DNA of 64,000 nt from Candidatus Sysuimicrobiota bacterium (GTDB taxonomy: Bacteria > Sysuimicrobiota > Sysuimicrobiia > Sysuimicrobiales > Sysuimicrobiaceae), in the NCBI GenBank assembly GCA_040289515.1, contig PSLI01000003.1, positions 10,459 through 74,458 on the forward strand, read 5' to 3'. The notes under the pieces are model-generated. The model searched no databases. It was given only the letters and a program-made list of their open reading frames with translations, and was not told where the DNA came from. The position numbers were made by a program, and so were the translations under genes. Below, in pieces: positions 1 through 64,000 of the stretch (position 1 is the first letter of the stretch; each line of letters starts with the position of its first letter).

Positions 1-1264
1 GCTCCGCCACGTGGCGGAAGCGCCTGAAGAACTCCTCCGGGCTGGTCCGGGCGGCCTCCGCCAGGCGCTGCAGCTGCTCCGGATCTTCCAAGTCCTGCCT
101 TTCGAGGCGGATCATGTACTTGCGGGCCACCCGGTAGCTGGTGGAGTTCACGTCCACCAGGCGGGTGCGGGGCCGTCCGGTGTGCGGATCCAGCAACTCC
201 CGGAAGTCCAAAAAGCGCAGCCGACCCGCCTCCAGGCACACGAGGGCTCCGGGGCCCGGGTGGTCGCCCAGCAGGTACTCCACCGCTCCGTAGCCCAGGT
301 CGCGTACGTACTCCGAGTCCGAGGCCACGGGGGGCGCGCAGCGCAGCTCGTAACCCAGACTCTTGTGCACGATGGTCAGAGGGTCCCCCCGCTGGGCGAA
401 CCGGGATTCCACCATGGTCTTGAGGATGTACGCCAGGTCCAGTTCCGCCAGCCGAATGTGGCCGTAGGGGTCCCGTACGATGCGCACCCCCTCCAGGGCT
501 GCCAGCTCCTCTTCGGGGACCCGCTCCAGGATTCCCTCCGCGATCACGGCCACCCCGTCCTGCCGGCCCATGACCCGGCGCTTCAGCATGGACCCCTCCA
601 GCACGTCACACACCGTCTGCAGGGACACCCGAGACCCGAACTCCTCCGGGATCACCACCACCGTGGCGCCCGCAGCCTTGCCGATCCCCAGGGCCAGGTG
701 GCCCGCGGACCGCCCCATCACCGCCACGAAATACCAGCGGTTCATGCTGCGGGAGTCCTCCATGATGTTCTGGAGGAGCTGGAAGCCCAGGTGCCGGGCC
801 GTGTGGAAGCCGAAGGTGGGCGCCCCGCCCGGCAGGGGCAGGTCGTTGTCGATGGTCTTGGGGACGTGGGCGAACCGTACAGCACCCCCGGCCCGCTCGG
901 CCACCCGGCCCGCGGCAAAGGCGGTGTCGTCACCCCCGATGGTCACCAGATAACCGATGCCCAGGGCCTGCAGGTTGCGCACCACGCGGTCCAGGTCCTC
1001 GGGCCTGCCGGTGGGGTTGGCCCGGGAGGTCCGCAACACCGAGCCCCCGTCGAAGTGGATGCGGGACACGTCTTCGATGTGCAGCTCCCGCACCAGCCCC
1101 GCCTCCCGGAGGGTGCCTGCTTCGTGTTGCATCAGCCCCTGCCAGCCGTCGTAGATCCCCCACACGCGCAGGCCCCGGTTGCGGGCCTCGATGGTCACCG
1201 CGCTGATGACCCCGTTGATGCCCGGCGCGGGTCCCCCGCCTACCAGGATCCCGAGATCCTTCAT
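1..1264 (-). CDS. 6-phosphofructokinase, PFK-A family (N-terminal ~421 aa; 3' end runs off the window start)
   Basis: Reverse-strand translation from ATG (plus 'cat' 1262-1264) gives MKDLGILVGGGPAPGINGVI...GGDDTAFAA...PKTIDNDL, the classic PFK fold motifs; GGAGGTG RBS 5 nt upstream. GGDDT (Asp instead of Gly in GGDGS) is the pattern reported for PPi-dependent PFKs. The +strand ORF 11..1300 is the antisense artefact. Confidence 0.85.
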   Translation of the reverse strand, partial: MKDLGILVGGGPAPGINGVISAVTIEARNRGLRVWGIYDGWQGLMQHEAGTLREAGLVRELHIEDVSRIHFDGGSVLRTSRANPTGRPEDLDRVVRNLQALGIGYLVTIGGDDTAFAAGRVAERAGGAVRFAHVPKTIDNDLPLPGGAPTFGFHTARHLGFQLLQNIMEDSRSMNRWYFVAVMGRSAGHLALGIGKAAGATVVVIPEEFGSRVSLQTVCDVLEGSMLKRRVMGRQDGVAVIAEGILERVPEEELAALEGVRIVRDPYGHIRLAELDLAYILKTMVESRFAQRGDPLTIVHKSLGYELRCAPPVASDSEYVRDLGYGAVEYLLGDHPGPGALVCLEAGRLRFLDFRELLDPHTGRPRTRLVDVNSTSYRVARKYMIRLERQDLEDPEQLQRLAEAARTSPEEFFRRFRHVAE

Positions 1265-1331
1265 GGGACACCTCCGCATGCGGAAGCCTACAGGGAGTAG
1301 GGTAGCAAAGGGCGGCCGGCGGGGCCCGCTC

Positions 1332-1361
1332 TTGCACCCCCGCCGGGGCTGGGTGTATACT
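1332..1361 (+). promoter_or_regulatory. Putative sigma-A promoter for rimP-nusA-infB operon (TTGCAC-18nt-TATACT)
   Basis: TTGCAC at 1332-1337, TATACT at 1356-1361, 18-nt spacer; in the divergent pfk/rimP intergenic region. Confidence 0.45.
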
Positions 1362-1370
1362 GGCGCAGCG

Positions 1371-1390
1371 GGGCCGAAAGGCCCATTTTT
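1371..1390 (+). terminator. Intrinsic terminator-like hairpin in rimP leader (GGGCC-GAAA-GGCCC + TTTTT)
   Basis: Perfect 5-bp GC stem with GNRA-type loop followed by A then TTTTT, a few nt downstream of the predicted -10. Confidence 0.5.
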
Positions 1391-1407
1391 GCTGAACCTG
1401 CCGCGCA

Positions 1408-1440
1408 GGAGTGGGTGGACGGCCCACTCCTTCGTTTTGC
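1408..1440 (+). terminator. Second terminator/attenuator-like hairpin in rimP leader (GGAGTGGG...CCCACTCC + TTCGTTTTG)
   Basis: 8-bp perfect stem 1408-1415/1423-1430, 7-nt loop, U-rich tail; immediately before the rimP RBS GGGAG. Confidence 0.45.
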
Positions 1441-1463
1441 GGGTGGGTCGTGGGAGCGGGGCG

Positions 1464-1964
1464 GTGCGACGAGAGGACGTGGCCCGGCGGGTTCACCAGC
1501 TGGCGCTGGCCATCACGGATCGGCTGGGCCTGGAGCTGGTGGGCGTGGAGGTCACCGGGGAGGGTGTGCGGACCGTGGTCCGGGTGCTGGTGGACCGCGA
1601 GGGCGGGATCGACGTGGAGGAGTGCGCGCGGGTCAGCGAGATGCTGTCCCGCCAGCTGGACCTGGAAGATCCCCTCCAGCACCGCTACACCCTGGAGGTG
1701 GCCTCCCCGGGCCTGGACCGACCCCTGCGCGGGGTTGGGGACTTTGACCGGTTCGCGGGCCGGCTGGCAGAGGTGGTTACCAGCCAGCCCGTGGAGGGCC
1801 AACGGCGGTTCGTGGGCCGCCTGGGCGGGATCGTGGGCGGCCGGGTGGTTTTGCACCTGCCCGACGGACGGGACCTGCAGGTGCCCTTGGGGGAGGTGGC
1901 GGAGGCGCGGTTGCGGGTGGACCCGGAGGAGATCCTCCGGGACCTGAAGCGGAAGCGGCGTTGA
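1464..1964 (+). CDS. rimP: Ribosome maturation factor RimP
   Basis: Protein ...VHQLALAITDRLGLELVGVEV...YTLEVASPGLDRPL... matches RimP (YlxS) family; directly upstream of nusA as in most bacteria. Start GTG 1464 is chosen after the GGGAG RBS; the exact start is uncertain because the ORF is open back to 1179. Confidence 0.85.
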   Translation: MRREDVARRVHQLALAITDRLGLELVGVEVTGEGVRTVVRVLVDREGGIDVEECARVSEMLSRQLDLEDPLQHRYTLEVASPGLDRPLRGVGDFDRFAGRLAEVVTSQPVEGQRRFVGRLGGIVGGRVVLHLPDGRDLQVPLGEVAEARLRVDPEEILRDLKRKRR

Positions 1965-1980
1965 GCGAAGGGGTGGACGT

Positions 1981-3147
1981 ATGAACGGCGAGCTGATCCG
2001 GGCGCTGGAGCAACTGGAGGAAGAGCGCGGGATCTCGAAGGCGGTGCTCCTGGAGGCGGTGGAGTCCGCGTTGGTGTCCGCCTACAAGAAGAACTTCGGC
2101 GGCACCGGGCAAAACGTGCGCGTGGAGGTGGACCCCAAGACCGGGGAGATCCGGGTGTTCAGCGTGAAGACGGTGGTGGAGAAGGTACAGGACCCCGCTA
2201 CGGAGCTGTCGCTGGAGGAGATGCGCAAGGAAGACCCCACCGCGGAGGTGGGGGACGTGGTGGAGGAGGAGATCACACCCCGGGACTTCGGCCGCATCGC
2301 GGCCCAGGCCGCCAAGCAGGTGGTGGTGCAGCGGATCCGCGAGGCTGAGCGGGAGATGATTAAGCGGGAGTTCGAGGAGCGCGAAAAGCAGGTGGTCACG
2401 GGTATCGTGCACCGGGTGGAGAAGGGCAACGTGTACGTAGACCTGGGTCGCATCGAGGGGGTGTTGAGCAAGACGGAGCAGATCCCCCGGGAGTCCTACC
2501 GGCAGGGGGAACGCATCAAGGTGTACGTCATGGAGGTGCGGGACACCCCCCGGGGGCCGCAGATCCACGTGTCCCGGGCGCACCCGGGCCTGGTGCGGGC
2601 GCTTTTCGAGCAGGAGGTGCCGGAGATCCGGGAGGGCATCGTGGTGATCCAAAACGTGGCCCGGGAGCCCGGAGCCCGAACCAAGATCGCGGTGTACTCC
2701 CGAGACCGGAACGTGGACCCGGTGGGGGCCTGCGTGGGCCCCAAGGGCTCCCGGGTGCAGGCGGTGGTGGATGAGCTGCGGGGGGAGAAGGTGGACATCG
2801 TGCCGTGGAGCCCGGACCCCGCCCAGTTCGTGGCTGCGGCCCTCCAGCCTGCCAAGGTGGTGCGGGTGGAGATCGACGAGGACACCAAGACCGCTCGGGT
2901 CATCGTCCCGGACAACCAGCTGTCCTTGGCCATCGGCCGGGAGGGGCAGAACGCCCGGCTGGCAGCCAAGCTTACGGGCTGGCGCATCGACATCAAGAGC
3001 GAGAGCCAGGTGCGGGAGCAGGAGGCGGCGAAGCTGTTCGTGGATCTGTCGCCGGAGGAGCTGGCGCAGTACCAACACCCGGCGGGGGACGGTGGAGGCC
3101 AGCCCGCGGAGGTGCCCGGGGGCTCCTCGCAGACCGCGCAGGGCTGA
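1981..3147 (+). CDS. nusA: Transcription termination/antitermination factor NusA
   Basis: MNGELIRALEQLEEERGISKAVLLEAVESAL... S1 and KH domains; conserved synteny rimP-nusA-infB. Confidence 0.95.
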   Translation: MNGELIRALEQLEEERGISKAVLLEAVESALVSAYKKNFGGTGQNVRVEVDPKTGEIRVFSVKTVVEKVQDPATELSLEEMRKEDPTAEVGDVVEEEITPRDFGRIAAQAAKQVVVQRIREAEREMIKREFEEREKQVVTGIVHRVEKGNVYVDLGRIEGVLSKTEQIPRESYRQGERIKVYVMEVRDTPRGPQIHVSRAHPGLVRALFEQEVPEIREGIVVIQNVAREPGARTKIAVYSRDRNVDPVGACVGPKGSRVQAVVDELRGEKVDIVPWSPDPAQFVAAALQPAKVVRVEIDEDTKTARVIVPDNQLSLAIGREGQNARLAAKLTGWRIDIKSESQVREQEAAKLFVDLSPEELAQYQHPAGDGGGQPAEVPGGSSQTAQG

Positions 3148-3159
3148 GGAGGAAGGCCG

Positions 3160-3462
3160 GTGCCCAAAACCCGCAAGATCCCCATGCGCATGTGCGTGGG
3201 CTGCGGGGCCATGCGGCCCAAGACGGAGATGGTGCGGGTGGTGCGGACCCCGCAGGGGGAGGTCAAGGTGGACACCACCCGGAGCGCGAAGATGAGCGGC
3301 CGCGGGGCGTACGTGGAGCCCAAGGAGGAATGCCTGCAGGCGGCCCGCAAGGGGCGCAAGCTAGACCGCGCCTTGGAGTGCGAGGTGCCGGAGGCCGTGC
3401 TGGCGGAGCTGGAGCAGGAAATCCGGCGCAGGGCCGCAGCTCTGCAGGGTGCCGGCGGCTAG
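3160..3462 (+). CDS. YlxR/DUF448 family protein (predicted RNA-binding, nusA-infB operon member)
   Basis: [28 protein letters not shown]... the conserved Cys-containing YlxR N-terminus; position between nusA and infB as in Firmicutes. Confidence 0.8.
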
Positions 3463-3480
3463 CGGGAGCCGGAGGCGCGC

Positions 3481-5874
3481 ATGCGACTGTACGAGCTGGC
3501 AAAAGCGCTGGGGGTCAGCACCAAGGAGGCCGCGGACCGGTTGAGCGCGCTGGGCCACGAGGTGAAGGCGAACCCGCAGGCCGCAGTACCCGAGGCGGCC
3601 CTGCGCGCCCTGCAGGTGCAGCATCCGGACTTGCAGCGGACCGTGTCGGGAGCCTCCCCGGCCAAGGCCCCACCAAAGGCCAAAAAGGCGCCCCCGCCTC
3701 CCCCTGAGCCGACGGGCCCCAAGCGCCGCATCATCAAGCGCGCGGAGGAGGTGGCCCGGGAGCGGGAGGAGCAGGAGCGCTTGGCCGCGGAGGCCGCCCG
3801 CCGCGCGGCGGAGGAAGCCGCGCGCCTAGCGGCCGAACAGGTGCGTCTGGCCCCGGCACCAGCTCCGGCTGCACCCCCTGAGCCCGCCCCGGCCGCAACT
3901 CCCGAAGCTCCCGCACCACCCCCGGAGCCAGCCAGGCCCTCCAGCGTACCCCTGCCTGAGCGGCACGCGGAGCCGGCGGTGACCATCTCCCCGGAGGTGC
4001 TGCGCAAGGTCAGCCAACCCAGGCCGGAGGTGCGCAAGCCGCCCCCGCCTCCCCCTTCCCTGCGCCAGGTGCGCAGGCCCCCTCCACCCCCACCCGCGCC
4101 CCGGGTGAAGCCGCAGCTGCCCGAAGCGCCGGCACCACCGCCCATGGTGGCCTCCGAGGTCCACCTGGAAGGATCTCTGACCGTAGGGGAGCTGGCCCAG
4201 CGCCTGGGCGTGTCCGCCGCGGAGGTGGTCAAGCGCCTGATCGCGGTGGGCGTTTTGGCGGGCGTGAACCAGCAGATCCCCCTGGAGACCGCAAAGGCGG
4301 TGGCTGAGGCCATGGGCGCCCGCGTGGTTACCGAGACACCGAAGGCGCCCACCCCAGCACAACGGCTACAGGTGGCCAGGGAGGGCGAGGTGCGGCCACC
4401 GGTGGTCACCGTGCTGGGACACGTGGACCACGGCAAGACCACCCTGCTGGACACCATCCGGCACACCAACGTGGCCGCGGGGGAGTTTGGCGGCATCACC
4501 CAGCACATCGGCGCCTACCAGGTGGAGCGGGGCGGCCGACGCATCACCTTCATCGACACCCCCGGCCACGAGGCCTTCACCGCCCTGCGGGCCCGCGGCG
4601 CACAGGTGACGGACATCGCGGTGTTGGTGGTGGCCGCGGACGACGGGGTGATGCCCCAGACGGTGGAGGCCATCAACCACGCCAGGGCTGCGGGCGTTCC
4701 CATCGTGGTGGCCATCAACAAGGTGGACCTGCCGCGGGCCAACCCCGAGAAGGTCAAGCAGCAGCTGGCGGAGCTGGGCCTGGTGCCGGAGGAGTGGGGC
4801 GGGGAGGTGGTCATGGTCCCGGTGTCCGCCCGCACGGGCCAGGGCATCGACGATCTGCTGGAGATGATCCTTTTGGTGGCGGAGCTGCAGGACCTGCGGG
4901 CCGACCTTCACAAGCCCGCCCGGGGCACGGTGCTGGAAGCCAAGCTGGACCGCGGCCGCGGGCCCGTGGCCACGGTGCTGGTGCAGGAGGGCATCCTCCG
5001 GGTGGGCGATGCGGTGGTGGTGGGCGAGGTGTACGGCAAGGTCCGCGCCATGACCGACGACCGGGGCCAGCGCCTGCAGAAGGCAGGCCCCTCCACCCCC
5101 GTGGAGGTGGAGGGGCTGTCGGACGTACCCACCGCGGGCGACCCACTGGAGGTGGTGGCGGACGAACGGCGGGCCAAGGCCATCGCGGAGGAGCGGCGCG
5201 AGCGGCGACGCGCTGCGGAGCTGCCGCAGCGCAAGGGCAGCGTGGAGGAGCTGGTGGAGGTCCGGGAGCTGCGCCTCGTGGTCAAGGCGGATGTCCACGG
5301 ATCCCTGGAGGCCATCACGGGAGCCCTGCAGCGGCTGCAGACGGAGGAGGTCAAGATCAACGTGCTGCACGCGGCCGTGGGCGCGGTCACGGAGTCGGAC
5401 GTGATGCTGGCCGCGGCCAGCCGGGCGGTGGTCCTGGGCTTCAACGTGCGCCCCGACCCTCCGGCCCGAAAGCTGGCTGAGCAGGAGGGCGTGGACGTGC
5501 GCCTGCACCGCATCATCTACGAGGCCCTGGACGACGTGCAGGCCCTGGTCAGAGGCCTGGTGGCCCCCAAGGTCACGGAGGTGGTGCTGGGCCGCGCGGA
5601 GGTTCGGCGCATCTTCCACATCTCCCGCGTGGGCACCGTGGCGGGCTGCTACGTGGTGGAAGGCCGGATCCCGCGGTCCGGCTCGGTGCGCCTCCTTCGG
5701 GACGGAACGGTGGTGTACGAGGGGCGGCTGGCCTCCCTGCGGCGGTTCAAGGAGGACGTGCGGGAGGTGGCCGCGGGGTTTGAGTGCGGCATGGTGCTGG
5801 AGAACTTCCAGGACATCAAGGAAGGGGACGTGATCGAGGCGTACGCCCTGCAGGAGCAGCCGGCCTCCGGTTGA
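3481..5874 (+). CDS. infB: Translation initiation factor IF-2
   Basis: N-terminal Pro/Ala-rich low-complexity region followed by the GTPase domain [16 protein letters not shown]...DTPGHEAF...NKVD and C-terminal beta-barrels. Confidence 0.95.
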
Positions 5875-5929
5875 GGTGGGGCGCATCCTGGCGTGGGGCG
5901 TGCGCGGTCCCCCCCGGAGGGGCTCGGCC

Positions 5930-6211
5930 ATGGTGGTGGGGACGCTGCGGGTTACCCTCAGCCTCGACGGCGCACAGAGCCTCAAGGAGAAACGCAGGAT
6001 CGTCCAGAGCCTGGTCCGGCGGCTGCACAACGAGTTCCCGGTGTCCGTGTCCGAGGTGGCCGACCACGACGTGTGGACCCGCGCCACCCTGGGCGTGGCG
6101 TGTGTGACGAACGACGGGCGCCACGCGGACCGGGTCCTGGCCCAGGTGGTGCGCTACCTGGAGCGGGAGCGGGAGGCATACCTGGTGGACTATGAGGTGG
6201 AGATCCGCTGA
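5930..6211 (+). CDS. DUF503 (YlxP-like) protein
   Basis: MVVGTLRVTLSLDGAQSLKEKRRIVQSLVRRLHNEFPVSVSEVADHD... typical DUF503; sits after infB as ylxP does in Bacillus. Start taken at the internal ATG 5930 of ORF 5876..6211. Confidence 0.75.
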   Translation: MVVGTLRVTLSLDGAQSLKEKRRIVQSLVRRLHNEFPVSVSEVADHDVWTRATLGVACVTNDGRHADRVLAQVVRYLEREREAYLVDYEVEIR

Positions 6212-6252
6212 GGGGCCTGCTACCGGCCCCCGGCACGAGGACGGTGGTCACC

Positions 6253-6633
6253 ATGGCGTCGCCGCAGCGGGTGCAGAAACTCCGGGAGTTCATCCGGGAG
6301 GAGGTGAGCGACATCCTGCACCGCGGGGCCAAGGATCCGCGCATCGGGTTCGTCTCCGTGACGGACGTGGAGCTCAGCAGCGACCTGCGGCACGCGAAGG
6401 TGTACGTGAGCGTGCTGGGCTCCGAGGAAGAACGGGCCAGGACCATGGAGGCCCTGCAGCACGCCACGGGCTTCGTGCGCACGGAGCTAGCGAAGCGGAT
6501 GCGCACCTACCACACCCCCGAGATCCAGTTCCGCCTGGACACCTCCATCGAGCGGGGCACCCGGGTGCTCCAGCTGTTGCGCCAGATCAGCACGTCGCAG
6601 GGAGGAGGGCAGGGTGAGGGCAGCGGTGGCTAG
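6253..6633 (+). CDS. rbfA: Ribosome-binding factor A
   Basis: MASPQRVQKLREFIREEVSDILHRGAKDPRIGFVSVTDVELSSDLRHAKVYVSVLG... RbfA family; alternative GTG start at 6244. Confidence 0.9.
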   Translation: MASPQRVQKLREFIREEVSDILHRGAKDPRIGFVSVTDVELSSDLRHAKVYVSVLGSEEERARTMEALQHATGFVRTELAKRMRTYHTPEIQFRLDTSIERGTRVLQLLRQISTSQGGGQGEGSGG

Positions 6634-7585
6634 CGCCCTGCGGCTAGCCCGCCGGGTTCTGGTGGCCGGCCATGAGAGCCCGGACGGAGACTGCCTGGGA
6701 GGGAGCCTGGCCCTGGGTCTGGCGCTCGAGCGCATGGGCAAGAAGGTGGTGGTGGCAAGCACCGACGGCGTGCCCTCCACGTACCGGTTCCTCCCGGGCT
6801 GGGAGCGGGTCACGGACCGTGTGGAAGGACTCGGGACCTTCGACGTGGGCGTGGCGTTAGAATGCGCGGACCTGGAGCGGGCGGGCCGGTTCGCCCCCCT
6901 GCTGGCTGCCTGCCCGGTGCTGGTGAACCTGGATCACCACCGGGACAACACCGGCTACGGGCAGCTGGTCTGGCAGGAGCCGGAAGCAGCGTCCGTGTGC
7001 GAGATGGTGTACGGGCTGCTGGTGGAGCTGGGCGCGCAGGTGGACGAACCGGTGGCCACGTGCCTGATGACGGGGCTGGTGACCGACACGGGGTCCTTCC
7101 GCTACAGCTCCGTGCGCCCGGAGACCTTCGAGCTGGCCGCGGAGCTGCTCCGCCGCGGCGCCCGGCCGGACCGCATCTACGAGCGGGTGTACGAGGCCCG
7201 GCCCGCCCCGGCTTTGCGCTTGCTGGGGTTGGCCCTGTGGCGCCTGCAGCTGTCTTCGGACGGCCAGGTCGCCTGGACTGTGGTGGACCAAGCCATGCTG
7301 GATCAGGCGGGCGCCCGGTGGGAGGACACGGAGAACATCGTGGAGACCCTGCGTTCCATCGAGGGCGTCCGGCTGGCGCTGCTGTTCAAGGTGGAGCCCT
7401 CGCGGGTGAAGGTGAGCCTGCGGGCCCGGGACGGGGCCCGGGCCAACGCGGTAGCGGTGCGGTTCGGGGGTGGAGGCCACCTGGGTGCGGCGGGGTTCGT
7501 GGTGCAGGGGCCGCTGGAGGACGTCGTGCGGCAGGCGCTGCAGGCGGCCTCCGCGGAGGTGCACAGCGCCCCCGCCGGAGGGTAG
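6614..7585 (+). CDS. nrnA: DHH-family phosphoesterase (NrnA-like oligoribonuclease/pAp phosphatase)
   Basis: ...VLVAGHESPDGDCLGGSLALGLAL...DHH... with DHHA1-like C-terminus ...GGGGHLGAAGF; the rbfA-DHH-truB arrangement is common. Confidence 0.85.
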   Translation: MRAAVASALRLARRVLVAGHESPDGDCLGGSLALGLALERMGKKVVVASTDGVPSTYRFLPGWERVTDRVEGLGTFDVGVALECADLERAGRFAPLLAACPVLVNLDHHRDNTGYGQLVWQEPEAASVCEMVYGLLVELGAQVDEPVATCLMTGLVTDTGSFRYSSVRPETFELAAELLRRGARPDRIYERVYEARPAPALRLLGLALWRLQLSSDGQVAWTVVDQAMLDQAGARWEDTENIVETLRSIEGVRLALLFKVEPSRVKVSLRARDGARANAVAVRFGGGGHLGAAGFVVQGPLEDVVRQALQAASAEVHSAPAGG

Positions 7586-7586
7586 T

Positions 7587-8489
7587 GTGGACGGCGTCAT
7601 CAACCTCCTCAAACCGCCCGGGATGACGTCCCACGACTGTGTGGACGCTGTGCGTCGCATCCTGCGCACGCGCCGGGTGGGCCACACGGGCACCCTGGAC
7701 CCCGGGGCCGCGGGCGTGCTGGTCCTGTGCGTGGGGGCTGCCACCCGGCTCAGCGAGTTCCTCATGGAGGCTGACAAGAGCTACCGGGTGGAGCTGATGC
7801 TGGGGGTGAGTACCCACACGGGCGACGGGTACGGCGAGGTCCTGGAGCGGCGCGAGCCGGAGCGGGACTGCGCCCGGATCCAGGAGGTGCTGCAGGGCTT
7901 CGTGGGCCGCATCCAGCAGACACCCCCCATGGTGTCCGCGGTGCACCACGAGGGCCGCCGGCTGTACGAGCTGGCCCGCAGGGGGGTGGAGGTCCCGCGC
8001 CCGCCCCGGGAGGTCACGGTGTACGAGCTGAGGATCCTGCGCTGCGACCCGCCGCGGGTGCTGTTGGACATCACGTGCTCCAAGGGGACCTACGTGCGGC
8101 AGCTGTGCCACGATGTGGGCGAGAAGCTGGGCTGCGGGGCCCACGCGAGCTTCATGGTCCGCACCCGGGTGGGTGCGTACACCCTGCAGGAGAGCGTCAC
8201 CTTGGAGGAGCTGCAGGAGGAGGTCGCCTCCGGCCACCTGGAACGGGTGCTGACCCCGGGCGTGGAGGCACTTCCGGGCGTGCCGGACGTGGAGGTCACG
8301 GGCACCCTGCGGGCCGCCATCGTGCACGGCCAGGCGGTGCCCCTGTGGAAGGTAGCCCCACACCTGCAGGTACCTCCCCGGTCCCTGGTAAAGGTGCTGG
8401 ACGAGGAGGGGCGGCTGCTGGCCCTTGGCCGCGCGGAGGGCGGCAAATTGCGGCCCCTGAAGGTGTTCCGCTCGCGGGCCTCCTCATGA
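7587..8489 (+). CDS. truB: tRNA pseudouridine(55) synthase TruB
   Basis: VDGVINLLKPPGMTSHDCVDAVRRILRTRRVGHTGTLDPGAAGVL... catalytic Asp motif HTGTLDP; GTG start right after the nrnA stop. Confidence 0.9.
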   Translation: MDGVINLLKPPGMTSHDCVDAVRRILRTRRVGHTGTLDPGAAGVLVLCVGAATRLSEFLMEADKSYRVELMLGVSTHTGDGYGEVLERREPERDCARIQEVLQGFVGRIQQTPPMVSAVHHEGRRLYELARRGVEVPRPPREVTVYELRILRCDPPRVLLDITCSKGTYVRQLCHDVGEKLGCGAHASFMVRTRVGAYTLQESVTLEELQEEVASGHLERVLTPGVEALPGVPDVEVTGTLRAAIVHGQAVPLWKVAPHLQVPPRSLVKVLDEEGRLLALGRAEGGKLRPLKVFRSRASS

Positions 8490-9370
8490 AGGTTTACCGC
8501 CGGCTGGACGAAGTCCCCCCGCACCCCGCGGGAAGCTGTGTGGCCCTGGGGGTGTTCGACGGCGTGCACCTGGGGCACCGGGCGGTGCTCCGGCTGGCGG
8601 CGGAGCAGGCTGCGAAAACGGGCTGGCGCAGCGTGGCGCTCACCTTCGACCCGCACCCGCAGCAGGTGGTAACCCGCGCGCCGGAGCCCTTGTTAATCTT
8701 GCCTCTGGAGGAGCGGCTGCGGCGCATGGCCACCCTGGGGCTAGACGCGGCCCTGGTGCTGCACTTTGACGATCAGGTGAGGAGGACCGAGCCGGAAGCG
8801 TTCGTGCGGGCGGTCCTGCGAGAGGGGCTGCGGGCACGCGCGGTGGTGTGCGGGCCGGACTTCCGATTTGGCCGGGACCGAAGGGGAGATGCGGACCTGC
8901 TGCGGCATCTGGGGGACCAGCTGGGGTTCGCCGTGGAGGTGTGCCCGCCCGTGGAGGTTGGGGGTGAACGGGTGAGCAGCTCCCGCATCCGGGCTCTCCT
9001 GCGGGAGGGTCGCATGGAGGAGGCCTGCGACCTACTGGGCCACCGGGAGGCCGTGGTGTGCGCGCTGCACGCAGGGCGGGTGATGCTGGACGAGGCGGGC
9101 CGGCTGCCGAAGGAGCCGGTGCTGCCGGGTGAGCTGACCGAGCAGGCCGTCTGGCGGGCCGTCTCACCGTGGGGGCTTCGCCCGGACGGATGGTACGCAC
9201 AGCTCCTGGCGAGCCTGCGGGTGCCCGAGACCCTGGAGGTGTGGGCGGTGTATCGGGTGGCGGCGCGATCCAACCCGTCCCCCACGGCGGGCCAGTGGGA
9301 GCGTGTGGAAGCGGTGCAGCTGGAAGCCCCGTTCCGCCGTGCCCTGGAACTGGTGCTGGCGGGTGCGTAG
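8486..9370 (+). CDS. ribF: Bifunctional riboflavin kinase / FMN adenylyltransferase
   Basis: MKVYRRLDEVPPHPAGSCVALGVFDGVHLGHRAVL... FAD synthetase N-domain plus riboflavin kinase C-domain; ATGA overlap with the truB stop. Confidence 0.9.
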   Translation: MKVYRRLDEVPPHPAGSCVALGVFDGVHLGHRAVLRLAAEQAAKTGWRSVALTFDPHPQQVVTRAPEPLLILPLEERLRRMATLGLDAALVLHFDDQVRRTEPEAFVRAVLREGLRARAVVCGPDFRFGRDRRGDADLLRHLGDQLGFAVEVCPPVEVGGERVSSSRIRALLREGRMEEACDLLGHREAVVCALHAGRVMLDEAGRLPKEPVLPGELTEQAVWRAVSPWGLRPDGWYAQLLASLRVPETLEVWAVYRVAARSNPSPTAGQWERVEAVQLEAPFRRALELVLAGA

Positions 9371-9418
9371 GGAAGTTTGCCCGCGCCGAACGGGCGTGCT
9401 ACCATCGGGTTGAGCCTG

Positions 9419-9449
9419 GCCGGGGGTCCCTCGGCCCGGCGACTTTTTC
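9419..9449 (+). terminator. Terminator/attenuator-like hairpin plus T-tract between ribF and rpsO
   Basis: GCCGGG...CCCGGC stem followed by GACTTTTTCG; lies in the rpsO 5' region, where an autoregulatory structure is known in other bacteria. Confidence 0.35.
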
Positions 9450-9466
9450 GTGTTCGGAGGAAGACG

Positions 9467-9736
9467 GTGGCGCTCACCAAAGAGGCCAAGCAGCAGCGGA
9501 TCGCGCAGTTCCAGCGGTCGCCGGTTGACACGGGGTCGGCGGAGGTGCAGATCGCCCTGCTCACGGACCGCATCAACAGCCTGTCCGAGCACCTCAAGGT
9601 GCACCGGAAGGACCTGCACTCGCAGCGGGGGCTGATGAAGATGGTGGGCCAGCGACGCCGGCTGCTGCGGTACCTGCAGCGGGAGGACCCACAGCGCTAC
9701 CGGGAGGTCGTGGAGCGGCTGGGACTTCGCAAGTGA
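9467..9736 (+). CDS. rpsO: 30S ribosomal protein S15
   Basis: [70 protein letters not shown]... 89 aa; GTG start after GGAGGAAG RBS. Confidence 0.92.
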
Positions 9737-9889
9737 ATTCGGGGCCGCGAGCGGACTCCGGTCAGGACGCGGGGGTCTGTCGATCATCGCGATGCACACT
9801 CCCGGCGGGAGTGTGGTTCCCGGTGATCGATCCCCTCCTCCTGGGCCCGGATCCGGTCGGCCCTGTAGACCAGGAGGGGAGGCACAGCA

Positions 9890-12103
9890 ATGGAAGTGGC
9901 GTGGTGCGTACCCGACGTCCGGAGCGTGCGCTTCGAGGTCGGGGGCAAGGAATGGGTCATCGAAACGGGTAAGCTGGCCAAACAGGCCAACGCCGCGGTC
10001 ACCGTCCGGTACGGGGAGACCGTGGTGCTGGTCACGGCCACCGCCTCGGATCAGCCCCGGGAGGAGGTGGACTTCTTCCCCCTTACGTGCGACTTCGAAG
10101 AGCGGCTGTACGCGGCGGGCAAGATCCCGGGAGGATTTTTCAAGCGGGAGGGGCGTCCGGGGGAGAAGGCCATCCTCACCTCCCGCCTCATGGACCGGCC
10201 CATCCGGCCCCTGTTCCCCAAGGGCTTCCGCAACGATGTGCAGGTGATCGCCACCACCCTGTCTGCGGACCAGATCCACCCGCCGGACGTGGCGGCGGTG
10301 GTGGGGGCCTCCGCGGCGTTGAGCCTGTCCGACATCCCGTGGGCGGGCCCCATCGGCTGCGTGCGCATCGGCCTGGTAGCTGGGCAGCTGGTGGTGAACC
10401 CCACCCTGCAGCAGATCGAAAGGGAAAGCCAGCTGGACCTGGTGGTGGCCGCCAGTGAGGACGCCATCATCATGGTCGAGGGCGGCGCCGACGAGGTGCC
10501 CGAGGACCGCATGCTGGAGGCCCTGGAGCTGGCCCACCGGGAATGCCGCAAGGTGGTGGCCGCCATCCGAGAGCTTGCCGCGCAGGCAGGCAAGCCCAAG
10601 CGGGAGGTTCCCCTGGCCCAGCCCGACCCGGAGCTGGCCCGGGAGGTCCGCGAGGCCGCGGAGGAGAAGCTGAACGCGGCCCTGCGCCACCTCGACAAGC
10701 TGCGCCGCGAGGAGCAGACCCAGCGGGTGATCCAGGAGGTCACCCAGGAGCTGGCGCAGCGCTACCCCGAGCGGGTGCAGGAGATCTCGAACCTGTTGGT
10801 GGACCTGCAGAAGGAGCTGGTACGCCGCATGATCCTCCAGGAGGGGGTGCGACCGGATGGGCGGAAGCCCACCGAGATCCGACCGCTGTACATCGAGGTG
10901 GGCCTGATGCCCCGCACGCACGGCAGCGCCCTGTTCCAGCGGGGTCAGACGCAAGTGCTCACCCTATGTACCCTGGGCACCGGCGAGGACGAGCAGATCC
11001 TGGACGATTTGGGCATCGTGGAGAGCAAGCGCTTCATGCACCACTACGTGTTCCCGCCCTACAGCGTGGGGGAGGTGCGTCCCCTGCGGGGTCCCGGCCG
11101 CCGCGAGGTGGGCCACGGAGCCCTGGCGGAGCGGGCCCTTGCCCGCATGATCCCTCCGGAGGAGGTCTTCCCCTACACCATCCGCCTGGTGTCCGAGGTG
11201 CTGGAGTCCAACGGGTCCACGTCCATGGCCTCCGTGTGCGGCAGCACCCTGGCCCTCATGGACGCGGGGGTGCCCATCAAGGCCCCGGTGGCGGGCATCG
11301 CCATGGGCCTCATCACGGGAGAGGACGGCCGCATGGCTATCCTCACCGACATCCAGGGCATGGAGGATGCCATGGGGGATATGGACTTCAAGGTGGCCGG
11401 GACCCGGGAGGGCATCACCGCCCTGCAGATGGACATTAAGATCCCGGGTTTGAGCCGCGAGGTGCTGCGCCAGGCCCTGGAGCAGGCGCGCCAGGCGCGG
11501 CTAGCCATTCTGGACGCCATGCTGCGGGTGCTGCCCGCCCCGCGCACAGACCTGTCCCCATACGCGCCCAGGCTCCTCACCCTGCACATCAACCCGGACA
11601 AGATTCGGGAGGTGATCGGCCCCGGCGGGCGGGTGATCAACCGCATTACCTCGGAGACGGGGGTGAAGATCGACATCGAGCAGGACGGGCGGGTGATCAT
11701 CGCCTCCGCGGACCCCGAGGCGGCCCAGAAGGCGGTGCGCATGATCCAGGACATCGCGCGGGAGGTGGAGGTGGGCCAGACCTACCTGGGCCGCGTCACG
11801 CGCCTGATGAACTTCGGCGCCTTCGTGGAGGTCCTGCCAGGCAAGGAGGGCCTGGTGCACATCTCGGAGCTTTCAGACCGCCGGGTGGACAAGGTGGAGG
11901 ACGTGGTGAAGGTGGGCGACGAGATCCTGGTGCGGGTCAAGGAGATCGACTCCTTGGGCCGCATCAACCTCACCCGCCGGGGCCTCACCTCCGACGATGG
12001 GGGGCAGGCAGCACCCAAGTCTGCGGCGCGCGCGGACCGTCCCCGACAGGACCGGGCTCCGCAGCGGCCGCCCCGCAGGCCCGGACCGCGCCCGGAGCGC
12101 TGA
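9890..12103 (+). CDS. pnp: Polyribonucleotide nucleotidyltransferase (PNPase)
   Basis: [39 protein letters not shown]... two RNase PH domains, KH and S1; rpsO-pnp synteny. Confidence 0.95.
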
Positions 12104-12107
12104 CCCT

Positions 12108-13397
12108 GTGGGGATCCCGGTGGCGGGACGCGACACGGAATACCGCAAGACCGTGCTCCCTTCCGGAATTCGGGTGGTCACGGAGGCCCTCCCGGGGGTG
12201 CGCACCGTGGCCTTGGGCATCTGGGTGGAGACCGGTTCCCGGTTCGAGCCGCAGGGATGGAGCGGGATCGCCCACTTCACGGAGCACATGATGTTCAAGG
12301 GCACCCGCCGGCGCACCGCCCAGCGCATCGCGGAGGAGGCGGACTCCCTGGGCGCGCAGCTCAATGCCTTCACCGACCGGGAGCACACCTGCTACTATGT
12401 GCGGGTGCTGTCCGAGCACCTGCCCAAGGTCACGGACCTGCTGGCGGACATGCTCACCGGCTCCCTGTTTGAGGAGGAGGCGGTGGAGTGCGAGCGGCAG
12501 GTGATCCTCGAGGAGATCAAGATGTACGAGGACAGCCCGGACGACCTGGTGCAGGACCTGTTCCTGGAGACGGTGTGGGCCCACGACTCCCTGGGCCGGC
12601 CCGTCATCGGCTTCCGGGACACCGTGGAAGCCCTGCGCCGGCCGGACTTCGTGGAGTTCGTGTCCCACGAGTACCGGCGCCCGCGCCTGCTGGTGGCGGC
12701 GGCGGGCGACGTGGACCACGACCGCGTGGTGGAGCAGACCGCGGAGCTGCTCAGCCCCCTACCGGAGGGAGCCCAACCCCGCGAGACGTACGCCCCCTCG
12801 GTGTCGCGAAATGCCACCTACCGAGCGAAGGACACCGAGCAGGTGCACCTGTGCTTCGGCTACCCGGGTCTACCGCAGGGGCACCCGGACCGTTACGTGC
12901 TGTCGGTGCTGGACCACCTGACCGGGGGCGGTATGTCCTCCCGCCTGTTTCAGGAGGTGCGCGAGAAGCGCGGGCTGGCTTACAGCGTGGGCACCGTCTC
13001 GGTGATGTACCGGGACGCGGGGGCCTTCGCGGTGTACGCGGGCACAAGCCCCGAGCGGGCCCGGGAGGTGCTGGAGGTCTGCCTGCGGGAGCTGGACCGC
13101 CTGCGGCAGGAGCCGGTCCCTGAGGAGGAGCTGCGCCGCGCCAAGGAGGCCCTGAAGGCCAGCCTGATGCTGTCCCTGGAGAGCACGGCAAGCCGCATGT
13201 TCTTCCTGTCGCGGGCGGAGCTGTACTTCGGGCGGCGCGTGAGCCCGGACGAGGTTCTGCAGGAGCTGGAGGCGGTGACCCCCGAGCGCCTTCAGGCGCT
13301 GGCGCAGAAGCTGGTCACACACCGGCCTGCCCTGGCCGCGGTGGGCCCCGCGGACGCGGAGGCCACCACCCGGGGCGCCCTGGAGGCGGTGGCGTAA
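12108..13397 (+). CDS. M16-family zinc peptidase (YmxG/MlpA-like)
   Basis: ...[17 protein letters not shown]... inverted zinc-binding motif HxxEH (HFTEH) of pitrilysin/M16 family; follows pnp as ymxG does in Bacillus. Start GTG 12108 (alternative 12120). Confidence 0.85.
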
Positions 13398-14203
13398 TGA
13401 GCGGGGTGGTGCGGGTGGCGATAAGCGGCGCCGCAGGCCGCATGGGCCGCGCGGTGGTGCGGGCGGTCCGCCAGCAGCCGGACCTGGAGCTGGTGGCTGC
13501 CTTCGGCCGGCACCGGCATCTGGGCGAGGACGCCGGTGAGGTGGGGGGGGTGGGCCGCGTGGGCGTTTTCATCCAGCCCGCAGAAGCCATCGGCGAGCTG
13601 CGGGGACGGGCGGACGTGCTGGTGGAGTTCAGCATCGGGGAAGGGGCCATGGCCAATGCCGTCTCCGCCGCGCGGGTCGGGGTGCGCCCCGTGGTGGGGG
13701 CCACGGGCTACACCCCCGCCTCCCTGGAGGCCCTGCGGGAGGCGTGCGCGCAGGCCGGGGTGGGCGGCGTGGTGGCACCCAACTTCGCGCTGGGCGCAGT
13801 GCTCCTCATGCGGTTCTGCCAGCAGGCAGCAGCCTACTTCCCCCACGTGGAGATCGTGGAGCTGCACCACGACCGCAAGCGGGACGCGCCGAGTGGCACC
13901 GCCCTGCGGACCGCGGAGCTCATCGCCCGCTGCCGCGGCGAAATTCCCCCTCCGGCGGTGGCCGAGGAGGAGAAGGTAGCGGCAGCCCGGGGAGGTGTGT
14001 ATGAGGGCGTGCGGGTGCACAGCGTGCGCCTGCCGGGCCTGATGGCGCACCAGGAGGTCCTGTTCGGCGGGCCCGGACAGCTGCTCACCCTGCGCCACGA
14101 CGCGTACAGCGAGGAGTCGTTCCTGCCGGGCGTGCTGCTGGCGGTCCGGCGGGCCGTGACCCTCCGGGAGCTGGTGGTGGGCCTGGAGCACCTGCTGGCA
14201 TAG
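13397..14203 (+). CDS. dapB: 4-hydroxy-tetrahydrodipicolinate reductase
   Basis: [24 protein letters not shown]... NAD(P)-binding GxxGxxG N-terminus, DapB fold. Confidence 0.9.
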   Translation: MSGVVRVAISGAAGRMGRAVVRAVRQQPDLELVAAFGRHRHLGEDAGEVGGVGRVGVFIQPAEAIGELRGRADVLVEFSIGEGAMANAVSAARVGVRPVVGATGYTPASLEALREACAQAGVGGVVAPNFALGAVLLMRFCQQAAAYFPHVEIVELHHDRKRDAPSGTALRTAELIARCRGEIPPPAVAEEEKVAAARGGVYEGVRVHSVRLPGLMAHQEVLFGGPGQLLTLRHDAYSEESFLPGVLLAVRRAVTLRELVVGLEHLLA

Positions 14204-14232
14204 ACGAACTCTGGGAGGGGCGAGGTGAGGTC

Positions 14233-15267
14233 GTGCGGGACGGATACGTGGTGGCCGTCGTGGGAGCCACGGGCGCCGTGGGACGGCAGGTGGTGGCGTT
14301 GCTGGAAGCGCGGCGTTTCCCCGCGCGGGAGCTGCGGCTGGCAGCCTCCCCGCGCTCGGAAGGCAAGCGGGTGGACGGCCACCGGGTGGTGGCGCTCTCC
14401 GATGCCGTGTTCGACGGGTGCCACATCGCCATTTTCGATGTGCCGGACGAGGTCTCTCGGGAGTGGGCGCCGCGGGCTGCCGCGCGGGGAGCGGTGGTGA
14501 TCGACAACGCCGCCACCTTCCGCCTGGACCCGGGCGTGCCCCTGGTCATCCCGGAGATCAACGGTCCGCGGGTGCTGGACAGGCCCCGGGGGATCGTGGC
14601 GAACCCCAACTGCACCACGGCCACCTTTCTGGTGCCCCTCGCGCCCCTGCACCGGCGCTACGGCCTCCGGCGGGTGGTGGCGTGCTCGTACCAGTCCGTC
14701 TCGGGCGCGGGTCAGGCGGGGGTTGAGCAGCTGTGGCGCGAGCTGCGGGCGGCTGCGGAGCGCGGCGAGCCCCTGCAGGAGTCCTTGGGCAGCGCCTTTA
14801 CCTACCCCATCGTGTTCAACGTGATCCCCGCGATCGGGTCGGTGCAGGACGGCGGCCACACCAGCGAGGAGCTGAAGGCCCAGGCGGAAAGCCGCAAGAT
14901 CCTTGAGCACCCCACCCTGGAGGTGGGGATCACCTGCGTGCGGGTCCCCACCCTGGTGGGGCACGGGGTCGCCTTACACGTCACCTTTGAGCAAACGCCG
15001 GACCTGGGCGAGGTGCGGGAGCTGCTGCGCGCGGCCCCGGGGGTGGAGGTGATGGACGACCCTCGCGCAGGCCGGTACCCCACGCCCCTTCAGGCCGCAG
15101 GACGCGACCCGGTTTACGTGGGCCGCATCCGGTTCGACGGCGCGGGCAACCTGGCCTTCTTCGCCGTGGGGGACAACCTCCGGAAGGGCGCGGCCCTGAA
15201 CGCGGTACAGATCGCGGAAACCCTGGTGGCGCTGCAGCCAGACCTGCGGGGTGCGGTCCGCGTATAG
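14233..15267 (+). CDS. asd: Aspartate-semialdehyde dehydrogenase
   Basis: VAVVGATGAVGRQVVALLEARRFP... ...VIDNAATFR...NPNCTT... active-site Cys context of Asd. Confidence 0.9.
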   Translation: MRDGYVVAVVGATGAVGRQVVALLEARRFPARELRLAASPRSEGKRVDGHRVVALSDAVFDGCHIAIFDVPDEVSREWAPRAAARGAVVIDNAATFRLDPGVPLVIPEINGPRVLDRPRGIVANPNCTTATFLVPLAPLHRRYGLRRVVACSYQSVSGAGQAGVEQLWRELRAAAERGEPLQESLGSAFTYPIVFNVIPAIGSVQDGGHTSEELKAQAESRKILEHPTLEVGITCVRVPTLVGHGVALHVTFEQTPDLGEVRELLRAAPGVEVMDDPRAGRYPTPLQAAGRDPVYVGRIRFDGAGNLAFFAVGDNLRKGAALNAVQIAETLVALQPDLRGAVRV

Positions 15268-15300
15268 CGCGCGGGCCAGCTCCCGCCCGGTGCCGGCTGC

Positions 15301-15873
15301 TCAGCTTACCTCCAGGGGCGACACCTGCACCAGGGCGTCGCCCACCTCCACCTCCAGGGTGTAGCGGCCCCGGGGCACGGCTTCAAACGCGAACTGCCCC
15401 ACCGAGTCTACCTCCGCTTCCTGCTCGTAGTGGAAACCCACCAGGCGCGCCCGCGCCGGCTGCTCCGGTTGCGTTTCCCACGACACAATCCCCGCCACGG
15501 TACGCAGGGAAGCGTCCTGGGGCTCCTCCGTAACGGACACCGTGAGGGCGTACTCGCCCGCCTGGTACGTGGCCGCAGCAAGCTGCGCGGATCCCCGCAC
15601 CGCGTACGCCGCCGCGGGCTCCGCCACCCGCAGCTGCGGGGCCCACTCCGCCACCAGGATCCGCCAGTCCGGGCGGTCCCGGGCGCGCAGGAACCGATTC
15701 AGGATGGCCAGCTCCTCCTGACAGCGCGGGCACTCCCGGACGTGGGCTTCCACTTCCTCCCGTCCGCTGTCCAGCAGGCCCAGGTGAAGCTCTCCCAGCA
15801 CGTGGGGGTCAGGGCAGCGGAACCTGTAAAGCTGCCCCGCTACCGCGCGTTCGAGGGCGTCGTGTGCTTCCAT
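15301..15873 (-). CDS. Hypothetical protein with ZAS-type zinc-finger N-terminus (H-x3-C-x2-C, anti-sigma-factor-like) and a carboxypeptidase-regulatory-like beta domain
   Basis: MEAHDALERAVAGQLYRFRCPDPH...EAHVRECPRCQEE... then ...GQFAFEAVPRGRYTLEVEVGD; GC3-rich coding signal; no cognate sigma factor gene is adjacent. Confidence 0.6.
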   Translation of the reverse strand: MEAHDALERAVAGQLYRFRCPDPHVLGELHLGLLDSGREEVEAHVRECPRCQEELAILNRFLRARDRPDWRILVAEWAPQLRVAEPAAAYAVRGSAQLAAATYQAGEYALTVSVTEEPQDASLRTVAGIVSWETQPEQPARARLVGFHYEQEAEVDSVGQFAFEAVPRGRYTLEVEVGDALVQVSPLEVS

Positions 15874-16065
15874 GCCTGCCTTCCTCCTATCTGAGCAAAC
15901 GCCGGTGCGGACCGTTTTGGCACGCGCAGGATCGGGGGTTTGGTTTTTCCCCCTGTTTGCGAACCCAAGTACGCCATCGGATAGAACAGCTCTTAGCTTC
16001 GAATCAGTGGAATCTGCAGGATGCTAGACTGGATCAAACGACTGATTAGAATAGATCTAGACATG

Positions 16066-16632
16066 GGGAGGCTTTTGGGCGAGGTGCGCAAGACGTTCGG
16101 GTTGCGGGTGCACGAGGCCCGCACGTCTGCGGGGCTATCCCAGCGGGAGCTGGCCCGCGCCCTGGGGCTGCGCAGCGCGGTGGGGGTGGGCGACTGGGAG
16201 CGGGGCAAGGCCTTCCCCAAGTTCGAGACGTTCCTGCGGCTGTGCGAGGTCCTCAACAGGCCGCCTGCCTTCTTCCTGGAGGGCTACACCGAGTCCCCCC
16301 GGGACGAGGACCCCCTGCAGGCCTTGGAGCGGCTGGAGCAGCGCATGCAGCAGCGCCACCTGGAGCTTCTGCACCGCCTGGAGCAGCTGCCCGCCGAGGT
16401 GAGCGGCTGCCTGCCCCCGGACGAGGTGGCGCGCTTTTTGGAGTCCATGGACTTCGAGAGGGACGTGCTGCCCCGGCTGCCCCTGGACGTGCAGGGTGCC
16501 CTGCGGGCCCAGAAGCTCCCCGCGTCCCTGGAGAACGCAGCTTACGGGATCGCCCGCAACGCCGCTTGGCACGCGTGGGAGGTCACCCGCGAGGTCGTGC
16601 GGACGTGGCTGCGCCGCCAGCGGCGCCCGTAG
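16066..16632 (+). CDS. XRE-family helix-turn-helix transcriptional regulator
   Basis: MGRLLGEVRKTFGLRVHEARTSAGLSQRELARALGLRSAVGVGDWERGKAFP... canonical HTH_3; the C-terminal ~120 aa have no recognisable domain. An alternative upstream ATG at 16021 lies in an unusually AT-rich stretch. Confidence 0.75.
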   Translation, partial: GRLLGEVRKTFGLRVHEARTSAGLSQRELARALGLRSAVGVGDWERGKAFPKFETFLRLCEVLNRPPAFFLEGYTESPRDEDPLQALERLEQRMQQRHLELLHRLEQLPAEVSGCLPPDEVARFLESMDFERDVLPRLPLDVQGALRAQKLPASLENAAYGIARNAAWHAWEVTREVVRTWLRRQRRP

Positions 16633-16954
16633 GGGAAGAAAAACGTCAACGGGAGCCGCCCCGAGTGACCTCTCGGCTTTCACCGGTTCGACCTCTCGGG
16701 ACCTTACTCCCGTTGACACCTTGATTATACGCGTCTGGCCGCGGCAGCGCAATGGGGAACAACGGTTCTTGGTACCGGTGCCAGGTACCCGCAGGCGCGA
16801 ACTCGCGGGGTCGGCCCCGGCGAGCCTCCCGGTGGCGGTGCGCCAGCTGCCCAGGGCAGAGGGGCCGGCACCTGAAAAATGCCCTTCCGGGTACGTCTAG
16901 CCAGGCGGTGGCTGGGGTATAAGTCCCGGTAGACGGGTTTACGGAAGGAGGTGG

Positions 16955-16970
16955 TGGCACAGGTCTTGCT
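16955..16970 (+). promoter_or_regulatory. Sigma-54 (RpoN/SigL)-type promoter TGGCAC-N5-TTGCT upstream of pilin gene
   Basis: TGGCACAGGTCTTGCT matches the -24 GG / -12 GC consensus TGGCACG-N4-TTGCW with exact spacing; about 63 nt upstream of the pilin ATG. Confidence 0.55.
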
Positions 16971-17032
16971 CTAGTTCATAAGGCCCGCGGCGCGGGAGGA
17001 CGTTCAAAGACTACTGTGGAGGAGGGAAAGCG

Positions 17033-17431
17033 ATGTTGGAACGGATCTGGAGGGCTCGCAGGGACCAGAGGGGCTTCACCCTCATCGAGCTCATCATGGT
17101 GCTGGTGATCCTGGGGATCCTGCTGGCGCTGGCGCTTCCTGCCTACCTGGGCACGCGGAGGAAGGCGTACCTGGCGGAGGCGGACCAGAACCTGCAGGAG
17201 ATGAAAACCCAGGCGTGGTTGTACTACGTGGAGAGGGGGACTTTTACCGGGGTAAGTGGCACAATCCAACCACCGGCTGCCACTGCAAACTGGAGTTTCG
17301 CCTGGGGCACCTGCGATGGTACTACGTCGTGCACAATGAGCGCGACCGGACAGGGGCCCGTTGCCGGTGCCTCGGTGACTCTGGTACTCTCCAACACCGG
17401 CTCTGCCACGGTCACGTCGAGCGGCTTTTAG
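17033..17431 (+). CDS. Type IV pilin (PilA-like), class III signal peptide
   Basis: MLERIWRARRDQRG|FTLIELIMVLVILGILLALALP: Gly-1, Phe+1, Glu+5 prepilin peptidase site and a hydrophobic N-terminal helix; GGAGGAGGG RBS. Confidence 0.85.
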   Translation: MLERIWRARRDQRGFTLIELIMVLVILGILLALALPAYLGTRRKAYLAEADQNLQEMKTQAWLYYVERGTFTGVSGTIQPPAATANWSFAWGTCDGTTSCTMSATGQGPVAGASVTLVLSNTGSATVTSSGF

Positions 17432-17455
17432 GCCGCGCGCTTGCTGCGGTACGCT

Positions 17456-17485
17456 CCGGGTGGCCGGCGCGGGCCGGCCACCCGG
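17456..17485 (+). terminator. Strong GC hairpin (13-bp perfect stem, 4-nt loop) 25 nt after the pilin stop
   Basis: CCGGGTGGCCGGC-GCGG-GCCGGCCACCCGG; no U-tract, which is common in high-GC genomes. Likely a terminator/attenuator between the pilin and the downstream glycosyltransferase genes. Confidence 0.45.
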
Positions 17486-17509
17486 AGCTCGACCGGGTTG
17501 AGGGCAGCT

Positions 17510-19012
17510 GTGCCCGTCCGCGGATGGTTTGTTGTTGCGGCCTTCCTTCTGGCAGGGTTGGCCCTGCGGGCGGAATCGCTTGCGGGCCGCGTGCTGTGGT
17601 ACGACGAGGTGTACAGCCTGTGGGTTTCCGAGCAGCCGGCAGCAGCCATCCTGCAGGCATCGGCTCTCTCAGACCCTCACCCGCCGGGCTACTACCTCTT
17701 GCTGAAGGCCTGGAGGAGGATTGTGGGGCCGACCCCTCCGGCCGCCCGGCTGCTTTCCTTGGTGGCGTGGCTTGGGTCTGTGGCCGTGGTCGCGTATCTT
17801 GCGGCCAAGATCTTCGGCTGGCCCGCGGGGGCGGGTGCGGCGTGCCTACTGAGCGTGCACGCTTTCCAGGTGATTGCCTCCACAGAAGCCCGTATGTACG
17901 CCCTGCTGCAGCTCGCCGCGGCGGTAGCTACCGCCCTGCTGTGGCGGGCCAGGGAGCAGGACCGACTGGGGCTCTGGGCCGCGTACGGCGCGAGCGCGGC
18001 TGCCATGGCCTACCTGAGCTATTACTCCGCGCTGCTGCTCCTGGCACACGGGCTGTGGGTGCTGGCCACACAGCCCGGCAGATCCTGGGCAGGCCCTGCG
18101 GTTGCGGTGGCCAGCGCGGTTGCCGCTTACGGCCCGTGGCTTCCTTTCCTGCCGGGCTCGGTTACCGCCAACACCGTGCCGTGGAGGCCGCCCCCGGACG
18201 CGGGGCTTGTCGCGGGGCTCCTGGCGAGCCAGGTGTACGGCGGCCACTGGCTTGGCGCTGCCGGCTACTATGGAAGCGGGGTCCTGCAGGCCTGGCAGTG
18301 GCTGGCCGGCCTAGCGCCCGTGACGCTGCTGGTACCCGGCTTTCTGGCTCTCCGACAGCGGAACGCACAGGCCGGCTTTCTGTTTACCCTGTGCTGGCTG
18401 GTGCCGGTGGGGGCGGCGGTGGCCGCCTCGTTTCTGGTGGGGAAAGTGGCCGCCTATGCCTACCACCTCACGTACGTGCAGCCCGTTGCGGCCGTCGCGG
18501 TGGCCGCCGGGGTGGCGGAAGTGTGGTCCCCGCGCGACCGATCACCCCGGTGCGTGACCCAAGTTCTAGCCGCCGTAGGGGTGTTGGTTTACGCAGCTTC
18601 AGCAGCCGACGGGGCCTGGCGGGATCTCCGCTACCAGCCCTTCCGGTACGACCTGGCGGCCGACTACCTGCGCAGCCTCCATCGGAAGCAGGACATGGTG
18701 CTGTACGTGCCCCAGGGTATGCGGCGGGTCATGCGCTACTACTTCGAGCCCACCGGGCGCGAAGTTCAGCTTGCGCTGCCCCTGGCTGCCTGGGGGCCCA
18801 AAGCGCACCAGGCGCGGCAGCGTTTCCGCGACGCCGTGGCCGCGGCGCTGCGGGCCAGCAGCCAACGTGTCTGGGTAGTGGCAAGCCCCCCATACCCGCC
18901 GTGGGTGCCCGAGATCATCGAGCAGGCGGCCGTGGAGAGCGGTTACCTGCCCGGCCCGGTAGCCCGCTTCGGGCATGTTACGGTAGGACTGCTCGTGCGC
19001 CGTGGTCGCTGA
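17510..19012 (+). CDS. GT-C superfamily membrane glycosyltransferase, PMT/ArnT-like (GT39/GT83-type, polyprenyl-phosphate-sugar dependent)
   Basis: Polytopic membrane protein with the first-loop motif ...RVLWYDEVYSLWVS... (the DE motif of PMT/ArnT-type enzymes), HPPGYYLLL, and a C-terminal soluble domain containing YRYDLAADY. Start GTG 17510 after a GAGGG RBS (alternative TTG 17498). Confidence 0.7.
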   Translation: MPVRGWFVVAAFLLAGLALRAESLAGRVLWYDEVYSLWVSEQPAAAILQASALSDPHPPGYYLLLKAWRRIVGPTPPAARLLSLVAWLGSVAVVAYLAAKIFGWPAGAGAACLLSVHAFQVIASTEARMYALLQLAAAVATALLWRAREQDRLGLWAAYGASAAAMAYLSYYSALLLLAHGLWVLATQPGRSWAGPAVAVASAVAAYGPWLPFLPGSVTANTVPWRPPPDAGLVAGLLASQVYGGHWLGAAGYYGSGVLQAWQWLAGLAPVTLLVPGFLALRQRNAQAGFLFTLCWLVPVGAAVAASFLVGKVAAYAYHLTYVQPVAAVAVAAGVAEVWSPRDRSPRCVTQVLAAVGVLVYAASAADGAWRDLRYQPFRYDLAADYLRSLHRKQDMVLYVPQGMRRVMRYYFEPTGREVQLALPLAAWGPKAHQARQRFRDAVAAALRASSQRVWVVASPPYPPWVPEIIEQAAVESGYLPGPVARFGHVTVGLLVRRGR

Positions 19013-19264
19013 CCCCGCGGACCGGGGGCGTTTTGCGCGGCTTCTGCCTCCACTCCATGTGTGGATCTTGGCGGGGCTCCTCCTGGCCGCCGCGGTGGTG
19101 CGTTTGGAACTGCTGGGCTGCGGGGGTACGCTGATTCGTTGTGGCGAGGTGGCACGAGAGGGTGCGAGAGGTGGATGGAGACCGGATGACGTAACTTAAC
19201 CCCAGGCACCCGGATGGCGGGTCCCCACCAAGGGAGCTGCGAACAGAGAGTCAGCTGGGGGAAG

Positions 19265-20386
19265 ATGCGGGTGAGGGTGTCAGCGGAAGTCAAATTGGTC
19301 GGTGCGTGGCTGGTCGCCACGCGAACGGTGCTCTGGGGAGTCGGACTGGTGTCGCGGGAGATCCTGCAGCCGTTCCTGCCGGTTCAGGAGCCAGGCGCGC
19401 CATTTACCACCAACCAGGCTCTCGCAGTATGGGGCCACTGGGACACGCGTTGGTACCTGGACATCGCTCGCCGGGGGTATTCGGCTGAGCCGATCCCGGA
19501 AACAGGCGAGGCGAACTACGCCTTCTTTCCGCTGTATCCACTGTTGGTGAGGGCGCTCGCGGTGTTCCTGGGGGATGTTTACCTCGCGGGCTTGATCGTG
19601 TCCAATGCTTCCCTGCTGGTCGCCGGGATCCTGCTCTACCGTCTGACGGCATTCGAGGACGACGAAGTGACCGCGCGCCGTGCCGTCAAATACCTGTTTT
19701 TGCTTCCTACGGCTTTCGTGTTTTCTGGCGTTCTGTCGGAGTCGCTGTTCGTGGCTGTGAGCGTGGGTGCGTTCTACGCAACGCGGAGAAACCGGTGGTG
19801 GCTAGCGGGGCTGCTGGGAGGGTGCGCTGCCTTGAGCCGCCCCCAAGGGGTGCTGCTCATTCTCCCACTCGCGTGGCTGTGCTTCGCAGATCGGGACCGG
19901 CGACAGCGGTGGTTAGACTACTTGCCCCCGCTGGTTTTGGTGCCGGCAGGCTTGGCAGGTTGGGTGGCGTACACGTGGAGCCTTACAGGCGATCCCCTGG
20001 CCTTCGTAAACGTGCAGCGAGCGTGGCGGAAGGTGCCATCGAACCCCGCAGAGGTCCTGGTGCAGGGCCTGCTTGCGCATGCTCCTCAGCTGCGTGTGGG
20101 AGCGTGGTTTGGGGCGGTCGCACGGGCGCTCGCGTTTTCTTTCTGGAGGCTGTTGGGTTTTCCGTACTTCCTGGTCTGCCTTGCCGCTGTGTTGCCAGCC
20201 CTGAGCAGCGGATGGACGTCGCTGTACAGCACCCCACGGTACGTTGCAAGCGCTTGGCCGCTCGCGATTCTGTTCGCCAAGCTGGGGAGACGGGGAGAGG
20301 TGGACGGGGTGGCTGCGGCTTCCTTGGCGCTTCTTCAGGGCTTTTTGATGGTTTTTTGGAGCAACGGCTCACGCATGGTGATGTGA
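19265..20386 (+). CDS. PIG-V/GPI-mannosyltransferase-2-like membrane glycosyltransferase
   Basis: ...AVWGHWDTRWYLDIARRGYS... matches the signature W-D-x2-W/F-Y-L-x-I-A-x2-G-Y of PIG-V-type mannosyltransferases; about 8 TM segments; GGGGGAAG RBS before ATG 19265. Confidence 0.65.
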   Translation: MRVRVSAEVKLVGAWLVATRTVLWGVGLVSREILQPFLPVQEPGAPFTTNQALAVWGHWDTRWYLDIARRGYSAEPIPETGEANYAFFPLYPLLVRALAVFLGDVYLAGLIVSNASLLVAGILLYRLTAFEDDEVTARRAVKYLFLLPTAFVFSGVLSESLFVAVSVGAFYATRRNRWWLAGLLGGCAALSRPQGVLLILPLAWLCFADRDRRQRWLDYLPPLVLVPAGLAGWVAYTWSLTGDPLAFVNVQRAWRKVPSNPAEVLVQGLLAHAPQLRVGAWFGAVARALAFSFWRLLGFPYFLVCLAAVLPALSSGWTSLYSTPRYVASAWPLAILFAKLGRRGEVDGVAAASLALLQGFLMVFWSNGSRMVM

Positions 20387-20406
20387 GTCTTGCAAGAGGA
20401 CGGGCT

Positions 20407-21951
20407 GTGGAGTGCCGGCTGGCGAAGCAGGCGCTGAAAGAGCGGGGCCGGTGGTACCTGGAACCGGTACCAGGTACCGTCCTGTGGGGGCTGGCGTTGC
20501 TGGCCGTCCTGGCGGTAGCCGCAGCAGTCCGCTGGGAGCTGCTGGCCACCCGCAGCTTGTGGTACGACGAAGGCTACAGCCTGTTTGTGGCCCGTATGGG
20601 CGGGCGGCAGATCCTGCAGTTCCTCAAGGCCAACGACGCGCACCCCGCAGGCTACTACGTCCTCCTCTCCTTCTGGATTCAGCGCTTCGGCGAGGGGCTT
20701 CTGGTTGCTCGGCTGCCGTCCTTCGTATTCGGGGTGGCCGCGGTGGCTCTCACGTGGTTGGTGGCAAGCCGCCTGCACGGGCCCGCTTCAGCCGCGGTCG
20801 CCGCGCTGCTCGTGGCAATTCACCCGTTCCAGGTGATGGCGTCCAACGAGCTGCGGATGTACTCGCTGCTGACGGTGCTGGTGCTTGCCGCCGTTCTTGC
20901 CGCGGTGCGGGCCATCCGGGGAGGGGACAGTTGGGCGCTGCTGCTGGGCGTGCTGTGGGCTGCGGTGGGGTACACGAGCTACTACGGGCTGCTGGCCGTG
21001 GTCGGGATGGCTGCCGCGCTGTGGACGGGCGGCCACCGAAAAGTCGCGGGCCTCGCGGCGGCTACAGGGCTGGCCCTGTACCTTCCATGGCTCCCGTACC
21101 TGGCGGGGTTCTGGCGTGCCAACCCGCAGCTGTGGACGCGGGAGACGCTGTGGTGGGGGTATCCGGTGGAACTACTCGCCGCGCAGGCCTTCGGAGGGTA
21201 CTGGCCGGACACGTTCACGTACCACACGTCCTTCCGGGGCTCCGTGTTCCTGTATGTCCCGCTGCTCGTTCCCTACGGGCTGTTTGCCGCGGCAACGGTG
21301 GCACTGGCGGGCCGCGAACGCTCCGAGGGGCTGCGGCTGGTGCGGTGGACCTGGATGACGGCTTTCGTGGCGATCCTGGGGTTGTCCCTGGCGATGGGCT
21401 GGGCCGCTGCTTACCCCCGGCACCTGACTTTCCTGCAGCCGCTGGCGGCGTGCTGGGTGGCCGTGGGGCTGGTGGAACTCAGCCGGGCGTTGCGGCTGCG
21501 GTCCCGGGCGGCGGGGTTGGGGGTGCTGTGGCTTTTGAGCCTGCAGGGTCCTGCGCTGGTGGCCATGCAATCCGACCCCCGGTACCAAAGCTACCGGTAC
21601 GACCTGGCGGCCCGGTTCGTGCAGTCGGCCTTCCGCGCCGGGGACGCGGTGGTGTACGTCCCGGGCGGCACCTCTCTGGCGTTCGAGTACTACTTCCGTC
21701 CGCCGGGCCCGCGGGTGGAAGTGCGGATCCAGCCGCGCCCGTACCGCCCGGAGGAGTGGCGCCCGCGGTTCGACAGGGGGCTGCGGGCTCTGGTAGGGCA
21801 GGTACAGCGGGTGTGGACGGTGACCACGGCGCCCGCGCCCCCCGCAGCGGAGGCGGCGCTGAAGGAGGCGCTGGGGGCACGGGGCTATCGGGTGGTAGGC
21901 GAGCGCGCGTTCCCCGGCCTGAAGGTGAGCCTCGCCGTGCGCGCGCGCTAG
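20407..21951 (+). CDS. GT-C superfamily membrane glycosyltransferase, PMT/ArnT-like (paralog of 17510..19012)
   Basis: ...RSLWYDEGYSLFVA..., HPAGYYVLL, SYRYDLAARF: the same motif set and order as the upstream paralog; AGAGGA RBS 6 nt before GTG 20407. Confidence 0.7.
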   Translation: MECRLAKQALKERGRWYLEPVPGTVLWGLALLAVLAVAAAVRWELLATRSLWYDEGYSLFVARMGGRQILQFLKANDAHPAGYYVLLSFWIQRFGEGLLVARLPSFVFGVAAVALTWLVASRLHGPASAAVAALLVAIHPFQVMASNELRMYSLLTVLVLAAVLAAVRAIRGGDSWALLLGVLWAAVGYTSYYGLLAVVGMAAALWTGGHRKVAGLAAATGLALYLPWLPYLAGFWRANPQLWTRETLWWGYPVELLAAQAFGGYWPDTFTYHTSFRGSVFLYVPLLVPYGLFAAATVALAGRERSEGLRLVRWTWMTAFVAILGLSLAMGWAAAYPRHLTFLQPLAACWVAVGLVELSRALRLRSRAAGLGVLWLLSLQGPALVAMQSDPRYQSYRYDLAARFVQSAFRAGDAVVYVPGGTSLAFEYYFRPPGPRVEVRIQPRPYRPEEWRPRFDRGLRALVGQVQRVWTVTTAPAPPAAEAALKEALGARGYRVVGERAFPGLKVSLAVRAR

Positions 21952-22025
21952 GGCCGCCCCAACGGTACCGAGAACCGGAGTTGACAAAATGGCTAAACCA
22001 ACTAGGCTGAAAACTGGCGGACCAA

Positions 22026-22230
22026 GTGGGGAAGATTGTGAACGTGCACGGGGAGAAAGCGCGTTTGCCGGGGCGGGGAGGAGATCGTAATCGCCAAGCG
22101 CGGGAAGCCCTACGCGAGTGTGGTGCCGGCAGGCGAAGACCGGGTGCTGCGGAGCTTTCTGCGGTTACGCGTCCCGAACACATTTGTCGGGACCCTTGTC
22201 GAGCGAGGAGCTAGATCGTCTAGTCTGGTA
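22026..22230 (+). pseudogene. Degraded (frameshifted) Phd/YefM-type type II antitoxin remnant in a lower-GC patch
   Basis: Frame 1: MGKIVNVHGEKARLPG... ; frame 2 continues ...GEEIVIAKRGKPYASVVPAGEDRVL..., together resembling K-x-V-S-V-x-EAKA-x-L...GEEVVIT-RRGKPVA-LVP of Phd/YefM antitoxins; a frame switch falls near 22065-22080; no toxin gene follows. Confidence 0.35.
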
Positions 22231-22421
22231 GCAAACGCATCATGGTGGTTGCTCTCGACCACCCCAGAACAGGTCGGTGGTTGTTGTAGAGCTCCGGGTA
22301 GCGGTCGAGGGGGGCCTGCAGGCGCGGGAGGCGGGTGAAGAACCGGCGGCTACTGTTAACTTAACGCAACAATTCCGAAGCAGTTCAGCCCCAGGCGGGG
22401 AGAAACGCGACCCGGGAGGTG

Positions 22422-23780
22422 ATGGCGGTGGACCACAGGCGATGGGTGGCGGCGGTCGGGCTGGCGGCGTTCGTGCTGCTGGCGCTGGCTCCGGCGCAGG
22501 CCCAGCGAACCGTGACGCTGGTAGCCTGGACCGTTGGGCCGGATAACCCGTCGGTGACTCGCTTCACTAACCTGCAGGCGGCGGTCGAGCGCCTGAACAG
22601 GGACCTGCAACGAGAGGGGGCGGGGGTTCAGGTCAAGCTGGAGGGGTTCTTCGATACGACCGAGTGGGACCCGTACCTGCGGCGGGTGCTGCTGGCGTTC
22701 CAGAGCGGGAACCCACCCGATCTCGTGCAGGCGTCCCACCCGCTTACCGCCACCTGGGCGGCCGCGGGATTCATCACGGCCCTCGACGACCTCATTCCCC
22801 GGTACCGCCAGTTCGCCGACGTGGTGGAGTCCCTGTGGGACGCGGTGCGGTATCGGGGAAAGATCTGGGGCATTCCGCAGGACACCGAAGCGCGCCCGCT
22901 GTACTTCAACAAGACCCTGCTGAAGCAACTCGGGTGGACCGACCACCAGATCGCCTCCCTGCCCGAACGGATCACCAAGGGCGAGTTCACCTGGGAGGAC
23001 GTGCTGACCACCGCCCGGGAGGCCGTGCAGAAGAAGGTGGTGGAATCCGGCAAAGGCTACTACCACCGGCCGCGCCCGGGTCCGGACTTCCTTCAGTGGT
23101 ACCGGTCTTTCGGCGGTCGGGATTTTGACGCCGGCAGCGGCAAGCTGGTCTTCACTCGGGAAGCGGCGCTGCGGTACTTCCGCTGGCTGCGGGCGGCGGT
23201 GGACGCCAGCGTGCTGGAGCGGAACCGCCTCGACGGTGATTGGAGCCGCTTCCACCAGACCGTCACCGACGGCAAGGTCCTGTTCTTCTCCGGCGGCACG
23301 TGGAACTGGGCGGAGTGGGAGCAGCAGTGGGTGGCCGGCAAGGGCGGCCAGGACTGGCTGTTCGCCAACTTCGGCTTTGCCCCGCACCCGACCTGGCGGC
23401 GGGGAGGCCGGCCGATCACCCTGTCCCAGCCCCAGGCCTACATGATTTCGGCGGCGTCCAAGAACAAGCCCCTCGCGATGCGCCTGCTGGCCTACACCAC
23501 GGTGCCGGACCTGGACGCCAAGCATGCCGTGGGCAGCGCGCACCTCCCGGTGCTGCGCACCACGGCCCGGTTGATCAGGGACCGCTTCCTCCGGGAAGTG
23601 AGCTACCTGCTCACCTACACGACGTTCCAGCCGCCGCATCCGGACCTACCGCGGTGGCAGGACGCCCTCTTCCGGGGAGTGTCGGCGGTGGAGGCCGGCC
23701 AGGTCACACCCGAACAGGCCGTGGACCTGGTGGCAGCTGAGATGCAGCGCGCCATCGGGGATAAGGTCGTCATCGAGTAG
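22422..23780 (+). CDS. ABC transporter periplasmic substrate-binding protein (family 1; UgpB-like)
   Basis: Signal peptide AVGLAAFVLLALAPAQA, then a family-1 solute-binding fold; first gene of a B-A-E-C-Q arrangement identical to ugpBAECQ. Confidence 0.8.
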   Translation: MAVDHRRWVAAVGLAAFVLLALAPAQAQRTVTLVAWTVGPDNPSVTRFTNLQAAVERLNRDLQREGAGVQVKLEGFFDTTEWDPYLRRVLLAFQSGNPPDLVQASHPLTATWAAAGFITALDDLIPRYRQFADVVESLWDAVRYRGKIWGIPQDTEARPLYFNKTLLKQLGWTDHQIASLPERITKGEFTWEDVLTTAREAVQKKVVESGKGYYHRPRPGPDFLQWYRSFGGRDFDAGSGKLVFTREAALRYFRWLRAAVDASVLERNRLDGDWSRFHQTVTDGKVLFFSGGTWNWAEWEQQWVAGKGGQDWLFANFGFAPHPTWRRGGRPITLSQPQAYMISAASKNKPLAMRLLAYTTVPDLDAKHAVGSAHLPVLRTTARLIRDRFLREVSYLLTYTTFQPPHPDLPRWQDALFRGVSAVEAGQVTPEQAVDLVAAEMQRAIGDKVVIE

Positions 23781-23838
23781 AGGGTGCGGCGGGCGCAGGC
23801 GGCTGCGCTGCCTGCGCCCGCCCAAGCCTGGCGACGTC

Positions 23839-24819
23839 ATGGGAGAACCGGAGCGGGTCGCCGGGAGAATGCAGGTACAGGCCCGGCTTGCCAGGGAAGC
23901 GACCATCGGGCGGGCCCGGACGTGGGCGCGGCGCCATCTGACGCCGGCGGCGTTCCTGGCTCCGGCCACCATCCTGATCGTGCTGTTCTTCCTGGTGCCC
24001 GTGGTGGCCACGCTGCTGCTGTCCCTCACCGATATCTCCACCGTCACCTTCCGCGCCCCCCGGTGGGTGGGGCTGGAGAACTACCGCTACCTCTTCCGGG
24101 ATCCCTTTCTCCCCAGGATCCTGCTGAACACCGCTCGGTACGTGGGGCTCACGCTGCTGTTTAACGTGGGGATGGGGCTGACCCTGGCCCTGCTGAGCAC
24201 GTCCGTACGCCCGGGGTACGGCAATCAGGTCCGCGCCCTGTGGCTGCTACCCCGCATCATGCCGCCGGTGGTGTACGTGCTGGTGTGGCAGGGTCTCACC
24301 CGCGAGGCTCCCTACGGGCTGGTGGGGATCCTTACCGGCAGCTCGCGCAGCTGGATTACCGAACATCCGTGGACGACCATCGTGCTGGCCAACGGCATGG
24401 TGGGGGCGTCTTTCGGGATGCTGATCTTCACCTCGGCGATCCGCTCGATGTCGCCCGAGTTGTTCTACGCGGCGGCGGTGGATGGCGCCACCACCTGGCA
24501 GACGGTCCGACGGGTGGTTCTACCCTTGCTACGCTGGCCGATCCTGTTCGTCACGGCCTACCAGACCCTCTCGCTGCTCACCTCCTTTGAGTACATCCTC
24601 CTGCTGACCGACGGCGGACCGGGGTTCTTCACCACCACGGTCTGGTCGCTGCACGCCTACAAGCTGGCCCTGTCCAACTACTACGGCAACGTGCAATTCG
24701 GCCTGGGGGCGGCGATGGCCGCGGTTTTGGTGGTGATCGGCGTGGTGGTCTCTGTTTTGTACCTGCGCATCTTCAACTTCCGGGCGCTGATCGGCGAGCC
24801 AAAGATCGAGGTACCGTGA
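23839..24819 (+). CDS. ABC transporter permease (UgpA/MalF-like)
   Basis: 6-TM permease with EAA-type loop ...AAVDGATTWQTVRRVVLPLL...; start may instead be ATG 23869. Confidence 0.8.
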   Translation: MGEPERVAGRMQVQARLAREATIGRARTWARRHLTPAAFLAPATILIVLFFLVPVVATLLLSLTDISTVTFRAPRWVGLENYRYLFRDPFLPRILLNTARYVGLTLLFNVGMGLTLALLSTSVRPGYGNQVRALWLLPRIMPPVVYVLVWQGLTREAPYGLVGILTGSSRSWITEHPWTTIVLANGMVGASFGMLIFTSAIRSMSPELFYAAAVDGATTWQTVRRVVLPLLRWPILFVTAYQTLSLLTSFEYILLLTDGGPGFFTTTVWSLHAYKLALSNYYGNVQFGLGAAMAAVLVVIGVVVSVLYLRIFNFRALIGEPKIEVP

Positions 24820-25643
24820 TGCCGCTGCTCCCGCCCCGGTGGCGCTTGCTCGTGCTGGTGCTGGCCGTGCTGACCCTGCCCATCGTCACCGGGGTGCTGT
24901 GGCTGCTGCTCACGGGATGGTTCGACGTGGTCCATGGGTTGCTGCCCGTCGGCGGGGGGTCGTTGGAGAACTGGCGCTTTCTGTGGACATCGGTGGGCGG
25001 CCGGCCCCCCCTGCGGATCCCCTTGATGAACTCCTTGATCTTCGCCGGCGTGGTGGCGACCCTGGAGGTGGTGATCGCGTCCATGGCCGGCTACGCCATC
25101 GCCCGCATGGCGTTTCCCGGGCGCCGGGGATTGCTGGGGCTGGTTCTGGTCCTGCACGCGTTTCCCGCGGTCAGCCTGCTGATCGCCATCTTCTACATTC
25201 TGCGGATTCTCGGGCTGTTTGATACCTTGCTGGGTGTGATCCTGGTGAAGGTCGCCCTGGAGCTGCCCCTGGGGATCTGGTTGATGAAGGGATTCTTTGA
25301 CTACCTGTCCTGGGAAATCGAGATGGCGGCGCTGGTGGACGGCATGTCCCGGTGGGGGGTGTTCTGGAGAATCGCCCTGCCCATGGCCCGGCCAGGCTTG
25401 CTAGCCTTGGGCACGTTTGCGCTGCTGTCGGCGTGGGGAGAGTTCATCTTGCCCTTCACGCTGATCGTCTCCAGCCAACGGTGGACCATGGCCATGTACA
25501 TGCAGAGCTTCTTGAGTGAGGCGTTCACCGACTTTGGAATGATGGCCGCGGTGGGCCTGGTGTATGCGGCGCCGGTCCTGATCCTGTTCGCTCTGGGTCA
25601 GCGCTACTTGCTGAACATTTACACGGGAGGCGTGAAAGGGTGA
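24816..25643 (+). CDS. ABC transporter permease (UgpE/MalG-like)
   Basis: ...EMAALVDGMSRWGVFWRIALPMARPGL... EAA motif; 4-nt overlap with the upstream permease. Confidence 0.8.
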   Translation: MMPLLPPRWRLLVLVLAVLTLPIVTGVLWLLLTGWFDVVHGLLPVGGGSLENWRFLWTSVGGRPPLRIPLMNSLIFAGVVATLEVVIASMAGYAIARMAFPGRRGLLGLVLVLHAFPAVSLLIAIFYILRILGLFDTLLGVILVKVALELPLGIWLMKGFFDYLSWEIEMAALVDGMSRWGVFWRIALPMARPGLLALGTFALLSAWGEFILPFTLIVSSQRWTMAMYMQSFLSEAFTDFGMMAAVGLVYAAPVLILFALGQRYLLNIYTGGVKG

Positions 25644-26686
25644 GGGGAATCCGGGTTCGTCTGGAGCGGCTGAGCAAGCGTTTTGGCCACGTGGTGGCCG
25701 TCCAGGCACTGGATCTGGAGGTGGCGCCGGGCGAGTTGCTGGCGCTCTTGGGACCGTCGGGATGCGGTAAGAGCACCACGTTGCTGATGATCGCCGGTAT
25801 TTACCAGCCCACCGCCGGTGCCATCTACTTCGGGGAGCGGCGGGTGGACCACCTTCCCCCCCGGGACCGCGACGTAGGGATGGTCTTCCAATCCTACGCC
25901 CTGTATCCCCACCTGACCCTTTTCGAGAACATCGCGTTCCCTCTGCGGCTGAAGCGGCGTTCTTCCGTTGAGGTCACCAGGGTGGTGCGCCGCACAGCGG
26001 AGCTCCTGGGGATCGCGCCGGTGCTAGACCGGTATCCGGCCCAGGTGTCCGGCGGCCAGCAACAGCGAGCGGCTCTGGCCCGGGCGCTGGTGAAGGAGCC
26101 ACAGGTGTTGCTGCTGGACGAGCCGTTGTCGAACCTGGATGCTCAGATCCGGGTGCAAGCCCGGGGAGAGATCCGTCGGCTCCAGCAGGAGCTGGGCATA
26201 ACCACCATGCTGGTCACCCACGATCAGGCCGAGGCGCTGGCCATGGCCGACCGGGTGGCGGTGTTCTCCATGGGCCAACTGCTGCAGGTGGCCACGCCTG
26301 ACGAACTGTACCGGCGGCCAGCCAACACCTTCGTGGCCCGGTTTGTCGGCCACCCACCCATGAACGTGTTGGAGGGCACCTTCACCGACGGGCAGTTCGT
26401 CGCTGGGTCGCTGCGGTTTCCGCTGCTGGTGGCGGCGCCCCCGGGCCCGGGATACCTGGGCATCCGTCCCGAGGACGCCCACCTGCGGGGTTCCATCCCT
26501 GGCCGTGTCGTGGTGGTGGAGTCTCAGGGGCGCCACGCCCTGGTGACCGTGGACGTCGGGGGGGTCGAGCTGAAGGTGCTGGTGGATCAGGGCGACCGCC
26601 CGGCGGTGGGAGCACAGGTCGGGGTGGGAGTGGAGCCCCCCGCCGTCCACCTGTTCGACATGTCCGGAGTACGCATCGAACCGTAG
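25640..26686 (+). CDS. ABC transporter ATP-binding protein (UgpC/MalK-like)
   Basis: Walker A GPSGCGKST, signature LSGGQQQR, Walker B LLLDEPLS, plus a C-terminal TOBE-like regulatory domain. Confidence 0.9.
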   Translation: MRGIRVRLERLSKRFGHVVAVQALDLEVAPGELLALLGPSGCGKSTTLLMIAGIYQPTAGAIYFGERRVDHLPPRDRDVGMVFQSYALYPHLTLFENIAFPLRLKRRSSVEVTRVVRRTAELLGIAPVLDRYPAQVSGGQQQRAALARALVKEPQVLLLDEPLSNLDAQIRVQARGEIRRLQQELGITTMLVTHDQAEALAMADRVAVFSMGQLLQVATPDELYRRPANTFVARFVGHPPMNVLEGTFTDGQFVAGSLRFPLLVAAPPGPGYLGIRPEDAHLRGSIPGRVVVVESQGRHALVTVDVGGVELKVLVDQGDRPAVGAQVGVGVEPPAVHLFDMSGVRIEP

Positions 26687-26751
26687 GAGGTGGCGGCGAT
26701 GGGTACGGGGAACGCGGTGCCCAAACGGTACCGTACCGGCTCAGGTGGCTG

Positions 26752-27048
26752 CTGGAGGAGAACCTGGACGGGCTGACCCGCACCGAGATCTTCGGTCCCG
26801 TGCGGACCCTGGTCCGTGTGTGGACGGTGGGGGAGGCCGTCGCGGTAGTGGAACGCACCGGCTACAGGCACACGGCCAACGTGGGCATCCAGGTCGGGGG
26901 GGCAGCCCTCATGACCTTCTTCTCGTGTGCCGGGTGGGAGGAGAGCGTCCTTGGCGACCTGCACGGGCAGGAGCGCGGCGCGATGGAGTTCTATACCGAA
27001 AAGAAGGTGGCCGTGGAGGCTTGGCCCGAGTCCTGGGCCCGTCGGTGA
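26752..27048 (+). pseudogene. 3' remnant (~98 codons) of an aldehyde dehydrogenase gene
   Basis: ...LEENLDGLTRTEIFGPVRTLVRVWTVGEAVAVVERTGY...SVLGDLHGQERGAMEFYTEKKVAV... matches the ALDH C-terminus (EEIFGPV...; ...FGG-K-SG-GRE-G...YTE-K-V); no N-terminal 380 residues and no start. The frame runs open back into ugpC. Confidence 0.6.
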
Positions 27049-27050
27049 CC

Positions 27051-27980
27051 GTGGCTCCCGCCCTGCCCGCAAACCTGACGTATGCTGGTCGCCAGGTGAC
27101 CCTTAAGTACCACAAGCTGCTGTCCGGCCTGGGACGCCACCCCCCCAACAGCCTCGCAGCGTTACGGGAGGTGCTGGACGGCGGCGCGGCCGCCATCGAG
27201 TTCGACATCCAGCCTTTGGCCGACGGCGACTACGCGCTGCTGCATGATGGCCGCTTGGAGAGCGAGACGACCGGATTCGGAGCCGTGGACAGGACCGTTA
27301 CCCGTGCGCTGAAGGCGCTACGCCTGCGCGGGTCGGACGAGCCGCCGACCACCCTGTCCGAGGTCGCGGCGGTCCTGGCGAGCCACCGGGCGCCGCTGAA
27401 GGTCCAGGTGGACTGCAAGGAGCAGCGACCATGGTCGGAGGCGGACGCGCGGCGCCTGCTGAAGGCCCTCGAGCCGATCCGCCGCAACCCCCATCTCCGG
27501 GTGGTAGTCGGATGTTTAGCGGACTGGAACCTGCGCCTGTTACGCCGCCTGGACCCCACGGTGGTGGTCGGGCTGGATTTCATGCTGTACCTGGACAGCC
27601 CGGTGGACGATGCGATCCGGCTCCCCACTCGGGTGAACGCGTACGGCTACCTGGATGACCACCCCGTGGGCTACCGCCGCGCCCTGCCGGTGGCCGACTA
27701 CCTGGCCGACCGGGTGGAGAGCCTCAGCATGATGGTGGCTGGGGCCGAGGAGTTCTACCTGAGAAAGGAGTTCATCCTCCAGGCGCTCGGGGACGGGTTC
27801 AATCCCGTGGTATTCCTGCGGGAGCGCCTGGGCCGGCCGGTGGTGATCGACGCATGGACGGTAAATGCCCATCACCCCGGCGCCCGGGACGAGCTGGAGG
27901 CGGTGCTGCGGGCGGGGGTGGACCAGATCACCACCGACACGGCCACTGCGCTCGCAGCGCTGGCGGAGGGCCTGGGATGA
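27051..27980 (+). CDS. Glycerophosphodiester phosphodiesterase family protein (UgpQ-like)
   Basis: ...YHKLLSGLGRHPPNSLAALREVLDGGAAAIEFDIQPLADGDYALLHDGRLESETTGFGAV... GDPD fold motifs (H-R/K..., E-x-D, HD); GTG 27051 two codons after the ALDH-remnant stop. Confidence 0.7.
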   Translation: MAPALPANLTYAGRQVTLKYHKLLSGLGRHPPNSLAALREVLDGGAAAIEFDIQPLADGDYALLHDGRLESETTGFGAVDRTVTRALKALRLRGSDEPPTTLSEVAAVLASHRAPLKVQVDCKEQRPWSEADARRLLKALEPIRRNPHLRVVVGCLADWNLRLLRRLDPTVVVGLDFMLYLDSPVDDAIRLPTRVNAYGYLDDHPVGYRRALPVADYLADRVESLSMMVAGAEEFYLRKEFILQALGDGFNPVVFLRERLGRPVVIDAWTVNAHHPGARDELEAVLRAGVDQITTDTATALAALAEGLG

Positions 27981-28281
27981 GTCCGTGGCTGACAGCCGGC
28001 CGTCGCTTGGTCCTCACTCGCCGCGGTGCCTCAGCTGTCGCGCCGGAGAACAGCCGGTTGTGAACGCCTTTCTCCCGCCCCACAAAGGCAAAAGCCTCTG
28101 CGGCTTCGACGGTTTTTGAAGAAGGCCAGCGCCCTGTGCGCGATCCAATAGATCCCGGGCCACCTGCGAGATCGGCCGCCCTGAGGTGCGGATCGACTGC
28201 GCCGCCTCCTCCGGGAACTGCCGCGGGGAAGGGGGTCTGTTCCTGGGCATCGTGGATCCCCCCTTGCACCGGGGACGGGCC

Positions 28282-29235
28282 TTAGGGGAGGGCCGTGCGC
28301 GTGGAGGGGCTGCCCGCGCGGTCCGGGCGCCCGGTTGCCAGGGTTTCGGCCCCCTCCGTGCGGAACGGGCCCGCTGGGGCGCGGAGCAGCTCGGCAAGGA
28401 TCTCCAGCCCGCGGACGATGCGGGGGCCGGGCCGGTTGAAGTAGGCGGTGGCGTTCGTCAGGTACACGCGGCCCGAGCGCACCGCGGGCAGAGTGTCCCA
28501 CCCCGGCCGGTCCGTGAGCAGGTGGACCTCGCGCCGGGCGCGCTCCAGGTCGAACCCGCACGGCATAACCACCAGCACCTCCGGCCGGGCTGCGCGCACT
28601 GCCTCCCAGCTCACCACGTACGAGGGTTCCCCGGGACGTCCCAGCACGTCCTGACCTCCTGCCAGCTCCACCATCTCCGGGACCCAGTGCCCGGCGACAA
28701 ATAGGGGGTCGAGCCACTCCAGGCACACCACCCGCGGCCGCGGCTGTGGCGGGGGAAGCCGCCTTACGGCCTCGATCCGGGCTTCCAGCTCGGCCACTAG
28801 CCGGCTCGCGGCCCCTTCGGCGCCCGTGCGGCACCCCACTTCCACAACCGTCTGCAGGATGTCGTAAAGCCCCTTGGGCTCCAAAGACACGATGGTGGGA
28901 TTCCCTTCCAGGACCCGCGCCGCGCGCTGCACCTCGTGGAACGAGGGGGCGCACACCGGGCACAGCTCCTGGGTGAGGATGAGATCCGGACCCAGCGCGG
29001 CGAGCCTGGCAGCGTCCAGGTGGTACACGCTGGTGCCCCGGTGCAAAGCCTCACGCACCGCGGCGTTGATGACGTTGCTGGGTGCTTGAGGATCCACCAC
29101 GGCCTGGCTCAGCACGGGCTTGCCCGCCACCTCCGGCGGCCAGTCGCAGTCGTGGGAAACCCCCACCAGATGGTCGGCCAGTCCGAGGGCGCACACGATC
29201 TCGGTGGCGCTGGGCAGCAGGGAAACGATCCGCAC
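28282..29235 (-). CDS. BtuF/TroA-like periplasmic-binding-protein-fold cobalamin/siderophore-binding protein homolog (no obvious signal peptide)
   Basis: VRIVSLLPSATEIVCALGLADHLVGVSHDCDWPPEVAGKPVLSQ... typical class III PBP (BtuF) N-terminus; GGAGGGG RBS; the C-terminal 40 aa are low-complexity. Confidence 0.7.
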   Translation of the reverse strand: MRIVSLLPSATEIVCALGLADHLVGVSHDCDWPPEVAGKPVLSQAVVDPQAPSNVINAAVREALHRGTSVYHLDAARLAALGPDLILTQELCPVCAPSFHEVQRAARVLEGNPTIVSLEPKGLYDILQTVVEVGCRTGAEGAASRLVAELEARIEAVRRLPPPQPRPRVVCLEWLDPLFVAGHWVPEMVELAGGQDVLGRPGEPSYVVSWEAVRAARPEVLVVMPCGFDLERARREVHLLTDRPGWDTLPAVRSGRVYLTNATAYFNRPGPRIVRGLEILAELLRAPAGPFRTEGAETLATGRPDRAGSPSTRTALP

Positions 29236-29378
29236 AAGCCCCTCCGCTCAGGGCCAGGGTACCCTGGGCTGGGGTGGGCTGCAACCGCCACCTTTGCACG
29301 GACGGCACCGGGTCGTGCGATCCTTGAACCGGGGGCACCCGACGGCCCGTGGGGGGGAAGGCAGCCTGGGAGGCAAAC

Positions 29379-29921
29379 ATGAAGACCGTGGCAACGATGC
29401 TGGCGGTGGCGTTGGCGGCGGCCTTTGCGGCGGCGCAGCCGGCGCGGACGGTGGCGGTGGCGCCGTTCTGGGATTTGAGCACGGACGGGGCCCTCGTGGA
29501 CGCCGACCGGCTTAACGTGGAGCTTTCCTCCCTGCTGGCGGCCACCGGGCGGTTCCGCGTCGTCAGCGCCCACCTGGTGGCTCACGCCATGCGTTCGCTG
29601 GGCTCCTTTCCCGCTCAGCTGTTCCACCCCGCGCGGGCACGGGAGGTCCGGGAGGCGGTGGGTGCGGACTGGCTGGTGGTGGGGCGCTGGACCCACCTGG
29701 CATCCACCGCGGACGGCGAGTTCGACGCTGGCCTACCCCGCAGGGGAGGAGGCGGGGCGGTGGCTGTCCTGGACGTGTGGGTGTGGGAGCGGGCAAACCC
29801 CCGGCCCCGGTACGAGGCCACCTTCGACGCCTTCCGGCCCGCGGTTTTGGGCACCCTGAGCTTGAAGGACGCCGCGGAGGAGGTGCTGCGCAAGGCAGCC
29901 GCGGCCCTGGGACGCCTGTAG
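29379..29921 (+). CDS. Secreted hypothetical protein
   Basis: MKTVATMLAVALAAAFAAAQP signal peptide (AFA|AA); GGGAGG RBS; no recognisable domain. Confidence 0.55.
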   Translation: MKTVATMLAVALAAAFAAAQPARTVAVAPFWDLSTDGALVDADRLNVELSSLLAATGRFRVVSAHLVAHAMRSLGSFPAQLFHPARAREVREAVGADWLVVGRWTHLASTADGEFDAGLPRRGGGGAVAVLDVWVWERANPRPRYEATFDAFRPAVLGTLSLKDAAEEVLRKAAAALGRL

Positions 29922-29940
29922 GCAGGCCGTGGGGCGGCCC

Positions 29941-29969
29941 TTTACACAACCGCGTCCGCTCCCTATAAT
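29941..29969 (+). promoter_or_regulatory. Sigma-A promoter for secE-nusG (TTTACA-17nt-TATAAT)
   Basis: TTTACA 29941-29946, 17-nt spacer, perfect TATAAT 29964-29969; about 70 nt upstream of secE. Confidence 0.6.
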
Positions 29970-30038
29970 CAACCGGGCGCCCAGGTGGGGCGCCGTCTTG
30001 TGTTTGAACGCCGTGGAGGAGCGCCACGGAGGGGCCGG

Positions 30039-30308
30039 ATGGCCCGTATGACCAACCTGATCCGGAAGCCGGACAAGCCCGCGCGGCCCGCAGTACGGGC
30101 CCCGGGCCGCCGCGGGCCGTCGTGGGTGGAGCGCGCCGGCCGTTACCTCCGGGAGGTCCGGGCGGAGCTGAACCGGGTTACGTGGCCCAGCCGCCAGGAG
30201 CTCATCGCCAGCACGGTGGTGGTTCTGGTGGTGGTGGGGGTGACGGCCGCCTACCTGGGCGTGTGGGACGCCCTGTTCACGTGGCTGTTCCAGCGCGTGT
30301 TGCGGTGA
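30039..30308 (+). CDS. secE: Preprotein translocase subunit SecE
   Basis: ...LREVRAELNRVTWPSRQELIASTVVVLVVVGVTAAYLGVWDALFTWL... single C-terminal TM with the conserved KVTWP motif; GGAGG RBS; the stop overlaps the nusG start (ATGA). Confidence 0.85.
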   Translation: MARMTNLIRKPDKPARPAVRAPGRRGPSWVERAGRYLREVRAELNRVTWPSRQELIASTVVVLVVVGVTAAYLGVWDALFTWLFQRVLR

Positions 30309-30904
30309 TGGAGGCAGAACGCGAGACTCCCAGGGCTGAGGGAGCCGCCGAGGGTGCGGTGGACACCGCGCCCCGGGATCCGCGTCGGCGGTGGTACGTG
30401 ATCCACACGTACTCCGGCTACGAGAACAAGGTGAAGACCAACCTGGAGAAGCGGGTCCAGTCCATGGGGATGCAGGAAAAGATCTTCCAGGTGCTGATCC
30501 CCACGGAGGACGAGATTGAGATCAAGGAAGGCAAGCGCCGGATCGCCAAGAAGAGGATCTACCCCGGTTACGTGCTGGTGGAGATGATCCTGGATGACGA
30601 CTCCTGGTACGTGGTCCGCAACACCCCCGGGGTCACCGGCTTCGTGGGTGCCGGGAACCGGCCCATCCCCCTGGAGGAGGAGGAGGTGCGGGCCATCCTG
30701 GGTCAGGTGAAGGACGAGACCCCGAAGCTCCGGATCCATTACCACAAGGGGGACACGGTGCGCATCACCTCCGGCCCCTTCCAGGAGTTCACAGGGGTGG
30801 TGGACGAGATCCTGCCGGAGAAGGAGAAGGTGCGGGTGCTGGTGTCCATCTTCGGCCGGGAGACCCCCGTGGAGCTGGACTTCACGCAGGTGGAACGAGC
30901 CTGA
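30308..30904 (+). CDS. nusG: Transcription termination/antitermination factor NusG
   Basis: ...[22 protein letters not shown]... NGN domain plus C-terminal KOW ...[21 protein letters not shown]... Confidence 0.93.
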
Positions 30905-30924
30905 CGTCTGCGAGGAGAGCGTGC

Positions 30925-31347
30925 ATGAAGAAGGTCGTGGCGCAGGTGAAGCTGCAGATCCCCGCGGGCAAGGCCACGCCGGCCCCACCGGTGGGCACCG
31001 CCCTGGGCCCGCACGGGATCAACATCATGGAGTTCTGCAAGGCGTACAACGAGCGTACGGCCTCGCAGGTGGGCATGATCGTGCCGGTGGAGATCACCAT
31101 CTACTCGGACCGCAGCTTCACCTTCGTCACCAAGACCCCGCCCGCCTCGGTCCTCCTCAAGAAGGCGGCGGGGCTGGAGGTGGGCTCCCCGGAGCCCAAC
31201 AAGAAGAAGGTCGGGCGGGTGACCCGCAAGCAGGTGGAGGAGATCGCCCGCCTGAAGATGCCCGACCTCAACACCAAGTCCCTGGAGTCGGCGGTGCGCA
31301 TGATCGAGGGCACCGCCCGCAGTATGGGGATCGAGGTGGTGGGTTAG
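30925..31347 (+). CDS. rplK: 50S ribosomal protein L11
   Basis: [43 protein letters not shown]... Confidence 0.95.
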
Positions 31348-31356
31348 GAGGAGCGC

Positions 31357-32076
31357 ATGGCGCGGCGAGGCAAGCGGTACGAGGACGCGCGGAAGCTGGT
31401 GGACCGCACGCGGCTGTATGATCCGCAGGAGGCCGTGCGGCTGGTGAAGACCGTGGCGCGGGCCAAGTTCGACGAGACGGTGGAGGCGGCGGTACGGCTG
31501 GCGGTGGACCCCAAGCACGCGGACCAGGTCGTGCGGGGGACCGTGGTGTTGCCCCACGGGACCGGGCGTTCGGTGCGGGTGCTGGTGTTCGCCAAGGGAG
31601 AGAAGGCGAAGGAGGCGGAGGCCGCGGGCGCGAACTACGTGGGTGCGGAGGACCTGATCCAGCGGATCCAGCAGGAGGGGTGGACGGAGTTCGACGTGGC
31701 CGTGGCCACCCCGGACCTCATGGGTCAGGTGGGACGCCTGGGCCGCATTCTGGGCCCGCGGGGGCTGATGCCCAACCCAAAGGCCGGCACGGTGACCTTC
31801 GACGTGGGCCGGGCGGTGAAGGAGATTAAGGCGGGCAAGATTGAGTTCCGGGTGGACAAGGCCGGGATCGTGCACGCACCCATTGGGAAGGCTTCTTTCT
31901 CCGAGGAGGCGCTGCTGGAGAACTTCGCGGCCTTGCTGGACGCGGTGGTACGGGCCCGCCCCGCAGCGGTCAAGGGCCAGTATATCCGGTCCATCGCCCT
32001 GAGCCCCACCATGGGCCCCTCGGTGCGGGTGGACCCGGCCCGGGCCGTGGCCCTGGCGGCGGGCCGGGCTGCGTGA
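31357..32076 (+). CDS. rplA: 50S ribosomal protein L1
   Basis: [43 protein letters not shown]... Confidence 0.95.
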
Positions 32077-32095
32077 GTGGGGCTGTTGACCCGGC

Positions 32096-32125
32096 AGGGG
32101 TGGGACTGGTAGCATAGCGGCCGTC
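32096..32125 (+). promoter_or_regulatory. Candidate promoter for rplJ-rplL (TTGACC-18nt-TAGCAT)
   Basis: TTGACC 32096-32101 and TAGCAT 32120-32125 in the 221-nt rplA-rplJ gap. Confidence 0.35.
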
Positions 32126-32297
32126 GACAACCCAGCGAGCCGTCCGCAGAAGGCAGGTCCCAACCGGGGTAAAGGCCACCCGGGCCGCCTGCCGAGGACG
32201 TCCGGCTCACCCGAACCGGTGGGTCCCCGGCGCTCCATCTGCGGGGCGCCGCTCGTTTTCGTAGGTCTGCGTAGCCTGTAACCGGCGGGAGCAGGAG
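32126..32297 (+). promoter_or_regulatory. rplJ (L10) 5' leader region
   Basis: Long structured untranslated region before rplJ, in the position where the L10(L12)4 autoregulatory leader is found in other bacteria. Assigned by context only; the conserved structure was not verified. Confidence 0.4.
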
Positions 32298-32819
32298 ATG
32301 GCGAAGCCCGAGAAGGTGGAGGAGGTCAAGCGGCTGAAGGATCGGCTGAGCCGGGCCCGCGCCGTGGTCCTGACCGACTTCCGGGGGCTGAGCGTGCCCG
32401 AAATGGAGGCCTTGCGCCAGGCTCTCCGAAAGGAAGGGGCGGAGTACCGGGTGGTCAAGAATACCCTGCTTGGTATCGCGGCCTCGGAGCTGGGGCTGCA
32501 GGGGTTGGAACCCTTCCTGGAAGGGCCCACGGCGATCGCGGTGGGCTACGACGACCCCACCACGCCTGCGCGGGTGGTCCACGAGTTCATCCGGCAGTAC
32601 CGGAAGCTGGAGGTCAAGGGAGGTCTGGCGGAAGGCAGGGTCCTGGACCCCGCGGGCGTGCGGGCTCTGGCGGAGCTGCCCGGCCGGGACCAGCTGGTGG
32701 CCAAGCTGATGGGCGGGCTGCAGGGCCCCCTGTACGGACTACTGGGTGTGCTGACCGCACTGCAGCGCAAGCTGGTGTACGCCCTCGACCAGGTACGGCA
32801 GAAGCGCGAGGGTTCATAA
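32298..32819 (+). CDS. rplJ: 50S ribosomal protein L10
   Basis: [57 protein letters not shown]... Confidence 0.95.
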
Positions 32820-32851
32820 GGCTGGTGCGAAAAGCGGAGGAGGGAGGGAAG

Positions 32852-33238
32852 ATGGCGAAACTCAGCACCGCGGAGATCGTGGAGGCCATCGGGAACCTGA
32901 CGGTCCTGGAGCTGGCCGAGCTGGTGAAGGCCCTGGAGGAGAAGTTCGGGGTCACGGCCGCCGCCCCCGTGGCGGTGGCCGCGGCCCCGGCCGCAGCAGC
33001 CCCTGCTGCCCCGGTGGAGGAGGAGCAGACGGAGTTCGACGTGATCCTCAAGGCGGTAGGCCCCAACAAGATCCAAGTGATCAAGGTGGTGCGGGAGCTA
33101 ACGGGCCTCGGCCTGAAGGAGGCCAAGGACCTGGTGGACGGGGCTCCCAAGCCGGTGAAGGAGAAGGTGTCCAAGCAGGAGGCTGAGAGCGTCAAGGCGA
33201 AGCTGCGGGAAGTGGGAGCGGAGGTGGAGGTCAAGTAG
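32852..33238 (+). CDS. rplL: 50S ribosomal protein L7/L12
   Basis: [34 protein letters not shown]...Ala/Pro hinge...[44 protein letters not shown]... Confidence 0.95.
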
Positions 33239-33258
33239 GCCCGGGGGTCCCCGCGGGC
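33239..33258 (+). terminator. Imperfect GC hairpin directly after the rplL stop (possible partial terminator before rpoB)
   Basis: GCCCGGGGGTCCCCGCGGGC; no U-tract. The rplL-rpoB intergenic region (376 nt) also contains TTGACG...TATGTT promoter-like hexamers near 33280-33310. Confidence 0.3.
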
Positions 33259-33614
33259 CCGGTTCCAGGTGGCACCCGGTTGACGGGGGCCGCCGTGGTA
33301 TGTTATTCTGTCCTGCGATTTGCGGCTACCGGGACGAGCACACGATCGAGTGTTTCCCCTGCGCCGGGCGTGCGTGGTCCGTTCGGTCCAACCAGGTGCA
33401 TGGATTTGGTTGGCGGGAGGTTCGCAGGCCCGTGGAGGCCTGCGCTTCCCGCCCTTCTTGTCCTGCGGGCCCGGTGCGGGGGCGGGAGGTGCGGGTTTAG
33501 CTGGCCACCGCCCCTGGGGCGCGGCGGGGCCGGTGCGCCGGGTTTAATCCGTCCCCGCGTTAGGCTTCCAGTCCGAAGACGGTGCGACACGTGCCACGGG
33601 AGACCGCTGAAAAA

Positions 33615-36600
33615 ATGGGGGTGACCGCCACGAAAGCGCCCGCCGAGCTCACCAAGAGTTTCGCCCTGGGCCCGTTCTCCTTCGAGCGGGCCCCCCGCCT
33701 GGGTTTGGGCCGCGTGGTCAAGCGCGGCCGGCGGGAGCGGGTCAGCTTCGGGAGGCTGCCGGACATCCTGGAGCTGCCCGACCTGGTGGAGGTGCAGCGG
33801 AAGTCCTTCCGGTGGTTCGTGGAGGAGGGGATCCGAGAGGTTTTTGAGGAGATCTCCCCCATCCAGGACTTCACGGGCAACCTGGAGCTGTACTTCGGGG
33901 TCCCGGACGAGCGCAAGCGCCGCAAGACACCCGAGGGGGTGGACCTGTTCCACTTCACGGAGGGGGTGCTGGACTTCGGGGGTTACTACCTGGAAGCCCC
34001 CAAGTACACGCCTGAGGAGTGCCGGGAGCGGGACGCCAACTACAGCGCGCCGTTGAAGGTGCGGGTCCGGCTGGTCCTCAAGGATACGGGCGAAATCAAG
34101 GAGCAGGACGTGTTCATGGGGGACCTGCCCCTGATGACCCGCAACGGGACGTTCATCATCAACGGGGCGGAGCGGGTAGTCGTCAGCCAGCTGGTTCGCT
34201 CCGCAGGGGTATACTACAGCTACCTTACGGACAGCAGCGGCCGCCGGTTCCCCGCGGCCACCGTGATTCCTACCCGGGGAGCGTGGCTGGAGTTCGAGAT
34301 GGACGCCACCGGCGGGGTGTACGTGCGCATCGACCGTACGCGGAAACTACCCGCCACGGTGCTTCTGCGGGCGGTGGGGTACGAGAGTGACGAGGTCCTG
34401 CGGAAGCTGTACGAGGCAGACCGGGCCATCGAGGCCACCCTGGACAAAGACCCCAGCCGGGACCGCAACACGGCCCTGATGGAGATCTACCGGCGGCTGC
34501 GGCCCGGGGACCCGCCCAACGTGGAGTCCGCCACGGCCCTGCTGCACACCCTGTTCTTCGACCCCCGCCGGTACGATCTCGGCAAGGTGGGCCGGTACAA
34601 GCTGAACAAGAAGCTGAACCTGGACCTGCCCCTGAGCCAGCGGACCCTGACGCCGGAGGACATCGCGCAGATCGTCCGGTACCTGATCGCTCTCAACAAC
34701 GGGGAGGGGCAGGAGGACGACATCGACCATTTGGGCAACCGCCGGGTGCGGGCGGTGGGGGAGCTGCTGCAGAACCAGTTCCGGATCGGGATGCTGCGCA
34801 TGGAGCGGGTCATCCGGGAGCGGATGACCATCCAGGAAACGGAGCAGGCGACCCCGCAGGTGCTCATCAACATCCGGCCGGTGACCGCGGCCATCAAGGA
34901 GTTCTTCGGGTCCAGCCAGCTGTCGCAATTCATGGACCAGACCAACCCCCTGTCGGAGCTGCGGCACAAGCGGCGGCTCAGCGCCCTGGGCCCGGGCGGG
35001 TTGAGCCGGGAGCGGGCGGGGTTTGAGGTGCGGGACGTGCACCCGTCCCACTACGGCCGCATGTGCCCCATCGAGACCCCGGAGGGGCCCAACATCGGGC
35101 TGATCTCCTCCCTGGCCACCTACGCCCGGGTGAACGACCTGGGGTTCATCGAGACGCCGTACCGCCGGGTGCGCAACGGCCGGGTGACCCGGGAGATCGT
35201 GTACCTGACCGCGGACGACGAGGAGAGGTACACCATCGCGCAGGCCAACGTGCAGACGGACGAGCACGGGATGCTTCCGGAGCGGGTGGTGGCGCGGCAG
35301 GCGGGCGGCCACCCGGTGGTGGTGCCGCGGGAGCAGGTGGACTTCATGGACGTTTCCCCCAAGCAGATCGTCTCCGTGACCACGGCCCTCATCCCGTTCC
35401 TGGAGCACGACGACGGCACCCGGGCCCTAATGGGCTCCAACATGCAGACCCAGGCGGTACCCCTGATCCGGCCGGAGGCACCTCTGGTGGGCACGGGGGT
35501 GGAGCACCGGGTGGCGGTGGACTCCGGGGCAGTGGTGCTGGCGGAGGAGGACGGGGTGGTGGAGTCGGTGACCGCGGACGAGATCATGGTCCGCGGGCAG
35601 CGGCGCATCACCTACAAGCTCACCAAGTTCCGCCGGAGCAACCAGGGCACGTGTATCAACCAGCGGCCCGTAGTGCGCAGCGGCCAGGAGGTGAGGAAGG
35701 GGCAGGTGCTGGCGGACGGGCCTTCCACAGAGGGCGGGGAACTGGCTTTGGGCCACAACGTGCTGGTGGCCTTCATGCCGTGGGAGGGCTACAACTACGA
35801 GGACGCCATCCTCATCAGCGAGCGGCTGGTGCGGGAGGACCTGTTCACCAGCATCCACATCGAGGGGTACGAGGTGGAGGCCCGGGACACCAAGCTGGGC
35901 CCGGAGGAGATCACCCGGGACATCCCCAACGTTTCGGAGGACGCCCTGCGGGACCTTGACGAGCGGGGCATCGTGCGGATCGGGGCGGAGGTGCGGGCGG
36001 GGGACATCCTGGTGGGCAAGGTCACCCCCAAGGGGGAGACGGAGCTCACCGCGGAGGAGCGCCTGCTGCGGGCCATCTTCGGAGAGAAGGCCCGGGAGGT
36101 GCGGGACACGTCCTTGAAGGTCCCCCACGGGGAGAAGGGCACCGTGGTGGGCGTGAAGGTGTTCAGCCGGGAGCAGGGCGATGAGCTGCCTCCCGGCGTG
36201 AACCAGATGGTGCGGGTGTACGTGGCCCAGAAGCGCAAGGTCACCGTGGGGGACAAGATGGCGGGCCGCCACGGCAACAAGGGGGTGATCAGCAAGATCG
36301 TCCCCGTGGAGGACATGCCGTACCTGCCGGACGGCACGCCCGTGGACATCGTCCTGAACCCCCTGGGGGTGCCCAGCCGGATGAACGTGGGGCAGGTGCT
36401 GGAGACCACCCTGGGGTGGGCGTGCGCGCAGCTGGGATTTTATGCGGAGGTCCCGGTGTTCGACGGTGCCCGGGAGTCGGAGATTGAGGCCCTGCTGGCT
36501 CGGGCCGGGCTGCCCCCGGACGGCAAGATCACCCTGTACGACGGCCGCACGGGGCTGCCCTTCGACCAGCCCGTGGTGGTGGGCCAGATCTACATGATGA

Positions 36601-37037
36601 AGCTGCTGCACCTGGTGGAGGACAAGATCCACGCCCGGAGCACGGGGCCCTACAGTCTCATCACCCAGCAGCCCCTGGGCGGCAAGGCCCAGTTCGGCGG
36701 GCAGCGGTTCGGGGAGATGGAGGTGTGGGCCCTGGAGGCGTACGGGGCCGCCAGCACCCTTCAGGAGCTCCTTACGGTGAAAAGCGACGACGTGGTGGGC
36801 CGGGTGAAGACCTACGAGGCCATCGTGAAGGGCGAGAACATCCAGGAACCCGGGGTGCCGGAGTCCTTCAAGGTGCTGGTGAAGGAGCTGCAGGCCCTGT
36901 GCCTGGACGTGAAGGTCCTCAGCGCGGATCACCGGGAGATCGAGCTGCGGGAGATCGAGGAGGACGTGGTGGAGGCGCAGCGCGCTCTGGGCATCAACCT
37001 GGAGGGCGAGGAAGCCCTCCTGGAGGAGCCCCTGTAA
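33615..37037 (+). CDS. rpoB: DNA-directed RNA polymerase subunit beta
   Basis: ...[48 protein letters not shown]... through the C-terminus; alternative GTG start at 33582. Confidence 0.95.
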
Positions 37038-37055
37038 GGGCGCGGGGAGGAGCCC

Positions 37056-40493
<3,438 letters not shown>

Positions 40494-40513
40494 AGCTCGC
40501 CGGCGCGGAGCGG

Positions 40514-41275
40514 TTGCTGGAGTCCGCCTCCCTCAGCTGGCGCAACTGGCAGTGGAACCCGCCCCTGGTGGCAGCCCTGGCCGCCTGCGCGGTTCTGTAC
40601 CATCTGCACCCCCGGGTGCGAGCCAACCCGCGCCAGCGGCTGTTCTTCTGGGCCGGCATGTTGGCGCTTGTTGTCGCTTTGTGCTCTCCTCTGGAGGCGG
40701 GGGCGCGCTTGCTTCTGTGGCTCCATATGGTCCAGCACCTGCTCCTGATGCTGGTGGCCGCACCTTTGCTGGCGGCCTCCCTCCCCGCTCCCCTGCTGGG
40801 CTGGCTCACCCGCAGACCCGTGGTGGGCGGGGTGCTGTGGTGGCTGTGGAACCCGTGGGTGGCCACGGCGCTGTACAACGGGGCGGTGCTGGCCTGGCAC
40901 CTGCCCACCCTGTACGCGTGGGTGCTGCGCTGGGAGCCCGCCCACGCCCTCCAGCACCTGAGCTTTCTGGGCACCGGGGTGGTGTTCTGGAGTGTGCTCC
41001 TGAGCCCCGCGCCCCGCAACCCCACCCCAGGGCAGCGGCTGGTGATCGTGGGCACGAGCGCCGTGGCGCAGTTCCTGCCCGGCTTCGTTCTGGCGGTAGC
41101 GGACCGGGTGCTGTACGCGCCGTACCTGGAGACCCCGCGCCTGTGGGGCTGGTCGCCCCTCGATGACCAGCGGTGGGCCGGGGTGATGATGTGGGTGAGC
41201 ATGAATTTGGCCTACGCCGCCGCCGCCCTTTGGGTGGCCACGCGCTGGCTGCGCTCGGACCGGGCGGACCGGTAA
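40514..41275 (+). CDS. Cytochrome c oxidase assembly factor CtaG-like membrane protein (Caa3_CtaG family)
   Basis: Polytopic membrane protein with ...LLLWLHMVQHLLLMLVAAPLLAA... (the HM-x-QH motif typical of Bacillus-type CtaG); TTG start 40514 is uncertain (alternative GTG 40568). Convergent with ctaF, 4 bp apart. Confidence 0.6.
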   Translation: MLESASLSWRNWQWNPPLVAALAACAVLYHLHPRVRANPRQRLFFWAGMLALVVALCSPLEAGARLLLWLHMVQHLLLMLVAAPLLAASLPAPLLGWLTRRPVVGGVLWWLWNPWVATALYNGAVLAWHLPTLYAWVLRWEPAHALQHLSFLGTGVVFWSVLLSPAPRNPTPGQRLVIVGTSAVAQFLPGFVLAVADRVLYAPYLETPRLWGWSPLDDQRWAGVMMWVSMNLAYAAAALWVATRWLRSDRADR

Positions 41276-41279
41276 AAGC

Positions 41280-41570
41280 TCAGAAGATCTGGCTGTCCAG
41301 CACCAACGCTACGAGCAGGGCCACCAGGAGCACCGCGATGGGCACGCTGAACAGGGTGGCCATCACGGGCCGCTCCCACCGCAGGTGCATGAAGTACGCC
41401 ATGATGAGGGCGGCCTTGCCCAGAGCCAGGATCACCAGCCCAAAGATGAGCAGACCCCGGGGCAGGTGCAGGAGGGTGATGCCCACCTCCACGACGGTGA
41501 TCACCAGCAGCCAGAACCACGTGACCCCGTAAATGCCGTACCCGTGCTGCGCGTGTTCCCGGTCCGACAC
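41280..41570 (-). CDS. ctaF: Cytochrome c oxidase subunit IV (CtaF-like)
   Basis: 96-aa three-TM protein ...GYGIYGVTWFWLLVITVVEVGITLLHLPRGLLIFGLVILALGKAALIMAYFMHL... as in Bacillus caa3/aa3 subunit IV. Confidence 0.75.
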   Translation of the reverse strand: MSDREHAQHGYGIYGVTWFWLLVITVVEVGITLLHLPRGLLIFGLVILALGKAALIMAYFMHLRWERPVMATLFSVPIAVLLVALLVALVLDSQIF

Positions 41571-41579
41571 GTCTGCCTC

Positions 41580-42470
41580 CTAGTGCGCGGCTCCCGCCAC
41601 CACCGCGGGCGGGACCAGGTACATGAGGGTGAAGATGAACACCCACACCAGGTCTACGAAGTGCCAGTACAGCCCTACGTTCTCCACCCGCTCCGCGCGG
41701 GTCTGGGCGTCCACGGGAGGAGGCGGCGGGGGGACCTCCTCCACCACCTCCACCGCGTCCGCGGGCAGCATGGCCGCGTTGTTGGCCGCCTTGCCAGGCA
41801 GCAGCACCACCACCCGCCCGATGCGGGGGTGTGTTTTCTCCACCACTGTCTCCGGCTGGTCCGGCAGGGCCAGGACCCGCACCCGGCAGCCGGGGTACAG
41901 GAGCCGGCCGCCGCGGTCGCGGAGGGGCCGCTGCCAGTCTTCCAGAGCGCGGCGCTCCCGGCGGGCCTTGAAGAACACCGCCATGAGGTAAAAAACTCCG
42001 CTGGTGACGTGGCCGCCGTGGAACCCCGTGATGATAAAGAAGCTGGCGCTGAAGTTGGGCACGCCCCACGGGTTGGTGTGCAGGCGGGCACCCTCCTGGA
42101 GAAAGTGGGTCCACTCGTACGTCTGCATGCCCAGAAAGGTGAGGCCCCCCAACACGGTGAGGAGGAGGAACCACTCCACCAGGAGGTGGTCGCCCCGCTT
42201 GGCCGCGTTCACCGCCACCGCCATGGTGGCGCTGCTGCAGATGAGGATGAAGGTCATGGCGCTCACCAGGCCGATGTTGAAGATCCCCAGGGGGTTGGGC
42301 CACGCGGCCGCGGTCATGCGGGCCGCCCCGTACGCGCTGAGCAACCCCCCGAAGGTGAACGCGTCGGAGAGCAGGAAGATCCACATCATAAACTTCCCCC
42401 AGCTCATGCCAAAGGGGGACACGCCTCCACCCCACACGCTGACCTTCTCTTCCACCACCGCCTGCACCAT
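41580..42470 (-). CDS. ctaE: Cytochrome c oxidase subunit III (CtaE) with an ~85-aa cytoplasmic-loop insertion
   Basis: ...[25 protein letters not shown]... and C-terminal ...[22 protein letters not shown] are the canonical CoxIII helices; between them lies [10 protein letters not shown]...[22 protein letters not shown], which ordinary CoxIII proteins lack. Confidence 0.8.
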
Positions 42471-42481
42471 GCTCCGACCTC

Positions 42482-43078
42482 CTACGGGTTAAACAGCACC
42501 GCGAACAGCCACACCCACACAGCCGTCAGGAAGTGCCAGTACACCGCCAGGATGGACACGGGGGCCAGGCTCGCCCGCCGGGCCACCACGGCCCACCCAG
42601 CCAACCCGCCCAGCGCATGCACGAGGTGAGCCCCCGAGAGTACGTAGAAGTAAGACGCGCCAGGACTTGCAGCCAGTCCGACCCCGGAGGAGGCCAACCA
42701 CCTCCACGCGCTCACCTGGCACGCGAGGAACAGGCCTGCGCTGAGCGCACCCCAGCGCAGGCACGCCCGCCCGCGGGCCCAGCCGCCCCGAGCCAGAGCC
42801 CTCCGGGAGGCCTCCAGGAGCACGCTGCTAACCAGCAGGGCTGCAGTTCCCGGCCACAGCACCGCGGGCCTCGGCACCGGGGTCCAGCCCGCAGAGGCCA
42901 TCCGGCTCAGCAGGGCCGAGGTGAGCCCTAGGAAAAACATGCCCACCGCCACCACCGCCAGCCAGACGAACACGCGGCCCGCATCCGGCAGGCCCTGCGG
43001 GCCGCGACCACCAGGGGACCTTCCGGGGAGCCCCTGCGGCGGCCGGGGAGGAGCGGGGCGTTCCAGGGTAACGGCCAT
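42482..43078 (-). CDS. Short cytochrome c oxidase subunit III-family protein (second CoxIII paralog)
   Basis: 198 aa, 5 TM, with ...[23 protein letters not shown]... and ...[22 protein letters not shown] (the CoxIII C-terminal signature). Confidence 0.65.
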
Positions 43079-43081
43079 GGC

Positions 43082-44815
43082 TTAGTGCTTGGCCGTCGGT
43101 ACGGTGGAGGGTTCCCACTGCGGGAGGTAGTCCTGCTTCGCTCCGGGGACGCTGTACTCGTACGGCCCGCGGTACACCTCCGGCACGTCCCCGTGCCAGT
43201 TGTGGTGGGGCGGGGGGCTTTCGGTGGACCACTCCAGGGTGGTAGCCCGCCAGGGGTTGGGCCCCGCGGGCCGGCCGGCGCTCAGGCTGCGCAGCACGTT
43301 GTAGGCCAGCACCAGGCCACCCAGAAAAATGAGGAAGGCGCTCAAGGTGATGAACACCTGCACGGGCTGCAGGTGGCTCAGGTACGGGAACGCCCGGTAA
43401 TCGTAGATCCGGCGGTGCATCCCCGCCATACCCAGGTAGTACATGGGGAAGAAGGCCCCGTACACCCCCAGCAGGCTCAGCCAGAAGTGGACCCGGCCCA
43501 GCCGCTCGTCCAGCATGCGGCCGAACATCTTGGGAAACCAAAAGTAGATGCCCGCGAAGATGCCGAACACCGCCGCGGTACCCATCACCAGGTGGAAGTG
43601 GCCCACCACGTAGTACGTGTCGTGCAGGGGGATGTCCACGGGCGCGTTGCCCAGGTGGATGCCCGTGAGCCCTCCCGCCACGAACAGGGACAGAAAGCCC
43701 AGGGCGAACAGCAGGGCGGTGGAGAAGTACAGCTTGCCCCGCCACAGGGTCGCCAGCCAGTTGAAGGTCTTCACCGCGGAGGGCACCGCGATGAGGAGGG
43801 TGGTGACGGCGAACCCCATCCCCAGCAGGGGGTGCATGCCGCTTACGAACATGTGGTGGGCCCACACGAGGAAGCTGAGGAGCCCGATGGCCAGCATGGA
43901 GGCCACCATGGCGGGGTAGCCGAACACGGGCTTGCGGGCGAAGTTGGCGATCACGTCCGACACGATCCCCATGGGGGGCAAGATGACGATGTACACCTCA
44001 GGGTGGCCGAAGAACCAGAACAGGTGCTGCCACAGGAGGGGGTTCCCGCCCGTGTGGGAGATCACCTGCCCACCCACCACCAGGCCCCCGGGCACGAAGA
44101 AGCTGGTGCCCGCCAGCCGGTCGAACAGGAGCAAGATCCCCGCCGCCATGAGCACGGGAAAGCTGAGCAGGGCCAGCACCGCGGCCACAAAGATCCCCCA
44201 CACCGTAAGCGGCATGCGCAGCAGGGACATGCCCCGGGTGCGCAGCACGAGAATGGTGGTGATGTAATTGAGGGAGCCCAGCAGGCTGGAGATGCAGAAG
44301 ATGGCGATGGACACCAGCCACAGGGTCTGTCCCAGCCCGCTCCCGGGTGCCGCCTGGGGCAGCGCGCTCAGGGGCGGGTAGGCGGTCCAGCCCGCGTTGA
44401 GGGGCCCACCGGGCACGAAGAAGCTGGCCAGCAGCGGCACGATGGACAGGGCGAACACCCAGTAGGACAGCATGTTCACGAAGGGGAAGGCCATGTCCCG
44501 GGCGCCGATCTTGAGGGGGACCAGGAAGTTGGCAAATCCGCCCAGCAGCGCCGGGGTGAGGACGAAGAAAATCATGATGGTCCCGTGCATGCTCACAGCC
44601 GCCAGGTACTGGTCCGCCTTCAGCACGCCCGACTGGGGCCAGGCCAGCTGGACCCGGAACAGCATGGCCAGCGCCCCGCCCACCAGGGCCATGAACAGGG
44701 AGGTGAACAGGTACTGCAGCCCGATGACCTTGTGGTCCTGGCTGAACACGTACCGGGTCCAGAAGCTTTCGGGGCGCGCCTCCGCGTGCACGTGCGCTTC
44801 TACCGGTGCAGCCAT
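43082..44815 (-). CDS. ctaD: Cytochrome c oxidase subunit I
   Basis: MAAPVEAHVHAEARPESFWTRYVFSQDHKVIGLQYLFTSLFMALVGGALAMLFR... heme-copper oxidase subunit I with conserved His ligands; GGAGGG RBS. The track ORF 43082..45283 is an artificial upstream extension; ATG is at 44815. Confidence 0.92.
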   Translation of the reverse strand: MAAPVEAHVHAEARPESFWTRYVFSQDHKVIGLQYLFTSLFMALVGGALAMLFRVQLAWPQSGVLKADQYLAAVSMHGTIMIFFVLTPALLGGFANFLVPLKIGARDMAFPFVNMLSYWVFALSIVPLLASFFVPGGPLNAGWTAYPPLSALPQAAPGSGLGQTLWLVSIAIFCISSLLGSLNYITTILVLRTRGMSLLRMPLTVWGIFVAAVLALLSFPVLMAAGILLLFDRLAGTSFFVPGGLVVGGQVISHTGGNPLLWQHLFWFFGHPEVYIVILPPMGIVSDVIANFARKPVFGYPAMVASMLAIGLLSFLVWAHHMFVSGMHPLLGMGFAVTTLLIAVPSAVKTFNWLATLWRGKLYFSTALLFALGFLSLFVAGGLTGIHLGNAPVDIPLHDTYYVVGHFHLVMGTAAVFGIFAGIYFWFPKMFGRMLDERLGRVHFWLSLLGVYGAFFPMYYLGMAGMHRRIYDYRAFPYLSHLQPVQVFITLSAFLIFLGGLVLAYNVLRSLSAGRPAGPNPWRATTLEWSTESPPPHHNWHGDVPEVYRGPYEYSVPGAKQDYLPQWEPSTVPTAKH

Positions 44816-44826
44816 CTTCCGCCCTC

Positions 44827-45651
44827 CTACCGCCGTACCTGCTGGCGCATCCAGCGGTCGAACTCTTCCTGGGTGACCACCCGCACCTTGCCCGCCATGG
44901 TGTAGTGACCCACCCCGCACAACTCCGCGCATGCCAGGTCGAACTCCCCCGTCTGGGTGGGGGTAAGCACCAGCTCCGTGGTGGCCCCGGGCAGCAGGTC
45001 CTTCTTCAGCCGGAAGGCCGGGACCCAAAAGCTGTGCTGCACGTCCCGGGTGCGCAGCAGGATGCGGTTGGGCCGGTTGGCCACCAGGAGGATGGTGGGG
45101 CTTACCACGTCGTCGCGGCCCGCGGGATCCTCCGGGTCCACGTTGAAGGGCTTCGGGATGCGGTTGTCCACCCGGCCCAGGCGGCCGTCCGGACCCGGAT
45201 ACCGAGCAGACCAGGCGAACTGCTCGCCGCGCACCTCCACCACGAAGGCGCCGGGGGGAGGTGCCGCGTGCACCCGCGCCCACAGAGCCAGACCTGCTAC
45301 GCTGAGGGCCACCATCACCACCGCGGGGACGGCCGTGTACGCGACCTCAAGGGCGGTGTGGTGCGGGAAGTACAGGGCGGATTCCCGACCCCGCGCGCGG
45401 TACCGGATGATGAAGTAGCCCAAAAGCAGGTGCACCAGGACGAAGGCCACGAGGATAATGCCCAGGATCATGTCGAACAGGCGTTGGATACTGGATCCCT
45501 CCCGCGTGACCGGGTTTGGAGTCCAGACCCACCGCGCGTACAGCATCCCGAGGACACCGGCCAGGGAGAACAGCCACACCGCTAGGCCGAGGGCAAGCCC
45601 GGACCGCTGCGTTTCCTCCAAGGGACTTGGCGTGTTGGGTGTCGCTTCCAT
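44827..45651 (-). CDS. ctaC: Cytochrome c oxidase subunit II (CuA centre; no fused cytochrome c domain)
   Basis: Two N-terminal TMs, then a cupredoxin domain with CuA ligands ...HSFWVPAFRLKKD...CAELCGVGHYTMAG...; no CXXCH, so aa3- rather than caa3-type; GGGAGG RBS before ATG 45651. Confidence 0.88.
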   Translation of the reverse strand: MEATPNTPSPLEETQRSGLALGLAVWLFSLAGVLGMLYARWVWTPNPVTREGSSIQRLFDMILGIILVAFVLVHLLLGYFIIRYRARGRESALYFPHHTALEVAYTAVPAVVMVALSVAGLALWARVHAAPPPGAFVVEVRGEQFAWSARYPGPDGRLGRVDNRIPKPFNVDPEDPAGRDDVVSPTILLVANRPNRILLRTRDVQHSFWVPAFRLKKDLLPGATTELVLTPTQTGEFDLACAELCGVGHYTMAGKVRVVTQEEFDRWMRQQVRR

Positions 45652-45810
45652 TCCGACCTCCCGCCGTACCGTTCGCGCACGCCAGGGGAAAACCCTTCCG
45701 GCCAAACAATGCCAAGCAATAAGGAAGGGCGCCACGCGCCCTCCCCTCCGTCGCTCGCTTCAGCCCCCGCCAGAAGTATAGACTTCTCCGGTACCGCGGG
45801 CCAACCCCAT

Positions 45811-45839
45811 TTGACACACCGGGCGGGATTGTCTATCCT
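45811..45839 (+). promoter_or_regulatory. Sigma-A promoter for ybxF-rpsL-rpsG-fusA-tuf (TTGACA-17nt-TATCCT)
   Basis: Perfect TTGACA 45811-45816, 17-nt spacer, TATCCT 45834-45839; divergent from ctaC. Confidence 0.55.
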
Positions 45840-45885
45840 CTGGAAGGTTGCCTGGAGCTTCGATGAGGGGCTATTGCCCCGAGGG

Positions 45886-46149
45886 ATGCCGGTGACCGAT
45901 CTAGAGGCCCTGGGCCGCGCGCAGGCGCGCGCGGTGGGAGCGAACCAGACCGCCAAGGCCATCCGGAAGGGGAGGGCCGAGGTGGTGTTCGTGGCCCGCG
46001 ACGCGGACCGGCGGGTGGTGGAGCCGGTGTTGCGGGCCGCGCAGGAAATGGGCGTGCCGGTGGTGGAGGTCGCCTCCGGCAGGGAACTGGGTCGGGTATG
46101 CGGGATCGCCGTGGGGGCTTCCGCCGCGGCGATCCTCAGACGCGAGTAG
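45886..46149 (+). CDS. ybxF: L7Ae-family ribosome-associated protein (YbxF-like)
   Basis: MPVTDLEALGRAQARAVGANQTAKAIRKGRAEVVFVARDADRRVVEPVLRAAQEMGVPVVEVASGRELGRVCGIAVGASAAAIL; 87 aa, occupying the rpoC-rpsL position as in Bacillus. RBS is weak; alternative GTG 45892. Confidence 0.75.
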   Translation: MPVTDLEALGRAQARAVGANQTAKAIRKGRAEVVFVARDADRRVVEPVLRAAQEMGVPVVEVASGRELGRVCGIAVGASAAAILRRE

Positions 46150-46385
46150 CCGCAGCGAGGGGCCAGCGGGCCCTGCCTTCTGCACTTCGCGGAGGGCTGC
46201 AGCGCTGCGCCGTAGGGACGGGCAGGGTCATGAGCCCCGGTGCCGGCCGGTGGCTCCGCTGACGCAGGTGGCCCGGTCCCGGAGGGCGCGCGGGTATCCG
46301 GCACGAGGTTCAGGTGGCGCGTGCGCGCGGGGCGTCGGGCCCCGGTGGGGTATGGAGCCTTTGGGAATCGGGAGGGAGAGATTTC

Positions 46386-46760
46386 ATGCCGACCATCAAC
46401 CAGCTGGTGCGACGGGGTCGTGAGCCCCTGAAGTACAAGAGCAAGTCGCCGGCGCTGCAGGGGAACCCCTTCCAGCGCGGCGTGTGCATCCAGGTGAAGA
46501 CCATGACACCCAAGAAGCCCAACTCCGCCCTGCGGAAGATCGCCCGGGTGCGGCTGACCAACGGGATCGAGGTCACCGCCTACATCCCGGGGATCGGGCA
46601 CAACCTGCAGGAGCACTCGGTGGTGCTGGTCCGGGGGGGACGGGTGAAGGACCTGCCCGGGATCCGGTACCACATCGTGCGGGGTGCCCTGGACGCGGCC
46701 GGGGTGGCCAACCGGCGCCAGGGCCGCAGCAAGTACGGGGCCAAGCGGCCCAAGCAGTAA
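46386..46760 (+). CDS. rpsL: 30S ribosomal protein S12
   Basis: [51 protein letters not shown]... Confidence 0.96.
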
Positions 46761-46772
46761 GGGGGGACGCGC

Positions 46773-47243
46773 ATGCCACGCAAGGGACCGGTTCCGCCGC
46801 GGGTCGTCCCGCCCGACGTGGTGTATGGCAGCGTGATGGTCCAGCGGCTCATCAACAAGGTGATGACGCGGGGCAAGAAGACCCTCGCAGAGCGCATCGT
46901 GTACACGGCCCTGCGGAACGTGGAGCAGCGCACCGGACAGAACCCGGCGCAGGTGCTGGACAAGGCCCTGCAGAACGTCATGCCGCTGCTGGAGGTGAAG
47001 CCGCGGCGGGTGGGCGGGGCCAACTACCAGGTTCCCGTGGAGGTGCGCCCGGAGCGGCGGGTGTCCTTGGGCATCCGGTGGCTGGTGGAGTACGCCCGCC
47101 AGCGGCCGGAACGGGGCATGGTGGAGAAGCTCACCCGGGAAATCCTGGACGCCTCGCAGGGCCAAGGCGGGGCTGTGAAGCGGAAGGAGGAGGTGCACCG
47201 CATGGCGGAGGCCAACAAGGCCTTCGCCCACTACCGCTGGTAG
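46773..47243 (+). CDS. rpsG: 30S ribosomal protein S7
   Basis: [47 protein letters not shown]... Confidence 0.96.
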
Positions 47244-47264
47244 TGCGGTGCCGGGAGGTCGGGA

Positions 47265-49352
47265 TTGGCCGTGAAGGTACCGCTGGAGCGGATCCGCAAC
47301 ATCGGAATCGTCGCCCACATCGACGCGGGCAAGACCACCACCACGGAGCGCATCCTCTTCTACACGGGGCGGGTGCACCGGCTGGGAGAGGTGGACGAGG
47401 GTTCCGCCACCATGGACTGGATGGTTCAGGAGCGGGAACGGGGGATTACCATCACCTCTGCGGCCACCACCTGCTTCTGGCGCGACCACCGCATCAACAT
47501 CATCGACACGCCGGGGCACGTGGACTTCACCATTGAGGTGGAGCGGTCCCTGCGGGTGCTGGACGGGGCCGTGGTTCTCCTCAGCGCGGTGGAAGGGGTC
47601 CAGCCCCAATCGGAGACGGTGTGGCGGCAGGCGGACCGCTACCGGGTGCCGCGGATCGTGTACGTGAACAAGATGGACCGGGTGGGCGCGGACTTTCTGC
47701 GGGTGGTGGAAATGGTGCGGGAGCGTCTGGATGCCCCCGCGGTCCCCGTGCAGCTGCCCGTGGGTGCGCAGGAGTCCTTCCAGGGCGTGGTGGACCTGGT
47801 GCGCAGGAAGTCCATCCTGTACCTGGACGACCTGGGGACGCGATCCAGCGAGACGGCCATTCCCCCCGAGATGCAGGAGCTGGTGCAGACGTACCGGGAG
47901 CGGCTGGTGGAGGCGGCCGCGGACTGCGACGACGCGGTCATGCTGCGTTACCTGGAGGGGCAGCCGATCCCGGAAGCGGACCTGAAGCGGGCCATCCGGG
48001 CGGGCACCCTGTCCGGCAGGCTGGTGCCCGTGCTGGCCGGATCCTCCTTCCGCAACAAGGGGGTCCAGCCGCTGTTGGACGCCGTGGTCGACTACCTGCC
48101 TTCCCCCCTGGACGTGGGGGCCGTGCGCGGCACGAACCCCCGTACGGGGGAAGTGGAGGAACGTCCCGTGGACGAGCAGGCGCCCTTCTGCGCCCTGGCC
48201 TTCAAGATCATGACCGACCCCTACGTGGGCAAGCTCACGTACTTCCGGGTGTACTCGGGCACCCTGCGGGCGGGCTCGTACGTGTACAACGCCAGCCGGG
48301 GCGTGCGGGAGCGCGTGAGCCGCATCCTCCTCATGCACGCCAACCACCGGGAGGACATCCCGGAGGCCAGCGCGGGCAACGTGGTGGCGGCGGTGGGGCT
48401 TCGGGAGACCACCACGGGGGACACCCTGTGCGAGGAGTCCGCCCCGATCGTTCTAGAGCCCATCCAGTTCCCGGAACCCGTCATCTCCGTGGCGGTGGAG
48501 CCCAAGACCGAGGCGGACTCCGACAAGCTGTCCGCGGCCCTGGCCAAGCTGGCGGAGGAGGATCCCTCCTTCCGGGTGCGGTTCGACCCGGAGACCGGGC
48601 AGACCCTGATCTCGGGCATGGGGGAGCTGCACCTGGAGATCATCACCGACCGGCTGGTGCGGGAGTTCAAGGTGGAGGCCCACGTGGGCCGGCCTCAGGT
48701 GGCGTACAAGGAGACCATCCGCCAGCCTGCCCGGGGAGAGGGACGCTTCATCCGGCAGACGGGGGGGCGGGGTCAGTACGGTCACGCCGCGGTGGAGATC
48801 GAGCCGCTGCCGCGGGGCAGGGGGTTCGAGTTCGTGGACCGCATCAGCGGGGGAGTGATCCCCAAGGAGTTCATCAAGCCGGTGGAGGAGGGGATCCGGG
48901 AGGCCATGGAGTCAGGGGTCCTGGCGGGGTATCCCGTGGTGGACGTCCGGGTAACCCTGGTGGACGGCTCCTACCACGAGGTGGACTCCTCGGAGCTGGC
49001 CTTCAAGATCGCGGGGTCCCTGGCCTTCAAGGACGCGGCCCAGAAGGCCAAGCCGGTCCTCCTGGAGCCCGTGATGAAGGTGGAGGTGACCACGCCCGAG
49101 GCGTACATGGGGGATGTCCTGGCGGACCTGAATGCCCGTCGGGGCCGCATCCAGGCTATGGAGCAGCGGCAGGGCCTGCGGGTCATCACGGCCCTTGTGC
49201 CCCTGGCGGAGATGTTCGGGTACGCCACGGAGCTGCGGTCCCGCACCCAGGGCCGGGCGGTGTACACCATGGAGTTTTCCCACTACGAGGAGGTCCCCGC
49301 AGCCGTGGCGGAGGAGGTCCTCCAGGGCGGACTGGCGGGGGCCCGCAGGTGA
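47265..49352 (+). CDS. fusA: Elongation factor G
   Basis: (M)[68 protein letters not shown]...; TTG start 47265 after a GGGAGG RBS (GTG 47271 is an alternative). Confidence 0.95.
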
Positions 49353-49382
49353 CGCAATCCATGTGCGGAGGGGGCGAGGAAC

Positions 49383-50600
<1,218 letters not shown>

Positions 50601-50616
50601 GGGAGGGACCTCCGGG

Positions 50617-50769
50617 ATGGCCCGTGACATCATCACCCTGGCGTGCACGGTGTGCAAACGCCGGAACTACGTAACCACCAAGAACAAGAAGAACACCCCG
50701 GACCGGCTGGAGCTGTCGAAGTACTGCAAGTGGTGCCGCAGGCACACGCCGCACCGGGAGACGAGGTGA
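50617..50769 (+). CDS. rpmG: 50S ribosomal protein L33
   Basis: [50 protein letters not shown], a 50-aa zinc-ribbon L33 (CxxC...CxxC); below the 60-aa ORF-track cutoff, found by reading the sequence. Confidence 0.9.
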
Positions 50770-50776
50770 GGGGGCG

Positions 50777-50950
50777 ATGCGGGAACGCGACCGGGAACTG
50801 AGGCGCCGACGCCACCGCCGGGAGAAGATCCGTAAACTGTTGCGCCGCATCCAGGCGGCGCAGACCCGGGAGGAGAAGGAGCGGCTGGTGCAGAAGGCCA
50901 TCCGCATCGCCCCGTGGAGGTACGCGGAGTTCCAGAAGTACCTCGCCTGA
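50777..50950 (+). CDS. Small arginine-rich hypothetical protein (57 aa)
   Basis: MRERDRELRRRRHRREKIRKLLRRIQAAQTREEKERLVQKAIRIAPWRYAEFQKYLA; ATG 7 nt after the rpmG stop; GC3-rich and host-like codons; no family recognised. Confidence 0.4.
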   Translation: MRERDRELRRRRHRREKIRKLLRRIQAAQTREEKERLVQKAIRIAPWRYAEFQKYLA

Positions 50951-50966
50951 TCCGGCCCGGCCGCCT

Positions 50967-52163
50967 GTGACGCGACCCCCGCCCGGTACGGCCTCCGGCC
51001 GGGCCCCCACCGAGCTGCAGGTCCTGTTGGGGTTCCTGGTGAGTCTCGGAGCCTTCGGGGTGGATGCCATGCTGCCTGCCCTGTCCAGCATGGCGGCCGA
51101 CTTCCGCGTGACCGAGACACAGGCCCAGCTGGTGGTGGGCGCCTACCTGCTGGGTTTTGCCTGGGGGCAGCTCCTGTTCGGACCCGCAAGCGACGCTTGG
51201 GGGCGCCGGCGGGTGCTGCTCACCGGTCTCCTGGTCTTCTGGGCCTCCAGCGCCACCATCCCCTTCATCCGGGACTTCGGGGCGCTGGTGGTCGCGCGGG
51301 CGCTGCAGGGGGTGTTCGCCTCCAGTCTGCGGACGGTGGGTACCGCATGGGTACGGGATCGGTACCGGGCAGAGGCCATGGCCCGGGTCATGGCCCTGGT
51401 GCAGAGCGTGTTCGTGGTGGCACCCGTTCTAGCCCCGTGGGTGGGGGCGTACCTGGTGCGGCTGGGCTGGTCGGCGGTGTTCGCCTTCCTGGCCGCGGTG
51501 GGCTGCGTGCTGTGGGGGTGGGCCCTGGTGCGGATGGACGAGACCCTGCCGCCCTCCGCACGCAGGCCCCTTGCCTGGCGGCCCCTCTGGGAGGCCGTGA
51601 TCCTCGTGCTGCGGACCCGGGAGAGCCTCCTGGGCGCGGCGCTGCTTTCGGCCACCTACGGCATGCTGTACGCGTACCTGGTCTCGGCTCCCCAGCTGTA
51701 CAAGACGCACCTCGGGCTGTCCAACGAGGCTTTCGCCCTGGCCTTCGCGGGTACCGCGGTTTTCCAGCTGCTGGCCATGCTGGCGACCCGGGTGTGGGTG
51801 GTCCGGCTGGGAGTCCGGGGTTTGGTGCGGGCTGCGGCCGGGTACCTGTGCGCGCTGACCCTGCTGCTACCTCTGCACGCCGTGTTTTTGCCGTCCGTGG
51901 CGGGCTTCTGGTTGCACGTGAGCCTGGTTTTCTTCGGGATCACCCTCACGTTTCCCAACGCCACGAGCCTCGCGCTGGACCAGTTGGGTAGGGTGGCGGG
52001 CTTCGCCAGCAGCGCCGTGGGCTTCACCGGCACGTTCCTGGCGGGTCTGGTGGGGAACGTCCTGGGCCAGTGGTCCGCTGGCGACCCGCTGCGTTTTTCC
52101 CTGGGCTGGCTGGTCCTGGGGGTGGCTGCGTGGGCGATCAGCCGCGGTGTGAGCGCCCCGTAG
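50967..52163 (+). CDS. MFS transporter, Bcr/CflA drug-resistance subfamily
   Basis: 12-TM protein ...GVDAMLPALSSMAADFRVTETQAQLVVGAYLLGFAWGQLLFGPASDAWGRRRVLLTGLLVF... characteristic MFS motif A (GxxSDxxGRR); GTG start uncertain. Confidence 0.85.
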   Translation: MTRPPPGTASGRAPTELQVLLGFLVSLGAFGVDAMLPALSSMAADFRVTETQAQLVVGAYLLGFAWGQLLFGPASDAWGRRRVLLTGLLVFWASSATIPFIRDFGALVVARALQGVFASSLRTVGTAWVRDRYRAEAMARVMALVQSVFVVAPVLAPWVGAYLVRLGWSAVFAFLAAVGCVLWGWALVRMDETLPPSARRPLAWRPLWEAVILVLRTRESLLGAALLSATYGMLYAYLVSAPQLYKTHLGLSNEAFALAFAGTAVFQLLAMLATRVWVVRLGVRGLVRAAAGYLCALTLLLPLHAVFLPSVAGFWLHVSLVFFGITLTFPNATSLALDQLGRVAGFASSAVGFTGTFLAGLVGNVLGQWSAGDPLRFSLGWLVLGVAAWAISRGVSAP

Positions 52164-52171
52164 CACCCTGC

Positions 52172-52248
52172 TGGCAGGGGCGCGGGGATTCGAACCCCGA
52201 ACCTCCGGTTTTGGAGACCGGCGCTCTGGCCGTTCGAGCTACGCCCCT
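52172..52248 (-). tRNA. trnW: tRNA-Trp (anticodon CCA), CCA-3' end encoded
   Basis: The reverse complement folds as AGGGGCG-acceptor/...CCGGT-CTCCAAA-ACCGG anticodon arm/GGTTCGAATCC T-arm/CGCCCCT-G-CCA; 7-bp acceptor stem, anticodon CCA at positions 34-36. Confidence 0.85.
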
Positions 52249-52385
52249 CCGCCCCCTAATCCTACGGTGGTCGCGTCCTCCGCGCAACACTCCCCCACCT
52301 GAGGGCAGGGGCAGGGTCGCTGCGCCGGCGTCCGCCGAGGTGAACGGGAAGCTGGGGATGGGCCAGACGATGGCGCCCGGCCGGG

Positions 52386-53129
52386 TTACGTCTTGATGAG
52401 CGTCTGGAAGACCACCATGGCCAGGCTCGTGAGGGTGACGGCGGTGGCCACCGCGCCGTGGGAGGCATCCTTCAGAGCATCGGGAATAAGCTCGGAGAAC
52501 ACCATCCAGATCATCGCCCCCGCCGCGAAACCCAATCCGGTGGGCAGGTGGGCGCGGAAGGTCTCCACGAAAAGGTACGCAGCGGGTGCCATGAGGGGCT
52601 GCGGGAGGCTGCTGAACACGCTCCACCCCGCAGCCACCCACACCGGCACGCCCCGCGGCACCAGCACAAGGCTGATGGCCAGCCCTTCTGGAATGTTGTG
52701 GACCGCGATGGCCAGGGTGATGAAGGTACCCAGGCTCTGGCCCCCTCCGAAGGAGACACCGACTCCGACCCCTTCCGTGAAGGAGTGCAGGGTCATGATG
52801 CCGACCACAAGAAACGCCTTCCGGGCGTCCAGGCCGTGGAGGTTCCCCAGGGTGAGGTTGCGGTACCGATGCAGGACCCGGGAGCTCCAGGTGATGAAGG
52901 CTAGCCCGAGCAGCGCTCCAAAGGTCAGGCGGGCCAGGCTGTAGCCGATCCCCTCGTACACCAAGCCGAAGCTGGCGGCCAGCATCAGGCCAGCGGCGGT
53001 GGCGTTCATGGTGCCGAGCCAGCTCCTGGGCACGCTGCGGGCTGCAAGGAAGGGAATCGCGCCAAGACCGGTGCACAGGGCCGTGCCCGCGGCGTACAAA
53101 AAGACCGTGAGAATAGAGCTGTGGGCCAT
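52386..53129 (-). CDS. ZIP-family divalent metal (zinc) transporter
   Basis: MAHSSILTVFLYAAGTALCTGLGAIPFL...TLHSFTEGVGVGVSFGG...AIAVHNIPEGLAISLVLV...; conserved HNxPEG and H-x3-E motifs of ZupT/ZIP. The track ORF extends artificially to 53498. Confidence 0.85.
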   Translation of the reverse strand: MAHSSILTVFLYAAGTALCTGLGAIPFLAARSVPRSWLGTMNATAAGLMLAASFGLVYEGIGYSLARLTFGALLGLAFITWSSRVLHRYRNLTLGNLHGLDARKAFLVVGIMTLHSFTEGVGVGVSFGGGQSLGTFITLAIAVHNIPEGLAISLVLVPRGVPVWVAAGWSVFSSLPQPLMAPAAYLFVETFRAHLPTGLGFAAGAMIWMVFSELIPDALKDASHGAVATAVTLTSLAMVVFQTLIKT

Positions 53130-53298
53130 TGGCGTCGGCCGCTCGGGCCCAGGGTAGCCGGTAGCCCCCGTTTTCGTCGATGGGGAAACCCGGCCGTTAG
53201 GACTCCCGTCCTTTCCTCCGTCGGCAACCCTACGCGCGTTCCGGTTCCCTCTTAGGCTGAGCGGCTTTGGTTGGACCCCATCCGGGAACCGTAGCTGG

Positions 53299-54225
53299 CT
53301 AGCGTCGGAGCAGGTTGCGAAGCACGAACCCCACGTTCGCGGGCCGCTCTGCCAGGCGCCGCATGAAGTACCGATACCAGTCGGGCCCGAAGGGAGTGGC
53401 CACCAGCACCCGGTAACCGCGAGCCAGCAGGTCGGCCTGCAGGCCCGGGCGCACGCCGTACAGCATCTGGAACTGAAAGGCCTGCGGCGGAATCCCATGT
53501 CGGCGCGTAAACCGCATGGCGTGCGCGTGCAGACGCTCGTCGTGGGTGGCTACGGCCACCCGGCAGCCGCCCAGGAAGGCGGTCTCCAGCAGCCGCACGT
53601 AGTTGCGATCCACGTCCGCCTTGCGGGGGAAAGCAACGGTCGGCGGCTCGAGGTAGGCACCCTTCACGATGCGCACGTCAGGTTGGAGGGGTAAAAGCGC
53701 CCGCAGATCCTCCTCGCTGCGGTACAGGTAGCTCTGCAGCACCACCCCTACGTTGTCGTAGCCTTCGCCCCGCAGGCGGCGGTAGATGCGCAGGGTGGCG
53801 TCCACCCGCCACGACTCCTCCATGTCGGTGCGCACGAGCCGGCCCGTGCGCGCGGCGCGGTCCACCAGACCCCGCAGGGTCCGGTAGGCCAGCTCCTCCC
53901 CGAGGTCCAGGCCCAGCTGGCTCAGCTTCACCGACAGGTACGTGCGCAGCCGCTCCCGTTCCAGACGGTCCAGCACCTGCCGGTACGCCTCGGCCACCCG
54001 GGCCACCTCTTTTTCGTCCGCCACCCGCTCACCGAGGAGCGTGGTGTTGGTGAGAAAGCCGCGGTCCTCCAGGGAGCGCAACACCCGGACGCATTCGTCC
54101 AGGGTCACACCGGCCACGAACCGGGCAGCACCCAACCGGAGCCCGTGCCGCTGGACGAACCCCGCTACGGAGGGGTGCTCGGCCGCCCGGAGGATGAAGG
54201 ATCGGCTGACCGCCTGCAGATTCAC
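53299..54225 (-). CDS. Proline dehydrogenase
   Basis: (M/V)NLQAVSRSFILRAAEHPSVAGFVQRHGLRLGAARFVAGVTLDEC... monofunctional PutA-type ProDH TIM barrel; GTG start 54225 preceded by GGAGGG. Confidence 0.85.
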   Translation of the reverse strand: MNLQAVSRSFILRAAEHPSVAGFVQRHGLRLGAARFVAGVTLDECVRVLRSLEDRGFLTNTTLLGERVADEKEVARVAEAYRQVLDRLERERLRTYLSVKLSQLGLDLGEELAYRTLRGLVDRAARTGRLVRTDMEESWRVDATLRIYRRLRGEGYDNVGVVLQSYLYRSEEDLRALLPLQPDVRIVKGAYLEPPTVAFPRKADVDRNYVRLLETAFLGGCRVAVATHDERLHAHAMRFTRRHGIPPQAFQFQMLYGVRPGLQADLLARGYRVLVATPFGPDWYRYFMRRLAERPANVGFVLRNLLRR

Positions 54226-54329
54226 GACGTCGTTGGGGCCCTCCGGTAACCATGGTAGATGTGCTGGGCTTCGTGCTACGCTATTGGCGAAAACTCGGGC
54301 AGATTCACGACGTCATTGGGGCCGTCCGG
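54216..54329. repeat. Direct repeat: 31-nt copy of the proDH translation start region (29/31 identical) 83 bp upstream of the real start
   Basis: gcagattcacgacgtcgttggggccctccgg (54216-54246, contains the proDH GTG) versus gcagattcacgacgtcattggggccgtccgg (54299-54329). The upstream copy reads, on the minus strand, GTG AAT CTG CCC GAG TTT TCG CCA ATA GCG TAG (a 10-codon uORF, 54276..54308) and has GGACGG in place of the GGAGGG RBS. Confidence 0.7.
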
Positions 54330-54381
54330 CAGGGTGATATCCTTTTAGGGAGTCTGGCATGAAACATGCTCTGAAGCTTCG

Positions 54382-56115
54382 GTGCGCATGGTCCCGGCAG
54401 GACAGGGCAAGTTAGAGACGCTGGTGACTCCGCCGCGCAAGGGGAAGTCCGCGCGCCTGGGGGAGTTGCTGCTGGAGCGGGGGCTGCTGACTGCAGAGCA
54501 GCTGGAGGATGCCCTGGCGGAGCAGCGCCGAACAGGCGAGCTGCTAGGCCGCATCCTGGTGGAGCGGGGTTACGTGTCCAAGCAGGCCCTGGGAGAGGTG
54601 CTGGCGACCCAGAAGGGCTACGAGTACGTAAGCCTGCCGGAGGCCTCCCTGGACGAGGGCCTCGCACACGCCCTGCCGGAGTGGGTGATAGCGCAGTACC
54701 GTGTGATCCCCCTGAGCCGCTCGCAGGACGAAGTTGTGCTGGGAATGGTGGACCCGGGGAACGTGGAGGCCATGGACGTGGCCGCTGCGCACTTCAGGGG
54801 TCAGGTCCGCCCGGTGCTCATCACCGAGGCAGACTTCGACTGGGTCTTCACCCAGATGTTCGGCGCGCGCCACCGTGCTGCTCAAGCCGTCCCGGACCTG
54901 AGCGCACAGCCCGACATCCGGCCCGGCGCGGCGGTGAGCCTGGACGAGGGGGGCGAGGAGACCCCGCTCAAGCGGCTGTTCAACTCCCTCCTGGCGGACG
55001 CCATCCGCAGCGGTGCCACGGACATCCACGTGGAGATGGGCCCCGAAGATGCCGCCGTGCGGTTCCGGGTCGACGGGCTGCTGCGGGAGATGGTGCGCCT
55101 GCCGCACGGCCTGGCTTCCGCCCTCATCTCCCGGGTGAAGGTTCTGAGCGGGATGGACATCGGGGAGCGGGTGCGGCCGCAGGACGGGCGGCTTGTGCTC
55201 ACGTACGGCGGAAGGGAGTACGACGCCCGGGTGGCCACCGTGGGTGCGGCCTTCGGCGAACGGCTGACCGTGCGGTTGCTCAACACGCGCCAGGTGCTGC
55301 TGGGACTCGACCGCCTGGGCCTGGAGCCGGAGCAGCAAAAGCTCCTAGCCGGCCTCCTTTTGCGTCCCTATGGGATGGTGCTGGTCACGGGCCCCACGGG
55401 CAGCGGCAAGACCACCACCCTGTACGCGGCCCTGAGCTGGATCAACGACGGCACGCGGAACATCGTGACCGTGGAGGACCCCGTGGAGTACCGTATGGCG
55501 GGCATCACCCAGATCCCGGTGCGGGAGAAGATGGGGGTGACCTTCGAGGTGGGGCTGCGGGCGCTGCTGCGCCACGACCCGGACGTGATCATGGTGGGCG
55601 AGATCCGGGACCCGGCCACCGCGTCGCTGGCGGTCCACGCGGCCCTCGCCGGGCACCTGGTGCTAACCACCCTGCACACCAACGACGCCCCGAGCGCTCT
55701 GGTGCGTCTGGTGGACATGGGGGTAGAACCGTTCCTTCTGGCGTCCGCGGTAGCCGGGGTGGTGGGGCAAAGGCTGGTGCGGGTGCTGTGTCGTGCGTGC
55801 CGGCGCGCGGGGACCCCGGACCCCGAGGCCAGGAAGCTGTTGGGTTCGCAGGACGGCACCGTGGTGTACCGGCCCGTGGGCTGCCCGGAGTGCGCTCATA
55901 CCGGCTACCGGGGACGTGTGGGCGTGTTTGAGGTTCTGCTAGTGGACGAACCGGTGCGGGAGCGCGTGCTGCAGCGCAGCGCATCCGCAGCCATCGCGCA
56001 GGCCGCCCGGGACGCCGGGATGCAGACCCTGTGGGAGTCCGCGGTGCACAAGGTGCTGGGCGGCTGGACCAGCGTGGACGAGCTGCGCCGCTTAGGAGCA
56101 AAAGGGGCGTTGTAG
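54382..56115 (+). CDS. Type IV pilus / type II secretion assembly ATPase (PilB/GspE/ComGA-like)
   Basis: N-terminal GSPII_E_N-like domain (...LGELLLERGLLTAEQLEDALAEQ...), Walker A GPTGSGKTTT, Asp box, Walker B, tetracysteine CRACRR...CPEC motif. Confidence 0.9.
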   Translation: MRMVPAGQGKLETLVTPPRKGKSARLGELLLERGLLTAEQLEDALAEQRRTGELLGRILVERGYVSKQALGEVLATQKGYEYVSLPEASLDEGLAHALPEWVIAQYRVIPLSRSQDEVVLGMVDPGNVEAMDVAAAHFRGQVRPVLITEADFDWVFTQMFGARHRAAQAVPDLSAQPDIRPGAAVSLDEGGEETPLKRLFNSLLADAIRSGATDIHVEMGPEDAAVRFRVDGLLREMVRLPHGLASALISRVKVLSGMDIGERVRPQDGRLVLTYGGREYDARVATVGAAFGERLTVRLLNTRQVLLGLDRLGLEPEQQKLLAGLLLRPYGMVLVTGPTGSGKTTTLYAALSWINDGTRNIVTVEDPVEYRMAGITQIPVREKMGVTFEVGLRALLRHDPDVIMVGEIRDPATASLAVHAALAGHLVLTTLHTNDAPSALVRLVDMGVEPFLLASAVAGVVGQRLVRVLCRACRRAGTPDPEARKLLGSQDGTVVYRPVGCPECAHTGYRGRVGVFEVLLVDEPVRERVLQRSASAAIAQAARDAGMQTLWESAVHKVLGGWTSVDELRRLGAKGAL

Positions 56116-57303
56116 GTGCCGACCTTCGAGTACGTGGCGCGGGACTCCGCCGGGTGCGTGGTTCGGGGCCGAATCCTGGCCGACGACCCAGGCCAAGCGG
56201 CCGCGGCCTTGCGGGCCCGGGGCCTGTACCTCACTTCCGCGCGGCCTTCGCAGGACCGGTGCACCCAGCAGGCTCTGTCGACAAGCCAGCTCGCGGAGTT
56301 CGCCCACCACATGGCCATCCTTCTGGGTGCGGGCTTCACCGCGTCGGCTGCATTACAGGCCCTGCACGAGCACCTGGAAGACCCCTCCTTGCGAGCCTTC
56401 ACCCGGGCTCTGCAGGAGGAGGTGGAATCGGGCCGGTCTCTATCCAGGAGCCTGCAGCGGGTGGGCGCGAACCTGCCGCCGGTGCTGGTGGGGATCGTGG
56501 AGAGCGGGGAGGCCACCGGGAGGCTGGACCTGGCCTTCGGCCGCGCTAGCGCGTACCTGGAGCGGGAACTGCGCTTCCGCCGCAGGGTGCGCGATTCCCT
56601 CGCCTACCCTGCGGTGGTGCTCGGGGTAGCGGCTCTGGTGGTGACGGCTTTCCTGCTGTACGTGGTCCCGGCCTTCGAAAGGGTCTACCGCGCCGCGGGG
56701 GCCAGCTTGCCTCCCCTGACGCAGGGCCTGCTGGGCGTAAGCCGCGCGGCGCGGTGGCTGGTTCCCCTGGTGGTGGCCACAGGTGCCGTGGGGTTGGTCC
56801 CCTCGGTGCGCCAAAAGGTCGGCTCGCATCTTGCGGGCTTGCTGGGCCCTATGGCGGAGCGCACCCCGCACGTGGGCCGGCTGGTGCGATGCGCGCGCTC
56901 TGTGCGCTTTTTACACAGCCTGGGGATGGCCCTCAGCTCGGGGGTGCCGCTGCTTTCTGCCCTGGAGGTGGCGGTGCGCAGCGCCGGATGCGCCAGGTGG
57001 TTGGAACCCCTCAGGGAGCACGTGCAGCAGGGTGGCAGGCTCAGCGAGGCCCTGCGGGCTACCGGGGAGCTTCCCGCGGTGGCCATCCGGCTGGTGGCGC
57101 TGGGCGAGGAGTCCGGGCAAGTGGGCGAGCTGATGCTGCAGGCCGCCGAGGTGCTTGACCGCGAGTTCGAGTTCCGGGTGCGCCGGCTGCTGCTGGCCCT
57201 GGAGCCCGCGCTGACCGTGGCCCTGGCCGCGGTGGTGGGGGTGCTGCTTTTGGCCCTGTATCTGCCTATTTTTGGCCTGGGTAGGGCAGTGCTGCGGCAC
57301 TAG
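56116..57303 (+). CDS. Type IV pilus / T2SS platform protein (PilC/GspF/ComGB-like)
   Basis: Two T2SF repeats, three TMs; ...LAEFAHHMAILLGAGFTASAALQAL... and ...LHSLGMALSSGVPLLSALEV... Confidence 0.88.
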   Translation: MPTFEYVARDSAGCVVRGRILADDPGQAAAALRARGLYLTSARPSQDRCTQQALSTSQLAEFAHHMAILLGAGFTASAALQALHEHLEDPSLRAFTRALQEEVESGRSLSRSLQRVGANLPPVLVGIVESGEATGRLDLAFGRASAYLERELRFRRRVRDSLAYPAVVLGVAALVVTAFLLYVVPAFERVYRAAGASLPPLTQGLLGVSRAARWLVPLVVATGAVGLVPSVRQKVGSHLAGLLGPMAERTPHVGRLVRCARSVRFLHSLGMALSSGVPLLSALEVAVRSAGCARWLEPLREHVQQGGRLSEALRATGELPAVAIRLVALGEESGQVGELMLQAAEVLDREFEFRVRRLLLALEPALTVALAAVVGVLLLALYLPIFGLGRAVLRH

Positions 57304-57309
57304 ACCGCC

Positions 57310-57324
57310 GGCACAGGAGCTGCT
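57310..57324 (+). promoter_or_regulatory. Sigma-54-like element GGCAC-N5-CTGCT before the second pilin gene
   Basis: cGGCACaggagCTGCT keeps the -24 GG/-12 GC spacing; weaker match than the 16955 element. It lies 6 nt after the pilC stop, so an internal promoter is uncertain. Confidence 0.3.
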
Positions 57325-57367
57325 AAAACTGCGGTATAGAAAAACAGCCGGAAAGGAGGAACGAACC

Positions 57368-57742
57368 GTGCGATACGTGAGGGGCGAATGGGGCATGACG
57401 CTGGTGGAGCTGCTGGTGGTGATCCTCATCCTGGGGATCCTGGCGGCCGTAGCGCTGCCCAACTACTTTGGGGCGGAGAACGACGCGCGCGTGTCGGTGG
57501 ACAAAGCCAATGTCCAGGCGATCAACACCGCGCTTGCGCTGTACCGGTTTCGGAATAACGGGAGGTGTCCCGGCCAGACCGGTCAGCCTACATTCCAGCA
57601 GTTTCTGGACGACACAACGTACTTCCCGGACGGGGCGCCCACCGACCCCATCGACGGGACGAGCACGCTGCCGGGGGACCCTGGCTACACCGACTACCCG
57701 GCCGATTACAACGCAACCAACTGCCGCCTGACCCGGGACTAG
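57368..57742 (+). CDS. Type IV pilin / major pseudopilin (ComGC/PilA-like)
   Basis: VRYVRGEWG|MTLVELLVVILILGILAAVALPNY: class III signal peptide with Gly-1 and Glu+5; 124 aa. Confidence 0.85.
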   Translation: MRYVRGEWGMTLVELLVVILILGILAAVALPNYFGAENDARVSVDKANVQAINTALALYRFRNNGRCPGQTGQPTFQQFLDDTTYFPDGAPTDPIDGTSTLPGDPGYTDYPADYNATNCRLTRD

Positions 57743-57766
57743 CTGCGTGACCCGGCAACCGAAGAG

Positions 57767-58213
57767 ATGAGGGCCAGCGCGGGGCTTTCACTAGTGGAAG
57801 CGCTGAGTGTGCTGGCCCTCCTCGTTGTCCTGCTGGCAGTGGCCGTGCCGCACCTGCCCCCAAGCCCGGAGCTTTCCGCCCGCGCGGTGGCCCGGCAGCT
57901 GGTAGCCGACCTGTACTTGAGCCAGCGGCTTTCGATCGCGCGTGGGGAGGACTACGAGCTGGCGTTTGCCACGCCCCCGCCCTACCAGGCGTACACGGTG
58001 CGCAACGCGCGCACGCAGGTCCCGGAGCCCGACTTCCCCAAGCAGGTCCCGTCGGAAGTACAGGTCACCGGGCCATCGGGAGTGTACTACACGCCGCCGG
58101 AAGGGATGGTAAGGCTACTTGGTGCGGGCCCCATCACGGTTCGCGGGGGGACCCAGACGGTGCTTATCGAGGTTTTAGAGCCCAGCGGCTATGTACGTGT
58201 CACGCCACCCTGA
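57767..58213 (+). CDS. Minor pilin / pseudopilin (FimT/GspH/ComGD-like)
   Basis: MRASAGLSLVEALSVLALLVVLLAVAVP prepilin-type N-terminus. Confidence 0.75.
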   Translation: MRASAGLSLVEALSVLALLVVLLAVAVPHLPPSPELSARAVARQLVADLYLSQRLSIARGEDYELAFATPPPYQAYTVRNARTQVPEPDFPKQVPSEVQVTGPSGVYYTPPEGMVRLLGAGPITVRGGTQTVLIEVLEPSGYVRVTPP

Positions 58214-58229
58214 AGCACAGAGGACGGCG

Positions 58230-58631
58230 GTGGGGCTTGTAGAACGCGGGTTGAGCCTCGTGGAGGTGCTCGCGGCAATGCTCCTGGTGGGCATCGCTCT
58301 TTTGCCCCTGTTCCAGCTATACCCTGTTCTCCTGGGTGCAAGCGGCCAGCGGGATGACCTCACCCTCGTTGGGACCGCGGCCACAAGGCAGATGGAGGCG
58401 CTGGTGGCCGACCTGGTGCGAGGGGCGACCCCTCCCGATCCTCCTGCGGGCGGGGGGGCCTGCGACCCTCCCCCGAACTGCAGGCTTACCTGGCAGGTGA
58501 CGCGTGAGAACTTGTACGGGGCGCAGCTGTGGCGGGTGTGGGTGGAAGCGTGGGTGGACACCAACGGGGATGGCCTGCCCTCCTCGAGCGAGCTGTATGC
58601 CTACCACACGACCCGCGTGTGGAGGAGGTAG
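58230..58631 (+). CDS. Minor pilin / pseudopilin (PilV/ComGE-like)
   Basis: VGLVERG|LSLVEVLAAMLLVGIALLPL prepilin-type N-terminus; start GTG 58230, after the upstream stop at 58213. Confidence 0.7.
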   Translation: MGLVERGLSLVEVLAAMLLVGIALLPLFQLYPVLLGASGQRDDLTLVGTAATRQMEALVADLVRGATPPDPPAGGGACDPPPNCRLTWQVTRENLYGAQLWRVWVEAWVDTNGDGLPSSSELYAYHTTRVWRR

Positions 58632-58634
58632 GCG

Positions 58635-60257
58635 GTGCGGGCGGAAGCGGGCCGCCACGGACAACTGGGGTTCACCTGGACAGAATTGCTGGTGACCCTG
58701 GCCCTGCTAGGCCTGCTGGCCGCAGGTCTGGCGCCGGTACTGTGGATCGGCGTGGAGGGGTACGACGAGGCACGTAGACGGGAGGCGATGTATCGCCAGG
58801 CCCGGCTGGCCCTGGATCGGTTGCTGAGGGATTTGCAAGCTTCTCACAGAGTTCAGACAGGAGGGGAGGACGCATTGGAGATGGACGTGCAGAGCACCTC
58901 CGGACAGGTGCTGCGCGTCCGGTGGGAGCGGGACGCCTCCGACGGGCTACTGTACCGGCGTTCGTTCCCGGTGGAGGGTGTTTTCAGCTGGCGGTACAGC
59001 CGGCAGCTGACGGTACAAACCGGCTCAAGCGCCGTGCCAAAAGGCTACTCGGTTAGCTTCCTCCTGGACCATCGGGCTCTCGTGGCAGCCGGAAAGAGCT
59101 TGACGAGTGGCGATGATGTGCGGGTCTTCTACCGGTTGCCTTCCGGTGTATGGGTGGAGCTCCCCAGGCTCCTCGATCCCCTTTCGGCGTGGGGTACCAC
59201 CGGCACCCGCTTGTGGTTCAAACTGCAGGAGCGCTTACCGGCCAACAGCTCCACGGATCGGTACCAGGTTGTGTACGGGAACCTCAACGCAGCCCCCCCC
59301 GCAGACGAAGAAACCCGTGGCGGGGCAGTATTCCTGGACTACGAGAACGGCCGCGACATTGCCGAGTGGACGCCAAGGCTTGGGTCTTCCGGGGGGACGT
59401 ACCAGGCTACCCCTACAGAGGGCGTGCGGTTCTTCGCCAGCAGCGGCAGCGGGTTGAGGGAGCTTACGCGGCGCATCGCGGACCCAACGAGCAGCGATCC
59501 GAGCCGGGAGCACCGGGACGTGGAGGTGTTCTGGATCTTCCGCAGCGCCGCAGGCAGCTCCTCGGACACCGCGAACCGCCACCTGATGGGGGCGTCCTTG
59601 CGCCGGAGTGATTTGGGTGCGGGGTACCTGGCGACCCCGTTCGAGCGCGTACGAGGAGCCTGGCGCCTGCGCGTGCGGAGAACTACAGGCTGGGGCGACG
59701 TGGGTAGGACTCTGACTACGGGGAGTTTCTCGTACACACCTACCTCGACGTACGCTGCGCGGTTCGACGCGGTCGGCGGTCGTCTGCGGCTGAAGGTGTG
59801 GTCTTTGGGAGATACAGAGCCGGGAGGATTCGCCGCCTGGCCCTGGTGGACGGGAACCCGGTGCACCGTCCTTTCCCCACCGCCTCCCGGAGTTCTGTGT
59901 GTAGAGGACTCTAGCTATGCGTCAGGGCGGCACTACGGCCTGGTAAACGGGTTGAGTGCTACGGCTACGCTCCCCATTGATCAGCGGCACGTGGTGGCTT
60001 TCGTGCGCCTAAAGGTGGAGCCCGAACCGTCCGTCACCGTGGGGCCGGAGGCAACGAACCCGCTCACCGAGGCACCACGCTCGCCCGTGGCGGGCCCATA
60101 CCGTCGGTTCGAATCACAGTGCTACGCCAACGCAAGGGAAGTCCCGTGCGGAGCTAGCGCCCAACTAGTCGCGGTGAGATTGCAGGCCCGCGACCCGGAG
60201 GGCGCTACTCCGGATGTCGCCCTGGAAGGCCAAGCTCGGCTGCGTGTCCAGAGGTGA
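58635..60257 (+). CDS. Large prepilin-type protein (540 aa): class III signal peptide plus ~500-aa Ser/Thr/Gly-rich C-terminal domain of unknown fold (PilY1/tip-adhesin-like position)
   Basis: VRAEAGRHGQLG|FTWTELLVTLALLGLLAAGL, then a long beta-rich region (...GGRLRLKVWSLGDTEPGGFAAWPWW...) with no family I can name; it occupies the ComGF position of a comG-like operon but is 4 times larger. Confidence 0.7.
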   Translation: MRAEAGRHGQLGFTWTELLVTLALLGLLAAGLAPVLWIGVEGYDEARRREAMYRQARLALDRLLRDLQASHRVQTGGEDALEMDVQSTSGQVLRVRWERDASDGLLYRRSFPVEGVFSWRYSRQLTVQTGSSAVPKGYSVSFLLDHRALVAAGKSLTSGDDVRVFYRLPSGVWVELPRLLDPLSAWGTTGTRLWFKLQERLPANSSTDRYQVVYGNLNAAPPADEETRGGAVFLDYENGRDIAEWTPRLGSSGGTYQATPTEGVRFFASSGSGLRELTRRIADPTSSDPSREHRDVEVFWIFRSAAGSSSDTANRHLMGASLRRSDLGAGYLATPFERVRGAWRLRVRRTTGWGDVGRTLTTGSFSYTPTSTYAARFDAVGGRLRLKVWSLGDTEPGGFAAWPWWTGTRCTVLSPPPPGVLCVEDSSYASGRHYGLVNGLSATATLPIDQRHVVAFVRLKVEPEPSVTVGPEATNPLTEAPRSPVAGPYRRFESQCYANAREVPCGASAQLVAVRLQARDPEGATPDVALEGQARLRVQR

Positions 60258-60832
60258 CCGCGATGTCGGAAGTCAAGCCAGGGTCCCCGGCTGGCGAACG
60301 CGGCGTAGCCATGGTGGTGGTCCTCGCGAGCCTTGTGGTTCTGGCGCTGCTGGCTGCGGCCCTCGCTCAGGGGGTGCTGGTGGAGGTGGAGTCCGAGCGG
60401 CTGGTACAACAGGACCAGCGGGCCGCGTACCTGGCAGAGGCCGCGGTGGAACACCAGATCGCGCTCCTGGCCCAGGACCGCACCGCCGGGCGGGTACAGA
60501 TGACACAGCTTGCATCCCCCGCGATGGCAAGCGGGGCCGAGCACCGCTACCAGGTGCAGCGGCTCCGGTGCCTGCCGCACCTCTCCGTCGAGTGCACACC
60601 GCAAGATAGCCCCGGCGAGCGGCGGTGTCAGGCGGCCTCCCCCCAGTGCGGGTGGGGCATCGAAGCGACGGGCGAGATCGCGGTAGACGGTAATGTGGTG
60701 CAGGCGCGGACGCTGTGCGTCGAGGCTGTCCTGCAGTATCCCTCGTCCGGCCAGGCGCTTCCGGTGAAGGTCTGGCGGTGGCTGCGCGCAGCAGGGAGCA
60801 CCTGCCGCATCCCTGAGTGGGACCTGCCGTGA
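60254..60832 (+). CDS. PilX-N-terminal-domain minor pilin (ComGG-like)
   Basis: ...GERGVAMVVVLASLVVLALLAAALAQGVLVEVESERLVQQDQRAAYLAEAAVEHQIALL... PilX_N-type uncleaved hydrophobic N-terminus; 4-nt overlap with the upstream gene. Confidence 0.65.
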   Translation: MTAMSEVKPGSPAGERGVAMVVVLASLVVLALLAAALAQGVLVEVESERLVQQDQRAAYLAEAAVEHQIALLAQDRTAGRVQMTQLASPAMASGAEHRYQVQRLRCLPHLSVECTPQDSPGERRCQAASPQCGWGIEATGEIAVDGNVVQARTLCVEAVLQYPSSGQALPVKVWRWLRAAGSTCRIPEWDLP

Positions 60833-60865
60833 TTCCCCTGGCGTCGCCTGAGCCCCCCAGGTACA

Positions 60866-61333
60866 ATGGCCCTTGCGATGGCCAGTCGGGGTAAGGCACG
60901 ACAGGCTGTTTTGCAGATCCTGTATCAGGCGGAGGTGGGCCGGGTTCGGGTGGAGGACGTGGTGGCCCGCTACGCGGACGGCTGGGTACCTCCGGAGGAC
61001 GGTCCCCCCGAGCCGTGGAGCGAGGAGGATTGGCGTTTTTTGGTGCAGCTGAGCCGGGGGGCGTGGGAAGGCCGGGCGGAAGCGGACGCCCTCATCGAGC
61101 GTTTCTCGGAGGGCTGGCCCGTGGACCGGCTGGCCCGCGTAGACCTGTGCATCCTGCGCATGGCCCTCTACGAGCTGCTGCACTTCGACACGCCTCCCAG
61201 TGTGGTGATCAACGAGGCAGTACGGCTGGCCAAGCGCTACAGCACCGAGCACTCCGGCCGGTTCGTGAACGGGATCCTGGGGCGCGTGTTTCGGGAGGTG
61301 GTGCGGCCCAGGCTGCCCGCTAGCTCCCCCTGA
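60866..61333 (+). CDS. nusB: Transcription antitermination factor NusB
   Basis: ...ARQAVLQILYQAEVG... ...DRLARVDLCILRMALYELLHFDTPPSVVINEAVRLAKRYSTEHSGRFVNGILGRV... Confidence 0.9.
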   Translation: MALAMASRGKARQAVLQILYQAEVGRVRVEDVVARYADGWVPPEDGPPEPWSEEDWRFLVQLSRGAWEGRAEADALIERFSEGWPVDRLARVDLCILRMALYELLHFDTPPSVVINEAVRLAKRYSTEHSGRFVNGILGRVFREVVRPRLPASSP

Positions 61334-61391
61334 AGGCCGTGGCGAACCCTCCTCGCGTCGCAGGTCAGGTGCTAACGTAACCGCGGGAGCC

Positions 61392-61697
61392 ATGCCCGGG
61401 GAAGGCCCTGCACGCGCCCAGCGGACGGTGCGGGCCCGAGCGGTGTTGTCGGGCCGGGTGCAGGGGGTGGGGTTCCGTTTCTTCGCGGAGGACTGGGCTG
61501 CGCGGCTGGGCGTGGGGGGCTACGCCCGCAACCTGCCCGACGGCCGGTTGGAGGTCGTGGCGGAGGGACCGGAGGAAGCGGTGAGGGAGTTCCTGGATGT
61601 AATGCGCCGGGGACCCCGCAGCGCGGTGGTCACCGAGATGCAGCTGCACTGGGAGGAGCCCGCCGGTGAGCGGCACTTCCGAATCCGGTACTCCTAG
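61392..61697 (+). CDS. acyP: Acylphosphatase
   Basis: ...RAVLSGRVQGVGFRFFAEDWAARLGVGGYARNLPDGRLEVVAEGPEEAVREFLDVMRRGP...; conserved V-x-G-x-V-Q-G-V-x-F-R and G-x-V-x-N motifs. Confidence 0.85.
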   Translation: MPGEGPARAQRTVRARAVLSGRVQGVGFRFFAEDWAARLGVGGYARNLPDGRLEVVAEGPEEAVREFLDVMRRGPRSAVVTEMQLHWEEPAGERHFRIRYS

Positions 61698-61733
61698 GAG
61701 GACGGTCCCGGTGCCTCCTTCACGCGGAGGGTC

Positions 61734-62630
61734 GTGCTGATCGCGACACAGGTGGAGGCGTTCCTGGAGGAGGTCGGGCGCCGGGTGGAGACGGCCCTGG
61801 ACCGGTTGCTGCCGCCTGTAGACCAGGAACCCAGGATCCTGCACGAGGCCATCCGGTATACGGTGTTCGCGGGCGGGAAGCGGTTCCGTCCCGCCCTGGT
61901 CCTGGCTTCTGCGGAAGCGTGCAGTCTGGAACCCGAAGTGGCCCTGCCCGTGGCCTGCGCGGTGGAAGCGGTGCACACCTACTCCTTGATCCACGACGAC
62001 CTGCCAAGCATGGACAACGCGGACTGGCGCAGGGGCCGTCCCACCTGCCACGTGCGGTACGGGGAGGCCATCGCGGTGCTGGCAGGCGACGCCCTGCACG
62101 ACCTGGCCTTCGAGTGGGCGGCAGGCGCCGCGGACCGCCTGAGGGCTCCCGAGCGTGTCCTACGGGTGATCCAGGATCTGGCGGGGGCCCTGGGCACGCA
62201 GGGGATGGTGGGCGGGCAGGTGCTGGACCTGCTGGCGGAGCGCGGGGGAATTCCCGCGCACTGGGTGCCGGAGATCCACCGCAGGAAGACGGGGTGTCTG
62301 ATCCGTGCCTGCGCGCGGGTGGGGCCTCTGCTCAGCGGGCGGGAGGAGGATTTGAGTTGCCTCAGCGCGTACGGGGAGCACCTCGGGCTGGCGTTCCAGA
62401 TTATGGACGACGTCCTGGACGTGGTGGGCGACACCAGCAAACTGGGCAAGCCCACGGGCACAGACCAGGCGTCCTCGAAGGCCACATACCCGAGGGTGTT
62501 CGGCCTGGAGGCCTCCCGCCGGATGGCGCAGGAGGAGGTTTCGGCCGCGGTGGCGGCCCTGCGCCCGCTCGGGCCAAGGGGGGAGCTGTTGGCCGGCCTG
62601 GCCTGTTTCGTGGTGGAGCGGGAGCGGTAG
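61734..62630 (+). CDS. ispA: Polyprenyl diphosphate synthase (farnesyl/geranylgeranyl diphosphate synthase, IspA-like)
   Basis: First DDxxD ...LIHDDLPSMDNADWRRG... and second ...FQIMDDVLD... aspartate-rich motifs; nusB...ispA-tlyA-nadK synteny as in Firmicutes. Confidence 0.88.
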   Translation: MLIATQVEAFLEEVGRRVETALDRLLPPVDQEPRILHEAIRYTVFAGGKRFRPALVLASAEACSLEPEVALPVACAVEAVHTYSLIHDDLPSMDNADWRRGRPTCHVRYGEAIAVLAGDALHDLAFEWAAGAADRLRAPERVLRVIQDLAGALGTQGMVGGQVLDLLAERGGIPAHWVPEIHRRKTGCLIRACARVGPLLSGREEDLSCLSAYGEHLGLAFQIMDDVLDVVGDTSKLGKPTGTDQASSKATYPRVFGLEASRRMAQEEVSAAVAALRPLGPRGELLAGLACFVVERER

Positions 62631-63476
62631 GTGCGGGTAGCGCTGCAGAGGTCCAGGGCGAAAAGCGGGCCGGAAGCTGCGCGCAAGCGGTTGGACGCGC
62701 TGCTGGTGGAACGGGGGCTGGTGCCCAGCCGGGAGCGGGCTGAGGCGGTTATTCTGGCAAGGCTCGTGCGGGTAGACGGCCAGCGGGTGGACAAGCCCGG
62801 TACCCGAGTGCGGGAGGACGCCCTGGTGGAGCTTTTAGGTCCCCCGCACCCGTACGTGAGCCGGGGGGGTCTGAAGCTGGAAACCGCCCTGCGCCGGTTC
62901 GGCCTGGACGTGCGGGGGGCGGTGGCCCTGGACCTGGGAGCCGGCACGGGCGGGTTCACCGACTGTCTGCTGCAGCACGGCGCGCGGAAGGTGTACGCGG
63001 TGGACGTGGGACGGGGCCAGCTGCACCACAAGCTGCGGTGTGATCCCAGGGTGGTGGTGTTGGAGCGCACCCACGCACGGGATCTGGACCGCAGTCTGGT
63101 CCCCGAACCGTTGGACTTCGCGTGTGCGGACGTGTCGTTCATCTCCTTGCTGCGTGCCCTTCCGCCCGTGGTCCCCCTCCTGAAGGACGGGGCGCCGGTG
63201 GTGGCGTTGGTGAAGCCGCCGTTCGAAGCGGGGCGGGGCGTGGCTCGGCGCGGGGTCGTCCGGGACCCCGAGGTGCACCGGGAAGTCGTACAGAAGGTAG
63301 CCTGGGGGCTGGAAGCGCACGCGCTGGGAGCGCAGGCGGTCGTGCCCTCTCCCATCCGCGGGGACCGCGGCAACGTGGAGTTCCTCCTGCTGTTGCGCAA
63401 AGGCGTTCCCCGGAGTCTGGACGAGCGCGGTGTGGAATCTGCGGTGGCGGAGGCCCACGGGGCGGGGAGGGGCTAG
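62631..63476 (+). CDS. tlyA: TlyA-family rRNA 2'-O-methyltransferase (hemolysin A homolog)
   Basis: S4 domain ...RLDALLVERGLVPSRERAEAVILARLVRVDGQRVDKPGTRV... then FtsJ-like MTase ...VSRGGLKLETALRRFGLDVRGAVALDLGAGTGGFTDCLLQHGARKVYAVDVG... Confidence 0.88.
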   Translation: MRVALQRSRAKSGPEAARKRLDALLVERGLVPSRERAEAVILARLVRVDGQRVDKPGTRVREDALVELLGPPHPYVSRGGLKLETALRRFGLDVRGAVALDLGAGTGGFTDCLLQHGARKVYAVDVGRGQLHHKLRCDPRVVVLERTHARDLDRSLVPEPLDFACADVSFISLLRALPPVVPLLKDGAPVVALVKPPFEAGRGVARRGVVRDPEVHREVVQKVAWGLEAHALGAQAVVPSPIRGDRGNVEFLLLLRKGVPRSLDERGVESAVAEAHGAGRG

Positions 63477-63479
63477 CGG

Positions 63480-64000
63480 ATGCGGGCCGTGGGCGTTGTG
63501 GTGAACCCCGAAAAGGTGCAGCAGGACCCGGGGGTGGCCGTGCGGGTGCGCGAGGCGGCGGCGCAGCTGGCCGGGCACGGCCTCGGGGTGCGCCTGAACA
63601 GCGAAGGGGCGCGGGCGGTGGGACTGGAGGAGCTCGCCACCAGCGATGCGGAGCTGTCAGAAGTGTCCGACGCCCTCGTGGTGGTGGGAGGCGATGGGAC
63701 CATCCTGCGGGCAGCACGCACCGGCGCAGTTCGCGGGGTGCCGGTGCTGGGCGTGAACGTGGGCGGGTTCGGGTTTCTGGCGGAGGTAGGGCTGGAGGGG
63801 CTGCCGGAGGCCCTGGAGCGGCTGGTGAGCGGACGCTACGGGGTGGAAGAACGCATGATGCTGGCCGCGGAGGTGGTGCGGGAAGGGCACACCGCGGAGC
63901 GGTTTTTGGCCCTCAACGACATGGTGATCACCAAAAGCGGCTATGCGCGCCTGATGCCCCTCCGCACCACCGTGAACGGCGAGCACCTGGCCACGTACTT
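63480..64000 (+). CDS. nadK: NAD+ kinase (5' portion; runs off window end)
   Basis: MRAVGVVVNPEK...ALVVVGGDGTILRAAR...VLGVNVGGFGFLAEV... GGDGT and NxGxxGFL motifs. Confidence 0.88.
   Translation, partial: MRAVGVVVNPEKVQQDPGVAVRVREAAAQLAGHGLGVRLNSEGARAVGLEELATSDAELSEVSDALVVVGGDGTILRAARTGAVRGVPVLGVNVGGFGFLAEVGLEGLPEALERLVSGRYGVEERMMLAAEVVREGHTAERFLALNDMVITKSGYARLMPLRTTVNGEHLATY

Follow-up and report, generated by a model that had tools for sequence, protein, structure and literature searches.

Pilin-specific O-glycosylating enzymes are typically encoded beside their pilin (PMC12645811; bioRxiv 10.1101/2020.04.19.049825). Among them, TfpW, which acts on the group IV pilins of Pseudomonas aeruginosa (PA7/Pa5196), is a proven pilin glycosyltransferase with ArnT as closest structural template; it O-links sugars to several Ser/Thr residues and uses a lipid-phosphate monosaccharide as donor, the synthesis of which depends on separate genes that in some species are clustered with pilA-tfpW (bioRxiv 10.1101/2020.04.19.049825). 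The locus described here (positions 16955-21951) lies in a 64-kb stretch of DNA that was analysed as a whole (the window), and contains a pilin gene followed by three genes coding for membrane glycosyltransferases: GT-C1, GT-C2, and GT-C3. As in the published description of TfpW, an ArnT-like GT-C membrane glycosyltransferase is encoded by the gene that directly follows the pilin. The locus differs in that TfpW is a single GT-C, whereas there are two or three here, the core pair being paralogs that are usually translationally coupled; in that TfpW has a TPR domain, while the C-terminus of GT-C1 is an extracytoplasmic alpha/beta domain of 125 aa; in the motif (Y-D-E here, DDX in TfpW) and the absence from GT-C1 of the GT39 hallmarks of TfpW; in the linked donor gene, which is a DPM1/ArnC-like GT2 in relatives of this locus and the DprE1/DprE2 D-Araf pathway in the case of TfpW; and in the host, an uncultivated non-proteobacterial phylum instead of Pseudomonas.

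The cassette can also be likened to the PMT (GT39) enzymes of actinobacteria and eukaryotes with Ppm1/Dpm1, which transfer sugar from polyprenyl- or dolichyl-phosphate to Ser/Thr residues of proteins on the external side of the membrane. The GT-C fold and a D-E motif in loop 1 are common to both, and the DPM1-type GT2 that makes the PMT donor is comparable to the GT2 of the relatives. Eukaryotic PMTs work as paralog pairs (Pmt1-Pmt2), as is also reflected in the titles of PDB entries. Unlike PMTs, the GT-Cs of this locus showed no match to Pfam PMT (PF02366)/GT39, MIR, or PMT_4TMC, and only the broad PMT_2 model was matched, with 40 bits; by Foldseek, ArnT ranks first and Pmt4 28th for the GT-C1 model, which places its structure closer to the former; and PMTs serve as general enzymes for Sec substrates, with no genetic tie to any single one of them, whereas these GT-Cs are linked to a pilin.

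Three-component GtrA/GtrB/GT-C systems (Mann and Whitfield 2016; PMC11127046) share the logic of a GT2 that charges polyprenyl phosphate, a flip, and a GT-C that transfers outside, and the GT2 and GT-C parts of it occur together in relatives of this locus; the known acceptors of these systems are O-antigens, teichoic acids, and other glycans, and not a pilin, and no GtrA-like flippase was identified at this locus. TfpO/PilO, TfpM, PglS, and PglL are likewise encoded beside their pilin substrate, but they are Wzy_C-type enzymes transferring preassembled undecaprenyl-PP-linked oligosaccharides en bloc, and thus differ from PMT_2 GT-Cs in protein family and donor type. TfpO and TfpM target the C-terminal residue of the pilin (PMC12645811); as a point of similarity, the pilin family described here has a conserved Ser-rich TSSGF end.

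The pilin gene and the three glycosyltransferase genes

The pilin, the hairpin that follows it, the three co-oriented GT-C genes and the sigma-54 element were all found where the initial annotation had placed them, and its family assignments were borne out by HMM searches (PMT_2 for GT-C1 and GT-C3, PIG-V for GT-C2). Its reference to Firmicute-type pili was wrong: the window has 70% G+C and its closest homologues are in MAGs labelled Armatimonadota, candidate division GAL15, CSP1-3, or Ca. Fervidifonticultor. The host is a member of CSP1-3/GAL15 (Sysuimicrobiota), an uncultivated, non-proteobacterial phylum.

The first gene (17033..17431, forward strand, as are all features below) codes for a type IV prepilin of 132 aa, identified by matches to Pfam N_methyl (40.3 bits) and TIGR02532; matches to the Pfam Pilin domains were below threshold. 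It carries the prepilin motif RG/FTLIELIMVL, in which the leader MLERIWRARRDQRG would be cut before FTLIE to give a mature pilin of 118 aa with a S/T-rich globular domain. The AF2 model (pLDDT 89.5) consists of an alpha1 helix (residues 17-68) and a 4-stranded sheet, and its best Foldseek match is a weak one to the Shewanella type IV pilin 4d40 (E 0.013). More than 90 orthologs were found, with identities of 55-98%. Ser and Thr make up 32% of the globular part of the window pilin (family mean, 29%), compared with 8.7% in housekeeping proteins; such a high content is common in beta-rich surface proteins and is no proof of glycosylation. Conserved S/T columns of the family are 84, 105, 114, 116, 124, 126, and 128-130, and the C-terminal TSSGF is also conserved.

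GT-C1 (17510..19012) is a membrane glycosyltransferase of the PMT_2 family (40 bits in Pfam, cut-off 26.1), with about 11 TM helices and a W-Y-D32-E33 motif after TM1; D32, E33, and a HPPGYY block are invariant in 18 aligned sequences. Searching PDB sequences with a profile of the family gave no match at E <= 1. The AF2 model of GT-C1 (pLDDT 87.5) retrieved ArnT (5f15, TM 0.63) as first Foldseek hit against the PDB, followed by ALG12, STT3, AftA, PglB, AglB, and Pmt4, so that GT-C1 is confidently modelled as a GT-C fold, nearest to ArnT. GT-C3 (20407..21951), the second PMT_2-family GT-C (40.5 bits), is a paralog of GT-C1 that aligns with it over the full length (34% identity) and keeps the WYDE motif. 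Orthologs of GT-C1 lie directly 3' of pilin orthologs in the loci of relatives L007, L093, and elsewhere; those of GT-C3 come after those of GT-C1 in L007, L089, L092, L093, and L094, and in four of these five the two genes overlap by 4 nt.

Between both paralogs lies GT-C2 (19265..20386), a polytopic PIG-V/Mannosyl_trans2-like glycosyltransferase (PF04188, 32.3 bits, cut-off 22.4) that also matches NCBIfam AZOBR_p60025 with an E of 1.5e-12, under the cut-off of that model. A G-rich Shine-Dalgarno-like sequence precedes the ATG at 19265 and none precedes the one at 19214; 26 homologues all share residues W56, D60, and Y64. Neither the syntenic locus L093 nor any other pilin module examined contains GT-C2, and homologues of GT-C2 elsewhere in the lineage adjoin PMT_2 or LA_3751-like GT-Cs (L086, L088). 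Gene comparison thus indicates that GT-C2 was inserted between the PMT_2 paralogs in this lineage only, and that the conserved core consists of the pilin, GT-C1, and GT-C3. The actinobacterial analogy initially drawn, in which a PMT starts and a PIG-V/GT87 enzyme extends the glycan, consequently rests on a gene outside the conserved module. An ORF of 65 aa (19002..19199) overlaps the GT-C1 stop codon; in each relative, the best match of its residues 12-39 is the N-terminus of the second GT-C at its junction with the first (L094, E 0.014; L009, E 0.010; weaker in L092, L093, and L007). These matches are singly weak and concordant in position, and the ORF is probably what is left of the 5' end (TM1) of a second GT-C gene that was ancestrally present and translationally coupled.

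As had been proposed, no GT2 is encoded in the window, either by tblastn (E 1e-5) or with an HMM of the relatives' GT2 (E <= 10), and the donor synthase would be encoded elsewhere: a GT2 of the polyprenyl-phosphate sugar synthase type was found in the pilin-GT-C cluster of relatives. This GT2 matches the Dol-P-Man synthase 5mlz (4.7e-26), ArnC, and GtrB, as well as PpgS, ArnC, and Dol-P-hexose transferase models, and is about equally similar to DPMS, PpgS, and ArnC. Together with the broad PMT_2 assignment and the structural proximity to ArnT, this leaves the "O-mannosyl" part of the initial proposal not established. That neither the donor synthase nor a flippase was identified in the window counts against the cassette reading.

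Linkage of pilin and GT-C genes in relatives and the probable acceptor

A prepilin gene was found within about 2 kb of the GT-C gene, usually adjacent to it, in 10 of the 13 distinct loci of the lineage (L007, L008, L009, L011, L012, L014, L015, L016, L046, and L059), and was absent from the available contig in the other three (L010, L013, and L017); in L013 the GT-C gene is directly 3' of pilB-pilT-pilC. Starting from the pilin, four of five ortholog look-ups on long contigs (L089, L092, L093, and L094) gave a pilin followed by two PMT_2 genes, and the ortholog in L090 had no adjoining GT-C; these counts are not independent events, because the loci belong to related organisms. None of about 60 distant PMT_2 homologues (Chloroflexota, Saccharibacteria, haloarchaea, and Bifidobacterium) had a prepilin motif at a distance of 8 kb or less. 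Five distinct genomic settings were seen for the cassette (window/L093, L007, L009, L089/L094, and L092), which therefore travels as a unit, and pilin and GT-C genes are still neighbours where identity has fallen to 55% for the pilin and about 30% for the GT-C. Where a genome contains two types of pilin, it also contains two GT-C types that match them: in NJ trees, clade-C GT-Cs come after every pilin of the 152-aa type (L008, L014, and L015), and in L015 the order is pilin-GT-C-pilin-GT-C. In L012, L015, L016, and L008 the genes are arranged as pilB-pilT-pilC-pilin-GT-C(1-3)-GT2. The tie between pilin and GT-Cs first read from a single gene order is thus conserved through the lineage, in several unrelated contexts and inside pilBTC clusters, the opposite of GT trios never linked to pilins.

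Lipids or glycans, and not proteins, are common substrates of PMT_2-family GT-Cs. Those of this locus could decorate an envelope glycan or lipid (an O-antigen-like polymer, an S-layer glycan, or lipid A), as do ArnT or GtrB/GT-C three-component systems, and lie near pilins through clustering or co-regulation of surface genes. We regard this as unlikely. ArnT, the best structural match, modifies lipid A, but arn, Ara4N, and lipid A genes are all lacking, and TfpW is also ArnT-like and yet glycosylates a pilin. The L003/L008 cluster runs on into a Wzm/Wzt ABC exporter, a methyltransferase, and LA_3751-like putative GTs, which fits a surface polysaccharide, whereas the window, L007, L089, L092, L093, and L094 have a pilin and GT-Cs with no polysaccharide genes nearby. 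A surface role would also agree with the NCBIfam model that GT-C2 matches under its cut-off ("cell surface glycopolymer formation"), with the wide distribution of GT-C2 homologues in phyla and loci without a pilin link, and with L010 and L017, which carry GT-C and GT2 genes on contigs without a pilin. Against it stand the alternation of genes in L015, the pairing of pilin and GT-C clades, and the change of context of the cassette as one unit.

Very improbable is that the pilin-like protein is a pseudopilin or accessory partner of the GT-Cs, or that these are non-enzymatic pilin chaperones or assembly factors of the TfpY/TfpZ type. The pilin is 37 kb away from the only pilB/pilC of the window, no pilT is present in its 64 kb, Pilin-domain scores are subthreshold, and non-enzymatic pilin accessory genes are described downstream of pilA in Pseudomonas (PMC11841053). 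However, all paralogs retain the acidic D-E motif and further residues of the catalytic face unchanged, which points to active enzymes; in relatives, a polyprenyl-phosphate sugar synthase gene belongs to the same cluster; and related pilins directly follow pilB-pilT-pilC there, the usual place of the major pilin. An adjacency without functional meaning, inherited as synteny within one lineage, was already disfavoured and is scarcely credible: one candidate phylum accounts for all positive loci, several of which form syntenic pairs (window/L093, L089/L094), but against it are the five flanking contexts, the persistence at low identity, the matched paralogous pairs within genomes, and the coupling of GT-C genes in four of five relatives.

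We favour, with a probability of about 60%, a pilin-specific extracytoplasmic O-glycosylation cassette of a CSP1-3/GAL15 bacterium, with the pilin as presumed acceptor. Since it recurs across this phylum, the cassette is probably a new form of pilin glycosylation. According to this proposal, the prepilin would reside in the cytoplasmic membrane and expose its Ser/Thr-rich globular domain on the outside, where GT-C1 and GT-C3, perhaps as a heteromer, would move single sugars from a polyprenyl-phosphate sugar to Ser/Thr residues. GT-C2, acquired only in this lineage, may add or extend a sugar. The lipid-linked donor would be supplied by a DPM1/ArnC/PpgS-like GT2, whose gene is in the relatives' cluster and would be outside this window, and a type IV pilus machine with its genes elsewhere would assemble the modified pilin.

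Putative promoter elements and the intergenic hairpin

Upstream of the pilin gene, a conserved leader block GAAGGAGGTGG is followed by a sigma-54-type -24/-12 element, TGGCAC-aggtc-TTGCTC (16944..16971). The exact TGGCAC-N5-TTGC (16955-16969) is the sole exact match in the window (0.18 expected by chance). The sigma-54 element noted initially gained support from relatives, as TGGCA(C/T)-N5-TTGC is common to seven orthologous pilin loci and occurs, with a variable spacer, upstream of the pilins of L007, L009, L089, L092, L093, and L094; among the inspected loci, it was not found upstream of the L090 pilin or of more distant pilins. Absent from the initial annotation was a two-block element, GTCTAG-N14-GGGTATA (16895..16921), which, judged by consensus sequences, resembles SigB/SigF group-3 sigma promoters. 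It is the single match in the window (0.30 expected), and GTCT(A/G)N-N14-GGG(C/T)A is present with constant spacing 100-170 nt upstream of most inspected pilin genes of the lineage; some copies are weak (e.g., L007 and the first L012 pilin), and those of L090, L093, and L094 were recovered by pattern scan. This putative second promoter is conserved more widely than the sigma-54 element. Strong transcription of the pilin could start from either or both.

The region between the pilin and the GT-C genes yielded no sigma-70-like promoter. A G+C-rich hairpin (17453..17488), with a perfect stem of 16 bp, a 4-nt loop, and no U tract, separates the pilin from GT-C1; its computed fold has a z of -4.8, and none of 200 shuffles was as stable. 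The hairpin probably acts as a leaky terminator or stabilises the mRNA, and only part of the transcripts would run on past the pilin stop codon into the glycosyltransferase genes. Hairpins of different sequence are found at the equivalent position in L007, L009, L012, and L015.

Linkage of the pilin gene to membrane glycosyltransferase genes

The locus contains a pilin gene (17033-17431) followed on the same strand by three membrane glycosyltransferase genes: GT-C1 (17510-19012) and GT-C3 (20407-21951), both assigned to Pfam PMT_2, and between them GT-C2 (19265-20386), assigned to Pfam Mannosyl_trans2/PIG-V. The pilin, the hairpin behind it, the three GT-C genes, the sigma-54 element and the lack of a polyprenyl-phosphate sugar synthase gene (GT2) in the window were all found as described in the initial annotation. 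The pilin gene codes for a prepilin of 132 aa with the motif RG followed by FTLIELIMVL, and its N-terminus has the features of a class III signal peptide (...RRDQRG, cleavage, FTLIELIMVLVILGILLALALP), with a basic leader ending in Gly and a Glu at +5. It scored 40.3 bits against Pfam N_methyl and 36.6 bits against TIGR02532 (cut-off 16.3). Its AF2 model (pLDDT 89.5) showed the type IV pilin fold, with a long N-terminal alpha1 helix (residues 17-68) and a four-stranded antiparallel sheet (87-91, 99-106, 114-120, and 125-130), and the best Foldseek match of this model in the PDB was, weakly, a Shewanella type IV pilin (E 0.013). Ser and Thr together make up on average 29% of the globular part in 47 orthologs, versus 8.7% in the window's housekeeping proteins. 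The ortholog alignment revealed conserved S/T columns at positions 84, 105, 114, 116, 124, 126, and 128-130, and a conserved C-terminus, TSSGF. Such an S/T-rich domain is compatible with multi-site O-glycosylation, without proving that the pilin is glycosylated.

Whether the adjacency of pilin and GT-C genes is conserved in relatives was examined from both sides. On the GT-C side, 79 loci (one genome per species) were all scanned for prepilin motifs, and the close loci were mapped by tblastn. Loci in other genomes are designated here by L numbers. A prepilin gene was located beside a GT-C gene in 10 of the 13 distinct loci of the lineage, and at an eleventh (L013) the GT-C gene directly follows pilB-pilT-pilC. 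Some 60 distant PMT_2 homologues (from Chloroflexota, Saccharibacteria, haloarchaea, and Bifidobacterium) showed no prepilin motif within 8 kb. On the pilin side, five pilin orthologs (55-77% identity) were chosen on long contigs; four (L089, L092, L093, and L094) are followed by two PMT_2 genes, and the remaining one (L090) has no PMT_2 pair following. These comparisons strengthened the idea, central to the initial annotation, that the GT-Cs are tied to the pilin. In the window, GT-C1 lies 78 nt downstream of the pilin and is co-oriented with it, an arrangement kept in relatives. The cassette occurs in five different flanking contexts: XRE/ugp genes (the window and the syntenic L093), IclR-aconitase (L007), LA_3751-like genes (L009), groEL/Mo-oxidoreductase (L089 and L094), and a sulfatase-like gene (L092); it thus behaves as a unit. 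More distant members show the order pilB-pilT-pilC, one or two pilins, one to three GT-Cs, and GT2 (L008, L012, L015, and L016). In genomes with two pilin types, a different GT-C clade follows each of them, the order in L015 being pilin-GT-C-pilin-GT-C, and in NJ trees the 152-aa pilin type was always followed by clade-C GT-Cs.

Based on these sequence comparisons, the best explanation of the locus, to which we assign a probability of roughly 60%, is a glycosylation cassette of GT-C enzymes dedicated to the pilin. The main rival explanation, that the GT-Cs decorate an envelope glycan, seems to us unlikely.

Pilin copy number varies among relatives, and the GT-C pair is retained: three tandem pilin paralogs precede both GT-Cs in L089 (6152-7393), and L012 and L046 contain two tandem pilins each. 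In relatives, related pilins stand directly 3' of pilB-pilT-pilC. In the window, neither pilT nor pilD was identified, and the pilB and pilC genes nearest to the pilin (54382-57303) belong to a separate cluster with a GspG-like pseudopilin. This second type IV filament cluster (54382-60257, plus strand), which has no pilT, comprises pilB with an MshEN domain and a c-di-GMP-binding motif (54382-56115), pilC (56116-57303), the GspG-like pseudopilin gene (57350-57742), and three more prepilin-like genes (57767-58213, 58191-58631, and 58635-60257), all on the plus strand. It may or may not be the assembly machine for the pilin at 17033.

The glycosyltransferases and their predicted donor

GT-C1 and GT-C3 are paralogous over their full length (34% identity). 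The motif W-Y-D-E (D32 and E33 in GT-C1), located directly after TM1, is invariant in 18 family members, including GT-C3, as is a DPHPPGYY block. The AF2 model of GT-C1 (pLDDT 87.5) showed about 11 TM helices in a GT-C fold, with the C-terminal residues 375-500 modelled as a mixed alpha/beta domain. Foldseek comparison of this model with the PDB retrieved ArnT first (5f15; E 3e-8, TM 0.63), followed by ALG12, STT3, AftA, PglB, and AglB, which places GT-C1 in the ArnT/STT3/PglB/AglB/Aft/PMT fold class. The fold comparison alone was informative here, the sequence profile of the GT-C1 family having no match to PDB sequences at E <= 1. Assignment to the GT-C fold is based on this model for GT-C1, on full-length paralogy for GT-C3, and on the Pfam match alone for GT-C2. 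Both kinds of enzyme have conserved acidic residues in the predicted first extracytoplasmic loop (D32/E33 in GT-C1, D60 in GT-C2), the position outside the membrane being inferred from the model and from the positive-inside rule applied to the N-terminus.

The family assignments held for PMT_2 (GT-C1 and GT-C3) and Mannosyl_trans2 (GT-C2); the GT-Cs are not PMT/GT39 proper. PF13231 (PMT_2) was the only one of the tested PMT-type models to be matched, at 40 bits; PF02366 (PMT), MIR, and PMT_4TMC gave no match at E <= 0.1, and the NCBIfam model for mannosyltransferase MT1671 scored 17-18 bits against a cut-off of 900. The assignment to GT39 was therefore rejected, and these GT-Cs should not be filed in that family. 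In four of five relatives there is a 4-nt overlap between the two PMT_2 genes, which suggests that the pair is translationally coupled and possibly forms a heteromer.

In relatives, the cluster ends with a gene for a 250-aa GT2, located at 5193-5945 in L003. Among PDB entries it matched the Pyrococcus Dol-P-Man synthase 5mlz (4.7e-26), ArnC, and GtrB, and among NCBIfam models PpgS, ArnC, Dol-P-hexose transferase, and AglJ; all these families are polyprenyl-phosphate glycosyltransferases. The GT2 completes in relatives the logic of extracytoplasmic glycosylation by a GT2 and GT-Cs, and its co-clustering as a DPMS/ArnC/PpgS-like gene lends indirect support to a predicted polyprenyl-phosphate-linked donor for the GT-Cs; the 64-kb window has no GT2. 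The matches do not reveal which sugar is transferred. Mannose, proposed at first, found no support, since the GT-Cs lack a PMT/GT39 match and the GT2 of relatives matches several types of polyprenyl-phosphate glycosyltransferases.

GT-C2 passed the gathering score of PF04188 (32.3 versus 22.4 bits), its match spanning profile positions 52-202 of 443, and 26 homologues all retain its D60, which is part of W-G-H-W-D. Membership of the PIG-V/Mannosyl_trans2 family follows from this match, its activity being a prediction. The initial annotation had likened this enzyme to the PIG-V-like enzymes that extend glycans in actinobacteria. Such a role is not supported: a PIG-V-like gene is missing from the syntenic L093, where the order is XRE-pilin-GT-C1-GT-C3, and from all other pilin modules examined. 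The GT-C2 family is widespread in other phyla, and within the lineage its members adjoin PMT_2 or LA_3751-like GT-Cs (L086 and L088). By its distribution, GT-C2 is an add-on to the pilin/GT-C module. A 65-aa ORF (19002-19199, plus strand) overlaps the stop codon of GT-C1, the rest of the 250-nt spacer between GT-C1 and GT-C2 being non-coding. For residues 12-39 of this ORF, the best match in each relative was the TM1 N-terminus of the second GT-C at the same junction; each match is statistically weak, and their positions are consistent across relatives. The ORF is a probable relic of the ancestral coupled GT-C, left by the rearrangement that brought in GT-C2.

Within the pilin/GT-C clusters of relatives there are also polytopic putative glycosyltransferases of the LA_3751/LA_3752 family, of 586-592 aa (L003/L008, 3418-5196 and 8117-9877; also L009, L088, L092, and L093), which carry an FWSPDS motif after TM1 and had no Pfam match. 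They appear to fill the same third position as the PIG-V-like gene of the window, so that the slot for an accessory glycosyltransferase seems to be variable across the lineage.

Relation to known pilin glycosylation systems

To our knowledge, pilin glycosylation is known mainly from Proteobacteria, through en-bloc O-oligosaccharyltransferases and a single GT-C example, TfpW. The present locus suggests a solution reached independently, in which a pilin is combined with paired PMT_2 GT-Cs and a DPM1-like GT2 in a conserved cassette that is present across an uncultivated phylum abundant in hot springs and deep soil.

Judged by its published description, TfpW, the enzyme of Pseudomonas aeruginosa group IV pilins, is the closest known system. 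TfpW is encoded directly downstream of pilA, O-glycosylates several Ser/Thr residues and uses a lipid-phosphate sugar donor, and ArnT has been reported as its best structural template (bioRxiv 10.1101/2020.04.19.049825). Both systems have an ArnT-like GT-C encoded immediately downstream of the pilin and co-oriented with it. They differ in several respects: TfpW is one enzyme, whereas here there are two paired paralogs and a variable third GT-C; it has a C-terminal periplasmic TPR domain in place of the alpha/beta domain found here, which had no TPR match in Pfam; its periplasmic loop 1 contains the motif DDX instead of YDE; its donor is made by the D-Araf DprE1/DprE2 route, whereas the relatives have a DPM1-like GT2; and its host belongs to another phylum. 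No DprE1/DprE2-like genes were seen among the annotated genes of the window or of the relatives' clusters. The actinobacterial PMT/Ppm1 pathway is a good mechanistic analogy, although the GT-Cs studied here fall outside GT39. With the en-bloc O-oligosaccharyltransferases TfpO, TfpM, PglS, and PglL, the locus shares only the principle of an enzyme encoded beside the pilin (PMC12645811). Synechococcus Ogt was rejected as a PMT_2 pilin glycosyltransferase, since it has been shown to belong to GT41, to act in the cytoplasm and to contain TPR repeats (PMC9306852). A search of the open, as opposed to subscription-only, literature found nothing on PMT_2/GT39-type enzymes linked to pilins.

A joint reading of these observations, which we put forward only tentatively, is that the coupled PMT_2 pair forms a heteromeric pilin O-glycosyltransferase in CSP1-3/GAL15, cognate to each pilin and accompanied by exchangeable extra enzymes. 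The pair would be, by analogy, a bacterial counterpart of Pmt1-Pmt2; it would use polyprenyl-phosphate monosaccharides to build glycans sugar by sugar on the type IV pilin; within a genome, every pilin type would be served by a cognate GT-C; and the extra GT-Cs (PIG-V-like here, LA_3751-like elsewhere) would have been swapped in, diversifying the glycan. If so, pilins would be glycosylated by a third route, different in mechanism from the en-bloc O-oligosaccharyltransferases and from TfpW, and the pair would be the first substrate-dedicated PMT-like protein glycosyltransferase. The PMT_2 family is very large and mostly uncharacterised, and the pilin offers some of its members a defined candidate substrate. 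If the cassette is confirmed to glycosylate the pilin, part of this family would gain a function. The cassette would then also be of use in glycoengineering, as a small protein-glycosylation system whose acceptor is defined, and it may be thermostable. That each pilin type comes with a modifying enzyme of its own, as it does in the Pseudomonas pilin groups, would prove to be a general evolutionary pattern.

Expression signals and genomic context

The sigma-54 -24/-12 element is an exact TGGCAC-N5-TTGC (16955-16969), located 64 nt before the ATG and unique in the window. Both blocks, TGGCA(C/T)-N5-TTGC with a variable spacer, were found before the orthologous pilins of six further loci (L007, L009, L089, L092, L093, and L094), and the element is missing from L090, the sole ortholog without neighbouring GT-Cs. 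In the sense that it is conserved the element is real, its promoter function being predicted. The regulator adjoining the locus is an XRE-type HTH protein (16021-16632, between asd and the pilin locus), not an enhancer-binding protein. A second two-block element, GTCTAG-N14-GGG(C/T)ATA (16895-16921), is also unique in the window and occurs with constant spacing upstream of most of the lineage pilin genes inspected (L008, L009, L011, L012, L014, L015, L046, L090, L093, and L094), some copies being weak, for example those in L007 and before the first L012 pilin. Its conservation extends far beyond that of the sigma-54 element, and we liken it to a SigB/SigF-type group-3 sigma promoter. The -10 block of this wider-conserved element lies about 32 nt upstream of the sigma-54 element, which is itself fused to a GGAGGTG block conserved to the same degree. 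On these two grounds, it may act instead as a leader-RNA element. A Shine-Dalgarno-like block, GAAGGAGGTGG (16944-16954), lies immediately 5' of the sigma-54-like element, some 80 nt upstream of the true start codon, and is invariant at equivalent positions in the same six loci; it could be a leader-RNA element (e.g., an SD-like site that stabilises the mRNA) or belong to a very short leader ORF.

Inside the 78-nt spacer between the pilin and GT-C1 there is a hairpin (17453-17488) with a perfect 16-bp stem (z = -4.8), and hairpins of other sequence are found 3' of the pilin stop codon in L007, L009, L012, and L015. A sigma-70 promoter scan of 16600-22500 found nothing, and the stretch between the pilin and the GT-C genes contains no promoter-like site. 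The hairpin and the lack of a separating promoter would fit abundant pilin transcript and low-level transcription of the enzyme genes by read-through.

The window has a G+C content of 70%. Upstream of the locus are, in order, nusA, infB, a DHH-family gene, truB, rpsO, pnp, an M16 peptidase gene, dapB, and asd; farther along are secE-nusG and COX genes, together with large ORFs that we take to be rpoB/rpoC and fusA/tuf. The host had first been regarded as a Firmicute. Despite the Firmicute-like order nusA-infB-rbfA-truB-rpsO-pnp-M16-dapB-asd, this origin was rejected, since the closest homologues of GT-C1 and the pilin are in CSP1-3/GAL15 MAGs, labelled Armatimonadota, 'candidate division GAL15', 'Armatimonadetes bacterium CSP1-3', 'Bacillati bacterium ANGP1', and Candidatus Fervidifonticultor. 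A homology search found a 98%-identical pilin in a 'candidate division GAL15' MAG, and an exact-sequence look-up of the window pilin found no record. GAL15 is the SILVA name for the candidate phylum CSP1-3 (PMC11962464), which has been named Sysuimicrobiota and includes Fervidifonticultor (PMC11604079). A term search of these two published genomic descriptions of the phylum found no mention of pili, pilins or motility.

The GT-C genes are followed by genes for a ugpB/A/E/C-like ABC transporter and a GDPD phosphodiesterase (22419-27980). A similar ugp/GDPD group follows the GT-Cs in the relative L086 (2729-10598), together with glpP-like and glycerol-kinase-like genes, and the shared neighbourhood is probably plain synteny. 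An ORF at 22026-22214, in the spacer between GT-C3 and ugpB, was rejected as a gene; another frame there reads ...GEEIVIAKRGKPYASVVP... and resembles a degraded antitoxin fragment. Within this 467-nt spacer, 22060-22230 (plus strand, frame of 22081) reads ...GEEIVIAKRGKPYASVVPAGEDRVL... and has stop codons upstream. The fragment looks like a degraded Phd/YefM-type antitoxin, a hint of a past insertion or rearrangement at the GT-C3/ugpB junction.
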